Assembly: GCA_965242695.1 (NCBI GenBank) | Contig: CBDESU010000001.1 | Span: forward strand, 2,112,001 to 2,176,000 | Direction: 5' to 3' | DNA: 64,000 nt | Source of the DNA: Cenarchaeum sp. | GTDB lineage: Archaea > Thermoproteota > Nitrososphaeria > Nitrososphaerales > Nitrosopumilaceae | Shown here: piece after piece, positions 1-64,000 of the stretch | Position numbering within the stretch: position 1 is the first letter of the stretch | Layout of the letters: every line of letters begins with the position of its first letter | Notes under the pieces: model-generated | The model's input: only the letters and a program-made list of their open reading frames with translations | What the model was told of the DNA's origin: nothing | Databases searched by the model: none | Translations under genes and position numbers: made by a program

Positions 1-728
1 GCCGGCGGCTTGGATCGCCGGCGGCGACCGCTGCCGCCTCCGGTGCTGCCGCTGCTGCTGCTGCCGCCGCATCCTGTGCTGCTGTCGCCGCCTCCGGTGC
101 TGCTACTCTTGCCGCTGCCGCCGCTGCCGCTACTGCTGCCGCTACTGCTCTTGCCGCTGCCGCCGCTGCCGCTACTGCTGCCGCTACTGCTGCCGCTACT
201 GCTGCCGCTACTGCTGCCGCTACTGCTCTTGCCGCTGCCGCCGCTGCCGCTACTGCTGCCGCCTCCGCCGCTGTTGCCGTCCGCCGAGGCGGCCGACTCC
301 CTGCCGGCCGAGCCTGCCGCCTCGCGAGCGGCCGAGCGGCGGCTCGGCGAGTGCCTAAGCCTCTGCTTGTACTCGGCGCTGCGCGGATTGCGCCGTATGC
401 GGAAGTTGCAGCAGTTGCAGTACCAGCCGATCGAGTCCTCGGCGGCGGGCAGGCCGTTGCGCATGTGGCCTCCGCGGTAGTCGATCCATATGTCGCACGT
501 CTGGCAGCGCCCGTGCCCCGCCTCGTACCGGCCCCCCTTGACGGGCTTCTTGGCCCTGTACTGCTTGCACTTTCCGGCGCAGAGCCTCTTTTTCCCGGCG
601 GCGGGGGCGGCGCGCTTCACGGGCGTCCCCTGGCCGGCAGACTCGAGTCCTGCTTCCTGCCTCGCGGACAGGGAGCCCGCCCCTGCGGGGGCGCCCCCCT
701 GAGGGTCGGCAAGCGTGAGCAGCTGCAT
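1..728 (-). CDS. Cys-rich (zinc-finger-like) thaumarchaeal protein with a Ser/Gly linker; runs off the window start
   Basis: Not in the ORF track because there is no stop in the window. Manual translation from ATG 728 gives ...LCAGKCKQYRAKKPVKGGRYEAGHGRCQTCDIWIDY...WYCNCCNFRIRRNPRSAEYKQRLR, then (SSSG)n. Resembles a small conserved thaumarchaeal Cys-rich family. Confidence 0.7.
   Translation of the reverse strand, partial: MQLLTLADPQGGAPAGAGSLSARQEAGLESAGQGTPVKRAAPAAGKKRLCAGKCKQYRAKKPVKGGRYEAGHGRCQTCDIWIDYRGGHMRNGLPAAEDSIGWYCNCCNFRIRRNPRSAEYKQRLRHSPSRRSAAREAAGSAGRESAASADGNSGGGGSSSGSGGSGKSSSGSSSGSSSGSSSGSSSGSGGSGKSSSGSSSGSGGSGKSSSTGGGDSSTGCGGSSSSGSTGGGSGRRRRSKPP
40..275. repeat. Coding low-complexity repeat (gccgctactgct units) encoding the Ser/Gly linker
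   Basis: 12-bp units are directly visible; the minus strand reads SSSG/SGGSG. Confidence 0.85.
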
Positions 729-734
729 TGCAGA

Positions 735-2402
735 TCACGTCCCTGCGGGCCCCGGCTGCGGGCCCGGCGGCGAAGATGGAGGCATAGAGGGCGGGGGCGA
801 TGGGGGCGGCCCGGCGGCGGGCGGCGGGGCGCCGGGCGGGCCGCCCGGCGGCGGCGCCGATGCCGCCGGCGGGCCGGCGCCGCGGGGAGCGGCAGGGGCC
901 GCCCGCGGAGGGGGCAGCTCGGCAGGCGCTGCGCCGGGCGCGCCCGCGCCTCCCTCGAGGGCCGGCGCCGGGCCGGGCTCGGGCAGGCGCGGCCTCTCGG
1001 GGACGGGCAGGCCTGGCGCAAGGCCGGGCGGCGGAGGCGGGGCGTCCTTGGCCCTGCCCATCGCGTACCTGTACACGTGGAAGAACGCGGCGAACACGAA
1101 CAGTATGAGGCCCACCCAGAACAGCGAGAGGTTCTTGAAGCCGGTAATGGCCGCGTTGTACGCCGCGATGTTGAGGAACACGAGGAACGCGATGAGCGCG
1201 ACGATGACCCAGTTGACCCACTTGTCGGACAGGTCGATCGTGGCGACCCTGTTCGGGCCGCGCTCCTTTTGCATCTTGGCCTTGCGCTCGGACTCGCGGG
1301 CCATGTGTATCATCATGTAGCTGAACCCGAACCCGAGCGGGACGAGCAGTATCATCGTGAGGTACAGGAAGACGGGGTCTATGACCAGGCGCTCGACAAG
1401 CGACAGCGTCGTGTCGGCCGGTATGTAGAACCCCCAGTACGTCGTCACTATGATCTGGGCGATCCCGACGATGCCGAACGACGTGATGATCGGCCTGTCC
1501 TTCCAAGAGAACTTCTTGTACCTGTCCAGGAACGGCACGAGCAGCAGCGACCCTATGAACAGCGCCGGCCACAGCACGCCGGTGACGAACTTGTCGTACT
1601 GCGTGCGCAGGAACGCATACAGTCCCGTCAGGTACCACTCGGGGACCGTGATGCCCGGCGGCACGGTCGGCTGGAACTTGAAGCCGAGGTCGATGGGGAA
1701 GACGCCGCCCGTGATGAGGATGGCGCCGGAGATCGCCATGACCATCGGCACGTCGAAGACGAGGAACCGCGGAAAGTGCACCGCCATGAGCCCGAGCATG
1801 ACGAGGGGCAGTATGAAGACGTGCTGCGCGTAGAACCGGAGCACAAAGTCGTGGAACCCGCCCCCGAACATGGCGTCGCGTATGGTCGGCCCCACCACGG
1901 GGATCGAGTTGGTCAGGGACGCCGCTATGCTGATGGCAAGCTCGGCGCGCTCGCTGAATATGATGTCGTACCCCGTGAACGCCTCTAGTATGGTGACCGT
2001 CCCGAGTATGACCCCCGTGACCCACAGTATCTCGTTGCGTATCTTGTAGCGGCCGCTAAAGTACTGGTAGTACATGTGCAGGATGGCGAGCAGCACCATC
2101 GCGTTCGAGCCGTGGTAGTGTATGTTGCGGATGTGGAACCCGTACGGCACCTCGTCGTTGATGAACTCTACGCTGTCCCAGGCCCTGTCCAGGATGGGCT
2201 CGTAGTAGAACATGAGCAGGGCGCCGGATATGCCGAGTATTACGAACACGATGAACGTGAGCATGCCGAGGAAGCCGAACGGGCTTACGAACCTGGCCGG
2301 GAACGAGAACTTTATCGCCGTGAATATGGTCCGGTCGATGCCGTCCCACACCCAGTACAGGAAGGCGACAAAGCCCGTGCGCCTACTTAAGGTAGCGTCC
2401 AA
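735..2402 (-). CDS. petB: Cytochrome b of the bc-type complex, with a Pro-rich C-terminal tail
   Basis: RNIHYHGSN...LAILHM and QHVFILP...AVH heme-ligand histidines, PEWY motif, multiple TM helices, adjacent to a Rieske gene. Confidence 0.93.
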   Translation of the reverse strand: MDATLSRRTGFVAFLYWVWDGIDRTIFTAIKFSFPARFVSPFGFLGMLTFIVFVILGISGALLMFYYEPILDRAWDSVEFINDEVPYGFHIRNIHYHGSNAMVLLAILHMYYQYFSGRYKIRNEILWVTGVILGTVTILEAFTGYDIIFSERAELAISIAASLTNSIPVVGPTIRDAMFGGGFHDFVLRFYAQHVFILPLVMLGLMAVHFPRFLVFDVPMVMAISGAILITGGVFPIDLGFKFQPTVPPGITVPEWYLTGLYAFLRTQYDKFVTGVLWPALFIGSLLLVPFLDRYKKFSWKDRPIITSFGIVGIAQIIVTTYWGFYIPADTTLSLVERLVIDPVFLYLTMILLVPLGFGFSYMMIHMARESERKAKMQKERGPNRVATIDLSDKWVNWVIVALIAFLVFLNIAAYNAAITGFKNLSLFWVGLILFVFAAFFHVYRYAMGRAKDAPPPPPGLAPGLPVPERPRLPEPGPAPALEGGAGAPGAAPAELPPPRAAPAAPRGAGPPAASAPPPGGPPGAPPPAAGPPPSPPPSMPPSSPPGPQPGPAGT

Positions 2403-2997
2403 ATCCCACCACTCCGTTCTGGTTGACCCCCCACGTGGGGGGCAGTATCCACAGCGCCCCGTCCGAGTCGGCCTCCATCGTAAGGTTCGGCAGCACGTTC
2501 GACGGCGGCGCCTGCAGCGAGGCCGGCCCCTCGAACGCCGCGCCCGTCAGGGGGTCGTACATGCTGCCGTGGCACGGGCACTCGCCCCTCCGGCGCCCCT
2601 CTTCGGGCCAGTACTTCCAGAGACACCACAGGTGGAGGCACACCATGCTGTACGCGCGGAACGCCGAGGCCTCGTTCGTCTCACCGCCGAGCTCGGGCGG
2701 CAGCCGTATGAACTGCCACTTGCGGAACGCCTCCTCGTCGAGGACGGCATCGCCCGTCTTCGGGTACGTGATGACCTCGGCGTGGTTGACCGGAAACGTG
2801 TTGACGTTGGCCTGCAGGCCGTCGGGGAGCTCTACGGGGACGCGCTCGAGGACGACCGACGAGGGGTTGGGCATGAAGTTGCCCCACGGCACGAACGGTG
2901 CGAACGCCAGGCCGGTGCCGGCAGCCCCCATGAGCTTTAGAAAGTCGCGCCGGGACAGGCCGCTCCGCCTAGCGGCGCTCTCCTCCCCCTCTTGCAT
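2383..2997 (-). CDS. Rieske 2Fe-2S protein with Tat signal
   Basis: SRRDFLK twin-arginine signal; CLHLWC and CPCHGSMY Rieske boxes. Confidence 0.95.
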   Translation of the reverse strand: MQEGEESAARRSGLSRRDFLKLMGAAGTGLAFAPFVPWGNFMPNPSSVVLERVPVELPDGLQANVNTFPVNHAEVITYPKTGDAVLDEEAFRKWQFIRLPPELGGETNEASAFRAYSMVCLHLWCLWKYWPEEGRRRGECPCHGSMYDPLTGAAFEGPASLQAPPSNVLPNLTMEADSDGALWILPPTWGVNQNGVVGFGRYLK

Positions 2998-3281
2998 TCG
3001 TGCCCAAAATCCACCGGTTTGGTTATAAACCTAGTTTCGGGCTCGGGCAGGGGCCGGCCCGCGGGCTGGTAGAGGGGGCAGATGCTGGGGGCGCCCCCGT
3101 GAGGGGGACGCAGGGCGCGAGGCGGGGCGCGGGCGGCAGTCCGGCCCGCGGGCAGGTGGAGGGGAGGGAGGGGGGGCAGAGGCGGGGCGGCAGGCCCTGT
3201 GCGGGCCGCGCGCCATCCGCCAGGCGACGCTGGGGCCGCGCACAACTCATGGAGTGGCCGATGTCAAGATTCGCAGTCCGG

Positions 3282-3464
3282 CCCGCCACCCGCCGTGCCG
3301 TGCCTCTGATCTCGGCGGCACGCGGCATGCGCGACAGATTCGAGTATATAAGCAAGTTAGTGTTATATACCAGCCATTCGTTTGCGGGCCAAGGACCTGC
3401 GAACGGGCGGGACCCCAGGGGCGGCGGCATCTGCGCATCTTGGCGCAACCGTCGCCCCGCTATC
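3282..3464 (+). repeat. 183-bp direct repeat, copy 1 (TATA-like box plus two-hairpin candidate ncRNA)
   Basis: Aligns with 4334-4516 at an offset of 1052. The last ~100 nt differ at one position only. Confidence 0.9.
3372..3462 (+). ncRNA. Candidate structured RNA convergent with the DUF3800-like gene
   Basis: Stems 3379-3388/3396-3405 and 3418-3427/3449-3458 pair fully only with G-U pairs on the + strand; GTATATAA lies at 3344-3351. Confidence 0.5.
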
Positions 3465-4200
3465 TTGGATCAGGGTAGTTCTTTATGCCGAACCCGTGCA
3501 ACTTGCCCCCGCGTCTCCACATGCATGCATCGAGGCCTTCGGGCCATCCTAGGAACGTCGGATCGCCGTGACAGCGCTTTTGGAGCACGTACGCGACGAC
3601 ATCAACCCCCTGTAGGAGGGGATCGCGGCGCGAGTCCTTGAAGATGACGTCCTCCATGACCCGGCTCCTGCGCATCCTGTGCCTACCAATCCCCGACTCT
3701 GACGACCGGATCGCCCTCCTGATCCCCGCCTCGTTCGCGCCCCCGCTCGCATCGGAGATTATCAGGCCACGGTCCTTGCCGCCCCGGTCGTCTAGGTACG
3801 CCTCGAACCGCTCCGTCATAAGGTGCCATGCAAGCTCTCGTATGCGCGGGCCGTCAAAGTCGCCCTCCAGCAGGTTCTTCCAGACTATGACGTTTATCAG
3901 CGATGCTCCAGATCCGGCTATCGCACCGGCCGTCCTTGAAAAGACCGCTTTCTTCTTCACAAGGTCGAGGCCGTGGCCCGCCCTCGAAAAGTCGCCCCTG
4001 TTGTTCCACACGTCGTACGCATGAATCTCCTTGTCGCGCGGATCCAATCCCGGAAAGAGGTCCCGCTTGGCATCGTCGATCGCATCTCTTGCTTCATCCA
4101 TGTCGTGCTCGTGCACGACGAGGCCGCTCGGTATGTGGACGCTTATGCCGCTGGCGCCGGCGTGCCTGCAAGGCGCTACATGCCGGGGGAGGGGGCGCAG
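3460..4200 (-). CDS. DUF3800-like protein, probably 5'-degenerate (start uncertain)
   Basis: SGLVVHE, EIHA, ERFEAYL, GLIISD and FKDSRRDPLLQGVDVVAY resemble DUF3800. The usual N-terminal YxDESG motif is not seen. Confidence 0.65.
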   Translation of the reverse strand: MRPLPRHVAPCRHAGASGISVHIPSGLVVHEHDMDEARDAIDDAKRDLFPGLDPRDKEIHAYDVWNNRGDFSRAGHGLDLVKKKAVFSRTAGAIAGSGASLINVIVWKNLLEGDFDGPRIRELAWHLMTERFEAYLDDRGGKDRGLIISDASGGANEAGIRRAIRSSESGIGRHRMRRSRVMEDVIFKDSRRDPLLQGVDVVAYVLQKRCHGDPTFLGWPEGLDACMWRRGGKLHGFGIKNYPDPR

Positions 4201-4333
4201 GCGGGAGGCGGCGCAATGCGGCGCCGCGGCCGCCATCGCCGCGCGCCCTGCCGCCCAGATGCCAGCGTGCGCCCGCCGACGGGGGGGGCGGCGCGGCACA
4301 GTGCACTGCGCGGCCAAATCGCGCCGGCGCCGC

Positions 4334-4516
4334 CCCGCCGCCCGCCGTGCCGCGCCTCTGATCTAGGCCGCATGCGGCGCGCGCGACGGACTCGAGCATA
4401 TAAGCGAGTTAGTGCTATATACCAGCCATTCGTTTGCGGGCCAAGGACCTGCGAACGGGCGGGACCCCAGGGGCGGCGGCATCTGCGCATCTAGGCGCAA
4501 CCGTCGCCCCGCTATC
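4334..4516 (+). repeat. 183-bp direct repeat, copy 2 (candidate ncRNA)
   Basis: Paralog of 3282-3464. Confidence 0.9.
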
Positions 4517-4611
4517 CTGCACGCAGTCTCCTGTCGCCGCCCCCGCGCAGCGCCACCCCGTGCCGCCGCCCGCGGCCGGCAGGGGCGGTGCGCGGATGCA
4601 GCGGCGCCCGG

Positions 4612-7600
4612 CTATCGGTCCCGACCAGGGCGTCCGGGCACGTCTAGGAACTCGGCTACGACGGAGACGCGCTCGGACGTGGCGCCCCCCTCGGCGCCAA
4701 ACAGCGTAGAGTGCATCAGGACGGCGTACACGCCGGTGCCGTTGACCGGGACTATCAGCCCCGTCGACGACGGCGGCCGGGCCTCGACCGGATAGAACCC
4801 GCCCCCCTCGCTGAACGGCGTCGGGCCGAGCCAGTCCGACGAGGGCCAGCCGAGCAGCTCTCCAAACGATCCGGCGCCTGCGGTCGACGACAGGATGCCC
4901 CCGTCGGGGCCGGCGGCGAACGCGGCCAGGGTCGTGCCGTGGTCGTCCCATGCGATGTCGACGAGCATCGTGTCGATCGACCCGTCCGCGACGTCAAAGT
5001 AGACGGCGCGCCAGTCGCCGGACATGTAGCGGTTCGTCATGTCGAACGCGCCGCGTATGCTGCCCGCCCCGTCCAAGAGATGGGGCGCATCGCCGGCCGC
5101 ACCGCCCCCCTCCAGGCCCCCGACGACGACCGTGCCGGGACCCGCGACCTGCTCGGCCACCGCGTACGAGACGGGCACGTCCGCCGCGAACGGGACGGCC
5201 CGGCCCGGCTCTCCCGGCGCGACGCCGCCCGCCGGCGACGACGAGCCGGGCGGCGCGTCGACGACGGGCAGCGTGCCGTCGAACGAGCTCACCCGGACAA
5301 ACCCCTGGTACACGCCGCTCGGCTGCCCGTCGGGAACGACGAGCGTTGCCCGCACCGACCGCGACTCCCCCGGCGGCACCTCGACCGTGGCGCCAGAGAC
5401 CCACACGTCGTCCCACCTCTCCCTTGCATAGTACGCGGCGCCGACCGCGTACGGCATCGGCGCCGCATCCATCCCGTTGGCGCCGTACCAGTAGGAATAC
5501 CTGTCGGGGACGGGATACACCCCGACAAGCGGCGTGTCTCGGAACTGGGAGGAGGGGTCGGAGACGCGCATCTCTTGGACCGTCCCCCACGAGCCGGCCC
5601 GGGACACCATGGACAGCTCGGAGCTCGACGGCACCCTGTCCCCGTCCGCATCGTCCCAGTCGTACAGGTACAGCGACGCTATCGAGAGGTCGTCGGCGTA
5701 CGTCTCGGCCGACGAGTTCATGAACGCGTCCATCCCGAACCCGGCGGTAAGGACGAGCAGGCCGGCGCCGTCCGGCACGCCCTCGGGGGCGGCAAGGTAC
5801 GATGCGACCGTGCGGCGCTCGCGCGCGTCCTCTAGGCGCACGTAGTTTGGCGCGTACGCGTCCGTCCCGTTGATGTCGGGGTCCGCGAGGCGCGGCTCGG
5901 TCGTCCCGGCGTACGAGTCGGCGCGCACGAGCGCGAGGCGCTGCGGCTCGACCTTTGCGTGTATGGTCTCGTTGGACGGGTTGCGCACCACAATCGAGGC
6001 CGTCGAGCGCTCTCCGGCGTGCAGCACGCCGGCAAACCAGGACGCCGGCGGCGGGCCGCCGCGCGGCAGGACGAACCTGTCGGCGCCAAACTCGGTCGCG
6101 TTGGCGGCCTCGACGGCGGCCGCGAGCGAGGCGCGCGCCGCCTCGTACGACTGCGGCACGGACACGGCAAACCCGCCGTTCTCGCCGAGGGCCGCCCCCA
6201 CGGCCGCATCGACGTCGACCATTCCGGCGCCCTGCACGAGCGCGTCGTTTCCCGTGTCGGATGCGGCCGACATGAGGAGCGACCGGACGTCGGACGGGGC
6301 GGGCGAGGCCGCCGAGGGGTCTGCATCTCGCATCGCCCCGATCAGGATCGCGGCCGAGGCGGCGACCGTCGGGGCCGCCATGCTCGTCCCCCCGTACAGG
6401 CCGAACGGCTCGTGCGACTCGGCGCCCGGCGGCCTCGTGACGGGGGCGGGCACGAACCCGTACGCGCCGATGCCGACAATATCCGGCTTTGGGTGGCCGA
6501 GCGGCGTGGGGCCGCGGCTCGTAAAGTCGACGAGATGGCCGCCGTGCTCGGTCGTGTTGCCAAAGCGCGGCTGGCCGGCGAACGCGCCGTGCCCCACGAA
6601 CGCGTTGCTCGTCGCCGCCCCGACCGTGAGGACGAACGGCGAGGCGCCCGGCGTGCCGGTCGTGCCGTACCCGTGCCCCGAGTTGCCCGCGCTTGCCACG
6701 ACGAGCGTGCCCGGGTACCGCCTGTCAAGCGAGTGGGGGACCGCGATCATCCCCTGCGCGAGCGAGACTGCATCGGCGCCGGGGACGGCCCCTATCACTG
6801 GAAACGCCGATATGCCCCAGCTGTGCGTTATGACGTCGGCGCGCGGGGCGCCCGAGTACCGCCACGACCAGCCGCGATCGCCCCCGTCGCCGAGGCCGTT
6901 GCCGTTGCCGTTGCCGTCCGGCGCCGCGTCGAACCCGGCTGCCCACATCGACGCGTACAGGGTGTCGCCGAACCAGAGCGCCTTGATCGGCACGATCGAG
7001 GCGCCCGGCGCGACGCCGCGCGCCGCGTACTTTCCAGAGTTGTTGTACACGTCGTACCCCTGCACGCCGGCGGACGCGATCGCAGCCGCCGAGGCCGAGC
7101 CGTGCCCGACAAGGTCCGTCATCACCCCAAAGAACTCACCGTCCGGATCGATCGGCGGGAGCAGCGTTCCGTTGACCGCGTTGAGGATGTCGTGGAGGTG
7201 CGATGCGCCGGCGCCTTCCTGCCCGCCCGGCTCCCCCGCGCCGTCCGCGGCCCCCGACGCCACCCCGTACACGTCGAGCACGCGCGCCCCGACCATTCCG
7301 GCGCTAAAGTCGTCGGCGCCGTCGCCGTCCGAGTCGTACACTAGGAACTCGGCGCCCTCGCCGAGGCGTATCGGCTCCTCGTCGGTAAAGTCAAAGTCGT
7401 AGTCGGGATCCTCGCCGCGCTCCAGCTCGGACGAGTAAAAGTCGGCGTGCGCCGTCGAGAGGTCGGGTATGACCGTATCGTACACGCCGGCCTCGCGCGA
7501 GTCGACGAGCAGGACGGGGACGACCTGCAGCCCGACGGCCCGCCCCGACAGCGAGCCCTGGTATATCGCGCCGAGCCGGTACACGCCGCTCTGCGACCGG

Positions 7601-8547
7601 ATGTAGTCGGTCGCGCCCTCGCCGATGCGCATGTCGTCGGACATCGTGCCGTTGAAGACGGGCAGCGGCCCGGCGCTTGGGTAGAACGAGTTGTACACGG
7701 GCACGTCGGTCCCCCTTCCGCCCTGCTCTATGTCGAGGAAGACGCCGTCGCGGCTGCGGTACACGACGGACGTGTGGTTCTCGCGCGCGGCCTCTTCCGC
7801 GGCGCGGCCAAAGCTGCGCAGCACGCCGTCCCCGTCGATGCTGGCCGCAAACGTGGCGTTCGTCAGGACGATGCCCTGCCCGTCGGCGTCGAGCATGATC
7901 GGGGCGCCGGACGCGTCGCGCGCGACCGCATGGTGCATGTCGGGGTTTGAAAAGTCGACGCCCGTGTCGACGACGGCGATGCGCACGCCCGACCCGTCGT
8001 ACCCGCGCGCCAGGGAGGCCCGCGAGGACACGAGCTCGGCAAGGCGCGACGCGTCGGGCAGATCGCCGCCCCCGTTCCCGTTCCCGTTCCCGCTGCGGCG
8101 CGCCGGCGGCTCTGCCTCCGGGACGGACGGCGCGGCATGCAGGTCGACCCTAAAGTCGGGCAGTATCGCATGGCCCCTGGCTCGCAGCGCGGCCGCCTCT
8201 GCATCGTGCAGGACGGCGACAAGCGGCGCCGGTCCCCCGTAGGCGGAGCCCTGGGCCGCGCCGCCGAGCACGACGTACCTGCCGATGCCGCCGGCCGGCC
8301 GCAGGTACTCGTCGGGGACGGCAAGGATGCCAGAGGCCGGCAGGGCGGGGGCGGCAGAGGCCGGCGCGTCCGGCCACCACGGGGGGCCGAGGCTGCGCCC
8401 CGCCATGTCGCCGGTTCCCCGCACCGCGCCCTCCCATGCAGACGCCGGCGGCGAGGGCGCGTCCGCGGCGGCGGCCGCCGATACCACCGCAAGGAGCGCA
8501 AGCGCGGCGGAGGCTGCCCGCGCCGCGCCGATCCCTGTCCTGGCCAT
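4612..8547 (-). CDS. Secreted S8 (subtilisin-family) serine peptidase
   Basis: Signal peptide; catalytic VDTG, GHGS and GTSMA; oxyanion ASAGNSG. Confidence 0.92.
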   Translation of the reverse strand: MARTGIGAARAASAALALLAVVSAAAAADAPSPPASAWEGAVRGTGDMAGRSLGPPWWPDAPASAAPALPASGILAVPDEYLRPAGGIGRYVVLGGAAQGSAYGGPAPLVAVLHDAEAAALRARGHAILPDFRVDLHAAPSVPEAEPPARRSGNGNGNGGGDLPDASRLAELVSSRASLARGYDGSGVRIAVVDTGVDFSNPDMHHAVARDASGAPIMLDADGQGIVLTNATFAASIDGDGVLRSFGRAAEEAARENHTSVVYRSRDGVFLDIEQGGRGTDVPVYNSFYPSAGPLPVFNGTMSDDMRIGEGATDYIRSQSGVYRLGAIYQGSLSGRAVGLQVVPVLLVDSREAGVYDTVIPDLSTAHADFYSSELERGEDPDYDFDFTDEEPIRLGEGAEFLVYDSDGDGADDFSAGMVGARVLDVYGVASGAADGAGEPGGQEGAGASHLHDILNAVNGTLLPPIDPDGEFFGVMTDLVGHGSASAAAIASAGVQGYDVYNNSGKYAARGVAPGASIVPIKALWFGDTLYASMWAAGFDAAPDGNGNGNGLGDGGDRGWSWRYSGAPRADVITHSWGISAFPVIGAVPGADAVSLAQGMIAVPHSLDRRYPGTLVVASAGNSGHGYGTTGTPGASPFVLTVGAATSNAFVGHGAFAGQPRFGNTTEHGGHLVDFTSRGPTPLGHPKPDIVGIGAYGFVPAPVTRPPGAESHEPFGLYGGTSMAAPTVAASAAILIGAMRDADPSAASPAPSDVRSLLMSAASDTGNDALVQGAGMVDVDAAVGAALGENGGFAVSVPQSYEAARASLAAAVEAANATEFGADRFVLPRGGPPPASWFAGVLHAGERSTASIVVRNPSNETIHAKVEPQRLALVRADSYAGTTEPRLADPDINGTDAYAPNYVRLEDARERRTVASYLAAPEGVPDGAGLLVLTAGFGMDAFMNSSAETYADDLSIASLYLYDWDDADGDRVPSSSELSMVSRAGSWGTVQEMRVSDPSSQFRDTPLVGVYPVPDRYSYWYGANGMDAAPMPYAVGAAYYARERWDDVWVSGATVEVPPGESRSVRATLVVPDGQPSGVYQGFVRVSSFDGTLPVVDAPPGSSSPAGGVAPGEPGRAVPFAADVPVSYAVAEQVAGPGTVVVGGLEGGGAAGDAPHLLDGAGSIRGAFDMTNRYMSGDWRAVYFDVADGSIDTMLVDIAWDDHGTTLAAFAAGPDGGILSSTAGAGSFGELLGWPSSDWLGPTPFSEGGGFYPVEARPPSSTGLIVPVNGTGVYAVLMHSTLFGAEGGATSERVSVVAEFLDVPGRPGRDR

Positions 8548-8618
8548 CGCTCCCCGCCCGCGCAGGGCCGCGGCCGCTATTCAAACCGCGCGGGCGGCGG
8601 AGGCGGCCCGAGCCGCAC

Positions 8619-9713
8619 TCACCGGCTCCTTGCAAGCAGCACTATCTGCAGGGCGGCGATCACGCCTATCGCCCCGACGATGGGGAACAGCAGCGAGTTG
8701 AGCTGGCCGGACGCCTCCTCCACGTTGGCGACGGACTCTGATATCGTTCCCACGTTGGACTCTAGGTCGGCGCTCGCCTCCCTCAGGGCCGAGTCGAACT
8801 CGGCGACGTCGGTCTTTAGCCGGTCGAGCTCCGCCGACGTGTCGGCCATGATGCCGCCGAGCCGCTCTACGTGGTCTGATATGCCGCCGATGTCCTGGCT
8901 CATAACATTCGTGGCGGCCGAGCCGTGCGAGACCGTCCCCTGGTGGAACGTCACTATGTGGAACACGTACGTGCCGAGCTGCGCCGGCGTGTAGTCGGCG
9001 TAGTAGAGCCCCTGGTGGAGCGCGCGGAACTCTTCGGACATTATCGAGACCTGCCCGCCGGGCAGGTGCACGTGCGTGCGGGCGAGCAGCTCGGCCGGAT
9101 CGCCGCCGACGAGCGACCCGTCGCTCGTCACCTGGACGAATATGCGCAGCGGCGAGCCGATGCCGGCCGTCTCGGGCACGAACACGCGCGTGTCGACGTG
9201 GCGGCTGACGGGCACGTCCACGAGCTCGTCGGTCGACGAGTACCTCACGTCGAGCGGGATCGACAGGCCGTTCTGCCGCGTGCTTATCACCTCTACTACG
9301 TACGTGCCGTACGGAAAGGCCGACGACGGCTCGGGCCAGACCAGGACGCGCGTGCTGTACGAGCCGTCCTCGGGGTGCGCCTCGACCTGCGAGAACGAGA
9401 GTATGGTCCCGTCGGGGGCGAACACGCGCACGATCAGCGTCTCGCCGGGTATGGCCGTGCCCGACACGAACAGCGGCTGGCCTGCCGCGTACACGCGGCT
9501 GTTGGTGAATGCGTCGAGCGTCTCGCCGTCCGGAGGCGGGGCGGCGGGGGCAGGCGGGGCGGCGGGGGCGGCGGGCAGGGCGGCACCCGGATCGTCCTGG
9601 GCGAGCGCAGGCTGCATTCCGTGCGGGGCGGCGGGCAGCGACAGCGCGGATGCGGCCAGGGCTGCGGCGATTGCCAGCAGGCGCCCGGCGCGCGCGGCGG
9701 CACCTGCCCTCAT
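8619..9713 (-). CDS. Secreted/membrane-anchored protein with C-terminal coiled coil and TM helix
   Basis: Signal peptide from ATG 9713 with an AT-rich box ~25 nt upstream; beta-rich middle, heptad region, C-terminal hydrophobic anchor. Confidence 0.75.
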   Translation of the reverse strand: MRAGAAARAGRLLAIAAALAASALSLPAAPHGMQPALAQDDPGAALPAAPAAPPAPAAPPPDGETLDAFTNSRVYAAGQPLFVSGTAIPGETLIVRVFAPDGTILSFSQVEAHPEDGSYSTRVLVWPEPSSAFPYGTYVVEVISTRQNGLSIPLDVRYSSTDELVDVPVSRHVDTRVFVPETAGIGSPLRIFVQVTSDGSLVGGDPAELLARTHVHLPGGQVSIMSEEFRALHQGLYYADYTPAQLGTYVFHIVTFHQGTVSHGSAATNVMSQDIGGISDHVERLGGIMADTSAELDRLKTDVAEFDSALREASADLESNVGTISESVANVEEASGQLNSLLFPIVGAIGVIAALQIVLLARSR

Positions 9714-9885
9714 CGCGCCCGGTGCCGCAGCTCCATTGATAACGCTTCTGATTTCGACTGAGGCGCGGCGCCGCCATCCAGGTCCAGCCATGCCGGACCC
9801 CAGGAGGGGCCGCCGCGCAATTCAAGGCCCGGTGTCCGGGCCGCCTCCGCCTAGGTAGAAATATGGCCCGCGGCCGGCCGCGGCG

Positions 9886-10350
9886 TTGGCATCGAGGAAC
9901 GTCTACCTCGCATTCGTCCTGCCGGCCGCATTCTCAGCGGCGCTCGGCGCGGCCGTGCTTGGATCCGTCCTGCAGGAGCCGGGCAGGTCGCTCGAGTCCC
10001 TGGGCGTGGGCGGGACCGTGCCGCTCGAGAGCGACCGCATCGCGATCCTCGGCCTCGGCCCCGCGTACGGCGTCTCCGAGACGATCGTCGTCCAGGTCGT
10101 CGCCATGGACGACGCGTTCGACTGCGGCGACCTGTACGTGACGATCACGCGGGCAGGCCTGGACGAGCCCATCTTCCAGGACGGGTACTTTGGGCAGTGC
10201 TACGCGCAGAGCGGCGCCCCCCTGCCCGTCGAGGAGGGCAGGTACGCAAAGGCGCTCGACACGCCCGGCACGTACGAGATCACGGCCAGCCTGGTCAACT
10301 CGCGCGCCACCGAGACGGCCGAGGTGCGCGGCGTCTTCACGGTCGGGTAA
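9886..10350 (+). CDS. Hypothetical membrane-anchored protein
   Basis: N-terminal TM helix, coding-like composition, AT-rich box (tagaaata) upstream. Confidence 0.7.
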   Translation: MASRNVYLAFVLPAAFSAALGAAVLGSVLQEPGRSLESLGVGGTVPLESDRIAILGLGPAYGVSETIVVQVVAMDDAFDCGDLYVTITRAGLDEPIFQDGYFGQCYAQSGAPLPVEEGRYAKALDTPGTYEITASLVNSRATETAEVRGVFTVG

Positions 10351-10402
10351 TCAGCTATATAACTAGCAGGGGCCCCGCCACGGGCGGGCGCGGCGGGAAG
10401 TA

Positions 10403-11524
10403 TTGGCAGAGAACGACGGCAAGGACGGCGATGCGGCGGCCCCCGAGGGGGGCGGCATCTCGTCCGAGATTGAGAGCCTCAGGAGGCAGCTCGCCGATGC
10501 CAAGAGAATGCTCAGCGCCGCCAAGGGGGGAGGCGCGCCTAGCGGCGCAGAAAAGGGCGCAGGCGACGCACCCAAGGCGGCCGGCAGGAAGGCCGGCGCG
10601 GGCAGGGCCGCGGCCGGCCCTGCAGGGGCGCAGGGCGGCGGCAGTGCATCTGAGCGGGGAGCGAAGGCGGCGGCCGGCGGGAAGGCTGGCGGGCCGAAGG
10701 GGCGTCCGGCGGGCGCGGGCAGGGCCGCCGAGGGAGCCGCGGCCGGCAAGAAGCCCGAGGGCAAGAAGCCTGGGGCGGGCAGGGCCGCCGAGGGAGCCGC
10801 GGCCGGCAAGAAGCCCGAGGGCAAGAAGCCTGGGGCGGGCAGGGCCGCCGAGGGAGCCGCGGCCGGCAAGAAGCCCGAGGGCAAGAAGCCTGGGGCGGGC
10901 AGGGCCGCCGAGGGAGCCGCGGCCGGCAAGAAGCCCGAGGGCAAGAAAGAAGGGGCCGAAAAAAAGGCAGGAAGGGGCGGCTCAAGGCGGGGCGCGAAGA
11001 AGCAGGAAGGGGCCGGCAAGGCCAAGGGCAAGGCCAAGGGCGAGGATGCCAAGGGAGGCAAGGCCAAGGACGAAAGCCCAAAGGACCGCACGCTCGAAGA
11101 GGAGATGGAGGCGCAGCTGAGCGAGGAGGAAATACGCAACTTTATGCTCGAAAAGCACGACATGAGCAAGCTGACGAGCAAGGTGTGCGAGATGCTCTAC
11201 GAGAGCGAGGGCGCCGGGATGGTGCAGAACGTGCTGTGGAAGAAGCTAAAGCTCTCCGGCAAGGACGGCGCAAGGCTCGCGCTGAAGCTCGAGCGCAGGG
11301 GGATAATCGACAGGGAAAAGATCGTCGAGAAGGGGAGGTGGACGTACCGCCTCATACTCAGAAAGTCGCCGGTGAGCACCGAGTCGATCGAGAACTCGCC
11401 GTGCCTGACGTGCCCCGTCGAGGCGAGGTGCGCCGTCGACGCCGAGGTCAGCCCGCTCACGTGCACCCTCATCGAGTCGTGGGTGATGGGGCCGGCGGCA
11501 AAGGGGCGTTCCGGTCGAAGATGA
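10403..11524 (+). CDS. Winged-helix plus Cys-cluster transcription factor (TFE-beta / RNAP III C34-like) with repetitive N-terminal extension
   Basis: wHTH-like QNVLWKKLKLSGKDGARLALKLERRGII; C-terminal PCLTCPVEARC...SPLTC cluster. Confidence 0.8.
   Translation: MAENDGKDGDAAAPEGGGISSEIESLRRQLADAKRMLSAAKGGGAPSGAEKGAGDAPKAAGRKAGAGRAAAGPAGAQGGGSASERGAKAAAGGKAGGPKGRPAGAGRAAEGAAAGKKPEGKKPGAGRAAEGAAAGKKPEGKKPGAGRAAEGAAAGKKPEGKKPGAGRAAEGAAAGKKPEGKKEGAEKKAGRGGSRRGAKKQEGAGKAKGKAKGEDAKGGKAKDESPKDRTLEEEMEAQLSEEEIRNFMLEKHDMSKLTSKVCEMLYESEGAGMVQNVLWKKLKLSGKDGARLALKLERRGIIDREKIVEKGRWTYRLILRKSPVSTESIENSPCLTCPVEARCAVDAEVSPLTCTLIESWVMGPAAKGRSGRR
10714..10947 (+). repeat. 60-bp coding tandem repeat, about 4 copies (AGRAAEGAAAGKKPEGKKPG)
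   Basis: Identical consecutive 60-nt lines at 10741-10920. Confidence 0.95.
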
Positions 11525-12114
11525 GGCTCGCCGACGCGCGCAGGGACCACTACCGCAGGCTCGCAAGGGAGCAGGGGATGCGGAGCAGGGCGGCGTACAA
11601 GCTAAAGGAGCTCAACAAGTCGTACAGGATCATCGGCGCCGGCTTCTACGTCGCCGACATCGGGTGCGCCCCGGGCGGGTGGACGCAGGTGGCGGCCAGG
11701 CTGGCGGGCAACAGGGGCAGGGTCGTCGGCATCGACACGGCCCACGTCGACGAGATCGACGGGGCCGAGATCGTCAGGGCCGACATAGAGGACGCGTCCG
11801 TCGCGGGGATCATACTCGACAGGCTCGGCCGCAGGGCCAACGCCGTCATATCCGACCTGTCGCCGAACGTGACGGGCAACTGGACGGTCGACCACGCGCG
11901 GCAGATATCGCTCAACTACTCGGCGGCCGGCGTCATGGAGCGCGTGCTCGGCGCAAAGGGCAACGCCGTCTTCAAGGTGTTCGACGGCGAGTACACCGCC
12001 GAGTTCAGGGAGTACATGGGCGGGCTGTTCTCGCGCGTAAAGGCCACAAAGCCGCAGGCGAGCCGCAAGCAGAGCAGCGAGCTGTACCTGGTGTGCCTCG
12101 GGTACAGGGGATAG
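11521..12114 (+). CDS. rlmE: 23S rRNA Um2552 methyltransferase RlmE/FtsJ
   Basis: RSRAAYKL, DIGCAPGGW, SDLSP, FKVF and ASRKQSSELY motifs. Confidence 0.93.
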   Translation: MRLADARRDHYRRLAREQGMRSRAAYKLKELNKSYRIIGAGFYVADIGCAPGGWTQVAARLAGNRGRVVGIDTAHVDEIDGAEIVRADIEDASVAGIILDRLGRRANAVISDLSPNVTGNWTVDHARQISLNYSAAGVMERVLGAKGNAVFKVFDGEYTAEFREYMGGLFSRVKATKPQASRKQSSELYLVCLGYRG

Positions 12115-12137
12115 GGCGGGCTGGCGTGAGGGCGAGG

Positions 12138-13394
12138 CTACCGCGCCGCGCCCCGCAGGGCGTCGGCGATGGCCGGGGGCGGCGCATCGGTGCGAAAGCC
12201 GGTCGGGCAGAGCGACGTCGGCGAGGCGGCATAGCCTGCGGAGCGCAGCGATGCGACCATGCGGTCTAGGCGGGGAGGGTGCGTGCCGGCCCGCGAGGCG
12301 GCCTCGTCGAGCGTGTGGTAGGCCGCCGGCATTGCGGCCTCGGCGGCGGCGCGCTCTAGCAGGGGGACGCACTCGCGGCCGACCGGCAGGGATGCGGCGC
12401 GGGCCGCCGCCAGCCGGGCGAACTGCGCATCAAAGAGGGGGCCGGCCCAGAGGGGGCCGGCCGAGTCGGGGGCAGGGGCGGCGCACTCGGGGCACTCGGG
12501 GAGCTGCGCCGGAGCGTCCGGCGCGGGCGCCTTTCCCCGGCGGCCCCCGCGGCCCCGCGGCCCGTTTGCGGCCGCCGCCGCCGCGCGCCAGCCGCACCCT
12601 CTGCACAGGTGCAGGCGGCCGAGCATCCCCGTCTGGTCTGCACGGCCGGCGATGCGCGCGTACGCGCGGTAGTAGTGCTGGTCGCTTTGGACGAGCAGCG
12701 GCTCCACCGACAGGTCGAAGCGGCCGGCTATCGAGCACAGGCAGCCGAGCATGAGGCGCAGCGACATCTCGTCGCCGAATCCCGACCGGCGCATGGGCGC
12801 GCCGCCGTACCTCCGCACGCAGGCTGCCGGAAACACGCCGTTGAGCACCTGGAGGTCGGTCGCCGTCATCGACAGCATGCCGCCGCGCGAGACCGCGCGC
12901 AGGCAGCAGTCGAGGTAGGGCGCCGGCGAACCGAACGGATCGATGTCCACGATGTCGGCCCGGCGGCGGGCGCGGCCGTCGTCGCCGTCGCCGTCGCCGT
13001 CGCATCCCCACTGCCGCGACAGCAGAAAGGCGCACGCCTCGCGGCGCGACATCTCGACGTTGGCAAGGCCGTTGGCCGCCGCCGACCGGGCCGCCAGTCC
13101 GAGCGCGGCGGCGTTGAGGTCGTTGAGGACGACGAGGCCCACATCGGACTCGTTGGCCGCGCGCAGGCCGCGCGCGCCGAGGCCGGAGAGCGCCTCCAGC
13201 ATGACGGCGGGCCGGCCGAGGCCGGCGGCGAATGCAGAGTACGCCGCCACGGATACGTCCCTGCTGAGGCGCGCCCGCGGGTTGAAGAATGCCGGCTCGC
13301 GCGGAGGGACGCGTTCGGACAGGGAGGCGGCGGGCACGAGCAGGCGCGTCGATCCCTCGAGCGTCTCGGCGATTTCGGGAGGTGTGCTGTCCAT
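12138..13394 (-). CDS. trm1: tRNA (guanine26-N2)-dimethyltransferase Trm1
   Basis: FFNP..RLSRD, EALSGLGARGLR, DIDPFGSP, TATD and GPLWAGPL motifs. Confidence 0.92.
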   Translation of the reverse strand: MDSTPPEIAETLEGSTRLLVPAASLSERVPPREPAFFNPRARLSRDVSVAAYSAFAAGLGRPAVMLEALSGLGARGLRAANESDVGLVVLNDLNAAALGLAARSAAANGLANVEMSRREACAFLLSRQWGCDGDGDGDDGRARRRADIVDIDPFGSPAPYLDCCLRAVSRGGMLSMTATDLQVLNGVFPAACVRRYGGAPMRRSGFGDEMSLRLMLGCLCSIAGRFDLSVEPLLVQSDQHYYRAYARIAGRADQTGMLGRLHLCRGCGWRAAAAAANGPRGRGGRRGKAPAPDAPAQLPECPECAAPAPDSAGPLWAGPLFDAQFARLAAARAASLPVGRECVPLLERAAAEAAMPAAYHTLDEAASRAGTHPPRLDRMVASLRSAGYAASPTSLCPTGFRTDAPPPAIADALRGAAR

Positions 13395-13616
13395 CGGCGT
13401 GCACAGCCGGCCCGCGCGCCCTATATTGGTTGGGAGGCCCGCGCCGTGCCCGGCCGGCCGATGCGCGATGCCGCCCCGGCGGCGGGCGGCCGCGATGCGC
13501 ATGGTTTATGCGGGCTTACGGCCGGCGCGTCGGAGCAGGTAGGGATGGCCCGTCGGGGAGGCATCGAAGGCAGCGGACCGGTGGGCGGACATCGGGCGGC
13601 GGCACCGCCTGCAGCC

Positions 13617-13872
13617 TTGAGATACGAGGCAATTTTTGGAAGGTATGCGCGCAGGGGCATCAGGGATGCTCGTCCCGAAATGTGCGGCCGCATAATTGAA
13701 AGGATGGAGTTTTCATGCAGGACCTCCACCTAGGGGTAAAAATGGCCGGCTGCGGCGATCTTTACAAGAACAAAGTGGGGCCGTATAGAATCGTCTATAG
13801 TATAAGGGACGACATGCGTAGGATATCCATCGTCGAATAGGCCCGCGCAAGGACGTCTACAAGGTTATCTGA
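13617..13872 (+). pseudogene. Frameshifted RelE/ParE-family toxin
   Basis: Pieces in different frames: YEAIFGRYARRGIRD, KMAGCGDLYKNKVGPYRIVYSIRDD and IGPRKDVYK; lower GC. Confidence 0.7.
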
Positions 13873-14034
13873 CGCCACCCGACCATGCGCACTCGATCAC
13901 CCCGGGGGATCCTTCTCTCTCCTCCCCTCATTCTAGGGCATCCTTTCGGCCCTCCGCCCGACGCCCCATGGAGGGCATGCCGCGCCAGCAAGCCAGCCAG
14001 TCCCGCCCCCTCTCAACCTGCCGGCAGATGCAAC

Positions 14035-14418
14035 GGCTAAGCCGGGATGCCAGGCGCGTTTTGATCAAGCCGCTTTCGTCCGGGCCCTACCGCCCGTGGC
14101 CCGGAAATTGGGATCGCCCTGTAGTGTTTGCTCCGCCATGCGGTCCGTCGTCCCAGAACGGCAACCCGCTCCTGCAGGAGCGGGCCGGAATTGTGAAGCT
14201 GCGGCCGTGTGCATCCCAAGGCGTGCGCGCATGCCGCCCCAGCGTCAAGTATATTGGCGGCACGTGTGCCGGCTTCAGACATGGGCGAAGACAGGATGTA
14301 CAAGAGGGTAAGCAACAGGGGGCCGCCCGGCAGCAGGCCGTACATGGCCGGCGGATGGGGCCGCGAAAGGCCCGTAAAATCCAGGCCGCCGCGGAAGCGC
14401 GACTGACCGCCTTTATTG
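14035..14418 (+). repeat. ~390-bp imperfect direct repeat, copy 1
   Basis: Aligns with 14568-14969; the 3' half is near-identical. Confidence 0.85.
14281..14406 (+). CDS. 41-aa basic micro-protein (copy 1)
   Basis: AAGTATATT ~30 nt upstream; MGEDRMYKRVSNRGPPGSRPYMAGGWGRERPVKSRPPRKRD; frame preserved in the paralog. Confidence 0.5.
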   Translation: MGEDRMYKRVSNRGPPGSRPYMAGGWGRERPVKSRPPRKRD

Positions 14419-14567
14419 CCCGCGCAAGGACTCTGCAAGGGCATCTGGCCTCTTACAAGACGCATGCGCGCTCCACACCCTGCAGGTCCTCCACGGTAGC
14501 CTTCCGACTCTTGCCCTGCATGGCCATGGCGGCCTACCGCGGCAGCGCCTCTTGTTGGCAACGGTGC

Positions 14568-14969
14568 GGCTAAGCCGAGATGTCAAGAACATCCAGATCA
14601 GGCAGACTCCGCGCCACCCCCTGCCGCATGCGGCCCGGAAATTTAGATCGTCGGGCTGTGTTCGCTCTGCCACGCAGTACGTCGCCCCGGAACGGCGGCC
14701 TACAGCCCGCTCCTGCGGGGCGACAGGAATCCACAAATTGCGGCCGCGGGCAGCCCAAGGCGTGCGCGCTGCGCGCATGCCGCCCCAACGTCAAGTATAT
14801 TAGCGGCACATGTGCCGGTTTTAGACATGAGTGAAGACAACGTGCGCAAGAGAGTAAGCAGGGATGGAGGGCCGCCCGGCAGCAGGCCGTACATGGCCGG
14901 CGGATGGGGCCGCGAAAGGCCCGTAAAATCCAGGCCGCCGCAAAAGCGTGACTGACCGTCTTTTTTTGT
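14568..14969 (+). repeat. ~390-bp imperfect direct repeat, copy 2
   Basis: Paralog of 14035-14418; ends in a T-tract. Confidence 0.85.
14827..14955 (+). CDS. 42-aa basic micro-protein (copy 2)
   Basis: MSEDNVRKRVSRDGGPPGSRPYMAGGWGRERPVKSRPPQKRD; same TATA spacing as copy 1; T7 tract after the stop. Confidence 0.5.
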   Translation: MSEDNVRKRVSRDGGPPGSRPYMAGGWGRERPVKSRPPQKRD

Positions 14970-15349
14970 CCACGCGGCGCAGCCGCGCGGCTCATCCCAT
15001 CGCGTCGGTTGCGTCACACGCAAATGGTGTTCCCGCGGGGTGCATATAAGGCTCGATCACAAGCGCGCTTTGCACAATGACATGCATACACCGCATGCTA
15101 TCGAGACAGAGGTATGCCTAGACATCACCGCGGCGCGGCCACAGCACAGGGCTTGACTGTGTTCGTGTTGTTTTCCTAGCACAAGGACAACTAATTCGCA
15201 GGGACATGTGGCGGTCGTGGGTAGCTCTCTAGATCGAAGTCAACTAGTGTTTGCCTTTGACAATTGAAACTACCCGGAGCCGCCGCCGTACGGAGCCGCG
15301 CGACCGCGCGCCGGCTAGGATACTGCCGCAAAAGTTACGCCGTGCTTCA

Positions 15350-16012
15350 TCACTTGTCACGATCGATCGGCCATCGGCCCGTTTTTGCACCGGCTGGCAT
15401 CGGATGCTTCTCTTCAAGCATGGACATGGCGATAGGAATGGCGTCTAGAAGTTCACGCTCTGAATTCTCCAACGTCTGGTAGAGTTGTTCTGCAAGAGAA
15501 AAATCTTCACCGGACTCTTCCATTTTGCGTATCTTTATAAGAATTATGTTGTGATCTTTTATCTCTTGAAATACATCTTGTACGTACTGCTGGTGTTCAA
15601 TTTCCAAAAAAGTTATTTCACCAGAGTTGACCAGACTATCGTAGATATCGTGGTTGAACACCCTGTTTGTGAAGTGGACCGTCTTGCCCCGCACATCTAC
15701 AGCCCGCAGATTCGAATGCTTGTTCGGATCGAGGCCGTTGAGGGCATCGGCTAGCTCCGCATATAGGCTTACCGATGCCCTCCGGCCCTTCATCGTGTCC
15801 GAGTGCAGGCGCTTTGCAAAGTACACCACGGGTGCTAGCGTGAGCGTGAACACGGTCACCACCGCTGCCAGCCTCTCGATGGTGACGCACGCAAGGGACG
15901 AAGAATCCGGGCAGTCCCAAAAGGCGACCAGCGAAGCCAGCACGACGGCCGCTGTGGCACCTGCCACAAGGTACACTGTGCGCGGGGCCATTGCCGCGTT
16001 TACGCCCACCAT
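15350..16012 (-). CDS. Hypothetical protein with two N-terminal TM helices; low-GC C-terminal half
   Basis: 220-aa ORF; TATA-like tataaataa at ~16034-16042 on the minus strand. Confidence 0.75.
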   Translation of the reverse strand: MVGVNAAMAPRTVYLVAGATAAVVLASLVAFWDCPDSSSLACVTIERLAAVVTVFTLTLAPVVYFAKRLHSDTMKGRRASVSLYAELADALNGLDPNKHSNLRAVDVRGKTVHFTNRVFNHDIYDSLVNSGEITFLEIEHQQYVQDVFQEIKDHNIILIKIRKMEESGEDFSLAEQLYQTLENSERELLDAIPIAMSMLEEKHPMPAGAKTGRWPIDRDK

Positions 16013-16279
16013 GCCGCGCCACGCCTAGATAGGTTATTTATAGTCTAACCACCTGTTTCAAGGGTACGGGGCGTAGACGCCCAGTAGTCAGGGACGGACA
16101 CCCTCGGCATCATCGGCATCCGGCGGGGCAGGGGGCGCGCAGGGCTGGGCCGCCCCGCCCCACGCGCGGTCTGATGCCCGGCCCTCCCACGGCATGCGGG
16201 GCGCCACTCCAAAGCGCAGGGATCCCGCGGCGAGGCGCCCTGCCATGCTGTTTAATAGGCCGCACCCGGCGGTCGCCCG

Positions 16280-16987
16280 GTGATCGTCTGCGGCGTCGAC
16301 GATGCCGGGCGCGGCTCAATGATCGGCCCCCTAGTCATCGCTGGGGTGGCCGTCAAGCGCGGCGGCATCGGGAGGCTCAGGGAGATCGGCGTGCGGGACT
16401 CGAAGGCGCTCACCCCGGCGCGCAGGGAAGAGCTGTACGGGCAGATAACAGAGGCGGCCGAGTGCTGGCACGCCTCGAGGATCGGCCCGTCCACCATAGA
16501 CAGGAGCGTCGCCAGGCACCGCCTCAACGCCCTAGAGGCCACCTACATGGCCAGGGTCATCTCTAGGCTCGGCGCCGGCACGGCGTACATCGACTCGTGC
16601 GACGTCAATGCCGGGCGGTTCGGCAGGACGGTCTCGTCGATGGTGCGCAGCGGCGGCGGAGGCGTAGGCTGCACCGTGCACTCGCACCACAAGGCAGACT
16701 CGCGGTTCGCGGTCGTCGCCGCCGCCTCGATAGTCGCAAAGGTCGTGCGCGACCGCGAGGTCGCAAGGATAGCGAAGAGGCACGGCGGGCGGGACGCGGT
16801 CGGCAGCGGGTACCCGTCCGACGAGCGCACGGTCAGGTTCGTCGGAAAGTGGATAGCCGAGAGCGGCGGGACCGCCCCGCCGTTTGCAAGGTCGAGCTGG
16901 AGGCCGGTCAGGGCCATGCTCATGGACGCCATGTGGGACGAGTGGTCGGGAAGGGAAGAGGCGGCCGGCCCCGCGGGGCGCGCCTAG
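16280..16987 (+). CDS. rnhB: Ribonuclease HII
   Basis: GVDDAGRG, RDSK, KAD...VAAASIVAKVVRD and GSGYPSD motifs. Confidence 0.95.
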   Translation: MIVCGVDDAGRGSMIGPLVIAGVAVKRGGIGRLREIGVRDSKALTPARREELYGQITEAAECWHASRIGPSTIDRSVARHRLNALEATYMARVISRLGAGTAYIDSCDVNAGRFGRTVSSMVRSGGGGVGCTVHSHHKADSRFAVVAAASIVAKVVRDREVARIAKRHGGRDAVGSGYPSDERTVRFVGKWIAESGGTAPPFARSSWRPVRAMLMDAMWDEWSGREEAAGPAGRA

Positions 16988-17712
16988 GCCATCGAGGCCG
17001 CCACCATGGCGTGGTCCTTGTCGTACGGCGACAGGCCGACGCTCTCGGCTACCTCGAACCGGCCGGCGCGCAGCCTCTCGATCTCGCCTTCGATTACGCT
17101 AGCCGGCGAGCGCACGACGTCGATGCTCCTCGTCTTGACGACCATGAGCAGGCTGCCGCCGGCGCGCAGGTGCGCCCTGCAGTTGGACATGGCTATTGCG
17201 GTCTGGTCGGGCTGCGCAATGTCCGAGTAGACCGCATCGGCCTTGCCGAACACCGATGCGTATTCCGCCGGCCGGCGCGCATCGCAGACGACGGGCACGA
17301 CGTTGGGGCGCCGCGATGCGACCCTGTCGAGAAAGTCGCGGGCGACCCTGCTCGCGTGCTCTACGCCGAACACGACGCCGTCGGGGCCGACTATATCCGA
17401 GACGTGGCTTACGGTCGTCCCCGTCGAGGCGCCGAGGTACAGCACGCGCGAGCCGCGCTCGAGGGGAAACGCCCGCATGCCGCAGAGGATCGCCGCTGCC
17501 AGCTTGCTGCGGAACGGATCCCACAGGCGGTACTCGGAGCCGCCGCGCGCGATCAGCCTCTCCCTGTAGACCGAGCTGCCCGGCACCAGGTTCTCGGTCG
17601 CCAGCCGGTCGGCGCCCTCGTGCCGCACAAGGTACACGCCGCTGCGGCCGCCGGCCCTCGGGGGCGCGCCGCGGCCGCGGTCCCGCAGGGGGCGCTCGGC
17701 GGGCGCCCTCAC
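16984..17712 (-). CDS. flpA: Fibrillarin-like rRNA/tRNA 2'-O-methyltransferase
   Basis: EYRLWDPFRSKLAA, VLYLGASTGTTVSHVSD, DIAQPDQ and PYDKDH motifs. Confidence 0.96.
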   Translation of the reverse strand: MRAPAERPLRDRGRGAPPRAGGRSGVYLVRHEGADRLATENLVPGSSVYRERLIARGGSEYRLWDPFRSKLAAAILCGMRAFPLERGSRVLYLGASTGTTVSHVSDIVGPDGVVFGVEHASRVARDFLDRVASRRPNVVPVVCDARRPAEYASVFGKADAVYSDIAQPDQTAIAMSNCRAHLRAGGSLLMVVKTRSIDVVRSPASVIEGEIERLRAGRFEVAESVGLSPYDKDHAMVAASMA

Positions 17713-17714
17713 GG

Positions 17715-19850
17715 CTAGAACCTCTTGCGGCGCCGGGGCTTGTCCGCGGGCGCATCCCGCCTGGGCCCGCCCCCTGCGCCCTGCCTGCCCCCGGGCCTTG
17801 CCCCGCGGCCGCCCCGCTGGGGCGCCCAGGGCGGCGGGGCGCCCCGGCCCCTCTTCCCCTGCGGCGCGGTGCCGCGGCGCTGCCCCTGCCCGGCAAAGCC
17901 TCTGCGGCCGTAGCCGTCGCTATCCTCGCGGCTTCCGCCGTCGTCGTCCTTGTAGTCGCGTCCCTGGCGGCGTCCGCCGTAGCCGCCCTCGCGTCCGCGG
18001 CCGCCGTAGCCGCCCTCGCGTCCGCGGCCGCCGTAGCCGCCCTCGCGTCCGCGGCCGCCGTAGCCGCCCTCGCGTCCGCGGCCGCCGTAGCCGCCCTCGC
18101 GTCCGCGGCCGCCGGCATTCCTGCCGCCGGCCCCAGCAGTTCGCCGTCCCCCAAACGGCCTGCCAAACGCCCCTGCCCGCTCGCCACGGCCCCTGCCGTC
18201 CCGGCCGCGATCAAAGTCGTCGTCTCTCCTTCCGCGTCCGCGGCCCCGGCGGTCATCGCCGCCGTCGCCCCCGCCGCCGTCGTAGTCGCGCCGGTAGCCG
18301 CCCTCGCGTCCGCGGCCGCGGCCGCGGCGGTCATCGCCGCCGTCGCCCCCGCCGCCGTCGTAGTCGCGCCGGTATCCGCCCTCGCGTCCGCGGCCGCGGC
18401 CGCGGCGGTCATCGCCGCCGTCGCCCCCGCCGCCGTCGTAGTCGCGCCGGTATCCGCCCTCGCGTCCGCGGCCGGCGCCGTACCGGCCCGCTTTCCCGGC
18501 CCCGCCGCCCCGGCCGCGATCAAAGTCGTCGTCGCGCCGCCGCCCCTTCCGCGGCGGCCCCCCCTCCTTTCGGCCGCCGTACTCGCCCCGAGGCCTGCGC
18601 TGCCCGTGCCTCTCCTTGGGCGGAGGGCGCCGCTTTTGCCGCCGCGGCTCGTCGTCCGCGCGATCCCCGCCGTCCCGGCCGCCGCCGTCCCGGCCGCCGT
18701 CCTCCCGGGGCTCGCGCGGCTCGGGCGGCTCGGCGTACTTTCTGCCGATCTCGTCGACCCGCACGTTGAGCTTTTCGAGCAGCGACTCGTTGAGGGTCGG
18801 CTCGTGCAGGTCGACGCGCGCCGCTATCGCCGCCTTTGCGGCCACCGCCCGGGCGACCTTGCCGCGCTGCCACCGCGGGGCGGCGTGCACGAGCGGGTGC
18901 TGGAACAGCAGGCCGTGCTTTGGCGGGCTCGACCCCGCCTTGAGGGACCTGAACAGGGCCTTTTCGGCGCCGAGGAGCTGTATCGTGCTCGCCGGCATCA
19001 TCGCAAGCCGCCTGAGGCTGCCGGCCCTTGCCATTATACGCGCGCCGACGGACGCGCCGAGTATGGCGGCAAGGTTCGGCGCGGCCCTGGCCATCTGCCC
19101 CTCCAGCCTCGCCTCGATGCGCCCGCGCAGCTCGTGCAGGGCGCCGACCTGGCGGGCAAGCCCCTGCACCGCCTCTAGGTCCTCGTCGGTAATGTCGCCG
19201 CCCCGGCTGCCCCCGGCCGCGGCCGCGAGCATCTGCGCCCTCGCATCGTCGAACCCGGCCGCCTCAAAGTCCTTTTCGCCCAGGCCGCCGCGCCGGCCGG
19301 CCAGCACGACCCTTGCGTACCCGGCGACCCCGTCGACGAGGTTGCCGAGCTCGGGAAAGTGCAGGCCGTACCACTCGCGCATGCGCAGGTCTAGGAGGTT
19401 TGCCATCTTGTCGACGTCGTCGAGCGACCGCACGGCCTGTATGATGTGCATGTCGGCGCTGCCCGAGGCCTCGGCGACCTTGGAGGAGGACAGCGCCAGT
19501 GCAAAGTCGCGCAGGCGCGACATCGCATCCGCGTGGTCCGAGGCGAGCCCCGACTCTACGAGCACGGCCGGCTTTGAGGCCTGCACGGCCTCGGCATCGC
19601 CGGCGTCCATCGCGCGGCACTCGATCGAGGCGGCCTCCCTCAGGGCTGCGAGCAGCCCCGCGTCGCTGACGGCCGCCGTCGCGCCGGGCCCCAGCCCCGA
19701 CAGGTACTCGGCCAGGTCGTCCAGGCCGTCTGCCGCGCCCTCCTTGGCCGCCAGGTATCCGGCGGCGGGCTCCTTGAACGGGAACGACCTGGCATGCGAA
19801 GAGCCGTCGTACACCGCTATGCCGAGCTCGGTGAGAATTACCCTGTGCAT
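17715..19850 (-). CDS. nop5: Nop5/Nop56-58 C/D box sRNP protein with long RG/RGG-rich tail
   Basis: [26 protein letters not shown] and [10 protein letters not shown] motifs; directly upstream of fibrillarin. Confidence 0.95.
17980..18480 (-). repeat. Coding repeats in the Nop5 tail: 27-bp (GRGREGGYG) x5 and 78-bp x3
   Basis: Directly visible periodic units. Confidence 0.9.
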
Positions 19851-19981
19851 GGCAGGGCGCGCGGGGCGGCCGTTAAAAGTCTATGAAGCGAGCGCGCACC
19901 GCGGCGATCCTGGGCGGGGGATGCATGCCTAGGCGCGCCCGCCGCGCAGTATTCTAGGGATGGGAGCCGGGGCGTCTTTTA

Positions 19982-20424
19982 GCCGCAAGGCCAATTGGCG
20001 CGACACGCTGCCCCAGGGTCCACCGCAAGGGCTGCCCTACATGCGCCTCAGGGCTTGGCCGCGGGGGCCTTCCCAATCTATTGTGAGCATGGTGCCCGCC
20101 CCGGCTCCCGACATGCGTGGATGGCCCCCTCTAATAAGATGCGCGGAACCGCGGCCCGGGCAGCCGCGCCTGGGCCATGGCCCCCATCGTGGTCATGACG
20201 CGGCACCGTACACAGGGGCCGCGCCCCGGGCGGCGGCCCGCCGCAGCGCCGCTTCGCGCAGGGCAGAGGGCGCATGACGGGCCGCCGCGGCGGGCGGGCG
20301 GCGATAGAGCAGGGGCCCGGGCGTTTCTCGGCCGCGGCCGATTGGCGCGACACGCCGCCCCGAGGCCGGCCAGCGGCCGCCCCACATGCGCCTCTGGGCT
20401 TGGCCGCGGGGGCCTTCCCAACCT
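19982..20424. repeat. Two ~100-bp imperfect intergenic direct repeats (19982-20079, 20332-20424)
   Basis: Shared attggcgcgacacg...acatgcgcctc..gggcttggccgcgggggccttcccaa. Confidence 0.75.
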
Positions 20425-20672
20425 GCTGCGGCGGCGCGCCCGCCGGGGCCCCGCGCGGCGGGGCGGCCCGTCCCAACAGGATGCGCGCGTCCGCATGCGG
20501 GCGGCAGGGCGGCCCCGGGCGCGGATCGTCGAGAGCCGGAGGGCGGAGGGGCTCGCAGGGGAGCCTGGCGCGGCGCGGGCGGGGGATTGCCCCGCGCCCG
20601 GGCCGGCCGTGCGGGGCATGCGCGCGCGGCGCGGCCCCAACCGTTTAATGTCGGGCGGGGCTGGGCGGCCCC

Positions 20673-21686
20673 GTGAAGATAGCCGTCATGGGCATGGGCG
20701 TGGCCGGCTCGTACCTCATGGCCCGCCTGCAGGGGACGGGCCACGAGGCCGTCGGGTACGAGCTGTCGCCCAGGGAGAGGCACGACTCGATCTGCGCGTG
20801 GGGCACCATACGCCCCGTCCTCGAGCAGTTCTGCGAAAAGGTCGGCAGGGACTTTGGCGAGTACGTCATCCACGACGGGAAAAAGATGCACGTCCGCATG
20901 AGCGGCGGCTCTGCATTCGACATTACGCTAAAGGGGCTGTGCACGTACGACAAGCTCGGCCTGATAAAGGAGTTCATCAGGGGCTGCGACGTCAGGTACG
21001 GCAGGCCGCCGCCCAAGGCCGACCTGGAGAAAGAGTACGACATGGTCGTCGACTGCACTGGGTTCCACAGGGCGTACCTGCCGAAGCTCAAGGACGACTT
21101 TTTCCTCCCCACGTACGAGCACAAGGTAGAGTACGACGGCGGCGTCCCGTACGACGACTTTTACATCGAGCCGTTCAAGGGCATGACCGGCTACTTTTGG
21201 TACTTTCCGCTCGGCGAGAAGTGGGCCCACGTCGGCGCCGGCGACTACGGCAAGAACCACATACGGGCGACCGACGAGTTCCTCGCAAGGCACGGCGGGC
21301 GCATCCTGGCGACCAAGGGGCGCCCCATACGCCTGGCCACCCCCGACAGGTGCAGGCCGTACCGCGACGGCAAGGTCGTCGGCGTCGGCGAGTCTATAGG
21401 CACGGTGTACGCGCTGCTCGGCGAGGGGATCATCCCGTCGATGCAGTGCGCCGATCTGTTCCTGGGCAACATGGAGGACCTGCGGGCGTACGAGAGGGCC
21501 GTCGAGGACCACTACAGCGTGTACGCAAAGGTGTTCCGGTTCGTCAGGTCAAAGATACGCCGCGAGTACAGCATGGCAAGGGCCCTGCCCGACTTTATCT
21601 CGATATTCAGGTACATGAAGAGGAACGAGGACAGGTTCGGCATGCGCATCAGGATGTCCGACCTGATAAAGGTCGCAAGGGCGTGA
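20673..21686 (+). CDS. FAD-dependent oxidoreductase (geranylgeranyl reductase-like)
   Basis: N-terminal GxGxAG, VDCTG, GYFWYFP and VGESIG...GEGI motifs. Confidence 0.85.
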   Translation: MKIAVMGMGVAGSYLMARLQGTGHEAVGYELSPRERHDSICAWGTIRPVLEQFCEKVGRDFGEYVIHDGKKMHVRMSGGSAFDITLKGLCTYDKLGLIKEFIRGCDVRYGRPPPKADLEKEYDMVVDCTGFHRAYLPKLKDDFFLPTYEHKVEYDGGVPYDDFYIEPFKGMTGYFWYFPLGEKWAHVGAGDYGKNHIRATDEFLARHGGRILATKGRPIRLATPDRCRPYRDGKVVGVGESIGTVYALLGEGIIPSMQCADLFLGNMEDLRAYERAVEDHYSVYAKVFRFVRSKIRREYSMARALPDFISIFRYMKRNEDRFGMRIRMSDLIKVARA

Positions 21687-21999
21687 GGGCCCGGCGGGGC
21701 CGAGCAGTAGGCGGCCGAAGCCGCGCCAGGGCCGCGTTCCGTCGTTGCGAGGATCAGACCCCGCACACCGCCCGCCCTCACATATGTCAGCAGTATGATG
21801 CATGCAAATGGCGCTTTGACGTGCATTGCGATCCCCACACAGGCGTGGAGGGTCTGAAGCCGCGCCAGGGCCGCGTTCCGCCGTTGCGCGGCCGCATCCC
21901 GGGCGCAAAGGGCCTCATTCCGCCGCCCAAAGCCCGCGCACTGGCTGGTCGCCATGCATGGCGGGCCAGCCCTGCCCGCCGGATCGCGCGCGAACGCCC

Positions 22000-23496
22000 C
22001 TACAGGCCTCTTTCCGATCCGCGCCGCACAAGCCGGACAGTGTCGTGGAATTTTTTGAACATGCGCGCCTTTTCCGTGTGTATGGGTATGACCGACTTTG
22101 GGTGTGCCTCCTTGACGATCCTTACGATCTGATCGCCCGTACCGTGCCCCGACACGTGCGAGTGCGTCGCCCATCCATCCTTGCCCCCTCCAAGCCCAAA
22201 GTGGTCAAGCCATCTCTTGACGCGCCTGTGGTCCATCTCCATCTCGTCGCTGAACGGCTCGGTCTGCGACCGTATGTACGTCGAGGCGCCTTTCTCGGGC
22301 CTCACGTCGATCAGGCTCGACAGCCCAAAGTCCGAGCAGTACATGACGCACTCGCGCTGGTGCTCCCGCACGTAGTCGGCCCCGGCCGCATTCTTCATGT
22401 CGATCAGCTCGCGCTCCCACATTGCATAGTCTTCGTCGACGAGCTTCTTGGGCCACTCGTCCGACTGCCTCCCGTACAGTCCCCACGACTTGCGCGGGAC
22501 GAATATGCGGATGCGCCTGTCGTCGTGCGCCGGATAGTCCCTGATGCCCGCCTCCCTGAACAGCCGCAGGAGGTACGCCTGCTTGAGGTCGATGACCATG
22601 TCGCGCCCCGCCTTTTTCGCCGCGTTGTAGATCGACAGAAACCTATCCAGGTCGCGCACGGGATACGAGCAGACCGCCAGGGCGCCGGCCTTGGCCACTG
22701 CCGCGCCGACGTCCCTCTCCACATCCGCCTCTGTCTTCGACGGTTTTGCTACGTCCAGGCGCGTGCCCTCGCAGAGCATCGCGTCGACCTTTTCGGCGGC
22801 GCACCGCTCGACGAACCGCTCGGTGTCCTTCCCCCGCCTGCCATGGTACCGAATGTCGGCAGTGTACGCGATCGTCCCGCCCGACGCGTATATGATGAAC
22901 GCGCACGTGCCAGGCAGCGAGTGGTCGATCGGGACGGCCTCGACCTCGATCGAGTCGATCTTGAGTGGCCGCTGCTTCGGCTTGATCACCCTTATGTCGC
23001 GGTCCCGCTCCTCTCGGTTCTTTGCGCTCGTCGCGCGGCTCATCCCGCCCTTCGTGTTCTTGTACGTCTTAAAGGCCTCCTTGTACCGCAGGTACTCTTC
23101 CGAGCCGCCCGTGTCCTGGAAGCACTTCATGATGAGTCGGCTCTCCTCGGTGCAGTGCACCGGTATATCCGGCCGCAGGTAGTGTATGTACGAGCAGTGG
23201 TCGACGTGGGCGTGGCTGAGCAGGACGGCATTGACCGAGTTGTCCTCGTCGTCGCCGTACCCCGTGTGCCTTGCATAGTCCCTGCGGTATATCCCCCTCA
23301 TCTTCGGCAGTAGCCCGAACTCTATCAGGTCCCCCATCCCGCTGAGGGTGCGAGGCTTGAGGAACTCGGCAAAGTACGAGTTGACGCGGCCCATGGGCAT
23401 GCCAAAGTCGAGGAACACCCTCGTCCCCTTGTCCTCGAGGAGTATCTGGTTGCCGCCGATCTCGTTGACTCCCGAGTAGAACTTTAGGGTCGTCAT
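22000..23496 (-). CDS. MBL-fold / beta-CASP (RNase J-like) hydrolase
   Basis: GVNEIGGN, LDFG, SHAHVDH, DHS, YTAD, HVSGH and IPIHTE motifs. Confidence 0.88.
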   Translation of the reverse strand: MTTLKFYSGVNEIGGNQILLEDKGTRVFLDFGMPMGRVNSYFAEFLKPRTLSGMGDLIEFGLLPKMRGIYRRDYARHTGYGDDEDNSVNAVLLSHAHVDHCSYIHYLRPDIPVHCTEESRLIMKCFQDTGGSEEYLRYKEAFKTYKNTKGGMSRATSAKNREERDRDIRVIKPKQRPLKIDSIEVEAVPIDHSLPGTCAFIIYASGGTIAYTADIRYHGRRGKDTERFVERCAAEKVDAMLCEGTRLDVAKPSKTEADVERDVGAAVAKAGALAVCSYPVRDLDRFLSIYNAAKKAGRDMVIDLKQAYLLRLFREAGIRDYPAHDDRRIRIFVPRKSWGLYGRQSDEWPKKLVDEDYAMWERELIDMKNAAGADYVREHQRECVMYCSDFGLSSLIDVRPEKGASTYIRSQTEPFSDEMEMDHRRVKRWLDHFGLGGGKDGWATHSHVSGHGTGDQIVRIVKEAHPKSVIPIHTEKARMFKKFHDTVRLVRRGSERGL

Positions 23497-23554
23497 GCGC
23501 CCCTGCGCGGCCCGCCTAGTACAAAAGCGTGGCGCGCGCGGCCCCCGCCCCCGC

Positions 23555-24064
23555 CTAGCCCGGCCTTGCCGAGTCGGAGCGCCCGATCAGCTCCCCGACG
23601 GCCGGCTCGTACGAGGCGGCGGACTCGGCCGCCTCGGCGACGGCATCGGCCGCCAGGTGCCCCGCCTCGTCGATCGCCGAGGCGACGACCGTCGTCTCGC
23701 GTATGTACGTGTTGTACTGCCGCAGGGCCTCGACGTACGCCTCGTAGCTCTCGACCCACTCGTCGGGCGGGTCGGCGCCTATCGTGTCGATTATGAGCTG
23801 CCTGACCTGCCCGGACGAGACCTCGGCCATCTCTGCGTACTCGGCCGCCTCGATCTCGCCGGCCAGCAGCGCCTCGTACCCCACGTCCAGGTCGGCCATG
23901 ATCGTAGCGTGGATGTTCTTGACCCCGTCCAGGTGCACCGCATGGTCGGACACGACAAACGATGCGCCCATGTACCCCTGCGGGACGAGCCACACGGCAA
24001 AGCTCGCGGCCGTCACGGCCACGAGTATGCCCGCCGTTATCGCAATCCCCCTGCGCGATCCCAT
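23555..24064 (-). CDS. Hypothetical membrane-anchored helical protein
   Basis: N-terminal TM helix, acidic helical body. Confidence 0.7.
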   Translation of the reverse strand: MGSRRGIAITAGILVAVTAASFAVWLVPQGYMGASFVVSDHAVHLDGVKNIHATIMADLDVGYEALLAGEIEAAEYAEMAEVSSGQVRQLIIDTIGADPPDEWVESYEAYVEALRQYNTYIRETTVVASAIDEAGHLAADAVAEAAESAASYEPAVGELIGRSDSARPG

Positions 24065-24612
24065 GCGGCGGGGCGGCGGGGCGGCATAATGTAAAGCTGC
24101 CGCGGCCTGCGCCTGCGGACATCGTCACTGCGCCCGCGCCCGCAGCCGCCCGCCAGCAGGTCGCGGCAGAAGGCGCACGGCAAGAACCGGCCGGGGTGGC
24201 CGGCGCCCCGCGCGCGGCTCGGCGGGAGAGGCGGCGCTGCCCAGGCCGCCGGTCGAGCCCGCGTCCGGTCAGGCGTGCCACAGGCGGCCGGCAGGGCGGC
24301 CGGCGCAGGCGCCCCGCGCGGGGCGGACGCGGCTGCCTGCGGCCACGATCGCAGGCGGCGGGGGCGGGGGCGGGGCGGTCGGCGCAGGGGCAGGACAGCC
24401 GCGCCTGCGGCTCCTGCGGCGCCTGCGGCCGCCGCGCCGGCCAGCCTATGAACGCCCAGAGACAGGCGCAAAGGCCGGTCAAAAACTCCCCCGGAGCGCC
24501 TCCGGAGCGCCTCCCCGGCCTCCTCCACGCCTAGCGGGTCTATCTTTTGCCCCCGGCGGGTCAAAAAAAATTTACCTGCGCCTTCTAAATACCCGCCCGC
24601 GCGCCTAGGCGC

Positions 24613-24759
24613 ATGGTGGAAGCTTACTGCGTAAAGTGCAGGGAAAAGCAAGAGATGCAAAAGCCAAAGCAGACAAAGCTCAAGAACGGGCGCGATGCCG
24701 TAAAGGGCGTGTGCGGCGTGTGCAAGACGAACCTCTTCCGCATGGGCAAGATGACCTGA
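24613..24759 (+). CDS. 48-aa Zn-ribbon micro-protein (DUF5679-like)
   Basis: Manual translation MVEAYCVKCREKQEMQKPKQTKLKNGRDAVKGVCGVCKTNLFRMGKMT; TTCTAAATA upstream; hairpin and T-tract downstream. Confidence 0.85.
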   Translation: MVEAYCVKCREKQEMQKPKQTKLKNGRDAVKGVCGVCKTNLFRMGKMT

Positions 24760-24833
24760 GCGGAGCGCGTTCGCTAAGCGGGGCGCAGGCCCCTTTTTTA
24801 AAACTGATATACCCGCGTCCCCGCGCCCCGGCC

Positions 24834-25256
24834 GTGTCCAGGGCCGAGTACGAGGGGCTGCTCAAGCGCATAGAGGATGGCCTGTCCAAGGAGGGCGAGC
24901 AGGCCAAGAGCCGCCTCGAGCTGCCCGTGGTCGACGTCATGTGGGAGGGGCAGAAGACGTACCTGCGCAACTTTGCCGAGTTCCCAAAGGCGTTCCGGCG
25001 CGACCCCGACAAGGTCCTCCAGTACCTGTCAAAGGAGTTTGCGGTGCCGGCCGAGCGCATAGGCGACAAGGCCATGTTCATAGGCAGGCGCGACCCCGAC
25101 GACTTTACGCGCCTGCTGCGCATATACGTAAAGGACTACCTAGAGTGCCCCACGTGTACTAGCCCCGACACGAAGATCGTAAAGGAGAACCGCATCTCGT
25201 TCCTCGTGTGCGAGGCGTGCGGCGCAAAGGCGACCCTCAAGGGCAAGTACGCATGA
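24834..25256 (+). CDS. eif2b: Translation initiation factor aIF-2 beta
   Basis: YEGLLKR, TYLRNF, YLSKE and CPTCTSPDT...CEACGA zinc ribbon. Confidence 0.92.
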   Translation: MSRAEYEGLLKRIEDGLSKEGEQAKSRLELPVVDVMWEGQKTYLRNFAEFPKAFRRDPDKVLQYLSKEFAVPAERIGDKAMFIGRRDPDDFTRLLRIYVKDYLECPTCTSPDTKIVKENRISFLVCEACGAKATLKGKYA

Positions 25257-25615
25257 CGGCGGCGGAGGGGGCGCCAGGCGCGCCCGGCGGGGACGTGGAC
25301 GGGGGCCTCTTTTCCGTGCGCGAGGGCAACTACAGGCGCGCGGCCACGCTCAACATCTGCGATGCCGAGCTCGTCGGCACCGTGGTAGAGGAGCCTGGCG
25401 GGGGCGGGCGGCCGGCGCGGCGCCTGCCGATCAAGGCGTCGTACTACGGGGGAAAGAGGGTGGACAGGGACGAGGCGGCGCGCATGATGGCCGGCGCGCA
25501 GATCGCCAACATAGCCGGCCGGCGCGCCGTCGGGCTCGCGGTCGGGATGGGGCTCGGCTCGGACAGGGGCGTAAAGTCCGTAGGCGGCGTGCCGTTCCTC
25601 ATCGTGTTCAGGTGA
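25253..25615 (+). CDS. DUF424-family protein
   Basis: NICDAELVG, YYGG, ANIAGRRAV and VGGVP motifs. Confidence 0.8.
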   Translation: MTAAEGAPGAPGGDVDGGLFSVREGNYRRAATLNICDAELVGTVVEEPGGGGRPARRLPIKASYYGGKRVDRDEAARMMAGAQIANIAGRRAVGLAVGMGLGSDRGVKSVGGVPFLIVFR

Positions 25616-26248
25616 GGCGCGGTACGGGCTGAGGCTGGGAGGGGGCGCCGTCCGCCCGTTCCCTTGCCTCCGCCTCTGCGTCCAGCCGTCCACAGGCGCG
25701 GTCCCTTCCTCCCCACTGCCCGTGCCTGCGGCGCCGGCCGGAGGCGCCGCGTGGGCGGCGGGCACTCGGCGCCGGCCCCTGCGGCAGCCCGGCCTCTACC
25801 TGCCGCCTCCTCTCGCGCCGCAGTGGCTACGGGCACGGCGCCGGCGCCTTGCCTCCCACGCACCGCATGCACGAGCTAGTCGACGACATCGAGTGGCTAC
25901 GGGCACGCGGCGCCGGCGCCGTGCCTCCGCCGTGCCCGCGCGCGTGATCGTTCCAAGTCCCGGGGGCGACGGGCACGCGGCGCCGGCGCCCTTCATCCCC
26001 TCTTCACTTTCGTCCAGGACTCCCGCCGTCCGCGCTGCGATTCGATCGGGCGGCGCCACGCGGGCAGGCGGCGCCTGCGTGCCGATCCCCAGGCATCGCC
26101 GCCTTGGACAGCGGCGGATTCAGGGGAGGGGCGCACTAGGCGGCTGGCCGCACCGCCCAGGCATCGCCGCCTTGGACAGCGGCGGATTCAGGGGCGCGGG
26201 GCGGGGGCGCGGGGCAGGGGCGCGGGGCAGGGGCGCCACTTCTGCCCG

Positions 26249-27646
26249 TCAATCCCCGCGCTTCTTGGGCCGCTTGGCGGGCCGCAGGCGCCCTTCCTTC
26301 TTCCCCTTTCCCCTTTCGGCGCCCGCAGGCGATCGGGCCCCCGGCGCCCCCGCGCTCCTCTTCCCCTTGCCGGCGCCCGTCCTGCGCCCCTTCTTCGGCT
26401 TCCCGCCCCCAAGAATGATCATGCCGCCGCCACGCATCACGACGTTTTCGGCGCCAAGCTCCTTGACGGCCTTCCTTGCAGCGAGCACCTGCTCGAGCGA
26501 GTCGCGCGCGGGGGCAAAGCCCGGCCTGATCTCGAGCGACCTCCTGTATGATTTTTCGGCGGCCCCGAGCTTGCCGAGCGAGAACAGGGCCAGGCCCGCG
26601 TTGTAGTGCGCCCCCGCATCCTCCGGGTTGATCCTGATCGCCTCCCTCTGGGCCGCAAGGGCCTCCTTGTACCTGCCCAGGTCGTGCAGCACGGCGCCCA
26701 GGTTGCCGTACGACTTGCCGTGGGACGGCCTCAGGCGGATCGCCCTGCGGTACGCGGCGGCCGCCGCCTTTGGGCGGTCCATCTGGGCGAGCGACGTGCC
26801 CATGTTGTAGTACGACAGCGAGTCCGACGGGTCGATCTCCACGGCCCTCTTGTACGACTTTACCGCCTCGCGGGGGCGTCCCAGGTTGTCGAGCAGGTCG
26901 CCGCGCATGCGGTGCGTCGACCCGTCCGTGTCGTCTATGGTCATGCCCTTGTCGAACTGCGCTAGCGCCTCGGCGTACCTGCCCTGCTTGGCGAGGGCCA
27001 CGCCCATGTTGAAGAGCGCCTGGGCGGACTTGGGCGAGGCCTTGAGGGACTTTTTGTACTCGGACACGGCCTCGTTTCCGCGCCCGATCGTGTCGAGGAC
27101 CATGGCGAGCCCCGTGCGCGCGGGGGCAAAGTCGGGGTCGGCCTCGAGCGCCTCGCGGAACACCTCGACGGCCCTCTCGCGCTCGCCCAGGTCGTCGAGC
27201 ATGTCGCCCTTGTGCGTGAGGGCCTCGGCGGCGGCCTTGCCCTTGAGCGTCGGGATCAGCCCGTCGTACGCGGCGGCCGCCTCGTCGCACCTGTCGGTCA
27301 TGCGCATCATGTGGGCCTCCTTGAGCCGGTACACGTAGTTTGACGGGTCGAGCCGCCAGGCCTCGCCGAACGCGGCGCCGGCATCCGCGTACCTCTGGAG
27401 GTTGTACATGGTATTGCCCATGTCGTCGCGCAGCTCGGGGTTGAGCTCGTCCCTCTCCACGGCCCTCTTGAAGCACCGCAGCGACTCGTCGCCGTCGCCG
27501 AGCAGGGCGTGCGAGTAGGCCATCATCCGGTGCGCCTCGACGTCGTTGGGGTCGTGCTTGATCCTTTCGCGGCAGATCGCGATCGTCTTCTCGTACTGCT
27601 CTGGATCGTCATCTATCTTCCCCCTTCCTTCCTTTCGGCCGCCCAC
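26249..27646 (-). CDS. TPR-repeat protein (paralog 1)
   Basis: About 11 consecutive 34-aa TPRs; basic tail. Confidence 0.88.
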   Translation of the reverse strand: MGGRKEGRGKIDDDPEQYEKTIAICRERIKHDPNDVEAHRMMAYSHALLGDGDESLRCFKRAVERDELNPELRDDMGNTMYNLQRYADAGAAFGEAWRLDPSNYVYRLKEAHMMRMTDRCDEAAAAYDGLIPTLKGKAAAEALTHKGDMLDDLGERERAVEVFREALEADPDFAPARTGLAMVLDTIGRGNEAVSEYKKSLKASPKSAQALFNMGVALAKQGRYAEALAQFDKGMTIDDTDGSTHRMRGDLLDNLGRPREAVKSYKRAVEIDPSDSLSYYNMGTSLAQMDRPKAAAAAYRRAIRLRPSHGKSYGNLGAVLHDLGRYKEALAAQREAIRINPEDAGAHYNAGLALFSLGKLGAAEKSYRRSLEIRPGFAPARDSLEQVLAARKAVKELGAENVVMRGGGMIILGGGKPKKGRRTGAGKGKRSAGAPGARSPAGAERGKGKKEGRLRPAKRPKKRGD

Positions 27647-28002
27647 GGCGGCGGGCGCGCGGGGCGCGCTATACATGTTGCCCGATATGGGCCGGCGGGG
27701 CGGGTTCGAGTCGCTCCGCCGGGCCGTGGCAGGGCCGTGCGCCGGGCCGCCGATGCAAGGCGCGGGGGAGGGGCGGAGGGGCGGCGCAGGCCGTCATGCC
27801 CGCAAGGATGCGGATGCGCCCGCGCGCGGACGAAGAGGGGCCGGCGCCGGGTCCGCGCAGGGCCGCCTTGCAACGCCTCACGGGGACAGGGGCGGCGCGA
27901 GGGACCAGGCAGGGAAGGGGAGCCCGCGCCCCCGCACAATTCGGCGGCATCCGGATGCCCCGCGCAGGGCGGCCGGGATTGGCGCGGCCCGGCAGGCGGC
28001 CC

Positions 28003-29256
28003 CTACGCATCGGCCGCGCCGCGGCGGCGCCGCCTCTTGGGCGCGGCGCCGTGCTCCCCTAGGCCGAGCCGCTCAAACGCCCTTCTCGCCGCCCGCGCCG
28101 CCTTGAGCGACTCGCGCGCGGGCTCGTGGCCTGGATCAAGCTTGACCGCCCTTGCAAAGTACTTTGCAGCCCCCTTGTACCGGCCGAGCGAGTGGAGGAC
28201 CAGGCCTGCGTTGAAGTGCGCCCCGGCATCGCCGGGGTCGATCTCTATCGACTTCTTGTACGCCTCAAGGGCCTTCCTGAGCTTGCCCATGTGGTACATG
28301 GCCGTCCCCAGGTTGCCGTGCGACTTTGCATGCGTGGGCCTGAGCCTGATCGCCTTGGCGTACACGGGGGCGGCCTTCGCATACATGCCCAGCGTGGAGA
28401 GCGCCGTCCCCATGTTGTAGTACGACAGCGAGTCCGACGGGTCGATCTCCACGGCCCTCTTGTACGACCTTATCGCCTCGCGGGGGCGGCCCAGGTTGCC
28501 GAGCAGGTCGCCGCGCATGCGGTGCGTCGAGCCGTCCGTGTCGTCTATGGCCATGCCCTTGTCGAAGTGCGCGAGCGCCTCGGCGTACCTGCCCTGCCTG
28601 GCGAGGGCCACGCCCATGTTGAAGAGCGCCAGGGCCGACCCGGGCGAGGCCTCGAGGGACTTTTCGTACTCGGAGATGGCCTCCTTTGCGCGCCCGAGCG
28701 AGTCTAGTACAATGCCGAGCCCCATGTGCGCGGGGCCAAAGTCGGGGTCGGCCTCGAGCGCCTCGCGGAACACCTCGACCGCCTTTTCGCGCTCGCCCAG
28801 GTCGTCGAGCATGTCTCCCTTGTCCGCAAGGGCCTCGGCTGCCGCCCTGCCCTTGAGCGTCGGGATCAGCCCGTCGTACACGGCTGCCGCCTCGTCGTAC
28901 CTGTCTGCCGCGCGCATCATGTGGGCCTCCCTGAGCCGATACGCGTGGTTTGACGGGTCGAGTCGCCAGGCCTCGCCGAACGCGGCGGCGGCATCCCCGT
29001 ACCTCCCGAGGCCGCACATGACGTTCCCCACGACCCTGCGCAGGGCGGGGTTTAGCTCGTCATTCTCCACGGCCCTCTTGAAGCACCGCAGCGACTCGTC
29101 GGCGTCGCCGAGCAGCGCGTGCGAGAAGGCCATCATCAGGTGCGCCTCGACGTCGCGGGGGTCGTGCTTGATCTTTTCGCGGCAGATCGCGATCATCGCC
29201 TCGCACTGCTCGGGGCTGTCCTCTATGCGCCCCCTGATCCGGTTCCGGCCATCCAT
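28003..29256 (-). CDS. TPR-repeat protein (paralog 2)
   Basis: Close paralog of 26249-27646; likely start MDGRNR at 29256. Confidence 0.88.
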   Translation of the reverse strand: MDGRNRIRGRIEDSPEQCEAMIAICREKIKHDPRDVEAHLMMAFSHALLGDADESLRCFKRAVENDELNPALRRVVGNVMCGLGRYGDAAAAFGEAWRLDPSNHAYRLREAHMMRAADRYDEAAAVYDGLIPTLKGRAAAEALADKGDMLDDLGEREKAVEVFREALEADPDFGPAHMGLGIVLDSLGRAKEAISEYEKSLEASPGSALALFNMGVALARQGRYAEALAHFDKGMAIDDTDGSTHRMRGDLLGNLGRPREAIRSYKRAVEIDPSDSLSYYNMGTALSTLGMYAKAAPVYAKAIRLRPTHAKSHGNLGTAMYHMGKLRKALEAYKKSIEIDPGDAGAHFNAGLVLHSLGRYKGAAKYFARAVKLDPGHEPARESLKAARAARRAFERLGLGEHGAAPKRRRRRGAADA

Positions 29257-29596
29257 GGCGGCGGGCGGGGCGGGTGCGCTATACGTGTTGCCGCGCCGGG
29301 CCGGCACGGCGTGTTCGAGCCGCTCGCGCCGGGCCGTGCGCCGCCGATGCGGGGCGCTGGGGAGGGGCGGTCGGGCGGCGCAGGCCGCCATGCCCGCAGG
29401 GATGCGGGTGCGCCCGCTCGCGGACGAAGAGGGGCCGGCCCCGGGTCCGCGCAGGGGGCGCGGGGCGGGGCCTCTTGGGGACAGGGGGCGGCGCGCGGGG
29501 CGGGGCCAGGAAAGGAAAACCCGCGCCCGGCACGGCCTGCGGCATCCGATGCCCCGCGCAGGGCGGCCGTGGTCGGCACGGCTCGGCAGGCGGTCC

Positions 29597-30928
29597 CTAC
29601 GCATCGGCCGAGCCGCGTCCTCGCTCCCCCTTTGGCGCGGCGCCGCGCCCGGTGCGCGGCGTCGAGCCGGGCGCTGCCCTTGTCCTGCGGCGGCGCTTCC
29701 TCTTTTTTGGCGCGGCGCCGTGCTCGTCCCGGCCGAGCCGCTCGAGCGCCCTTCTTGCCTCCAGCACCCCCTTGAGCGACTCGCGCGCCGGCTCGTGGCT
29801 GGGATCAAGCTTGACCGCCCTTGCATAGTACTTTGCGGCCGCCTTGTACCGGCCGAGCGACTGCAGGGCCAGGCCTGCGTTGAAGTGCGCCCTGGCATCG
29901 CCGGGGGTGATCTCTATCAGCTTCTTGTACGCCTTGAGGGCCTTTTTGAACTTGCCCATCGAGTACAGGGTCGCCCCTAGGTTGCCGTACGACTTTGCGT
30001 ACGTGGGCCTGAGCCTGATCGCCTTGACGTACGCGGGGGCGGCCCTTGCGTGCATGCCCATCGTCGAGAGCGCCGTCCCCATGTTGTAGTACGAGGCAGA
30101 GTCGGACGGGTTGATCTTGACGGCCCTCTTGTACGACTCGACGGCCTCCATGTGGCGGCCAAGTGCTGTGAGGATGTCGCCGCGCATGCGGTGCGCATGG
30201 CCGCGCGTGTCGTCGAGCTTCATGCCCTTGTCGAACTCTGCGAGAGACTCGTCGAACCTGCCCTGCTTGGCGAGCGTGACCCCCGCATTGAAGTGGGTGA
30301 CGGCCGACCCCGGCTCGATCCGGAGCGACTTTTTGTAGTCGGCAATCGCCTCGTCGGCGCGGCCTGCCATGTCCAGGGAGGACGCGCGGCCGGAGAGCGC
30401 GGCGGCGTTGTCCGGGTCGGCTTCCAGGACCCTGCCGAACAGGTCGGCCGCCTCGCCGTGCCTTCCCATGTGCCTCAGCATGTCGGCCTTGTACAGCAGG
30501 ACCTCGGCGGCATCCTTGCCGTCAAGCGATGCGGCGAGCTCGTCGTACGCGGCGGACGCCTCGTCGTACCTCCCCAGCGTCCTCGCCGTGTGCGCTACCT
30601 TCATGCGCACCCTGCGGTTGGACGGATCGAGCCGGGCCGCCTCGGCGAACGACGCGGCCGCCTCCTCGAACCTCTCCAGGGCGTACAGCGAGCTGCCCCT
30701 TTTCTCGTGCAGTCCGACGCCGAGGCCGCCCAGCCCCGCGGCCCTGTCGTAGCACTCTACCGCCTTGCCGTGCTCGCCGAGCAGCGCATGCGCGTGGCCC
30801 ATGTGCTCGTACGCGTCGGCGTTGTCGGGATCGCCCCCGAGCTTTTCGCGGCAGGCCTTGATCGCCGCCCTGCACTCCTCTGGCGTGTTCCTAGGGCCGT
30901 CCCCGCCGCGATCGCTGCCGCCGTCCAT
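29597..30928 (-). CDS. TPR-repeat protein (paralog 3)
   Basis: Paralog of the two neighbouring genes; likely start MDGGSD at 30928. Confidence 0.88.
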   Translation of the reverse strand: MDGGSDRGGDGPRNTPEECRAAIKACREKLGGDPDNADAYEHMGHAHALLGEHGKAVECYDRAAGLGGLGVGLHEKRGSSLYALERFEEAAASFAEAARLDPSNRRVRMKVAHTARTLGRYDEASAAYDELAASLDGKDAAEVLLYKADMLRHMGRHGEAADLFGRVLEADPDNAAALSGRASSLDMAGRADEAIADYKKSLRIEPGSAVTHFNAGVTLAKQGRFDESLAEFDKGMKLDDTRGHAHRMRGDILTALGRHMEAVESYKRAVKINPSDSASYYNMGTALSTMGMHARAAPAYVKAIRLRPTYAKSYGNLGATLYSMGKFKKALKAYKKLIEITPGDARAHFNAGLALQSLGRYKAAAKYYARAVKLDPSHEPARESLKGVLEARRALERLGRDEHGAAPKKRKRRRRTRAAPGSTPRTGRGAAPKGERGRGSADA

Positions 30929-31009
30929 GGCCGTGGGCGGCGCGTGCACGCTATACATGTTGCGTGCGGGAAGAGCTCGCAGCCCGCGCCCGCTGCCGGG
31001 CGGGGGTGC

Positions 31010-31285
31010 ACGGAGGGCCGAGGGGGCCGGACGGCATGGGAAGGGGGGCGCAGGCGGGCCTCGGAGGGGGCCGGACGGCATGGGAAGGGGGGCGCAGGCG
31101 GGCCTCGGAGGGGGCCGGAGGGGGCCGGACGGCATGGGAAGGGGGGCGCAGGCGGGCCTCGGAGGGGGGCGCAGGCGGCCGGCCACGATGCCCTGTTCGG
31201 CGGCCAGCAAACGGGGGGCGCAGGCGGGCCTCGGAGGGGGGCGCAGGCGGGCCTCGGAGGGGGGCGGAGGGGGCCGGAGGGGGCG
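31010..31285. repeat. G-rich intergenic tandem repeats (ggggggcgcaggcgggcctcggagg units)
   Basis: About 5 copies visible between divergent genes. Confidence 0.8.
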
Positions 31286-31399
31286 GCAGAGGGCCTGGCG
31301 GGGCGACGCATCCCGTTGCCGCCTAGCGGGGCGGCGTCCACGGCCCGACCCGGCGCCGGCGCCGCCACAGTACATATAGCCGCGGCCCGCCGCCTGCCC

Positions 31400-31711
31400 G
31401 TGGGAAAGCGCAAGGTGCTCAACGAGAGCGCGCTCAAGCACATACGGCTGCCCGAGCAGGGCGAGATGCTCGGCCGAGTCATAAAGCTGCTCGGCAGCGA
31501 CCAGGTCCTCGTAAAGTGCACCGACGGGATCACCCGACGCGGGCGCATCCGCGGCAAGCTCAAGCGGCGCATCTGGATACGCGACAACGACATTGTCGTG
31601 ATCGCCCCGTGGGACTTCAAGGAGGCCGAGAGGGGCGACATTGTATGGAGGTTCACCCTCCCGCAGGTGGACTGGCTAAAGGACAACGACCACCTTGCCC
31701 GCGACTTTTGA
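31400..31711 (+). CDS. eif1a: Translation initiation factor aIF-1A
   Basis: LLGSDQVLVKCTDG...RIRGKLKRRIWIR..DIVVIAPWDF motifs. Confidence 0.95.
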   Translation: MGKRKVLNESALKHIRLPEQGEMLGRVIKLLGSDQVLVKCTDGITRRGRIRGKLKRRIWIRDNDIVVIAPWDFKEAERGDIVWRFTLPQVDWLKDNDHLARDF

Positions 31712-32828
31712 CCCTGTGGAAGAGGCGGCCCGCGAGCCGGCCGGCGAACGGGGAGGCCTGCACGGAGTGACGTTCGGGGCGGCGGGCGGCGGGCTCGACT
31801 CGCCGCAGGAAGGCGGGCCGGAGGCAGGCCCGGCGCCAAGGCTTGATCTAGACAGTGCCGCCGCAGCCAAGGCGGGCAGGGGCGCTCCGCAGGAAGCTGC
31901 GGCGGCGGGGGAGGGCGGCGAGTCCGCAGGGAGCGAGGCAGGCAGCGAGGGAGACAGGTACGCAGAGTACGAGTACGAGGAGGAAGAGGAAGAGGAGGAA
32001 GAGTACGAAGAGGCGGCCGGCTCGCCGCGCATGGGCAGGCGGCTAGAGGCCAGGCTCGACTCGATACTGGCAGCCTCGCGCGGGCCGGAGAGGGGCGCCC
32101 GCAGGGGGCGCGTCGACGACGGCTTTGACGGCGACAAGACCGTGGGCGAGGTGCTCGACCGCCCCGCCATCCTCACGCTGTACGGCATGATAAAATCGGG
32201 CGTCATATCGCATGTCAACGGGCCCGTCAGCGCAGGCAAGGAATCGGTCGTATTCTGGGCATCCGGCCCAGGCGGGGAGGATGTCGCGCTAAAGGTGTAC
32301 CTGGTGTCGACGTCGAGCTTCAAGCGCCGCTCGGCCTACATACTCGGCGATCCGCGGTTCGGGCGAATCCGGCGTGGCACGCGCAGCCTGGTAAGGCTGT
32401 GGGCGCAAAAGGAGTTTGCAAACTTGACCGCGTGCATGCGCTGCGGCATACCCGTCCCCGAGCCCATACGCGTGGCGGGCACCGTCCTGGCCATGGGATT
32501 CGTCGGGTCCGGCGGCAGGCCGCACGGAACGCTCCTGACGTCGAGGGACGTGTGCGATGCCGACTACCGCGGCACGATCGCCCTCATCGGCCGCCTGTAC
32601 GCAGAGGCGCGGCTCGTCCACGCCGACCTGTCGGCGTACAACGTGTTCAAGGCGCCCGGCGGGCGCCTCGTCCTGTTCGACCTCGGCTCGGCCGTCGATG
32701 CGAGGCACCCGCGCGCCGCCGAGTTTCTGGAGAGGGACGTCCGCAACGTCTCGAGGTTCTTTGCAAGGCGCGGCCTGTCCGTCGACAACCCCGCCGACGT
32801 GCTCGAGGAGGTGACGGCGGGGCGATGA
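31695..32828 (+). CDS. RIO1-type Ser/Thr kinase (start uncertain; acidic N-terminal extension)
   Basis: SAGKESVVF, ALKVY, YILGDPRF, WAQKEF, HADLSAYN and FDLGSAV motifs. Confidence 0.92.
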   Translation: MPATFDPVEEAAREPAGERGGLHGVTFGAAGGGLDSPQEGGPEAGPAPRLDLDSAAAAKAGRGAPQEAAAAGEGGESAGSEAGSEGDRYAEYEYEEEEEEEEEYEEAAGSPRMGRRLEARLDSILAASRGPERGARRGRVDDGFDGDKTVGEVLDRPAILTLYGMIKSGVISHVNGPVSAGKESVVFWASGPGGEDVALKVYLVSTSSFKRRSAYILGDPRFGRIRRGTRSLVRLWAQKEFANLTACMRCGIPVPEPIRVAGTVLAMGFVGSGGRPHGTLLTSRDVCDADYRGTIALIGRLYAEARLVHADLSAYNVFKAPGGRLVLFDLGSAVDARHPRAAEFLERDVRNVSRFFARRGLSVDNPADVLEEVTAGR

Positions 32829-33415
32829 TCTTTGAGAAGACCGTGCGGATACCGGCCTCGCGCGTGGCCGTGCTGATCGGCCGGCGCGGCCGCACAAAGG
32901 CGGCCATCGAGAGGCGCTGCGCCGTGTCCGTCGACGTGGACAGCTCCGACGGCACCGTCACGGTCAGGTCCGAGGGGGCGGTTCCGCCCGGCGAGGGCGC
33001 CGAGACCTCGTTCAGGCCGCTCAAGGCAGCCGAGATCGTGGCGGCCATCGGGCGCGGGTTCGCCCCCGACAGGGCCATGTCGCTGCTCGACGAGGAGCGC
33101 TCGCTGCACGTCATGGACCTGCGCGAGTTCGCCGGCAGGTCGCCGTCGCAGATCGGACGGGTTAAAGGGCGCATCATCGGCGAGCGCGGCAGGGCGAGGA
33201 GGAGCATGGAGAGCCTTACGGGAGCGAGCATATCCGTGTACGGGCGGACGGTGGCCGTCATCGGCACGGCGGCGAGCCTGAAGATGGCCGTCGAGGCCAT
33301 CTCGTCGCTGTCGTCGGGCAGCATGCACGGCGCCGTGTACGGGCGGCTAGAGGCGGCAAGGCGCCGGCAAAAGGCCGAGCGCATGGTCCTCTGGGAGGGG
33401 CAGAATGTCCCATAG
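32825..33415 (+). CDS. KH-domain rRNA-processing protein (Dim2/Pno1/Krr1-like)
   Basis: IGRRG and GRIIGERG GxxG loops, AIGRGF, ISVYG; conserved operon position. Confidence 0.9.
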   Translation: MIFEKTVRIPASRVAVLIGRRGRTKAAIERRCAVSVDVDSSDGTVTVRSEGAVPPGEGAETSFRPLKAAEIVAAIGRGFAPDRAMSLLDEERSLHVMDLREFAGRSPSQIGRVKGRIIGERGRARRSMESLTGASISVYGRTVAVIGTAASLKMAVEAISSLSSGSMHGAVYGRLEAARRRQKAERMVLWEGQNVP

Positions 33416-35618
33416 CGACGGGTTCAACCAGATCTCGCCTAGCGAGTTCTTCTACCGCAACAGGGACCTGGCCGGCTTCAGCAACCCGACGCGGTCGATG
33501 TACACGGCCGTCAGGGAGTTCGTCGAGAACGGCCTGGACGCGTGCGACCAGAGCGGCATACTGCCTGACATACACCTCACGATCAAGGCAGTCGACGCCG
33601 AGCGGCGCGACCCCAAGCCGTACGTGCTGACTGTGCGCGACAACGGCCCCGGCATGGACGCCGAGCACATACCCCTTGCGTTCGGCACGGTCCTGTACGG
33701 GTCAAAGTTCGGCCTCAAGCAGGCGCGCGGCATGTTCGGGCTCGGCGCGACCATGGCCATCCTGTACGGGCAGATAACGACGAACAAGCCCGTGTCCGTG
33801 CGCAGCAGCACGGAGGAAAAGGCCGACGGCGACGAGTACGACCTGCTCCTCGACATCCAAAAGAACAAGCCCGTGATACTCAGGCACAAGAAGGGGCCGG
33901 TCAAGAAGGGCCTCTCGGTGAGCATCCAGCTGCAGGGCGACTACTCGAAGGCCGGCGCAAAGGTGCGCGACTACGTGTACCAGACGTCGCTGATCACGCC
34001 GTACGCGACCATTACATTCGACGACCCAAAGGGCGAGCGGTACAGGTACCAGCGGATAATACGGTCGATGCCGCCGGCGCCGACTGCCATACGGCCGCAC
34101 CCGTTCGGCGTCGACGTCGAGACCATACGGCGCATGATAGCCGAGAACTCGGAGAGCGTGCCGGCAGTCGACGAGGCGCTCGCGGACAGGCTGCGCGAGG
34201 CGCTCGGCATCAAGGGAAAGGATGCGAGCCTAGACTACATCCTCAAGAGGGCCGAGAAGAGGCCAAGGGCGCTCAAGCCGCCGCTGCGCACCGCCGTCTC
34301 GCTCATGGCCCTGCTCGGGATGGACCTCGACAGGATCGGGCGCATACGCGTCGAGGATATAGACGCGGGCGGGGCCGCCATCACGTACCACGACTTTGCA
34401 AGGTCCGAGACGGTAACGGCAAGCGTCGACGCCGACAGCCCCCACTTCAAGCCGATCGCGGCGATCGCCGCCGGCGAGACGCTCGGCTCGTTCCTCACAA
34501 AGCGCTTCCAGCGCGTCGGCCCGATGACGGCCAAAAAGTTCGCAGAGTTTGCAAGGTTCAAGCCGGGCAGGAACGTCGGGCTGCTCACCAACGAGGAGCT
34601 CGTCAAGCTCAGCGATGCGCTGCAGAGGTACGAGGACTTTCTCGCGCCCGACCCGACGTGCCTCGCCCCGCTCGGCGCGAGCCCGCTCGAGAAGGGGATG
34701 CAAAAGTTCTTCGAGCCGGACTTTGCGGCCGTCGTGCAGAGGCCGGCGTCGGCCTATTCGGGGTTCCCGTTCGTCGTCGAGATGGGCATAGCGTACGGCG
34801 GCGGCATACAGACGAGGGGCGTAAAGGTGTACAGGTTTGCCAACCGCATACCTCTGCTCTACGACGAGGGCAGCGACGTCGTCCTAAAGGTCGCCGGCGA
34901 CATAGACTGGAAGAGGTACGCCGTGGGGCCAGACCCGCCCCTCGTCGTCGCCTCGCACATATGCTCGACGCGCATCCCGTACAAGACCGTCGGCAAGGAG
35001 AACGTGGCGGACCGCACCGAGATCGAAAAGGAGCTGCGCCTGGCCATGCAGTTCCTCCTGCGAAAGCTCGCCTCATACATGAAGAAGAGGGGCAGGGCCG
35101 AGGCGGCCCGCAAGAGGGCCGACCTGTACTCAAAGTACGTGCCCCTCATCGCGCAGTTCTGCACCGAGCTCGCCGGCAAGAAGGGCGAGCCGGACTGCAC
35201 GGGGATACTAAAGGCCGCCGGCGAAGAGCTCGGCATCGACGGAGGCGAGGGCGAGGAAGAGGCCGGCGCAAAGGAGGGCGGGAAGGGCGACGGCGGCAAG
35301 AAGGGCGGCAAGGCGGAGCCGGCCGCCGAGGACGGAGGCGGCAAGAAGGGCGGCAAGGCGGAGCCGGCCGCCGAGGACGGAGAAGAGATCAAGGCCAAGG
35401 GGCCGGCCACGGGTGAAGCGGGCGGCAAGGCCAAGGCCAAGGCCAAGAGCAGCGGCGACGGGACGCTCACCGCGTACGTCGAGGAGGGCGGCGATGCCGC
35501 CGAGTCCCCAAGCGGGGCCAAAAAAGCCAAAAAGCCCAAGTCGGTCGTCCGGACCAAGTTGGCGCCGCGCGGCAAGGGCAAGGGCAAGGGCAAGGGCGGG
35601 GGAAGCGGGAGGCGCTAG
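33405..35618 (+). CDS. top6B: DNA topoisomerase VI subunit B
   Basis: EFVENGLDAC, DNGPG, GMFGLG and RFANRIPLLYD motifs. Confidence 0.96.
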   Translation: MSHSDGFNQISPSEFFYRNRDLAGFSNPTRSMYTAVREFVENGLDACDQSGILPDIHLTIKAVDAERRDPKPYVLTVRDNGPGMDAEHIPLAFGTVLYGSKFGLKQARGMFGLGATMAILYGQITTNKPVSVRSSTEEKADGDEYDLLLDIQKNKPVILRHKKGPVKKGLSVSIQLQGDYSKAGAKVRDYVYQTSLITPYATITFDDPKGERYRYQRIIRSMPPAPTAIRPHPFGVDVETIRRMIAENSESVPAVDEALADRLREALGIKGKDASLDYILKRAEKRPRALKPPLRTAVSLMALLGMDLDRIGRIRVEDIDAGGAAITYHDFARSETVTASVDADSPHFKPIAAIAAGETLGSFLTKRFQRVGPMTAKKFAEFARFKPGRNVGLLTNEELVKLSDALQRYEDFLAPDPTCLAPLGASPLEKGMQKFFEPDFAAVVQRPASAYSGFPFVVEMGIAYGGGIQTRGVKVYRFANRIPLLYDEGSDVVLKVAGDIDWKRYAVGPDPPLVVASHICSTRIPYKTVGKENVADRTEIEKELRLAMQFLLRKLASYMKKRGRAEAARKRADLYSKYVPLIAQFCTELAGKKGEPDCTGILKAAGEELGIDGGEGEEEAGAKEGGKGDGGKKGGKAEPAAEDGGGKKGGKAEPAAEDGEEIKAKGPATGEAGGKAKAKAKSSGDGTLTAYVEEGGDAAESPSGAKKAKKPKSVVRTKLAPRGKGKGKGKGGGSGRR

Positions 35619-35621
35619 GGC

Positions 35622-36743
35622 ATGGCCGCGGCAAAGAGGAGAAAGGCAAAGAAGCCGTCCGGCTCAAAGGGCGCCAAGGACAGGCAGGGCGAGCTCCTCT
35701 CGCTGCTAAAGGAGCAGGGCATGAGGGTCTACGGCGACCTGGAGGAGGGCCGCTTTCCAAAGTTCACCATACCGAGCCGCTCGGTGAGCAACATCGTCTA
35801 CGACGAGCGCGTCAGGCAGTACGTCCTCGGCAGGTCGGCGGCGGTGCGCAGCTCGAGCAACACGTCGCAGCTGAGGTCGTTCACGCAGCTCATATGGCTC
35901 GCGTTCTTTGCCAACCGCCTCACGCACGAGAAAAAGTCGTCGACGCTCAGGGACGTGTACTACTCGTCGCAGGCGTTCGCCGTCGACTTCAAGGACCAAT
36001 CCGAGTCGGACAACATCATAGTCGACCTAGAGGCCGTCCTGGCAAAGCCGCGCGAGGACTTTCACGTGTTCCCCGAGGAGCGCAGCAGCATATTCGGCGA
36101 CCTGGACATCGAGTACACCGTGCCCGGGTACGAGGGCAAGAGGATGAACCTGTCGAACCACCCCGACGGGTACGCCATAGGCCCGAGCCTGACGTCTGCC
36201 GAGCTGGTCGAGACTAGCGCCGACATCGTCATCGCCATCGAAAAGGGCGGCCTGTTCACGAGGTTCGTCGAGGAGCAGGTCGACAAGAAGTTCAAGGCCA
36301 TCATAGTCGACACGGGCGGGCAGGCGGCGCGCTCGACGCGCACGCTGCTGCGCCGGCTCCACGACGAGCTGAGCCTGCCCGTCATAATCCTCACCGACGG
36401 CGACGTGTACGGCGAGCACATCGCGATGGTCATAAAGTCCGGCTCGGCCAACGCTGCGCACCTGCGCGAGCTGACGGTCCCCGACGCAAAGTGGGTCGGC
36501 GTGTGGGCCACGGACATCGACAAGTACAAGCTGCCGACCATCCCGATGACCGAGGCAGACATAAAGCGGTGCTACCACCTGCAAAAGGACCCCCGCTACC
36601 AGAAGGGCATATGGAAGAAGGAGCTAGAGGTGTTCCTCAAGATAAAGCGCAAGGCCGAGCTCGAGGCGTTCTCAAAGTACGGCCTGACCAACATCACCGA
36701 CAAGTACCTGCCGCAAAAGCTAGAGGTCGCAAAGAGCATGTAG
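35622..36743 (+). CDS. top6A: DNA topoisomerase VI subunit A
   Basis: TLRDVYY, IEKGG, DGDVYG and KAELEA motifs. Confidence 0.96.
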   Translation: MAAAKRRKAKKPSGSKGAKDRQGELLSLLKEQGMRVYGDLEEGRFPKFTIPSRSVSNIVYDERVRQYVLGRSAAVRSSSNTSQLRSFTQLIWLAFFANRLTHEKKSSTLRDVYYSSQAFAVDFKDQSESDNIIVDLEAVLAKPREDFHVFPEERSSIFGDLDIEYTVPGYEGKRMNLSNHPDGYAIGPSLTSAELVETSADIVIAIEKGGLFTRFVEEQVDKKFKAIIVDTGGQAARSTRTLLRRLHDELSLPVIILTDGDVYGEHIAMVIKSGSANAAHLRELTVPDAKWVGVWATDIDKYKLPTIPMTEADIKRCYHLQKDPRYQKGIWKKELEVFLKIKRKAELEAFSKYGLTNITDKYLPQKLEVAKSM

Positions 36744-36762
36744 GGGGCGGCGGCCTAGCCGC

Positions 36763-37218
36763 TCACTTTATCCGCAGCGTGAGCACGCCGTTGCGGTACT
36801 TGAAGTCGTAGATGTTCATCGACGACGAGCCGTCGATGGGCACCTCCTTTGCGAACCCGCTGCCGCCGCGTATGTACAGCGTCCCGCTGATCAGGCGCAC
36901 CATGATGCGGTCCTCGGGGCCCGGCACCTCGGCGACGAACACGAACTCGTCGTCGCCCTTGATGAGGTCGTACACCCAGTTCTTCGTCTCCTTTTCGCGC
37001 GGTATGTACCTAGGCTTGTGCTCGACGGCGATCTGCTTGAGGCGGCGCGCCCAGTAGATCATCGTGACGGCCGCGGCGCCTATCAGGATAAAGCTGACAA
37101 AGTTCGAGTCGGTGCGCATGGACATGACGTACACCACGCCCAGGAAGAGTATGACGGCGATCGGGATGACAAAGTTGAGCGACTGCTCGTTCGAGTAGGC
37201 CCCCTTGTAGCTTGCCAC
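36763..37218 (-). CDS. Membrane-anchored Hsp20/alpha-crystallin-like protein
   Basis: Two N-terminal TM helices; VAEVPG and YRNGVLTLRI; CTTTATA upstream. Confidence 0.8.
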   Translation of the reverse strand: MASYKGAYSNEQSLNFVIPIAVILFLGVVYVMSMRTDSNFVSFILIGAAAVTMIYWARRLKQIAVEHKPRYIPREKETKNWVYDLIKGDDEFVFVAEVPGPEDRIMVRLISGTLYIRGGSGFAKEVPIDGSSSMNIYDFKYRNGVLTLRIK

Positions 37219-37334
37219 GCAGGGGGGCGCCCGCGTGCCAATATAAAGATGATTGGCGGCCGGCTCGGAGGGGGCCGGGCAAAAGGGGCATGCCGCGGGG
37301 CGGCCCGGAGCCGGAGCGGAAGGCGCGTGCAGGA

Positions 37335-37476
37335 CGGATCGGAGTGCGCGCGGCCCGCACGCGCAGAGGGCCATGCCAGCAGAACGGACGGGCGGATCGG
37401 AGTGCGCGCGGCCCGCACGCGCAGAGGGCCATGCCAGCAGAACGGACGGGCGGATCGGAGTGCGCGCGGCCCGCAC
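37335..37476. repeat. 58-bp intergenic tandem repeat, about 2.5 copies
   Basis: cggatcggagtgcgcgcggcccgcac at 37335, 37393 and 37451. Confidence 0.9.
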
Positions 37477-37616
37477 ACATTGCCAGAGGGCGGCACACGG
37501 CGGCGCATCGCGCTGGGCGCGTGGCCGTCCGATGCTCGCTGGTGCTCGCTCGCTGGGGCGAATGGCCCCGGCGCCCATGCCGACATTTTATAGGCGGCCG
37601 CCCGTCCCGGAGCGCC

Positions 37617-38012
37617 GTGAGCGACACAAAGGGGCGGGATGCGGCAGAGTCGGAGCGCCTTGACACGATGGATCCCGACAGGTGGGAGGCCCTTGTCAAG
37701 GAGGCGTTCGAGGCCGACGGAGTAGCCGAGTACCGCCACGTGTGGGACGAGCTGATGAGGCGGGAGGGCCCCGCTAGGATGGAGGAGGCGCGGCGCAGGA
37801 GGCGCGAGGCAAGGGTCGAGAGGATGTTCAAGGAGATGGACGAGGCGATAGACAGGGAGATGTACGAGGCGATAGACAGGGAGATGTACGAGGGGATGGA
37901 CGAGGGGATACGCAAGGACATGGAGCGCCGGCTGGACGAGTACATCCAGGTCGGCATCCACAGGGACTTTGCCCGCGACTACGCAAGGCACATGGCCGGC
38001 GCGTCGTGCTAG
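37617..38012 (+). CDS. Tandem-array helical protein 1 (N-type SDTK, middle type A)
   Basis: Own TTTTATA box, GTG start, four-copy paralogy. Confidence 0.8.
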   Translation: MSDTKGRDAAESERLDTMDPDRWEALVKEAFEADGVAEYRHVWDELMRREGPARMEEARRRRREARVERMFKEMDEAIDREMYEAIDREMYEGMDEGIRKDMERRLDEYIQVGIHRDFARDYARHMAGASC

Positions 38013-38112
38013 GCGCGCGGCCGTCCGATGCTCGCTGGTGCTCGCTCGCTGGGGCGAATGGCCCCGGCGCCCATGCCGACATTTTATAGGCGGCCGCCCG
38101 TCCCGGAGCGCC

Positions 38113-38520
38113 GTGAGCGACACAAAGGGGCGGGATGCGGCAGAGTCGGAGCGCCTTGACACGATGGATCCCGACAGGTGGGAGGCCCTTGTCAAGGAGG
38201 CGTTCGAGGCGGATGGAGTGGCCGAGTACCGCCACGTGTGGGACGAGCTGATGAGGCGGGAGGGCCCCGCTAGGATGGAGGAGGCGCGGCGCAGGAGGCG
38301 CGAGGCAAGGGTCGAGAGGATGTTCAAGGAGATGGATAAGAGGTTGGGCGAGAGGATAGGCATGGAGATAGACAAGAGGTTGGGCGAGAGGATAGGCATG
38401 GAGATAGACAAGAGGTTGGGCGAGAGGATGGAGCAGCGGCTGGACGAGTACATCCAGGTCGGCATCCACAGGGACTTTGCCCGCGACTACGCAAGGCACA
38501 TGGCCGGCGCGTCGTGCTAG
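38113..38520 (+). CDS. Tandem-array helical protein 2 (N-type SDTK, middle type B)
   Basis: Own TTTTATA box, GTG start, four-copy paralogy. Confidence 0.8.
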   Translation: MSDTKGRDAAESERLDTMDPDRWEALVKEAFEADGVAEYRHVWDELMRREGPARMEEARRRRREARVERMFKEMDKRLGERIGMEIDKRLGERIGMEIDKRLGERMEQRLDEYIQVGIHRDFARDYARHMAGASC

Positions 38521-38621
38521 GCGCGCGGCCGCCCGATGTTTGCCGGCGCGGCGGCCACGGGTGGGCTCGGGCCACGGCGCCCGCGGCGACATTTTATATA
38601 CGAGCGCCCGTCCCAAGCCCC

Positions 38622-39005
38622 GTGAGCGTCACAAAGCAGCAGGAGCCGGCAGAGCCGGAGCGCCTTGACACGATGGATCCCGACAGGTGGGAGGCCCTTG
38701 TCAAGGAGGCGTTCGAGGCGGATGGAGTGGCCGAGTACCGCCACGTGTGGGACGAGCTGATGAGGCGGGAGGGCCCCGCTAGGATGGAGGAGGCGCGGCG
38801 CAGGAGGCGCGAGGCAAGGGTCGAGAGGATGTTCAAGGAGATGGACGAGGCGATAGACAGGGAGATGGACGAGGCGATAGACAGGGAGATGGACGAGAGG
38901 ATACGCAAGGACATGGAGCGCAGGCTGGACGAGTACATCCAAGTCGGCATCCACAGGGACTTTGCCCGCGACTACGCAAGGCACATGGCCGGCGCGTCGT
39001 GCTAG
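38622..39005 (+). CDS. Tandem-array helical protein 3 (N-type SVTK, middle type A)
   Basis: Own TTTTATATA box, GTG start, four-copy paralogy. Confidence 0.8.
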   Translation: MSVTKQQEPAEPERLDTMDPDRWEALVKEAFEADGVAEYRHVWDELMRREGPARMEEARRRRREARVERMFKEMDEAIDREMDEAIDREMDERIRKDMERRLDEYIQVGIHRDFARDYARHMAGASC

Positions 39006-39107
39006 GCGCGTGACCGCCCGATGTTTGCCGGCGCGGCGGCCACGGGTGGGCTCGGGCCACGGCGCCCACAGCAATATTTTATATAGGGCCACCCGCCCCC
39101 AAGATCC

Positions 39108-39479
39108 GTGAGCGTCACAAAGCAGCAGGAGCCGGCAGAGCCGGAGCGCCTTGACACGATGGATCCCGACAGGTGGGAGGCCCTTGTCAAGGAGGCGTTC
39201 GAGGCCGAGGGAGTGGCCGAGTACCGCCACGTGTGGGACGAGCTGATGAGGCGGGAGGGCCCCGCAAGGATGGAGGAGGCGCGGCGCAGGAGGCGCGAGG
39301 CAAGGGTCGAGAGGATGTTCAAGGAGATGGATAAGAGGTTGGGCGAGAGGATAGGCATGGAGATAGACAAGAGGTTGGGCGAGAGGATGGAGCAGCGGCT
39401 GGACGAGTACATCCAGGTCGGCATCCACAGGGACTTTGCCCGCGACTACGCAAGGCACATGGCCGGCGCGTCGTGCTAG
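39108..39479 (+). CDS. Tandem-array helical protein 4 (N-type SVTK, middle type B)
   Basis: Own TTTTATATA box, GTG start, four-copy paralogy. Confidence 0.8.
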   Translation: MSVTKQQEPAEPERLDTMDPDRWEALVKEAFEAEGVAEYRHVWDELMRREGPARMEEARRRRREARVERMFKEMDKRLGERIGMEIDKRLGERMEQRLDEYIQVGIHRDFARDYARHMAGASC

Positions 39480-39896
39480 GCGTACGGCTAGACATGCGCA
39501 TCTTTTTGTAGGTCCGATCTGTATACTGTGGGTACATATGCAGTGCCCTGGCAAACGACGCGGGCGTCTGGGACGGCCAAGGCGCAGTTGACGCTAGAGA
39601 CCTGAAGGCCTACTGTGGCATAGCTTATAGCGACGGACTTTGCTGTGTTCATGTTGCGCTTTCTCTAGGCATACGGGTGACAGCGTTTGTGGGGGGCGCG
39701 TGAGGGCCGCGCGTGCCTCTTGACGATCAAAGTCAACCAGAGCTCGCCCGGACTAACTGAAGCCACCTAGAGCCGCCGCTATAGAATGCTACAATTCGTA
39801 GGCATCCGCGGCCATGCGTTGTCCAGATGCTTTCTACTCGAAGCGCGACATCGGCGAACGACTCGGCCCTGCATCCACTGCCTATGCATTGCGCAT

Positions 39897-42092
39897 CTAG
39901 TTCCCACGGTACCACCACACTCTGGCCTTACGCATCTCTGCAACCTTGTCGCGATAGTCCCTGCTCTCCGCATATCTTCCTACTTTGTCTAGCGCATGCC
40001 CCAATTTTTCACATACCTCAAAGTTGACGGGATCTAAACTGGCGGCCGACTCGTATGCCGGGACGGCGTCGGCGAAGCGGCCGGATGCGTAGAGCGCCTC
40101 GGCGAGGCCGAGCCGGGCGTCAAAGCTGTCCGGGTTCAGGGCGGCGGCCGACTCGTATGCCGGGACGGCGTCGGCGAAGCGGCCGGATGCGTAGAGCGCC
40201 TCGGCGAGGCCGAGCCGGGCGTCAAAGCTGTCCGGGTTCAGGGCGGCGGCCGACTCGTATGCCGGGACGGCGTCGGCGAAGCGGCCGGATGCGTAGAGCG
40301 CCTCGGCGAGGCCGAGCCGGGCGTCAAAGCTGTCCGGGTTCAGGGCGGCGGCCGACTCGTATGCCGGGACGGCGTCGGCGAAGCGGCCGGATGCGCGGAG
40401 CGCGTCGGCGAGGCCGAGCCGGGCGTCAAAGCTGTCCGGGTTCAGGGCGGCGGCCGACTCGTATGCCGGGACGGCGTCGGCGAAGCGGCCGGATGCATAG
40501 AGCGCCTCGGCGAGGCCGAGCCGGGCGCCAAAGCTGTCCGGGTTCAGGGCGGCGGCCGACTCGTATGCCGGGACGGCGTCGGCGAAGCGGCCGGATGCGC
40601 GGAGCGACCGGGCGAGGCCGAGCCGGGCGCCAAAGCTGTCCGGGTTCAGGGCGGCGGCCGACTCGTATGCCGGGACGGCGTCGGCGAAGCGGCCGGATGC
40701 GCGGAGCGCGTCGGCCAGGCCGAGCCGTGCATCGAAATCGGCGCCAAGCCTCGCGGCCTTGTACAGAAAGTCGACCGCCCTGTCGGGCCGTCCAAGCTTT
40801 AGCATCGCCCTGCCCATGCCGCGGTGCGCCGCGGCCCCCCCAAGCTCGCGCACAAAGAGGCTCCAGCTCGGGCGGCCCTGTCCGTGCGGCGCGAATACCA
40901 CGACATCGCTCCTCTTGATCCCGGCCTTGTACATTCCAGCGGCCTCGCTGTGCCTGCCGAGCGAAAGCAGCACGTTTCCGAGTCCCACGTACGCGGCAGC
41001 ATCGCCGGAATCCAGCGCGATCGCCCTCCTGTACTGCCCGGCCGCCTCCGCGTGGCGGCCCTCCATCGCAAGCGCGGTGGCGTACTCTGTCCGAAACGGC
41101 GCAACTGCCGAGTGCCTGCGCACCGTAGCCAGGCAGTACTGCAGGATGGGAATCCCGTCGCCGTCGTTCGCCGCGGCGAGCGCCCGCCCCATGCCGGCGC
41201 GCACCGCCTCGTGGTCCGGATCGATCGCGGCCGCTTTCTCGTACCACCCGATCGCATCCCCGTAGCGCCCCAGCTGCACCAGGAGATTGGCCATGCCGGC
41301 GAGGGGAAGGATACTCACGGGGTGATCCTCGGCCGCCTCCCCGTATGCCGCCTCGGCCTCGCCTCCCCGGCCGAGGCGCGCAAGGGAGTGGGCCCTGTAC
41401 AGCAGGGCCCACAGGTCGCGGCCCCCGCCCCCGGCCCTTGCCAGGTGCCGGTCGCACATCTCTAGGGCCTTTCCTGCCGCCCTGCGCGCGCGGCCTGCAA
41501 TGCCGGCCGCATCCATTACCGCCGCCTCTACAATGTAGGCCGTGGCCAGGTACCTGTCGCGGCCCGCCAGGACCGCGTGCATGAACCTCTCGGCGACGCG
41601 GAGGTGCCACGCCTCGTCGAACCGGAACGCGCCGAGCGAGTGGACCAGCGCGTGGCGCAGGTCGAACAGGCGGGCAAGGTCGCCGCCCATCTTTTCCAGG
41701 CACTCCCGCAGCACGGGGAGCCCGTACCGGTCGGCAAGCCGCTCGATCGCCTTGACGCTCTGGAACCCGTGGTCGACCGCGCCGATGCGGGACACGCTCG
41801 CCCAGACGGCCCGCCTCACGCCCCTGATCCGCACTGCCATGCGCTCCCTGCCGTGCAGCAGGTCGAGCCGCTCCTCGAGCACCAGCCGCAGGAACTGCTC
41901 GAGTATGGTGACGGCCTGCGTGACGATGGCGGCCTTTAGGACGGGGTCGCGCGACCCCAGGCGCGCCTTCAGCTCCGCCATCCCTATGAAGACGTCGAGC
42001 ATGCCCATGCCGACGAGCGCCAGCGTAAGCGGAAACCTTGGCAGGTGCACGCTGCGCCCGCCCTGAGCACTCTTTGAGGCCGTCTTGTTCAC
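39897..42092 (-). CDS. HEPN-like N-terminal domain fused to a long TPR array
   Basis: AVTILEQFLR...FQS...LFDLRHALVHS (R-x4-H) followed by many TPRs; AT-rich upstream region. Confidence 0.78.
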   Translation of the reverse strand: MNKTASKSAQGGRSVHLPRFPLTLALVGMGMLDVFIGMAELKARLGSRDPVLKAAIVTQAVTILEQFLRLVLEERLDLLHGRERMAVRIRGVRRAVWASVSRIGAVDHGFQSVKAIERLADRYGLPVLRECLEKMGGDLARLFDLRHALVHSLGAFRFDEAWHLRVAERFMHAVLAGRDRYLATAYIVEAAVMDAAGIAGRARRAAGKALEMCDRHLARAGGGGRDLWALLYRAHSLARLGRGGEAEAAYGEAAEDHPVSILPLAGMANLLVQLGRYGDAIGWYEKAAAIDPDHEAVRAGMGRALAAANDGDGIPILQYCLATVRRHSAVAPFRTEYATALAMEGRHAEAAGQYRRAIALDSGDAAAYVGLGNVLLSLGRHSEAAGMYKAGIKRSDVVVFAPHGQGRPSWSLFVRELGGAAAHRGMGRAMLKLGRPDRAVDFLYKAARLGADFDARLGLADALRASGRFADAVPAYESAAALNPDSFGARLGLARSLRASGRFADAVPAYESAAALNPDSFGARLGLAEALYASGRFADAVPAYESAAALNPDSFDARLGLADALRASGRFADAVPAYESAAALNPDSFDARLGLAEALYASGRFADAVPAYESAAALNPDSFDARLGLAEALYASGRFADAVPAYESAAALNPDSFDARLGLAEALYASGRFADAVPAYESAASLDPVNFEVCEKLGHALDKVGRYAESRDYRDKVAEMRKARVWWYRGN
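40041..40740 (-). repeat. Seven near-identical 102-bp TPR-coding repeats
   Basis: Units start at 40041, 40143, 40245, 40347, 40449, 40551 and 40653. Confidence 0.95.
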
Positions 42093-42302
42093 GAAAACTG
42101 CGGCATATAGTTCTTATTTAACTGTACGGGTAAGGAGCGCGGCCCGCACGGGCGCCACGGGCGTCGCCGGCCGCGACATGGCGGCCCCCGCGCCGGCCCG
42201 ATGCGCGCCGATGCCGCCCGGCGGGCGGCGGGGCCCGATGCCGCCGCGCCGGGAGGAGCCCCGGCGACGGCTTTTATTGAAGGCGGGGCCGCGCTGCGGC
42301 AG

Positions 42303-42539
42303 TTGCCTAGCAGTTCGGGCGGCACCGCGGCGCCGTTCTCGTCGAGGGACATGCTCCTGAGGGGCACGGCCGTCGCCGCGATCGTCGCCGTGCCGTCCCT
42401 CTCGGCGTTCGGCATGGCATGGTCCGCCCTGGGCGACTTTGTGGCCGCCACCGTGGCCGGGATCGCCGTGCACCTTGCCGGAATGGCCTTTGCCGGGCGC
42501 ATATACCGCAGGCTGTTCGGCGGCGGGGCGGGGCGGTAG
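42303..42539 (+). CDS. Small two-TM membrane protein
   Basis: TTTTATTG box ~25 nt before a TTG start; hydrophobic helices. Confidence 0.6.
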   Translation: MPSSSGGTAAPFSSRDMLLRGTAVAAIVAVPSLSAFGMAWSALGDFVAATVAGIAVHLAGMAFAGRIYRRLFGGGAGR

Positions 42540-42669
42540 GACGGAGGGGCCGCGCCGGGCGCGGCCCCCCCCCCACGCGGGAGCGCCGCGCCGGGCGCCG
42601 CTTGGGCAGGGGCGGCGATCGCCCCCGCCCGTCCGCAAGCGCTTTATGCCTGCGCCATTCCCGCCGTCC

Positions 42670-43857
42670 ATGGCACGGGAACAGGCAGCCGGCGGCGCGG
42701 GCAACCCCTGCATCGACGACGGTTCCCTGGCAACGGAGGCGGAATACGACGAGGGCTGCGCGCCGACCCCGCTCGAGTACAGCGTCGACACCATACCCGC
42801 GGACTACACCCTGTGGGAGCTCTACGGCAAGTGGCTCAACAGGGACATCTCAATCCCAAGGCTCGAGAGGCCGTACCCCTGGACGGAGGCGCAGGCATCG
42901 AGGCTGATCGAGTCGTTCATAATGGATCTTCCCGTCCCTCCCGTGTACATGCTCACCGGCGATGACGGGCGGTCGGTCGTTATTGACGGCATGCGGCGCC
43001 TGCTGACGGTGTTTTCGTACTTTGGGGGATCGCACCCCGAGACGGGCTCCCTTGCGGGCCAGAGGTTTCGCATTGTCGGGATCAACGAGGACAGCAGGCT
43101 TCACGGCAGGACGTTCCTCGAGCTTGCCGAGGAGGACCAGTGCAGGCTCAAGGATGCAGTACTCAGGGCGATGCTGGTGAGGCGAAGGGGCGCGGGCGGC
43201 GCCGACTCTGCCGTGTACGAGATATGCGAGCGCCTCAACAGCGGCAGCACGCGCCTAGAGCCCCAAGAGGTGCGCAGCCGCGCCTACGGCGGCGGCCTCG
43301 ACGACCTCCTTGACGAGATAAACAGGGACGAGAGCTGGAGGGCCATGCTCGGGAGGCCACGGCCAGATCCCGCAATGAGGGACAGGGAGATGGTGCTGCG
43401 CTGCATGGCCCTGTTCCACGAGGGGGACGAGTACGCAGGGCCGATGAAGGGGTTCCTGTCAGGGTTCATGGCCAGGCACAGGAGCCCAGGCGAAAGGTTT
43501 CTAGCGGAGGAGCGCCGGCGCTTCAAGACCGCCTGCGGCGCGGCGCTCGCCGCGCTCGGCCCCGCGCCCTTCAACAACGGGAACGGCCAGCTGCGGGCGC
43601 CCCTGCTCGACTCCGTCATTGTCGCATTCGCCCGCAGCGGCCGCGCGGGGCCCGTCAGCGGCCGCGCGGGGCCCGTCAGCATGAGGGGGCGCCTCGAGGC
43701 GCTGCGATCCGACAAGAGGTTTGCCGAGTACGCGGGATCGTCATCGACGACGGCAGGCGCGGTAAGGGGCAGGCTCCGCCTTGCGCAGGAGATCATGTTC
43801 GGCGGCGCGAGTGGGAGCGGATCCAGGGGCCCGGCGGCCAAGGTCGCACCCAAGTAG
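42670..43857 (+). CDS. DUF262 (GmrS/ParB-like) domain protein with divergent motifs
   Basis: W..AQASRLIES...LPVPP, VIDGMRRL and ERLNSG..L...EVR; CTTTATG upstream. Confidence 0.82.
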   Translation: MAREQAAGGAGNPCIDDGSLATEAEYDEGCAPTPLEYSVDTIPADYTLWELYGKWLNRDISIPRLERPYPWTEAQASRLIESFIMDLPVPPVYMLTGDDGRSVVIDGMRRLLTVFSYFGGSHPETGSLAGQRFRIVGINEDSRLHGRTFLELAEEDQCRLKDAVLRAMLVRRRGAGGADSAVYEICERLNSGSTRLEPQEVRSRAYGGGLDDLLDEINRDESWRAMLGRPRPDPAMRDREMVLRCMALFHEGDEYAGPMKGFLSGFMARHRSPGERFLAEERRRFKTACGAALAALGPAPFNNGNGQLRAPLLDSVIVAFARSGRAGPVSGRAGPVSMRGRLEALRSDKRFAEYAGSSSTTAGAVRGRLRLAQEIMFGGASGSGSRGPAAKVAPK

Positions 43858-43932
43858 CCGAGGGCGGCGCGCGGCAGGGATGCCCCCGAGCCGGCCGCTT
43901 TTGCGCCCGATGCGCCGGCCGGCCCCCCTGCG

Positions 43933-45513
43933 CTACGGTCCGCTTCTCGACTCGCCGGCGCCCGCCCCGCCCCGCTCCGCCTCGTACCTCTCGAGCAGCC
44001 ACCGGTGGTCGCCGGCCATGCGGTCGATCCGCTCGCTCATGCTCGCAATCTGCGCCCTGAGCTCGTCCGAGCCGTCCCTCCCCTCGATGACCGACGCCAT
44101 CCTCGTGAACACGTTCAGGCGCGGCGCGGCCTTTGCGTACTCGCGCCGGAGCGACTCGGGGTACAGCGTCGCCTGCACCTCGTACGCGTCCTTTGGGGCG
44201 TGGCCGATCACGTGGTCGGCCACGTCGATCCTGCACCCCGCGTCTATGAGCGTCGACTTTACGAGCTTGCGCAGCTGGTGCGAGTGGCGCGAGGGCGACT
44301 CGCGCTCGCCCGGCCGCCGCCTCACCAGGCCGGCCCTCACGGCCAGCTTTGCAAACGACCTGTGCACCCAGCTGTCCTTGATGGGGCTCCCCTGCTGCGT
44401 TATGTACAGCGGGCTGCCGTCGCCGCGCCGCAGCGGGCGGCAGGTGCGCCTCTCGCGGTCGTACAGCCAGTCCTGCAGGGCCGAGACCGCATCCCGCTCG
44501 ATGAACCCCGTGTGCCGGTACGCCGTCTTGACCCTGGACAGCACGATCGGCACGGGGCACTTGTCCAGGCTCCAGTTGCGCGGGTCGTCGGTCCCCATGT
44601 GGGCCGAGACCTGGTCGAACGCCGTGTAGTTGAACCGGTCGGCGATCGTGGCCCTGTCCAGCCCGCGGTGGAACATGGACAAAAACACCGACCTCTCGAG
44701 CAGGTTCGGGCGGCCGGCCGTCAGTATCGTCGCAAAGTCGGCCAGCGTGAGCGAGTCGTCCATCCACTCGTCGCCTCCCCCCGCCTGCGCGGCCGGCCGG
44801 CCGCCGCGGGCCCTGCGCATGCGGAACTTTACGGAGTACGACACCTCGTGCGTCTCAAAGTACGACTTTAGGGCCGTCTCGGCGCTCCGCACGGACGCGA
44901 CCGACAGCGACCGGTCGTCCCGGACCTCGCTGAGGAACTCGCGCGCGATCTTGTTGAGGTCGCGCGAGCTCGACTCGGGCTCTAGGTACAGGTCGAGCAG
45001 GTCGCCGACGCCTCCGAGCGTGACCGCCTCGACGACCTTGCCGTACGAGCCGTCCTCGCGGCGCCACCTCGTGATCTCCACCGTCCTGCCGGCGAGCCAC
45101 CCGTGGAACTTGTACAGGCGGCTCGCGTACGACCGGCGCGTCCCCGTGAGGGTGCTGCTAGCCAGGTCGTGCTGAAAGTCGGTCCCGCTGAGCGTCTTGA
45201 GCCAGTAGGCGACGGACGGTATGCGCACGAACTCGGCGAGCGTGACGGACGGGCGGCTGTCTATCGCCTCGACGATCCCGGCCTTTTCCGCCGCCCGTAT
45301 GGCCGCGAGGGCGCGGTTCATGCGGTGCGCGTACGACGACGGCGGCACGTCCCTGTCGGCCGACCTCTTTGCCAGTATCGTCGACGAGACGACGTCGCCG
45401 CACCGCAGCCCGGCCAGGAAAGGGACGGCCCGGGGCGGCAGCACGCCCGACTCTACTGCCTCTACGATCTGCCGGTCAATGGCCCCTCCGTCGCCGTCGG
45501 GGCACCCCGTCAC
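43933..45513 (-). CDS. Tyrosine recombinase / integrase
   Basis: TRRSY core-binding helix, RVKT, HQLRK (H-x-x-R), IGH and downstream Tyr (DAY); C-terminal coiled coil. Confidence 0.88.
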   Translation of the reverse strand: MTGCPDGDGGAIDRQIVEAVESGVLPPRAVPFLAGLRCGDVVSSTILAKRSADRDVPPSSYAHRMNRALAAIRAAEKAGIVEAIDSRPSVTLAEFVRIPSVAYWLKTLSGTDFQHDLASSTLTGTRRSYASRLYKFHGWLAGRTVEITRWRREDGSYGKVVEAVTLGGVGDLLDLYLEPESSSRDLNKIAREFLSEVRDDRSLSVASVRSAETALKSYFETHEVSYSVKFRMRRARGGRPAAQAGGGDEWMDDSLTLADFATILTAGRPNLLERSVFLSMFHRGLDRATIADRFNYTAFDQVSAHMGTDDPRNWSLDKCPVPIVLSRVKTAYRHTGFIERDAVSALQDWLYDRERRTCRPLRRGDGSPLYITQQGSPIKDSWVHRSFAKLAVRAGLVRRRPGERESPSRHSHQLRKLVKSTLIDAGCRIDVADHVIGHAPKDAYEVQATLYPESLRREYAKAAPRLNVFTRMASVIEGRDGSDELRAQIASMSERIDRMAGDHRWLLERYEAERGGAGAGESRSGP

Positions 45514-45549
45514 GCGGTACTCCCCTGCCTTGATGGGGCGCGGTTTGGT

Positions 45550-45679
45550 GATATGGTATTAAATGTTCATGCATTCTGGGCGCCCCGTGCTTCTGGGCGC
45601 CCCGTGCCGGCGGCATGGTATCACCAGTTCATGGACAGGGCTGTTTGATACCATCCAGCTATATACGCTGCATGGTATC
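45550..45679. promoter_or_regulatory. Divergent control region with four ATGGTATY boxes, TATA-like elements and a 17-bp tandem duplication
   Basis: ATGGTATT at 45553, ATGGTATC at 45615 and 45672, GATACCAT at 45647; ttctgggcgccccgtgc x2 at 45574-45607. Confidence 0.65.
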
Positions 45680-48600
45680 CAACTCCTACGTATCCCGTAT
45701 TTCCGTTACTAGTATCATACTAGCCACCATCATGGTGGCCGGCGGGGTCACGTTCGCCATACCGGGAGCCATCCCGGAGGCCGCGGCCCAGTCGAGCAAC
45801 GCAAACCTGTACGTGTCTGCCGAGAACAGCGCCTTTGACAACGTCTTCACGGGCCTGAACGTCGTAGAGGTCGTAGTACGCGACCCCGACCGCACCATCA
45901 GGAGCGGCAGCGACATCGCTGCCGAGCCTCGCGTGACGGTCGACGGCGACTGGCTGAGGATGGTCCAGGGCAACGACGGCAGCTGGTACGGGTACTTTGC
46001 TGAAAACGCAAGCATTCATGTTATAGAAAATGATCAAGATAACCCTAACGCCATAGATTATGGCGAAAGATGTGATACCGGTCCGGCGGGGCTTACCGGC
46101 TACGAGTTCGAATATGCGATGTGCGCCACTGGCGCTGATCGCGATAAAGACGGCAAGCATCCGGTCATCAGGACCCCCAAGGCGATCAACAATGCAGACA
46201 ACACAGGCGATCGCGTTAACTTTGGAAGCATCGGGCTCGAAAGGGCCAACCAATGGCCCTTCATCCAGGTGTACAACTTTGACGACGAGAGTGACATTGT
46301 CGTAGAGTACGAAAAGGGCGGCGATGCCCAGAGCGTCACGCTCTACTATGACAGCGATCCTGACGAGTACGGCACCGGCCTAGAGCTGGGCCGCGACAGG
46401 TATCCCTTGGGCGGCGGAGTCATCATGACCATGACCGACCTAGCGATGAATGTCGATCCGACGGACAGCGACACTTGGACGTTTACTACGGCCGACGATG
46501 GGGCATACTACTACCTGTTTGACGACAATGGCATGTGCCAGGATAACCGTAGTGATGCAAACAAGATCAACCGCGATCTTGATGGCCTTGAAGGCGTCGA
46601 CGACAACCTGTACCTGACCATCGATCCCGACAAGGACGGGTCGACGGTTCTAAAATTCATGGTGCCCCACCCGGGTAACCAGAATGACGACTGTGGTGCA
46701 GGAACAAGCACTGCCAAGACCCTGATGATGAACTCCGACACGAACAACATGGTCACCTTCATCGAGGGCGACCCGGGCGTGTTCACGAACACCAACACCA
46801 ACACCGATCTGCCCAACATAGTTGTCCCCACCAACGCGGCGAGGGGCAACACAGCGGTCATCGACTACAACGACGGCGACATATCCGTGGTGGTGGGCCA
46901 TACCTTTGGGACCATAACGCTAGACGACGATGCAGTCGGTGGCGTGTGGAACTCTGGTGAGGAGATACCCGTCACGCTCACGGATGCGGATATTAACCGG
47001 GCCGCCATGAACGATGAAGACATAGACGTAAGCAATCCCGCCTTTACGATAATCCCTAGCGTGCGGATCGGCTCGCCGATCACGCTTGCGAGCGCGGAGT
47101 CGGCCATGCTGGGCAACTCCATGCTTGCTGGCTCCAACGGCACATTCGCTGTCGATTCGTTCAGCGACGTTGGTAGGCTGATGCCCAACATGACCGCCAA
47201 CACCGTAACGTTCAAGTGGGCAGAGATGGGCGAAGAGATCGGGAGCTTCCTCGCAGATGAGGAAAATAACAGGGTCTACAACGCCGACGGCAGCTTCAGG
47301 GGCGTCACTTACCCCTCTGCCACGTTCCAGTTCCTCAACTTCGATGTTCGCTCAATCGGGAGCGTAAATAGCGCAGCCTTCCAGTGGATGAACGCAAGTG
47401 GAATGCAGAGCATTCCGATTCCTGATGTCAGCGGCGGTCAGGACCTTGTCGAAATAACCAATGTCGACGTGTCCATGATTCCTGACGATGCTGACGTTTA
47501 CATCATGCTGAACTTTGGTGGCAACACCCTCGAGAGCGGCATGACATACCCTGTTGTAGTCGACCTCTTTAGCTTTGGCCAGATGGGAGACGGCGTTGCC
47601 GCCAGCGAGCGGATCAACAACGCAATCTACCGGCTAGAGCTTGAGGAGAGCGGCGACAACACCGGCGTATTCGAAGGCACGATAGAGTACACGATGCTCA
47701 ACCAAATTAACGTCCGTGACCCGGGCACATACAATGGCCTGGACACAATCAGTGACGCAGTCACAATGGTGGTGCACAACGACATGACCGACGAGGACTC
47801 TATCCGTGTCAACTACCTAGACCTGGGCGCCGACGGCGTTGCGACGCAGATCGCCGACCAGGTAGAGGCACCTACAACATCGGGATCGGTCTCGTTCGAT
47901 GCCGACAACTACAAGGTGGCCGACACGGTCACCGTGACCCTTGAGGATGCAGACATGAACACAGCAGTCGAGACGATCGAGATATACACGGTCGTGGACA
48001 CTGCTGACGATCCAGCCTATGACATGGTCGGCGTCGAGAACTACGGCGTCAACAGCGCGGGAGATGCGTTCGGCCGCGTCCTAGACGTCACGTTCGACGA
48101 CCAGCTGTGGCTTGAGGGCTGCGGCATCAGCGGCGACAACGGCCTCGGCTCAACCGGCTTTACGCTGATCGAGACTGGCGCCGACACGGGCGTCTTCACC
48201 GGCGACTTCCAGATTCCGCTCCAGTACTGCCACAGGCTTCCCAACAACGATGTAGAAGTCCGGTCCACCACCGGCGTTGATATGGAAGTCAACTATGTTG
48301 ACTACCGCGACGCCTCCGGCGAGACCCTAGAGGTCGGCGACAGCGCCGGCATCAGGGCCAACACCGGCACGGTGAGCCTAGACAGGACCGTATACCCGGT
48401 TCCGTTCGGCGTACCGGCCGACTACGGCGGCAACCCGCCGCAGGGCGCATCGATATTCCCGATCCACGCGACCGGGATAAACAGCTGGCCGGCGCCGGGC
48501 ACGTTCCTGCCCAACGGCGACCTGACGATCCACATCCGGGTCAACGATCCGGACTTTGACATCTCGGCGAGCGGCGAGGACACCATTGCGGTCAACATAC

Positions 48601-50612
48601 CTCGCGGAGACCAGACTGCGAAGACGGATGCGAGCGCACTTGAGCACGGGCCTTTGAAGGTCACCGTCTCGAGGGGCGCAGCATCCGTGATCGTCGCGAC
48701 TGCGGGCGGCGAGGCTGCCAACGACGGCAGGATCACCACCCTCGGCACGCGGACGTTCGTGCAGAACGAGCAGATCATGCAGGAGGTTCTCAACGACGTA
48801 ATGGTCGGAACCACGCGCGAGCTTGGGCCGATCACCGAGATCGCCCCCGACGCGGGCATATTTGAGCTTGACATGGTCCTGAGGTACACCGACGGGCCGT
48901 CCGGCAACCAATGCCCGACAACGAGCGTCTTCCAGGCGCTCGACGGCAGCGACGGCACCGACGCAAATAACAGGTTTACCGACAACGTCAACACGCACTG
49001 CATACAGCAGGGCGACATCATCACCGTAGAGTACACCGACCCGACCGACTCGTCGGGCAACCCGAACACCGTGACCGACTCGGCCACGTTCGACCTGCGC
49101 AACGGCGTGCTCCAGTCCGACAAGTCCGTCTACATCATCGGCCAGGACATGATCCTGACGCTGATCGAGCCGGACCTCGACCTGGAGAGCGACGAGGCCG
49201 AGACGTACGATCTCGACCTGATCGAGTGGGACTCGGACGCGGCCGGCACGACCATGGGCAACATGGGCGGCGGCGCGGTATTCGACCCCGAGCCTTCCGA
49301 CCTTAGGGAGACCGGCGACAGCACTGGTATATTCCAGGTTGTAGTCGAGATACCCGAGGCGTTCGGGAACAACCGCGTAGAGCGGGGCGAGGAGATCGAG
49401 CTCGAGTACACCGACTTTGGCCCGTCTGGCGCCGACTACGTCGGCGACGACACCGAGGACATCAACCTGACCGTCTTCACCTCCAACTTTGGGGCTACGA
49501 TCGAGCTGGACCAGAAGGTCTACACGTGGACCGACAAGGTCTACATTACGATCGTCGCGCCCGACCACAACTTCGACTCGGACCTTGTCGACGAGATCGG
49601 CGAGACCTCTAGCGACCCGATCAGGGTATCCACGAGGAGCGCCGAGCTCGAGCAGTACCGCTTGGTCGAGACGGGCACCGACACCGGCATATTCGCCGGC
49701 GAGGTGATCCTGACAGGCTTCAGCCACGACGCGGACGGCGACACCACAACGGGCAACAACGGCTACGACATCGTCAACACCCCAGCGTCCGGCACCGGCC
49801 CGACCGACGGCAAGCTTCCGACGGGCGACGACGACGGCATTACCGTGTCGTTCGAGTTCTCCGAGGACGAGACCGTCGTGACGACGGCGCTAGTGCGCTG
49901 GAGCATAGGCGAAGTGCAGTGGCTAGAGACGAGCTACCCGGCGCAGGGCACGGGCATTGTCAGGGTCATCGACCCCGACATGAACCTGGACCCAGAGTCG
50001 GTGGACAACTTCGGCATCGACGTGTACTCGGACTCGGACTCGGGAGGCATCGACCTCACCGTGACCGAGACCAACGAGGCCACGGGCGTGTTCGAGGGGA
50101 CGGTCTTCTTCACGACTACCGACGAGTCGTCGGGCCACAGGCTGCGCGTCGCCGAGGGCGACACGATAACGGCCGAGTACACCGACGGCACGCTCCCGAA
50201 CCCGTACAGCACCAACGACGATATCGACGTAACGGCAGCCGCAATCATCGGCACGATCGTGCCTCCGCTCGAGAGGGCGCCGGTCTCGAACGCCCGGGTA
50301 GTCGATTCCTTCGGGAACACGCTATCCTCGGTGTCCGTGGACCAGCAGGTGCAGATAACGGCCGACGTGATCAACGGGCAGGACCGGACGCAGTCGTTCG
50401 CGTACCTTGTCCAGATCCAGGATGCCAACGGCGTCACCGTCTCGCTCTCGTGGATAGAGGGCTCGCTCAATCCGGGCCAGTCCCTCTCGCCAGCGCAGTC
50501 TTGGACGCCCGACATGCCAGGCTCGTACACCGCAACGGTGTTCGTCTGGGAGTCGGTCGACAACCCGACCGCGCTGTCTCCGCCGGGCACCGTAACGGTC
50601 AACGTAAGGTAG
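45672..50612 (+). CDS. S-layer protein paralog A (thaumarchaeal major S-layer family)
   Basis: Signal peptide IMVAGGVTFAIPG..PEAAA, NANLYVSAEN, repeated ETGxDTGxF Ig-like domains, very acidic, C-terminal VWESVDNPTALSP. Confidence 0.88.
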   Translation: MVSNSYVSRISVTSIILATIMVAGGVTFAIPGAIPEAAAQSSNANLYVSAENSAFDNVFTGLNVVEVVVRDPDRTIRSGSDIAAEPRVTVDGDWLRMVQGNDGSWYGYFAENASIHVIENDQDNPNAIDYGERCDTGPAGLTGYEFEYAMCATGADRDKDGKHPVIRTPKAINNADNTGDRVNFGSIGLERANQWPFIQVYNFDDESDIVVEYEKGGDAQSVTLYYDSDPDEYGTGLELGRDRYPLGGGVIMTMTDLAMNVDPTDSDTWTFTTADDGAYYYLFDDNGMCQDNRSDANKINRDLDGLEGVDDNLYLTIDPDKDGSTVLKFMVPHPGNQNDDCGAGTSTAKTLMMNSDTNNMVTFIEGDPGVFTNTNTNTDLPNIVVPTNAARGNTAVIDYNDGDISVVVGHTFGTITLDDDAVGGVWNSGEEIPVTLTDADINRAAMNDEDIDVSNPAFTIIPSVRIGSPITLASAESAMLGNSMLAGSNGTFAVDSFSDVGRLMPNMTANTVTFKWAEMGEEIGSFLADEENNRVYNADGSFRGVTYPSATFQFLNFDVRSIGSVNSAAFQWMNASGMQSIPIPDVSGGQDLVEITNVDVSMIPDDADVYIMLNFGGNTLESGMTYPVVVDLFSFGQMGDGVAASERINNAIYRLELEESGDNTGVFEGTIEYTMLNQINVRDPGTYNGLDTISDAVTMVVHNDMTDEDSIRVNYLDLGADGVATQIADQVEAPTTSGSVSFDADNYKVADTVTVTLEDADMNTAVETIEIYTVVDTADDPAYDMVGVENYGVNSAGDAFGRVLDVTFDDQLWLEGCGISGDNGLGSTGFTLIETGADTGVFTGDFQIPLQYCHRLPNNDVEVRSTTGVDMEVNYVDYRDASGETLEVGDSAGIRANTGTVSLDRTVYPVPFGVPADYGGNPPQGASIFPIHATGINSWPAPGTFLPNGDLTIHIRVNDPDFDISASGEDTIAVNIPRGDQTAKTDASALEHGPLKVTVSRGAASVIVATAGGEAANDGRITTLGTRTFVQNEQIMQEVLNDVMVGTTRELGPITEIAPDAGIFELDMVLRYTDGPSGNQCPTTSVFQALDGSDGTDANNRFTDNVNTHCIQQGDIITVEYTDPTDSSGNPNTVTDSATFDLRNGVLQSDKSVYIIGQDMILTLIEPDLDLESDEAETYDLDLIEWDSDAAGTTMGNMGGGAVFDPEPSDLRETGDSTGIFQVVVEIPEAFGNNRVERGEEIELEYTDFGPSGADYVGDDTEDINLTVFTSNFGATIELDQKVYTWTDKVYITIVAPDHNFDSDLVDEIGETSSDPIRVSTRSAELEQYRLVETGTDTGIFAGEVILTGFSHDADGDTTTGNNGYDIVNTPASGTGPTDGKLPTGDDDGITVSFEFSEDETVVTTALVRWSIGEVQWLETSYPAQGTGIVRVIDPDMNLDPESVDNFGIDVYSDSDSGGIDLTVTETNEATGVFEGTVFFTTTDESSGHRLRVAEGDTITAEYTDGTLPNPYSTNDDIDVTAAAIIGTIVPPLERAPVSNARVVDSFGNTLSSVSVDQQVQITADVINGQDRTQSFAYLVQIQDANGVTVSLSWIEGSLNPGQSLSPAQSWTPDMPGSYTATVFVWESVDNPTALSPPGTVTVNVR
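45705..45781 (+). repeat. Left outer inverted repeat: 77 bp identical to 56094-56170; begins with GTTACTAG-tatcata-CTAGCCAC
   Basis: Direct comparison with the reverse complement of the paralog B 5' end. Confidence 0.9.
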
Positions 50613-50663
50613 ACAACACACAGATACTAGTTTCACTTTTCCTTTTTTCATTTTTTTGAATCC
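50170..50663 (+). repeat. Inner inverted repeat (~494 bp, identical to 51038-51531) covering the C-terminal coding region and 3' UTR
   Basis: By-eye comparison; imperfect similarity extends to about 50691/51011. Confidence 0.88.
50631..50658 (+). terminator. Oligo-T archaeal terminator of paralog A
   Basis: tttcacttttccttttttcattttttt after the stop. Confidence 0.75.
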
Positions 50664-51042
50664 TTCTTTGTGGGGGGCACTGTGCCCCTGCATCCTCAAC
50701 TCAGTGGGGGAGAGGGTGCGTTCATGAGTAAGCACGGCTGATCTTGGCTGAAAGTGTATGGCATCATCCGATGTCGACATGCAGGAACGCTTTGAGTTAC
50801 ACACACATCGTGGCGACGGGTGTCGGACCTGCCACCATCCCGCAACGTAGCAGATGAAACATGATCGCGACATGATCTCAATGCCGCGCCTCTCCCATGC
50901 CCATGTCAGGGGAATGACGTACACGACGCGTCGCGACGGGATTGCCGCAGGGCGCGAACTGATGCGCGGTAAGAGTGGGGGCGGTCCAGACCGTCGCATG
51001 CAAGTCGCCGGCAGGGCATAGCATCCCCCACGAAGAGGGATT

Positions 51043-51070
51043 CAAAAAAATGAAAAAAGGAAAAGTGAAA
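51043..51070 (-). terminator. Oligo-T archaeal terminator of paralog B
   Basis: Identical inverted copy of the paralog A terminator. Confidence 0.75.
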
Positions 51071-51088
51071 CTAGTATCTGTGTGTTGT

Positions 51089-54000
51089 CTACCTTACGTT
51101 GACCGTTACGGTGCCCGGCGGAGACAGCGCGGTCGGGTTGTCGACCGACTCCCAGACGAACACCGTTGCGGTGTACGAGCCTGGCATGTCGGGCGTCCAA
51201 GACTGCGCTGGCGAGAGGGACTGGCCCGGATTGAGCGAGCCCTCTATCCACGAGAGCGAGACGGTGACGCCGTTGGCATCCTGGATCTGGACAAGGTACG
51301 CGAACGACTGCGTCCGGTCCTGCCCGTTGATCACGTCGGCCGTTATCTGCACCTGCTGGTCCACGGACACCGAGGATAGCGTGTTCCCGAAGGAATCGAC
51401 TACCCGGGCGTTCGAGACCGGCGCCCTCTCGAGCGGAGGCACGATCGTGCCGATGATTGCGGCTGCCGTTACGTCGATATCGTCGTTGGTGCTGTACGGG
51501 TTCGGGAGCGTGCCGTCGGTGTACTCGGCCGATATCGTGTCGCCCTCGGCGACGCGCAGCCTGTGGCCCGACGACTCGTCGGTAGTCGTGAAGAAGACCG
51601 TCCCCTCAAACACGCCCGTGGCCTCGTTGGTCTCGGTCACGGTGAGGTCGATGCCTCCCGAGTCCGAGTCCGAGTACACGTCGATGTCGAAGTTGTCCAC
51701 GGCCTCTGGGTCCAAGTTCATGTCACGGTCAATGACCCTGACAATCCCCGTGCCCTGCGCCGGGTAGCTCGTTTCTAGCCACTGCACTTCGCCTATGCTC
51801 CAGCGCACTAGCGCCGTCGTCACGACGGTCTCGTCCTCGGAGAACTCGAACGACACGGTAATGCCGTCGTCGTCGCCCGTCGGAAGCTTGCCGTCGGTCG
51901 GGCCGGTGCCAGATGCAGGCGTGTCGACAATGTCGTAGCCGTTGGTGCCCGTCCTAGTGTTTCCGTCCGCGTCGTGGCTGAAGCCTGTCAGGATCACCTC
52001 GCCGGCGAATATGCCGGTGTCGGTGCCCGTCTCTACGAGGCGATACGGCTCGAGCTCGGCGCCGCGGGTCGAGACCCGTATCGGGTCGGATCCCGTCTCG
52101 CCGATCTCGTCGACAAGGTCAGAGTCGAAGTTGTGGTCTGGCGCGACGATCGTAATGTAGACCTTGTCGGTCCACGTGTAGACCTTCTGGTCCAGCTCGA
52201 TCGTTGCCCCAAAGTTGGATGTGAAGACGGTCAGGTTGATGTCCTCGTCGTCGTCGCCGACGTAGTCGGCGCCAGACGGGCCCCAGTCGGTGTACTCGAG
52301 GGTGATCTCTTCGCCCCTCTCGACCCTGTCGCCGCCTAGCTCCTCGGGTATCTCGACTACAACCTGGAATATTCCAGTGCTGTCGCCGGTCTCCCTCAGG
52401 TCGGACGGTTCGGGATCGAAGTTGACGCTGCCTCTCGGCTGGCCCACGGTGCCCATTGAAAGGGCAGCCGCGTCAGAGTCCCACTCGATCAGGTCTAGGC
52501 TATACGTCTCTGCCTCGTCGCTCTCCAGGTCGAGATCCGGCTCGATCAGCGTCAGGATCATGTCCTGGCCGATGATGTAGACGGACTTGTCGGACTGGAG
52601 GACGCCGTTGCGCAGGTCGAACGTGGCCGAGTCGGTCACGGTGTTCGGGTTGCCCGACGCATCTGTCGGATCGGTGTACTCTACGGTCAGAATGTCGCCC
52701 TGCAGGATGCAGTGGTTTGTCTGCCCGTCGGAGAACCTGGTAAGGGCGCTCTCGGTCTTCATGTTCGTCTCGGATATCCTCTCGCCCTCAAGCGGCTCGA
52801 AGGATCCCGTCTCGGGACACTGCGAGCTGGCCGGGCCATCAGTGTACCTGATCGGCAGGTCGAGCTCGAATATGCCGGCGTCGGGGGCGATCTCGGTGAT
52901 CGGCCCTAGCTCTCTGGTCTGGGACACGTCGCGTATCCGCTCCTGGATGGTTCCGTCAGCCATTCTCACGATGGTAGATGCCGTCCCTGCAGAGGCCACA
53001 TCCGAGCCGGACGTGATCACGCCGCCCATATTGTCTTCGTTGCCTATCTTTGCTGGACCTCCTGCGGTAGCGATAACCACTGTATCAGCACCCCTCGAGA
53101 TTGACACCTTGAGGGGGCCATGTGTCTTGTCGTCACCGCGATCGATCGCTTCGCTTATCACGTCTTCGCCGCTAGCCGATATGTCGTAGTCGGGATCGTT
53201 GATCCGGACATGCACTGTCAGATCGCCCGTCGGCAGGTATGTGTTGACGGTGCCTACGTTGCCACCGTGGCCGGTGGAGTGTATCGGGAATATGGTGTTG
53301 GGAGTCATGCGAGTAAAGCTGTTGTCGTTGTTCCTCGTGGTAAAGTCATTGGCAGTACCGAACGGAACGGGATAGACAGTCCTGTCTAGACTGACAGTAC
53401 CGGTGTTGGCCCTGATGCCGGCGCTGTCGCCGACTTCTATAGTCTCGCCGGAGGCGTCACGGTAGTCAACATAGTTGACCTCCATGTCGACGCCGGTGGT
53501 AGACCTAGACTCGTCACCGATGCTGGTCCTGTGGCAGTAGTTTGACGGAATCTGGAAGTCGCCGGTAAAGACGCCGGTATCGGCGCCCGTCTCGATCAGC
53601 GTAAAGCCGGTCTCGCCGAGGCCGTTGTCTACGTCATCGTCTATGCTTGCTTCGCAACCCTTAAGCCATAGCTGGTCGTCGAACGTAATGTCTAGGACGC
53701 GTCCCAGTGCAGCGCCGCTGGCGACACCGCCAAGGCGCCCGTACCCGGGCTCGCCAATCATGTCAAATGCAGGATCGCGTATGTCGGGAAGTTCGTTGCC
53801 CTGCGCGTCCACAGCCTTGTAGGTCGTGTCGACCGCAGTGTAGATGTCCACCGTCTCGACGGCAGTGTTCAGGTCGGCATCTTCGAGTGTGACTGTGACC
53901 GTGTCGGCCACCTTGTAGTTGTCAGCATCGAATGATACCGACCCCGATACCGTCGGAGCCTCCACTTGGTCGGCGATCTGCGTCGCAACGCCGTCGGCTC

Positions 54001-56203
54001 CCAAGTCGCGGTAGTTGACGCGGACAGAGTCCTCGTCAGTCATGTCATTGTGGACAATCAAGACGATTGCATCGCTTATTGGGTCAATGTCCTCATAGGT
54101 AGATTCCTGTCGGACGTTGATCTGGTTGAGCATGATGTATTCCATGCTTCCCTCGAAGACGCCCGTGTTGTCGCCGCTCTCCTCCAGCTCCAGCCGGTAG
54201 ATGGCGTTGTTGATCCTGTCGCCAGGTGCAACGCCGTCGCCCATCTGCCCAAAGCTGAAGAGGTCGACCGCTACAGGGTAAGTCTTGTCGGCTTCAAGAG
54301 TAGTAATCCCGAAGTCCAGCACTATGTCGACTTGCGCATTGTCTGGAATGTTGTTGATCTCGGTCATGTTGGCAGTTATGCCGACAAGGCCCTGATCCAT
54401 GCCATTGACAGCACCTATCGCTGTCTCCATGTCGTCACCCCATTGGAATGACGCGCCAGTAAGTTCACCGATCGAGCGCACGTCAAAGTTGAGGAATTGG
54501 AACGTGGCTGGCTTGGGTGCAACGTGCGTTGCTGTCCCTTGTGCCGGATCATCCTCCAGGAACGACTTGAGCGTCTCGCCCGTTGTCACTCCCTTGAACG
54601 TCAGGTCCACGTTGATGGTGTCCATTGCTGGCATCAGCCTGACAATGTCGCTAAAAGCGTCCTTCGTAAAGTTGCCCGCCATAGCCATATCCGTGGAAGC
54701 TAGCGTGAGATTTTCATTGCTTCCGACCATTACCATCGAGTCAACCCCGCCAAGCGTAATGGGTGAACCAATGCGCACGCTAGGAATAATCGTGATCTTG
54801 TCGTTATACAGCTCTAGATCCTCGTCGTTCATGGCCATGCGGTTAACATCTGCATCTGTAAGCGTGACGGGTATCTCCTCGCCAGAGTTCCACACTCCGC
54901 CGACTGCGTCGTCGTCAATCGTTATGGTTGCAGTGGAGTAACCCACCACCACGGACATAGTGCCGTCGTTGTGGTCAATGACGGCGGTAGTGCCCCTATT
55001 CGCACTCATTGGCACGTAGAGGTTGGGCGTATCGCTGTCACTATCAGTGTTTGTGAACACGCCAGAGTCACCTTCGATAAAAGTGACCATCCGGATGTTT
55101 TCATTGTTGTTGTTCATGTTGCTATCGCGGTTCACAGCATTGGCAACGATCAGGTCTGCACCGCGGCTATTGATTGCACTGTCATCTGCACATGTGCGCG
55201 TGCCATCTCTCTTGACAGGATCATCCTGGCTACCCTCATGAGGCGCCCTGAACTCAACTGCCATGCTGCCATCCTTATCGGTGTCAATGGTAAGGTAGAG
55301 GTTGTCTTCAACACCCTCGAGTCCCTCACCGTCAACGCCATCCCGGGGAAGCATAGGCGGATTCCTGTCTTGGCACACACCATCGTCATCGAAGAGATAG
55401 TAGTATGCAGCTTGGTAGTTGTCATGCTCAGAATTGTCTGTAGTCATGAACGTCCACGTGTCGCTGTCCGTCGGGTCCACGTCCATGGCGAAGTCCGTCA
55501 TGGTCATGATGACGCCGCCGCCCAGGGGATACCTGTCGCGGCCCAGCTCCAAGCCGACGCCGTAGTCAGTGGGATCGCTGTCGTAGTAGAGGGTGACACT
55601 CTGCGAGTCGCCTCCCTTTTCGTACTCTACGACAATGTCGCTCTCGTCGTCAAAGTCGTACACCTGGATGAATGGCCACTGGTTTGCATCAGCGCTACTA
55701 AGCCTGATGCTACCCAAGTTGGCGCGGTCCGCCGCATCGTTGATCGCCTTTGGCGTCCTGATAACATCGTTGGCGCTACACCTTAGCGAGACGGACTCGG
55801 TATTTCCGAGGCTCTCCATCGTGCATTCAGTGCCGTAGTTTATTGCAGGACCGACATTATCAATGTTGACCTCTGCAAAGTACCCGTACCAGTTGCCGTC
55901 GTTGCCGTGGACCATCCTCAGAAGGTCTCCGTCTACCGTCACGCGAGGCTCGGCGGCTATGTCGCTGCCGCTCCGTATGGTGCGGTCGGGGTCGCGAACG
56001 ACCACCTCTACGACGTTGAGGCCGCTGATGGCGTTGTTGGTGTCGGCGTTCTCTGCCGACACGTACAGGTTTGCGTTGCTCGACTGGGCCGCTGCCTCCG
56101 GGATGGCTCCCGGTATGGCGAACGTGACCCCGCCGGCCACCATGATGGTGGCTAGTATGATACTAGTAACAGCATGCCGGTTCCTTGCTGTTTTTGATAC
56201 CAT
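51089..56203 (-). CDS. S-layer protein paralog B (possibly a silent cassette)
   Basis: Full-length intact paralog of A; GC-rich upstream DNA with no TATA-like box. Confidence 0.88.
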   Translation of the reverse strand: MVSKTARNRHAVTSIILATIMVAGGVTFAIPGAIPEAAAQSSNANLYVSAENADTNNAISGLNVVEVVVRDPDRTIRSGSDIAAEPRVTVDGDLLRMVHGNDGNWYGYFAEVNIDNVGPAINYGTECTMESLGNTESVSLRCSANDVIRTPKAINDAADRANLGSIRLSSADANQWPFIQVYDFDDESDIVVEYEKGGDSQSVTLYYDSDPTDYGVGLELGRDRYPLGGGVIMTMTDFAMDVDPTDSDTWTFMTTDNSEHDNYQAAYYYLFDDDGVCQDRNPPMLPRDGVDGEGLEGVEDNLYLTIDTDKDGSMAVEFRAPHEGSQDDPVKRDGTRTCADDSAINSRGADLIVANAVNRDSNMNNNNENIRMVTFIEGDSGVFTNTDSDSDTPNLYVPMSANRGTTAVIDHNDGTMSVVVGYSTATITIDDDAVGGVWNSGEEIPVTLTDADVNRMAMNDEDLELYNDKITIIPSVRIGSPITLGGVDSMVMVGSNENLTLASTDMAMAGNFTKDAFSDIVRLMPAMDTINVDLTFKGVTTGETLKSFLEDDPAQGTATHVAPKPATFQFLNFDVRSIGELTGASFQWGDDMETAIGAVNGMDQGLVGITANMTEINNIPDNAQVDIVLDFGITTLEADKTYPVAVDLFSFGQMGDGVAPGDRINNAIYRLELEESGDNTGVFEGSMEYIMLNQINVRQESTYEDIDPISDAIVLIVHNDMTDEDSVRVNYRDLGADGVATQIADQVEAPTVSGSVSFDADNYKVADTVTVTLEDADLNTAVETVDIYTAVDTTYKAVDAQGNELPDIRDPAFDMIGEPGYGRLGGVASGAALGRVLDITFDDQLWLKGCEASIDDDVDNGLGETGFTLIETGADTGVFTGDFQIPSNYCHRTSIGDESRSTTGVDMEVNYVDYRDASGETIEVGDSAGIRANTGTVSLDRTVYPVPFGTANDFTTRNNDNSFTRMTPNTIFPIHSTGHGGNVGTVNTYLPTGDLTVHVRINDPDYDISASGEDVISEAIDRGDDKTHGPLKVSISRGADTVVIATAGGPAKIGNEDNMGGVITSGSDVASAGTASTIVRMADGTIQERIRDVSQTRELGPITEIAPDAGIFELDLPIRYTDGPASSQCPETGSFEPLEGERISETNMKTESALTRFSDGQTNHCILQGDILTVEYTDPTDASGNPNTVTDSATFDLRNGVLQSDKSVYIIGQDMILTLIEPDLDLESDEAETYSLDLIEWDSDAAALSMGTVGQPRGSVNFDPEPSDLRETGDSTGIFQVVVEIPEELGGDRVERGEEITLEYTDWGPSGADYVGDDDEDINLTVFTSNFGATIELDQKVYTWTDKVYITIVAPDHNFDSDLVDEIGETGSDPIRVSTRGAELEPYRLVETGTDTGIFAGEVILTGFSHDADGNTRTGTNGYDIVDTPASGTGPTDGKLPTGDDDGITVSFEFSEDETVVTTALVRWSIGEVQWLETSYPAQGTGIVRVIDRDMNLDPEAVDNFDIDVYSDSDSGGIDLTVTETNEATGVFEGTVFFTTTDESSGHRLRVAEGDTISAEYTDGTLPNPYSTNDDIDVTAAAIIGTIVPPLERAPVSNARVVDSFGNTLSSVSVDQQVQITADVINGQDRTQSFAYLVQIQDANGVTVSLSWIEGSLNPGQSLSPAQSWTPDMPGSYTATVFVWESVDNPTALSPPGTVTVNVR
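56094..56170 (-). repeat. Right outer inverted repeat (partner of 45705-45781)
   Basis: Identical 77 bp; GATACCAT box at 56196-56203. Confidence 0.9.
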
Positions 56204-56429
56204 ATCCCGCCGGGCCATCGGGGCGGCGCCAGCCGTCGGCGTGCATTCGGCAGGGTGGGCCGGACATTGGCGCGGGCGGAACCGGGACTCGGCCTCTGAC
56301 CTTGGCGCGCTGTCGGGCGGGCGGCTTGGCGCCGCATGGTGCGGGATTGTCCTCCCATCCCACTCCGCCGGCCCGTTCGCTCGCCGTCAAAAGGCAGGGT
56401 ACATAACCCACCCAAGTTTTCCCACGGAC

Positions 56430-56615
56430 ATGGCAATGAGGGAAGTCAAACCGCTCGGCGACAAGCAGTGGGCTATGCTAGTAGAGCAGCTGGAGAAGGG
56501 ACCCACACCGGAGATGGTCCATGCCGTTGAGCTTGCCCAAGAGCGCGTCAAGCACATAAAGGAGGTGGGTCCCTACGAGTTCCAAGAGCGTCGCAGGCGG
56601 GCATCAGGAGCGTGA
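56430..56615 (+). CDS. Small protein, putative antitoxin upstream of a GNAT remnant
   Basis: 61-aa ORF with an AT-rich box upstream; L..KQW..LVEQLEKGPTP resembles DUF1778-type C-termini. Confidence 0.55.
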   Translation: MAMREVKPLGDKQWAMLVEQLEKGPTPEMVHAVELAQERVKHIKEVGPYEFQERRRRASGA

Positions 56616-56625
56616 TATCTCGCCG

Positions 56626-57033
56626 GTGCTTCCAGACACCGTTCCCGATCCAAGGTTCGAGTGTCGCAACGACGAGTTCAACGAATACTACAAGGTCAAC
56701 TGCTACAGCGACATGGAGGAGGGGTTGAACAGAACATGGATGTGCGGCGACGGGCGCGGCGGCGTCCTTGGCTACCTCTCAATAGCCGCAGCGCACCCGC
56801 GCCCCGATCGCGATCCTGTCCTGTGCAGCCAGCTGGGCTCGCCATCTGCAGCCGTAGGCGGCGCACGCTGGCAGATGTCGGCATCGGAGTGGGCGCCACG
56901 CAGGCTCCACGACGCCTCAGGGTGCGGTTCAGCCGCATCCGCGTCGAACGCTACGGCGGCTACGCATGCGCTTACGCTACGGCGGTGTTCGTGTCAGGCA
57001 ACACGGTACATTTCATTGGTGTCGTCATCGTAG
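56626..57033 (+). pseudogene. Degenerate GNAT-family (toxin-type) acetyltransferase
   Basis: FECRNDEFNEYY...D...G..RT...VLGYLSIAA matches the N-half of GNAT toxins; the acetyl-CoA motif region is garbled. Confidence 0.55.
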
Positions 57034-57540
57034 GCAAGCTTGATTACGCGATAGTTGGGCGGGTAGTTGCCGTTCGCGTCGGGCTCCAGCTGGGGGTCGA
57101 GCTTTTCCAGGTCCTTCCGAAAGGCCTTTGCGAGTCCTGCCGCAAACGCCTTGTCCCAGAGCGCCAGCTTTTTATCGATCATCTCCTCGCCGTCATGATC
57201 GTCCACGTCCGGCCTGATGGTGGACGACTCTATAATGTCTGCGATCTCGGGGAGCACGCCCAGGCCGTCAAGGGCCGCGCGCCTCCTCGAACCTGTCGAT
57301 CATGTCGCACAGCACGAATCCCGCAAGGCAGAGTGGATCGTAAAACCAAAAGTTGTTCTCATTGTCCTGTTTGACCCATTCGTCCGCCAGCGACACCGCG
57401 GTCGAATGCAGGTGGCGAAGGTCGGCAAGCACAGCCTGCCCGTCGCCGCCGCCCTGTCCAGACGACGCCCGCGCCGCGCGTTCCGCCATGTCAGCAAGCG
57501 CCAGTGCCTGGCTCACGGCCGCCCCGTTCGTGGTTGCCAT
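56994..57540 (-). pseudogene. Hypothetical gene split by a probable frameshift (57268-57540 plus 56994-57257)
   Basis: Two consecutive protein-like ORFs; the second frame is open upstream (RRAALDGLGVLPE) across the first stop. Confidence 0.45.
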
Positions 57541-57969
57541 ATGTGCCTTGCCCGCCCGTAAAAATCCTGGGAGTCGCGCCTATGCACCGGCCCGCGCCCG
57601 GCGCCGTGCCCGACCCTGTCGTCTTTTCCGATGCGGCACCCTGTGGAGCGGCAGCGGCGGTCGTGCGCGGATGCATGCCGCCCCGCAGGGCTCGGATCGT
57701 AACGCTTGGGGCAGGGCAGGAGGATCCCGAATGTGTAAGGGCGCAGCGGCCGGCGCCGTGCCAGGCCGCGTCTCGGGTGAGCATGCGGGGAAAGAGAGAC
57801 GCCCCAAGTCAGCGCGGCGGCGCGAGTGCACCCCTGCGGCGGCCATTGCATCGGCCATGCAAAGCCGCGCCGCCCGGGGCCTGCCAAGGCGCGCCTGGCC
57901 TGCCATGCGGGGCCGTTCCGGCCCGGCAGAGGCGGCGGGGGGCCGCAGGCTCGGTCTGCGTGCCGGCGG

Positions 57970-58262
57970 CCAGAAGGCCGGCCGGCTGGATCGGCATAGG
58001 CCTCGGCACGGTCGGCAAGCCGAACTGGCGACGCCGCTCGGAAGGTTCAAGGCGTACCGCACGCTTGCTTGCATCGGGATCCTGTGCAAGGGACGGAGGA
58101 TCGGCCTGGGAAAAGTCCCGCCTCTATTCCCAAAAAGGGCGGTCCCATCTTGGGAATCGTCATAATATCATCGCAGGACGGTCGAACGTTTTTAGCCAGT
58201 ATTCGACAAAGTTTGACGGCTACAGACAGATCCTGACCATGAAAAGGGCGGGCCGGGAGTAG
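57970..58262 (+). pseudogene. Frameshifted 3' remnant of an aspartyl protease paralogous to 59309-59917
   Basis: AELATPLGRFK, IGLGKVP and GRSNVFSQYSTKFDGYRQILT lie in different frames. Confidence 0.8.
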
Positions 58263-58865
58263 ACTCCGCCTGCGGGCAGGGGCGGGGGCGGGGGCGCCCT
58301 GGCGGGGTGAGGGGCGGCAGGGGCGGCAGGGGCGGGGGGCAGGGCGACGCCCTCTGGCGCCCGGGCGGGCTCGCGCGGCGCCCCTGCCGGGTCGCCCGCA
58401 GTATCCGCCCCGCGCCGCGCGCCCGGTCGAGAGGGGCGCCGATGCAACCATTCGGCCGGCCGCGGCGCCGCGCGGCATCCGGCCTGCGCAGGCGGCGCCG
58501 GGGCGGAAAAAACTTGGACTCCGGGCAGGATGGCAGGGACGATGGCAGGGAGTCGCCTGGCCGGGCCGGGCCGGGCCGGGCCGACGCGGCGTCCGCAAAA
58601 AGGCCGCCCCTCGCCGTGCATGCGGCAGGGCGCGGAGGAGGCGCCGCTGCAACCCGCCCCTCGGCACTGTCGGGACGCCGCAGGGCTGCATGCGCGCCCC
58701 CGAGCGGGGCGGGGGCCCTGCGGGGCCTGCAAAGTCGGCTGCGCGCACACCCTCTCACTCCACCTTCTTCGGCAGCCTGCCCGCCCCGGCGCCGCACGGG
58801 CAGGGGCGTCCGAACGCGGCCTCCCGCAGGATACTGTCAAATAGGCGGCGCCGCGGCCGCGGCAG

Positions 58866-59306
58866 ATGTACCAGGAAGAGACGGTCTACAACGTGAGGCA
58901 GGCGCCGAACAGCCCGGAGGAAGAGGCCTTTTGGAAGTCGATGACGCTCAAGGACAAGGCCCCGTACAGGGGCGAGTGGATCGCCATACACGAGAGCAGG
59001 ATCGTCGCGCACGGGCCCGGCCTGGACGCGGTGAACAAGGCGGGGCGCCGGGCCGCCGGCAGGTGGCCCATGATCCGCTTCGTGTCGTTCGACAGGGGCG
59101 TCCCAGAGATGGAGTTTTACGAGGAGCTGATGCCGTGCGACCTGGATCCGTACAGGGAAGGGTGGATAGCCATACACGGGCGCAAGATCGTCGCGCACGG
59201 CAAGGACGAGCTGGAGGTGCACAAGGCGGCGCACAAGGCGACGTCGGGCACGGACTCGTTCATGTACTACATTGACAAGCCCGGCATATACTCGGTGATG
59301 GCCTGA
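58866..59306 (+). CDS. Tandem two-domain DUF5678-like protein
   Basis: PYRGEWIAIHESRIVAHG and PYREGWIAIHGRKIVAHGKD internal duplication. Confidence 0.75.
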   Translation: MYQEETVYNVRQAPNSPEEEAFWKSMTLKDKAPYRGEWIAIHESRIVAHGPGLDAVNKAGRRAAGRWPMIRFVSFDRGVPEMEFYEELMPCDLDPYREGWIAIHGRKIVAHGKDELEVHKAAHKATSGTDSFMYYIDKPGIYSVMA

Positions 59307-59308
59307 CA

Positions 59309-59917
59309 ATGGCGCAGGAAGGCAAGCCGTGGGATCGAATGGCGTTCTGCTACGCCGGGGACGCCGAAGTGGACAGCAGGGGCGTACTGCGCACGGTGAT
59401 GCGGCCGAGAATCCCGATCAGAATCACCAACGTCCGTTCGGCAAGGAGGGGCGGATCCGACCGCGGCTACGGGGCCGCCGCCCTGGCGGACTCGGGTGCC
59501 GATGCCACGTTTATCACCAGAAAGGCGGCCGACGCGATTGGCATAGACCTTGATGCGCTGGACAAGGCGGAGCTGGCTACGCCGTTCGGAAGGTTCAAGG
59601 TGCACCGCACGCTTGTGCGCGTCGCGGTCCTGTACAGGGGGCGAAGGGTCGGCCTGGGAAAAGTCCCCGCCTCTATACCCGAAAAGGACATTGTCCAGCT
59701 GGGGAATCGCCCGTACGTCGTCATGGGGCGGTCGAATGTCTTTAATCAGTACTCGGTAAAGTTTGACGACTACAGACAGATACTGACCACGGAAAGAATA
59801 GCTTCAGGACAGGCTCCGCCTGCGGGCGCGGACGCGGCGCAGGCCGTCGGCGCCCTGGCGGGAGGGGGCGGCGCTCTGCCGCGCGGGGAGCGGCCGGCAC
59901 GGCGCGCCGCTGCCTAG
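59309..59917 (+). CDS. Retropepsin-like aspartyl protease
   Basis: RPRIPI, ALADSGADATFI, A.AIG and VMGR..F motifs. Confidence 0.8.
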   Translation: MAQEGKPWDRMAFCYAGDAEVDSRGVLRTVMRPRIPIRITNVRSARRGGSDRGYGAAALADSGADATFITRKAADAIGIDLDALDKAELATPFGRFKVHRTLVRVAVLYRGRRVGLGKVPASIPEKDIVQLGNRPYVVMGRSNVFNQYSVKFDDYRQILTTERIASGQAPPAGADAAQAVGALAGGGGALPRGERPARRAAA

Positions 59918-60351
59918 CGCATCGCCGTCCGGCAGCGCGCAGAGCGGCGCATTCCGCCCGCATGCGGCCCCGCCGAAGCAGGGGCGCCAGCGGCATTCGC
60001 CAAGGGCGCGCGGCGCCTTTCGCGGCGACGGTCGCGGCCCATTTGCGGCCGGGGCGGCATCGGCGCAGGGCGCCGCGGCATTGCCCCCTCCCCTCTTTGC
60101 CGGCAAGTGCCCAACGATTGATATGCGCGCCCCGGCCGGCCGCGGCCGTGTCGGTGCACCGTACCGGGGCCGGCGGCCGCCCCGCCGGGCGGCGCGCGGC
60201 CGGAGATGCGCGCGGCCCAGATGGGCCGGGCGAGGCGCCCGCCGCAGGGGCGCGTGGCGCGTCCCCCCGGCGCAGGCGGGAACGGCCGGCAGGGCCCGAG
60301 CCGTCGTCCCCGAGCAGGGGAGCGCGCAGTCCGGGGAGCCCCGCGGGGAAT

Positions 60352-61224
60352 ATGGAGCTTGACGGCCAGACCGTTCACTTTGCCGACTCCCGCGACATGT
60401 CGTTCATCGAGGACAACTCGGTCGACTTCATCATGACGAGCCCCCCGTACTGGAACCTAAAGGACTACGGCCACAGCGGGCAGATCGGGCAGTGCGGGTA
60501 CGAAGAGTACCTGGAGCAGCTCAACGCGGTATGGGACGAGTGCTACAGGGTCGCAAAGCCGAGCGCCGTGTTTGTCCTCAACGTCGGAAACCGGCGGCAC
60601 GACAGGACGTACCGCCCGATAGGGTTCGACGTGTACGCCAGGATGCAAAGGTGGACCCTGTGGGACACGCTCATATGGTACATACCAAACGCCCTCCCCC
60701 AGCCGGCATCGTACATAGAGCGGCTGTTCGACAACAAGTACGAGTTTTTGCTCATGTTCACAAAGGACGGCGGGCGCAGCGAATACACGTTCCACAAGCC
60801 GCGCGTGCCGAACAAGTACAGGGACGCCGACCCGCGAAGGCACAAGATGAACGAGAGGGGCAGGTGCCTCGGGAACATCGTGCGCATCCCCGCGTACAGG
60901 CCACCCAACGTCAGGTCCATGAACTACCACATCGCCTCGTACCCCGAGGAGCTCGTGTCGCTCATGCTGCATACGATGACGGACGCCGGCGACACGGTCC
61001 TGGACCCCTTCCTCGGGTCGGGCACCACCCTGAAGGTGGCGCGGGCGATGGGGCGGAGGGGGATGGGCGTCGAGATCAACGAAGACTACCGGCCCGTCAT
61101 ACGGGGAAAGATTGCCGAGAAGTTCGCCGTCCCCGACTGGAGGACGGTCGACATAATGCACTCGACGACGATGGAGACGGGCATGGCGGCGCCGAGAAAG
61201 GCCCACCTGCTCAGGGAGGGGTGA
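60352..61224 (+). CDS. DNA amino-methyltransferase (N4-C/N6-A, beta class)
   Basis: TSPPY precedes DPFLGSGTT; H..SYPEEL; GVEIN. Confidence 0.92.
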   Translation: MELDGQTVHFADSRDMSFIEDNSVDFIMTSPPYWNLKDYGHSGQIGQCGYEEYLEQLNAVWDECYRVAKPSAVFVLNVGNRRHDRTYRPIGFDVYARMQRWTLWDTLIWYIPNALPQPASYIERLFDNKYEFLLMFTKDGGRSEYTFHKPRVPNKYRDADPRRHKMNERGRCLGNIVRIPAYRPPNVRSMNYHIASYPEELVSLMLHTMTDAGDTVLDPFLGSGTTLKVARAMGRRGMGVEINEDYRPVIRGKIAEKFAVPDWRTVDIMHSTTMETGMAAPRKAHLLREG

Positions 61225-61759
61225 GCGGCGCGGCCGCCCGAGGGCGGGCGCGCCGGGCTTCCTGCCCGCGCGCGGGATCGCGCCGCCGATCCCCCCCTTC
61301 ATGTCTTTCAGGATCTGGCGGCCGCGCCAGAGCCGCCCTAGATCTTTTGCAATGTCACGGCCGCGCAAGGGGGCAGAGGCCCAATTCGGAATGTGGGCGC
61401 GCCAAGCCTAGGCGGGGGGGGGGATCGCACTGCAAAGAAACACAGTCCGCTGCGCCAAGCGGCCCGGCGGCCGCGACCCTGCGCAGGCCATAGCCATGAA
61501 CACAGGTTTCCGGCCCTTGCACGGGCGTCAATCCGGCGCGATGCAGGAAAAAAAAAGGCCGCGAATACGTGCCCGCTGCTGTGCGGGCATCTGCGGGAAC
61601 GGAATCTTGGCCTCGATCCGATCCGCGGCCTCGCCGGCCGCTCTGCGGCGGTCGTCCCCGAGCCTGCCCGCCGCGGTGCCGCGCCCGCATGCTCGTCGGG
61701 CAGGAATCACTGTAGCCCTTGAGCACCCGTCGCATCTCCCCCGACTCGCCCGCTCCCCT

Positions 61760-61943
61760 CAAGGTGGCTCCAGGGCGCGCGCCCCGTCTCCTTGACGGGC
61801 CGGCAGCTTATCCTGTGCACAGAGTAGAACAGCGCGGCAATCTTCCAGTCGCAGGCATCGTTGGGCCGAGTGGTGCAGAGCCGCTCGCAGAACCGCCGGC
61901 TGCACCCGCTTTGCCCCCGTACCATTCCGACGCGGGGGACGCG
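61760..61943 (-). pseudogene. Possible HEPN-domain remnant
   Basis: RFCERL...DWKIAALFYSVH resembles the DW...FYSALH helix of HEPN proteins; the frame is broken. Confidence 0.4.
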
Positions 61944-62246
61944 TTATTGCACGGCCTCCCTTTCGTAGATGACCTTGCTGTCGGCGAGGATGCCCTCGGG
62001 CAGGTCTGGTCCGTCGTTGATTTCCAGCGGGCTGATCATGCGATCGCGTATCTCTCGTCCAATCTCCCTTCCCCTGTCTCCGATCTCGCGAATGGTCTTG
62101 CTCACCCTGCCAGGATCGTCGTCGTGCACGACCAGGACGGTCACCTCCCGCCCGTCGTCGATGTACCCCACCCTCTTGACATAGTCGAGGCTGCATATCT
62201 TCTCGGCTATGAGCGACTCCAGCATCGATACCTGCAGCGCCGGCAT
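61944..62246 (-). CDS. Small protein, possibly minimal-nucleotidyltransferase-fold (antitoxin-like)
   Basis: VKRVGY...VTVLVVHD...SKVIYER layout; TTATCAA box upstream; no clear catalytic GS/DxD. Confidence 0.5.
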   Translation of the reverse strand: MPALQVSMLESLIAEKICSLDYVKRVGYIDDGREVTVLVVHDDDPGRVSKTIREIGDRGREIGREIRDRMISPLEINDGPDLPEGILADSKVIYEREAVQ

Positions 62247-62457
62247 CGGGCGGCTGGCACGCGTGGACTTGATAAGGCTTCGGGGCCGGGCGCCGCCTTG
62301 CCGTCGGCGCCCCGTTGCGCGGGGCGCGCGGGGCGCGCGGGCCGCGGGCGGGAGGGCAGGGGAGGGCCGGGGAGGGCGGGCCGGAGGCGGCGTGCCCGCG
62401 CCCTCCCGCCGCGCGCGGGGTTGAAGGCCTAAATAGCAACCTGCCGCGCCCGGCCGC

Positions 62458-62880
62458 GTGAGGCCCGACCCCGAGACGTGCTCGCGCCAGCCCGTGTACC
62501 TGGGCGTCGTCAACATCAACGTGCAGGAGCGCACCATAGGCTCGGTCGACGTGTGGCACTGCGGCGCGTGCAAAAAGCGGTTCTGCGAGGAAAAGCAGCT
62601 CGGCATAGAGGCGCTCGCCGAGCAGGTCGGCATGCCAAGGATTGCGCCCGGCGAGAGGTGGGGCGTCGTCGTCTGCCGCCTGCAAAAGGGCAGGGACAGG
62701 TGGCGCCTGGCGCGGCTCGCCGAGTCCGGCCACGTGCCCCACGAGTGCCTTGGGGAGCAACAGGTCCGCCTCCCCGTCAAAGACTATGCCGTCGTCGACG
62801 ACGGAAGCGAGGGCGGGCCGCCCGGCACGCACTGGAGCTTTTTGATCGACGATCACCTGAACAAGGCGGTCGAGATATGA
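62458..62880 (+). CDS. Conserved hypothetical Cys-containing protein
   Basis: CGACKKRFCEEKQLG; CTAAATA box upstream. Confidence 0.75.
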   Translation: MRPDPETCSRQPVYLGVVNINVQERTIGSVDVWHCGACKKRFCEEKQLGIEALAEQVGMPRIAPGERWGVVVCRLQKGRDRWRLARLAESGHVPHECLGEQQVRLPVKDYAVVDDGSEGGPPGTHWSFLIDDHLNKAVEI

Positions 62881-63260
62881 TGGGCGGGGAGGCCGCCTGC
62901 GGAGACGGCGACAACTGCTGCGGCGATGCGCCGGCCAGGATGGGCCTCGATGCCGCCCCGGGAACGGCCGCCGGGATAGGCGCAGTGCGCATATCCGACG
63001 TGCGCGGCACGCAGATGGCGGCCGAGGTCGAGGGCACGTTCGAGGTCGGCGGCGAGCCGCTCGCCTTTACGGCCATTGCGTTCGGGCGCATAGGGGGCCA
63101 GAACATCGGGGCAAGGCTCGGCGCTGACACGGAGGCGCGCCTCAGGGAGATGGGGCGCGACCCCGAAGAGACCGTACTGGCGCTGCAGCAGATGCTGGTG
63201 CGCGGCGACATCGAGATACCAGACGGCGTGACAAGGGAGACGTTCGCCGACCGCCCGTGA
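62877..63260 (+). CDS. Conserved hypothetical protein
   Basis: ATGA overlap with the upstream gene; FTAIAFGRIGGQNIG. Confidence 0.72.
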   Translation: MMGGEAACGDGDNCCGDAPARMGLDAAPGTAAGIGAVRISDVRGTQMAAEVEGTFEVGGEPLAFTAIAFGRIGGQNIGARLGADTEARLREMGRDPEETVLALQQMLVRGDIEIPDGVTRETFADRP

Positions 63261-63264
63261 GCCG

Positions 63265-64000
63265 TCAGAGCTCGGCGTCGGCCAGGGCGTCTGCGCACCC
63301 GCAGCCCCTCGTGTCCGGCACGCTGCCGATCGCCTCGGCCAGCACGGCCCTCGTCTTCTCGACGTTGGCCGACAGGGTGGCGAGCACCTCTTTTGCCGTG
63401 ACGGGGCGGTCGGCCCACACGTCGTAGTCCGTCACGGACGACACGGACGCGTAGCACACCTGCGCCTCGCGCGCGAGCTGGCACTCGGGGACGAGCGTCA
63501 TGCCGATGATGTCGGCGCCGAGGCCGCGGAACATGCGCGACTCGGCGCGCGTCGAAAACCGGGGCCCCTCGATGCACGCGTATGTGCACCCGTCGCGGAT
63601 GCGCGCGCCGGCCCGAGACGCCGCGTCTGCCACCGTCCGGCGCAGCTCGGGGCAGAACGGGTCGGCCACGGATATGTGGACGACGCGGCCGTTCTCGCCG
63701 CCGCCGAACGTGCCCGTACGGGTCCGGGTAAAGTCGATGAACTGGTCGGGGGATGCGAGGTCGCCCGGCTCTATCTCCTCGCGCAGGCTGCCGACGGCCG
63801 ACGGGGACAGTATGCGGGTGACGCCGAGGCTCTTCATGGCCCACACGTTGGCCCTGTAGTTTATCATGTGCGGGGCGATCGTGTGCCCCCGGCCGTGGCG
63901 CGGCATGAACGCGACGCGCCGGCCGTTGTACGAGCCGACCGTGATGGAGTCGGACGGCCTGCCGTACGGCGTGTCGACGTCGACCTGCTCGGCATCCTCG
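63265..64000 (-). CDS. mtnP: S-methyl-5'-thioadenosine phosphorylase (5' end outside the window)
   Basis: [36 protein letters not shown] and VTDYD motifs. Confidence 0.94.

Follow-up and report, generated by a model that had tools for sequence, protein, structure and literature searches.

The window, the whole 64,000-nt stretch of Cenarchaeum sp. DNA analysed here, contains two intact S-layer genes that converge on each other and a tyrosine-recombinase-family gene that adjoins the first of them. In most archaea the S-layer makes up the entire outer surface, and in ammonia oxidizers it also gathers ammonium. Gene A (positions 45672-50612, plus strand) encodes 1646 aa and gene B (51089-56203, minus strand) 1704 aa. 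Each is homologous to the structurally solved S-layer protein of Nitrosopumilus maritimus (PDB 8c8k chain, 1522 bits; best stretch from query 490-1645 to chain 568-1733), and reading frames and homology agree with the initial annotation, which had described the genes as intact convergent paralogs. Full-length S-layer homologs occur in 31 of 41 related genomes among the matches listed. The hypervariable part of A (46030-47830, plus strand; about aa 120-720) shows 13-55% identity between paralogs in most 60-column windows, whereas over about the last 500 aa the four paralogs of this genome share 90-100% identity. By homology, the variable N-terminal part corresponds to the outermost domains and the C-terminus is membrane-proximal, going by the available text of PMC11153153. 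At their 3' ends the two genes carry an inverted repeat of 1437 nt (94%; arms 49251-50687 and 51014-52450, spacer 326 nt), whose arms extend about 75 nt beyond the stop codons.

A second inverted repeat joins the 5' ends (45705-46003 and 55872-56170; 299 nt, 90%) and includes the conserved 5' segments of A (45705-45781, plus strand) and B (56094-56170, minus strand). Alignment confirms that identity between A and B starts abruptly at 45705/56170 and lasts for 77 nt, the first mismatch lying at offset 77 from this boundary. The first 65 nt are identical in all four paralogs, and the segment spans the region coding for the signal-peptide core. The string GTTACTAG-tatcata-CTAGCCAC is present as originally described; what was taken for an imperfect inverted repeat with a 7-bp spacer is better read as two adjoining perfect palindromes near the start, CTAGTAT-C-ATACTAG and GCCACCAT-C-ATGGTGGC (45709-45739 in A, 56136-56166 in B). 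In the 3.89 Mb genome this double palindrome is confined to the 5' ends of the four S-layer paralogs (it is counted at five places because one paralog end was assembled twice), and the joint occurrence of both palindromes at S-layer 5' ends is far beyond chance. In 12 of 12 pairs formed with copies of the sister species (genome G004) the first 64 nt agree at 100%, and third codon positions reach only 80-83% identity between the species where the coding part is best conserved; as judged by this comparison, nucleotide conservation of the segment exceeds what coding requires. Next to each of three unrelated flank types the homology stops at one and the same nucleotide, right at the double palindrome. 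In another related genome, G001, the conserved segment has no palindrome. The view of A and B as sharing a sharply bounded, recombination-prone 5' segment in inverted orientation is supported.

B has an in-frame ATG of its own (protein start MVSKTARNRHA), placed 33 nt ahead of the boundary, and ATGGTATC opens A and B alike, so the divergence upstream of the boundary amounts to 11 codons of shared layout. The motif GATATGGTATCA (56195-56206, minus strand), with its ATG 33 nt before the boundary, represents a 'silent' flank type common to the flank of paralog C. The flank of B is GC-rich and without a TATA box, as had been noted.

The recombinase-family gene and the adjacent motif array

The recombinase gene (43933-45513, minus strand; 526 aa) is recognized by its ORF and by a match to Pfam Phage_integrase (PF00589) that exceeds the cut-off by a narrow margin (28.8 against 27.1 bits). 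In a genome-wide profile scan it scores 30.5 bits and is the sole PF00589 match of the genome. Residues R293, K329, H412, R415, H438, Y444 and Y451 are invariant across 31 homologs. In an hhalign comparison with E. coli XerD (probability 57%) the box II His-x-x-Arg and the next His are present, H412, R415 and H438 aligning to what we take to be H244, R247 and H270 of XerD. The column of the tyrosine that is presumably XerD Y279 is flanked by the invariant Y444 and Y451, and the invariant K329 stands three residues off the column of the XerD Lys. The first catalytic Arg of XerD (box I, GLR) aligns to an invariant Asp, D286, with the invariant R293 seven residues further on. PDB sequence searches with the protein found no recombinase chain.

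The gene lies next to S-layer gene A with the ORFs as first noted, and an 80% identical ortholog holds the same position in G004; the recombinase adjoins a cassette in both genomes. Its family is patchy and multi-copy in relatives (39 of 301 genomes, the unpublished G275 counted; up to 4 copies), a distribution like that of integrases of integrated elements. Its neighbours include GmrSD, a DNA methylase and an AAA_15 ATPase.

Four ATGGTAT(C/T) motifs (45553, 45615 and 45672 on the plus strand, 45647 on the minus strand) form an array at 45553-45679, in the interval that separates the recombinase from gene A. The genome contains 106 such motifs, and at least 3 within 200 nt are found in this array only. 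G004 keeps their number, order and orientation over diverged spacers, and we consider them putative accessory binding sites. The first motif is overlapped by the box TATTAAAT (45556-45563), which is conserved in the sister species as TATAAAAT and lies 43 nt from the recombinase start; it is therefore more likely to serve the recombinase, as its probable promoter, than gene A. As for the other TATA-like boxes proposed upstream of A, TATATA is indeed found at 45660 but ends 6 nt before the ATG, and is absent from the sister species. Since the usual archaeal TATA-to-start spacing is about 26 nt, it is too close for that start. The site at 45644 was rejected as a TATA box; it is a GATACCAT motif.

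Four cassettes and one canonical promoter

Searches by tblastn and self-BLAST revealed four intact S-layer genes in the genome, arranged as two convergent pairs, A/B and C/D, the latter 29 kb beyond B and outside the window. An apparent third pair is C/D assembled twice, since positions 1-12526 of contig C2 are 100% identical to positions 2197832-2210357 of contig C1. The canonical S-layer promoter (TTATATA, 26 nt, ATG; protein start MKNEIHRK) occurs solely at the flank beside D, 52.7 kb from the site of A, and in the flank alignment A, B and C are without it. The flank beside D aligns with the S-layer promoters of the same-genus genomes G002 and G003, which have single-copy genes and no pairs, and with that of a single gene in G004 and likewise in G001. 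Each of the three pair-bearing genomes has one flank that matches the canonical promoter in the alignment, and its ATG always lies 24 nt before the boundary codon. The other three copies in G001 lack a start codon and are interrupted by an in-frame stop 6-12 nt ahead of the boundary, yet remain open for about 1700 codons; judged by these reading frames they are true silent cassettes. The 'silent' flanks of G004 and of the present genome have for the most part retained an ATG in frame at 33 nt from the boundary (in one G004 copy it is out of frame), and may carry promoters of an unrecognised type. Our alignments thus point to only one copy per genome joined to a promoter and start.

These results alter the switch that the initial annotation had placed at A and B. 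The flank of A does not align with the canonical promoter, and the orthologous promoter and start were found beside D instead. An inversion would indeed join B in frame to the first 11 codons of A, as had been proposed; B, however, has its own ATG, and the flank of A offers no canonical promoter to be fused to. The 10.47 kb flip of A and B, in this assembly, would exchange two promoter-less positions and is not supported as the switch itself. The alternative already named there, that both genes are cassettes for an expression site elsewhere, fits better, with the canonical promoter beside D and none at A, B or C.

The proposed inversions and their alternatives

In our preferred reading, to which we assign a probability of about 0.68, the A/B pair makes up half of an S-layer variation locus with four cassettes, in which inversions put cassettes behind one promoter. 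An inversion-based swap of expressed and silent S-layer genes, as suggested at the outset, is the reading that best suits the locus as a whole. If two 5' segments of opposite orientation recombined, the intervening DNA would be inverted and the single promoter and start would be fused in frame to another cassette. Such inversions could be one of 13.3 kb (C versus D), one of 52.7 kb that brings in A, and then one of 10.5 kb that brings in B. Since they are nested, two steps at most would bring any cassette to the expression site. We infer that such switching happens repeatedly and alters the coat that is expressed.

Two contigs bear on this directly. In C2 the D boundary continues into the promoter flank, and in C1 the 2178 nt from the D boundary to the contig end are the reverse complement of the upstream flank of C, with one base of a C-run different. 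The assembly contains the junctions L-C, D-R and L-D, as expected from a mix of both orientations, and the 13.3-kb C/D segment appears to be present in either one, going by the ends of two contigs. The ends would look alike if two strains had been assembled together or if the segment were truly duplicated. At the other contig break, which falls within an array of tandem repeats, the contigs overlap as well. An A/B flip was not seen in the available public runs, which consist of short-read contigs that cannot bridge the 77-nt A/B identity. In run X1 one such contig (depth 51; side 36 nt) connects position 46004 in A with position 55679 in B on the opposite strand, and the 31-mers on either side of the joint are unique to A and B; as a single contig this is weak evidence, and the joint falls some 300 nt into the gene rather than at the palindrome.

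Among the matches listed for 41 genomes, adjacent convergent pairs occur solely in the present genome, G001 and G004. The recurrence in relatives that the initial annotation proposed to look for holds in G004, which has the same layout of promoter, pair, middle region, pair and recombinase; relative to our genome its outer flanks are collinear in one sense and the middle region is inverted, with the inversion ending in the two pairs. The recombinase-family copy near the G001 pair is not an ortholog.

As to the catalyst, we see a slight lean towards the adjacent tyrosine recombinase acting at the palindromes over plain homologous recombination. The fullest version of our reading, a programmed chromosomal 'N-terminal shufflon' with a domesticated tyrosine recombinase of the integrase family, a double-palindrome core within the sequence coding for the signal peptide, ATGGTATC arm-type sites, four cassettes, nested inversions and one promoter, probably serving a host-associated ammonia oxidizer to evade viruses or host recognition, is tentative and in our view falls short of probable. 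Rather unlikely, though a serious competitor, is the same cassette system inverted by general RadA-dependent homologous recombination, with the recombinase a remnant, or an integrase that has nothing to do with it, within a defence island; it contests the catalyst step only. The paired genes are nearly identical over 86-300 nt at their 5' ends and 1.4-1.9 kb at their 3' ends, and the G004 copies P1L and P1R are 95-99% identical over the first 450 alignment columns. These long homogenised tracts show, at the level of the sequences compared, that homologous recombination acts at the paired genes, and mosaic paralogs lacking 1:1 orthology point the same way. The silent cassettes of G001, with neither palindrome nor orthologous recombinase, the integrase-like behaviour of the family, the defence-type neighbours GmrSD, methylase and ATPase and the X1 joint away from the palindrome all favour the same explanation; the Asp aligned to the first catalytic Arg of XerD is a point against the recombinase as catalyst. 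It accounts poorly, however, for homology that stops at one nucleotide against three flank types at a genome-unique double palindrome, for a 5' segment conserved between species beyond coding need, and for the sole tyrosine recombinase staying beside the cassettes, with a footprinted motif array, in both sister species.

That there is no switching, with four static paralogs expressed apart or together, contig ends due to assembly error or fixed strains and a species inversion that is an ordinary repeat rearrangement, seems improbable. Contig ends at repeats are common, and according to the available text of PMC6790972 six S-layer paralogs were detected together in the proteome of another sponge ammonia oxidizer, so S-layer expansions can be co-expressed. 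Static paralogs would nevertheless leave unexplained why three of four G001 copies lack a start codon and are still open, why three genomes have one canonical promoter each, and why the L-D junction is identical over 2178 nt bar one homopolymer base, next to a shared stretch of 100% over 12.5 kb. Least probable is that the flank of A is the active promoter and the 10.47 kb flip an on/off switch: the flank is more AT-rich than that of B and holds TATATA, the recombinase is immediately adjacent and the A/B sites are inverted and in frame, but this TATATA is misplaced and missing in G004, the flank does not align with the promoter beside D, and TATTAAAT is better placed for the recombinase gene.

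Swapping S-layers by DNA flipping is known from bacteria, and the four-cassette locus would be, as far as we found, the first case described at an archaeal cell surface: a full-text literature search returned no report of S-layer switching by DNA inversion in a cellular archaeon, and a survey of programmed inversions in bacteria did not, in its available text, scan archaea (PMC9881135). If confirmed, archaea would share the bet-hedging logic of bacterial pathogens and symbionts, and the locus would give practical access to the pressure that viruses or hosts exert on symbiotic ammonia oxidizers. It would also supply a candidate inversion recombinase from archaea whose site is short and defined, and would explain the 'expanded' S-layer gene sets that PMC6790972, in its available part, describes for sponge-associated relatives.

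Among the systems compared, sap of Campylobacter fetus has several full-length S-layer cassettes that are conserved in their 5' region, and nested inversions bring different ones to its single promoter; the part that anchors the protein is conserved and the exposed part is variable. Unlike the present locus it is bacterial and RecA-dependent, is not known to have a linked site-specific recombinase, encodes unrelated proteins and carries its promoter on an invertible element between opposed cassettes, where ours lies on a fixed outer flank. In vsa/HvsR of Mycoplasma pulmonis and vpma/Xer1 of M. agalactiae, one expression site provides promoter and start to silent genes without both, with short 5' recombination sites, an adjacent tyrosine recombinase and interwoven inversions; these are lipoproteins of wall-less bacteria with recombinase activity shown, whereas here activity would come from a thaumarchaeal integrase-like family. 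The tail-fibre region of the haloarchaeal virus phiCh1, with Int1, is a programmed archaeal inversion between convergent genes by a tyrosine recombinase, but belongs to a virus rather than a cellular surface layer and differs in repeat structure. The R64 shufflon likewise has a tyrosine recombinase gene, Rci, beside invertible segments whose reassortment alters one end of a surface protein; it swaps C-terminal ends of a plasmid pilus adhesin, whereas here whole gene bodies would move onto a fixed N-terminal stub in an archaeal chromosome. R64/Rci and the phiCh1 integrase are both mentioned in the available text of PMC8371274.

Lactobacillus acidophilus slpA/slpB, finally, has two opposed S-layer genes on a single segment, one expressed and one silent, and inversion through an identical 5' stretch puts the silent gene behind the promoter. 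There are two genes only in that system, against four cassettes in two pairs here, and the window pair is not at the promoter. The two-gene arrangement is thus not seen at A/B; going by the predicted promoter, it is found at C/D, where one gene lies behind it.

Four S-layer cassettes and a promoter flank

The window corresponds to C1:2112001-2176000 of the genome under study (3.89 Mb, 68% G+C, two contigs, C1 and C2). That genome contains archaeal rRNA, and the source names of its homologues (Nitrosopumilus, Nitrosarchaeum, Cenarchaeum symbiosum A) are those of Nitrosopumilaceae-type ammonia oxidizers. Our analysis recovers the three open reading frames of the initial annotation with agreeing coordinates: a 526-aa gene with a weak but above-threshold match to Phage_integrase (43933-45513, minus strand), S-layer gene A (45672-50612, plus strand, 1646 aa) and S-layer gene B (51089-56203, minus strand, 1704 aa). 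A scores 1522 bits against the solved S-layer protein of N. maritimus, which identifies the pair as genuine S-layer genes. The 5' ends of A and B form an inverted repeat of 299 nt (90%), perfect over 77 nt from 45705/56170, and their 3' ends form another of 1437 nt (94%) with a spacer of 326 nt; the S-layer identity and the identical 5' boundary described initially are both present. Rfam and tRNA scans of the window returned no matches. A small ORF of ~60 aa, beginning with MAMREVKPLGDKQW, lies divergent from B at ~56428-56615 (plus strand).

Further S-layer copies beyond A and B were found by tblastn. Self-BLAST showed C1:2197832-2210357 to be 100% identical to C2:1-12526, and with this duplicate discounted the true set is four genes. 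C (C1:2197028, plus strand) and D (C1:2210391, minus strand) form a second convergent pair 28.8 kb past B, and all four genes are open (1644-1731 aa). From the common boundary onward 65 nt are identical in all four. The boundary motif, first described as an imperfect inverted repeat split by a spacer, exists but is better read as a pair of perfect palindromes that adjoin each other, CTAGTAT-C-ATACTAG and GCCACCAT-C-ATGGTGGC; in a scan of the whole genome the two occur together nowhere but at the 5' ends of S-layer genes.

Flanks of three types adjoin this boundary: the recombinase side at A, a GC-rich type carrying GATATGGTATCA at both B and C, and, on contig C2 beside D, a flank with TTCATCATTGTTATATAC followed after 26 nt by ATGAAAAACGAAATACACAGGAAAC. 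The flank beside D aligns to the S-layer upstream regions of two relatives of the same genus that lack pairs (G002, G003), and to exactly one gene each in the sister species G004 and in the relative G001. From these alignments we read it as the canonical promoter and start of the S-layer gene; judged from general knowledge, its promoter-ATG spacing fits a leaderless or near-leaderless archaeal transcript. The ATG of this flank lies 24 nt ahead of the boundary codon in the studied genome, G004 and G001. The three remaining G001 copies lack a start: each has an in-frame stop 6-12 nt ahead of the boundary, yet they stay open for ~1700 codons.

Among the paralogs, residues ~1-120 are conserved, residues ~120-720 are hypervariable (13-55% identity in most 60-column windows) and the last ~500 are 90-100% identical. 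In NmSLP, according to the available part of PMC11153153, the N-terminal segment comprises the outermost, glycosylated domains 1, 2 and 4, and the final domains are turned to the membrane. With this layout the exposed face would differ between cassettes and the anchoring part would be kept, as in antigenic variation systems.

Repeats also lie around the cassettes. The upstream flank of C (C1:2191777-2196965) is made up of roughly three units in tandem, each 1-2 kb long and 84-87% identical, with one frame that codes for a plausible small acidic protein, and a related copy (82%) lies upstream of B at 56825-57840. A separate family of about ten repeats (0.4-1.5 kb, 68-89% identical, both orientations) is scattered between the two pairs from C1:2173644 to 2191420 (from ~61644 in the window) and also occurs in the middle region of G004.

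Evidence for inversion

Contig C2 continues past the boundary of D into the promoter flank. Contig C1 continues past D for 2178 nt to its end, and this stretch is the reverse complement of the upstream flank of C, the sole difference being one C in a homopolymer. Writing L for the upstream flank of C and R for the promoter flank, the assembly thus holds the junctions L-C, D-R and L-D. A reciprocal inversion of the C/D segment (13.3 kb) is expected to leave the junction L-D; gene conversion at the expression site is not. The same contig ends could possibly come from co-assembly of two strains or from an additional duplication. The sole other contig break falls in a tandem-repeat array with a period of ~384 nt (C1:20900-29300 and C2:1667400-1675135), where the contigs overlap by ~28.7 kb and the arrays differ (95% identity across the array). 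The two breaks suggest a circular chromosome broken at two heterogeneous places.

Comparison with G004 points the same way. Its order (promoter flank, pair, middle region, pair, recombinase) is that of the studied genome, and its recombinase, 80% identical, adjoins a cassette. The outer flanks of the two loci align in one orientation, the middle region in the opposite one, so an inversion with both ends within the two S-layer pairs separates the two species. Recurrence of the arrangement in relatives, proposed as a check, is seen in G004, with the middle inverted; in G001 the recombinase copy near a pair is no ortholog. That copy, 4.4 kb from the pair, had been considered as linkage in a third species and was rejected since it falls outside the clade of the other two in a FastTree phylogeny of 43 rows (4 from the loci, 39 of 102 matches hand-picked across the identity range), which carries a long-branch warning. 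The G004 cassette beside the recombinase (L015:15435-15769, minus strand) has a one-base frameshift ~45 codons into the gene; either this cassette is dead or the frameshift comes from the assembly. An orthology map of cassettes between the studied genome and G004, intended for a permutation history, failed because the genes are mosaics.

Proposed nested inversions and candidate catalysts

We propose one expression site serving four cassettes. When two copies of the 5' segment in opposite orientation recombine, the intervening DNA would flip and a different cassette would be fused in frame to MKNEIHRK. The site on the promoter side could pair with that of C (13.3 kb) or A (52.7 kb), and B would become reachable (10.5 kb) once the large flip had been made; in the assembled state A and B would both be parked. 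We give this core model a probability of roughly two in three. The flip of A and B suggested initially as the S-layer switch would be one move in the nested set but not the switch itself, as both genes are parked away from the promoter. That interpretation is partly supported, and moves to a four-cassette locus whose expression site, beside D, lies outside the window.

Within this model, the linked recombinase is slightly favoured as catalyst over homologous recombination. The gene beside A is the sole PF00589 match in 3.89 Mb, so the profile revealed no further recombinase of XerA type; such an enzyme is either absent from the organism or too divergent for the scan. K329, H412, R415, H438, Y444, Y451 and R293 are invariant in 31 homologs. 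Aligned to E. coli XerD (probability 57%), the protein matches at the His-x-x-Arg and the following His, has its Lys and Tyr a few residues out of register and places an invariant Asp opposite the first Arg of XerD; no recombinase was found among PDB sequences with phmmer or a 31-sequence profile. The 526-aa protein is likely a member of the tyrosine-recombinase family, with possibly canonical chemistry. Over its first 64 nt the 5' segment is identical in 12/12 cross-species pairs, and third codon positions in the best-conserved coding part are only 80-83% identical; the chance estimate (0.82^21, ~0.015) argues for some constraint on the DNA itself. In its logic the proposed cassette switch matches several bacterial systems, C. 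fetus sap, L. acidophilus slpA/slpB and, as the nearest parallel, the Mycoplasma vsa/vpma loci, to which a tyrosine recombinase is linked.

Several observations speak against a role of the recombinase in switching. Its family is found in 5 of 41 relatives and in 39 of 301 family genomes (the second figure includes the unpublished G275), often with several copies per genome; this patchy distribution resembles that of integrases of integrated elements as described in the available part of PMC6563490. The G001 copy is no ortholog, and the conserved segment of G001 is without the palindromes. Mosaic genes and long homogenised tracts point to active homologous recombination, and the neighbours are of defence type: a GmrSD N-terminal domain protein adjoins the recombinase, and a DNA methylase and an AAA_15 ATPase lie between the two pairs (window 42439-43857 and 59767-61224, both plus strand; L034:11376-13523, minus strand). 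The cassettes are part of a defence or variable island.

Between the linked recombinase and cassette A lie four ATGGTAT(C/T) motifs (the ATGGTATC array), the only such cluster in the genome; their number, order and orientation are kept in G004, the DNA between them having diverged. The first of them overlaps TATTAAAT/TATAAAAT, which is probably the promoter of the recombinase. The recombinase start is uncertain: amino acid conservation with G004 (..KA(G/R)EYRV..) runs upstream of the GTG at 45513 (window 45490-45560, minus strand), where the studied genome has an in-frame TAA and no ATG, GTG or TTG between.

Literature, database and sequencing-run searches

Full-text literature searches found no archaeal chromosomal counterpart, nor did the available parts of reviews of archaeal recombinases (PMC8371274) and archaeal S-layers (PMC5744192) or of a programmed-inversion survey that excludes archaea (PMC9881135). 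For a sponge ammonia oxidizer, the available part of PMC6790972 reports enlarged sets of S-layer genes, six of whose products were detected together, and does not mention inversion; this calls for caution.

With D in its expression-site form as query, a protein search returned, among its top matches, no same-species relative besides the genome's own proteins; the 14 other top matches compared are 62-79% identical to A-D, and other species show MKNE(I/T)HRKL-type and MVS-type N-termini. For one recombinase match and one S-layer match the longest contig has the same recorded length, 62,797 nt. An exact scan for 38 nt of the 5' segment gave 0 matches in metagenome contigs and 0 in genome contigs, sets from which near genomes were possibly left out.

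Sixteen public sequencing runs were found, all in the form of Logan contigs and none listed as RNA. Runs labelled sponge metagenome contain 0.29 and 0.20 of the sampled words, a hint of the habitat. Contigs of four runs (X1-X4) were mapped to 45200-56700 with depths left unused; at <= ~900 nt, some with Illumina adapter ends, they are too short to bridge the 77-nt repeat and the A/B orientation is unreadable from them; stretches lacking coverage carry no meaning. At 56169, a 30-nt consensus of loose ends (X2; two contigs, agreement 0.6) matched nothing in the genome and was dropped. A minor variant without 55680-55874 shows in contigs of X1, where it is joined to A-type 5' sequence, and of X2, where one contig skips this stretch and is joined to B-type 5' sequence. 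One X1 contig (depth 51) joins A at 46004 to B at 55679 on opposite strands, its shorter side being 36 nt, and the 31-mers flanking the joint are unique to A and B in the assembly; this single metagenome contig weakly suggests A/B hybrids as minor variants.
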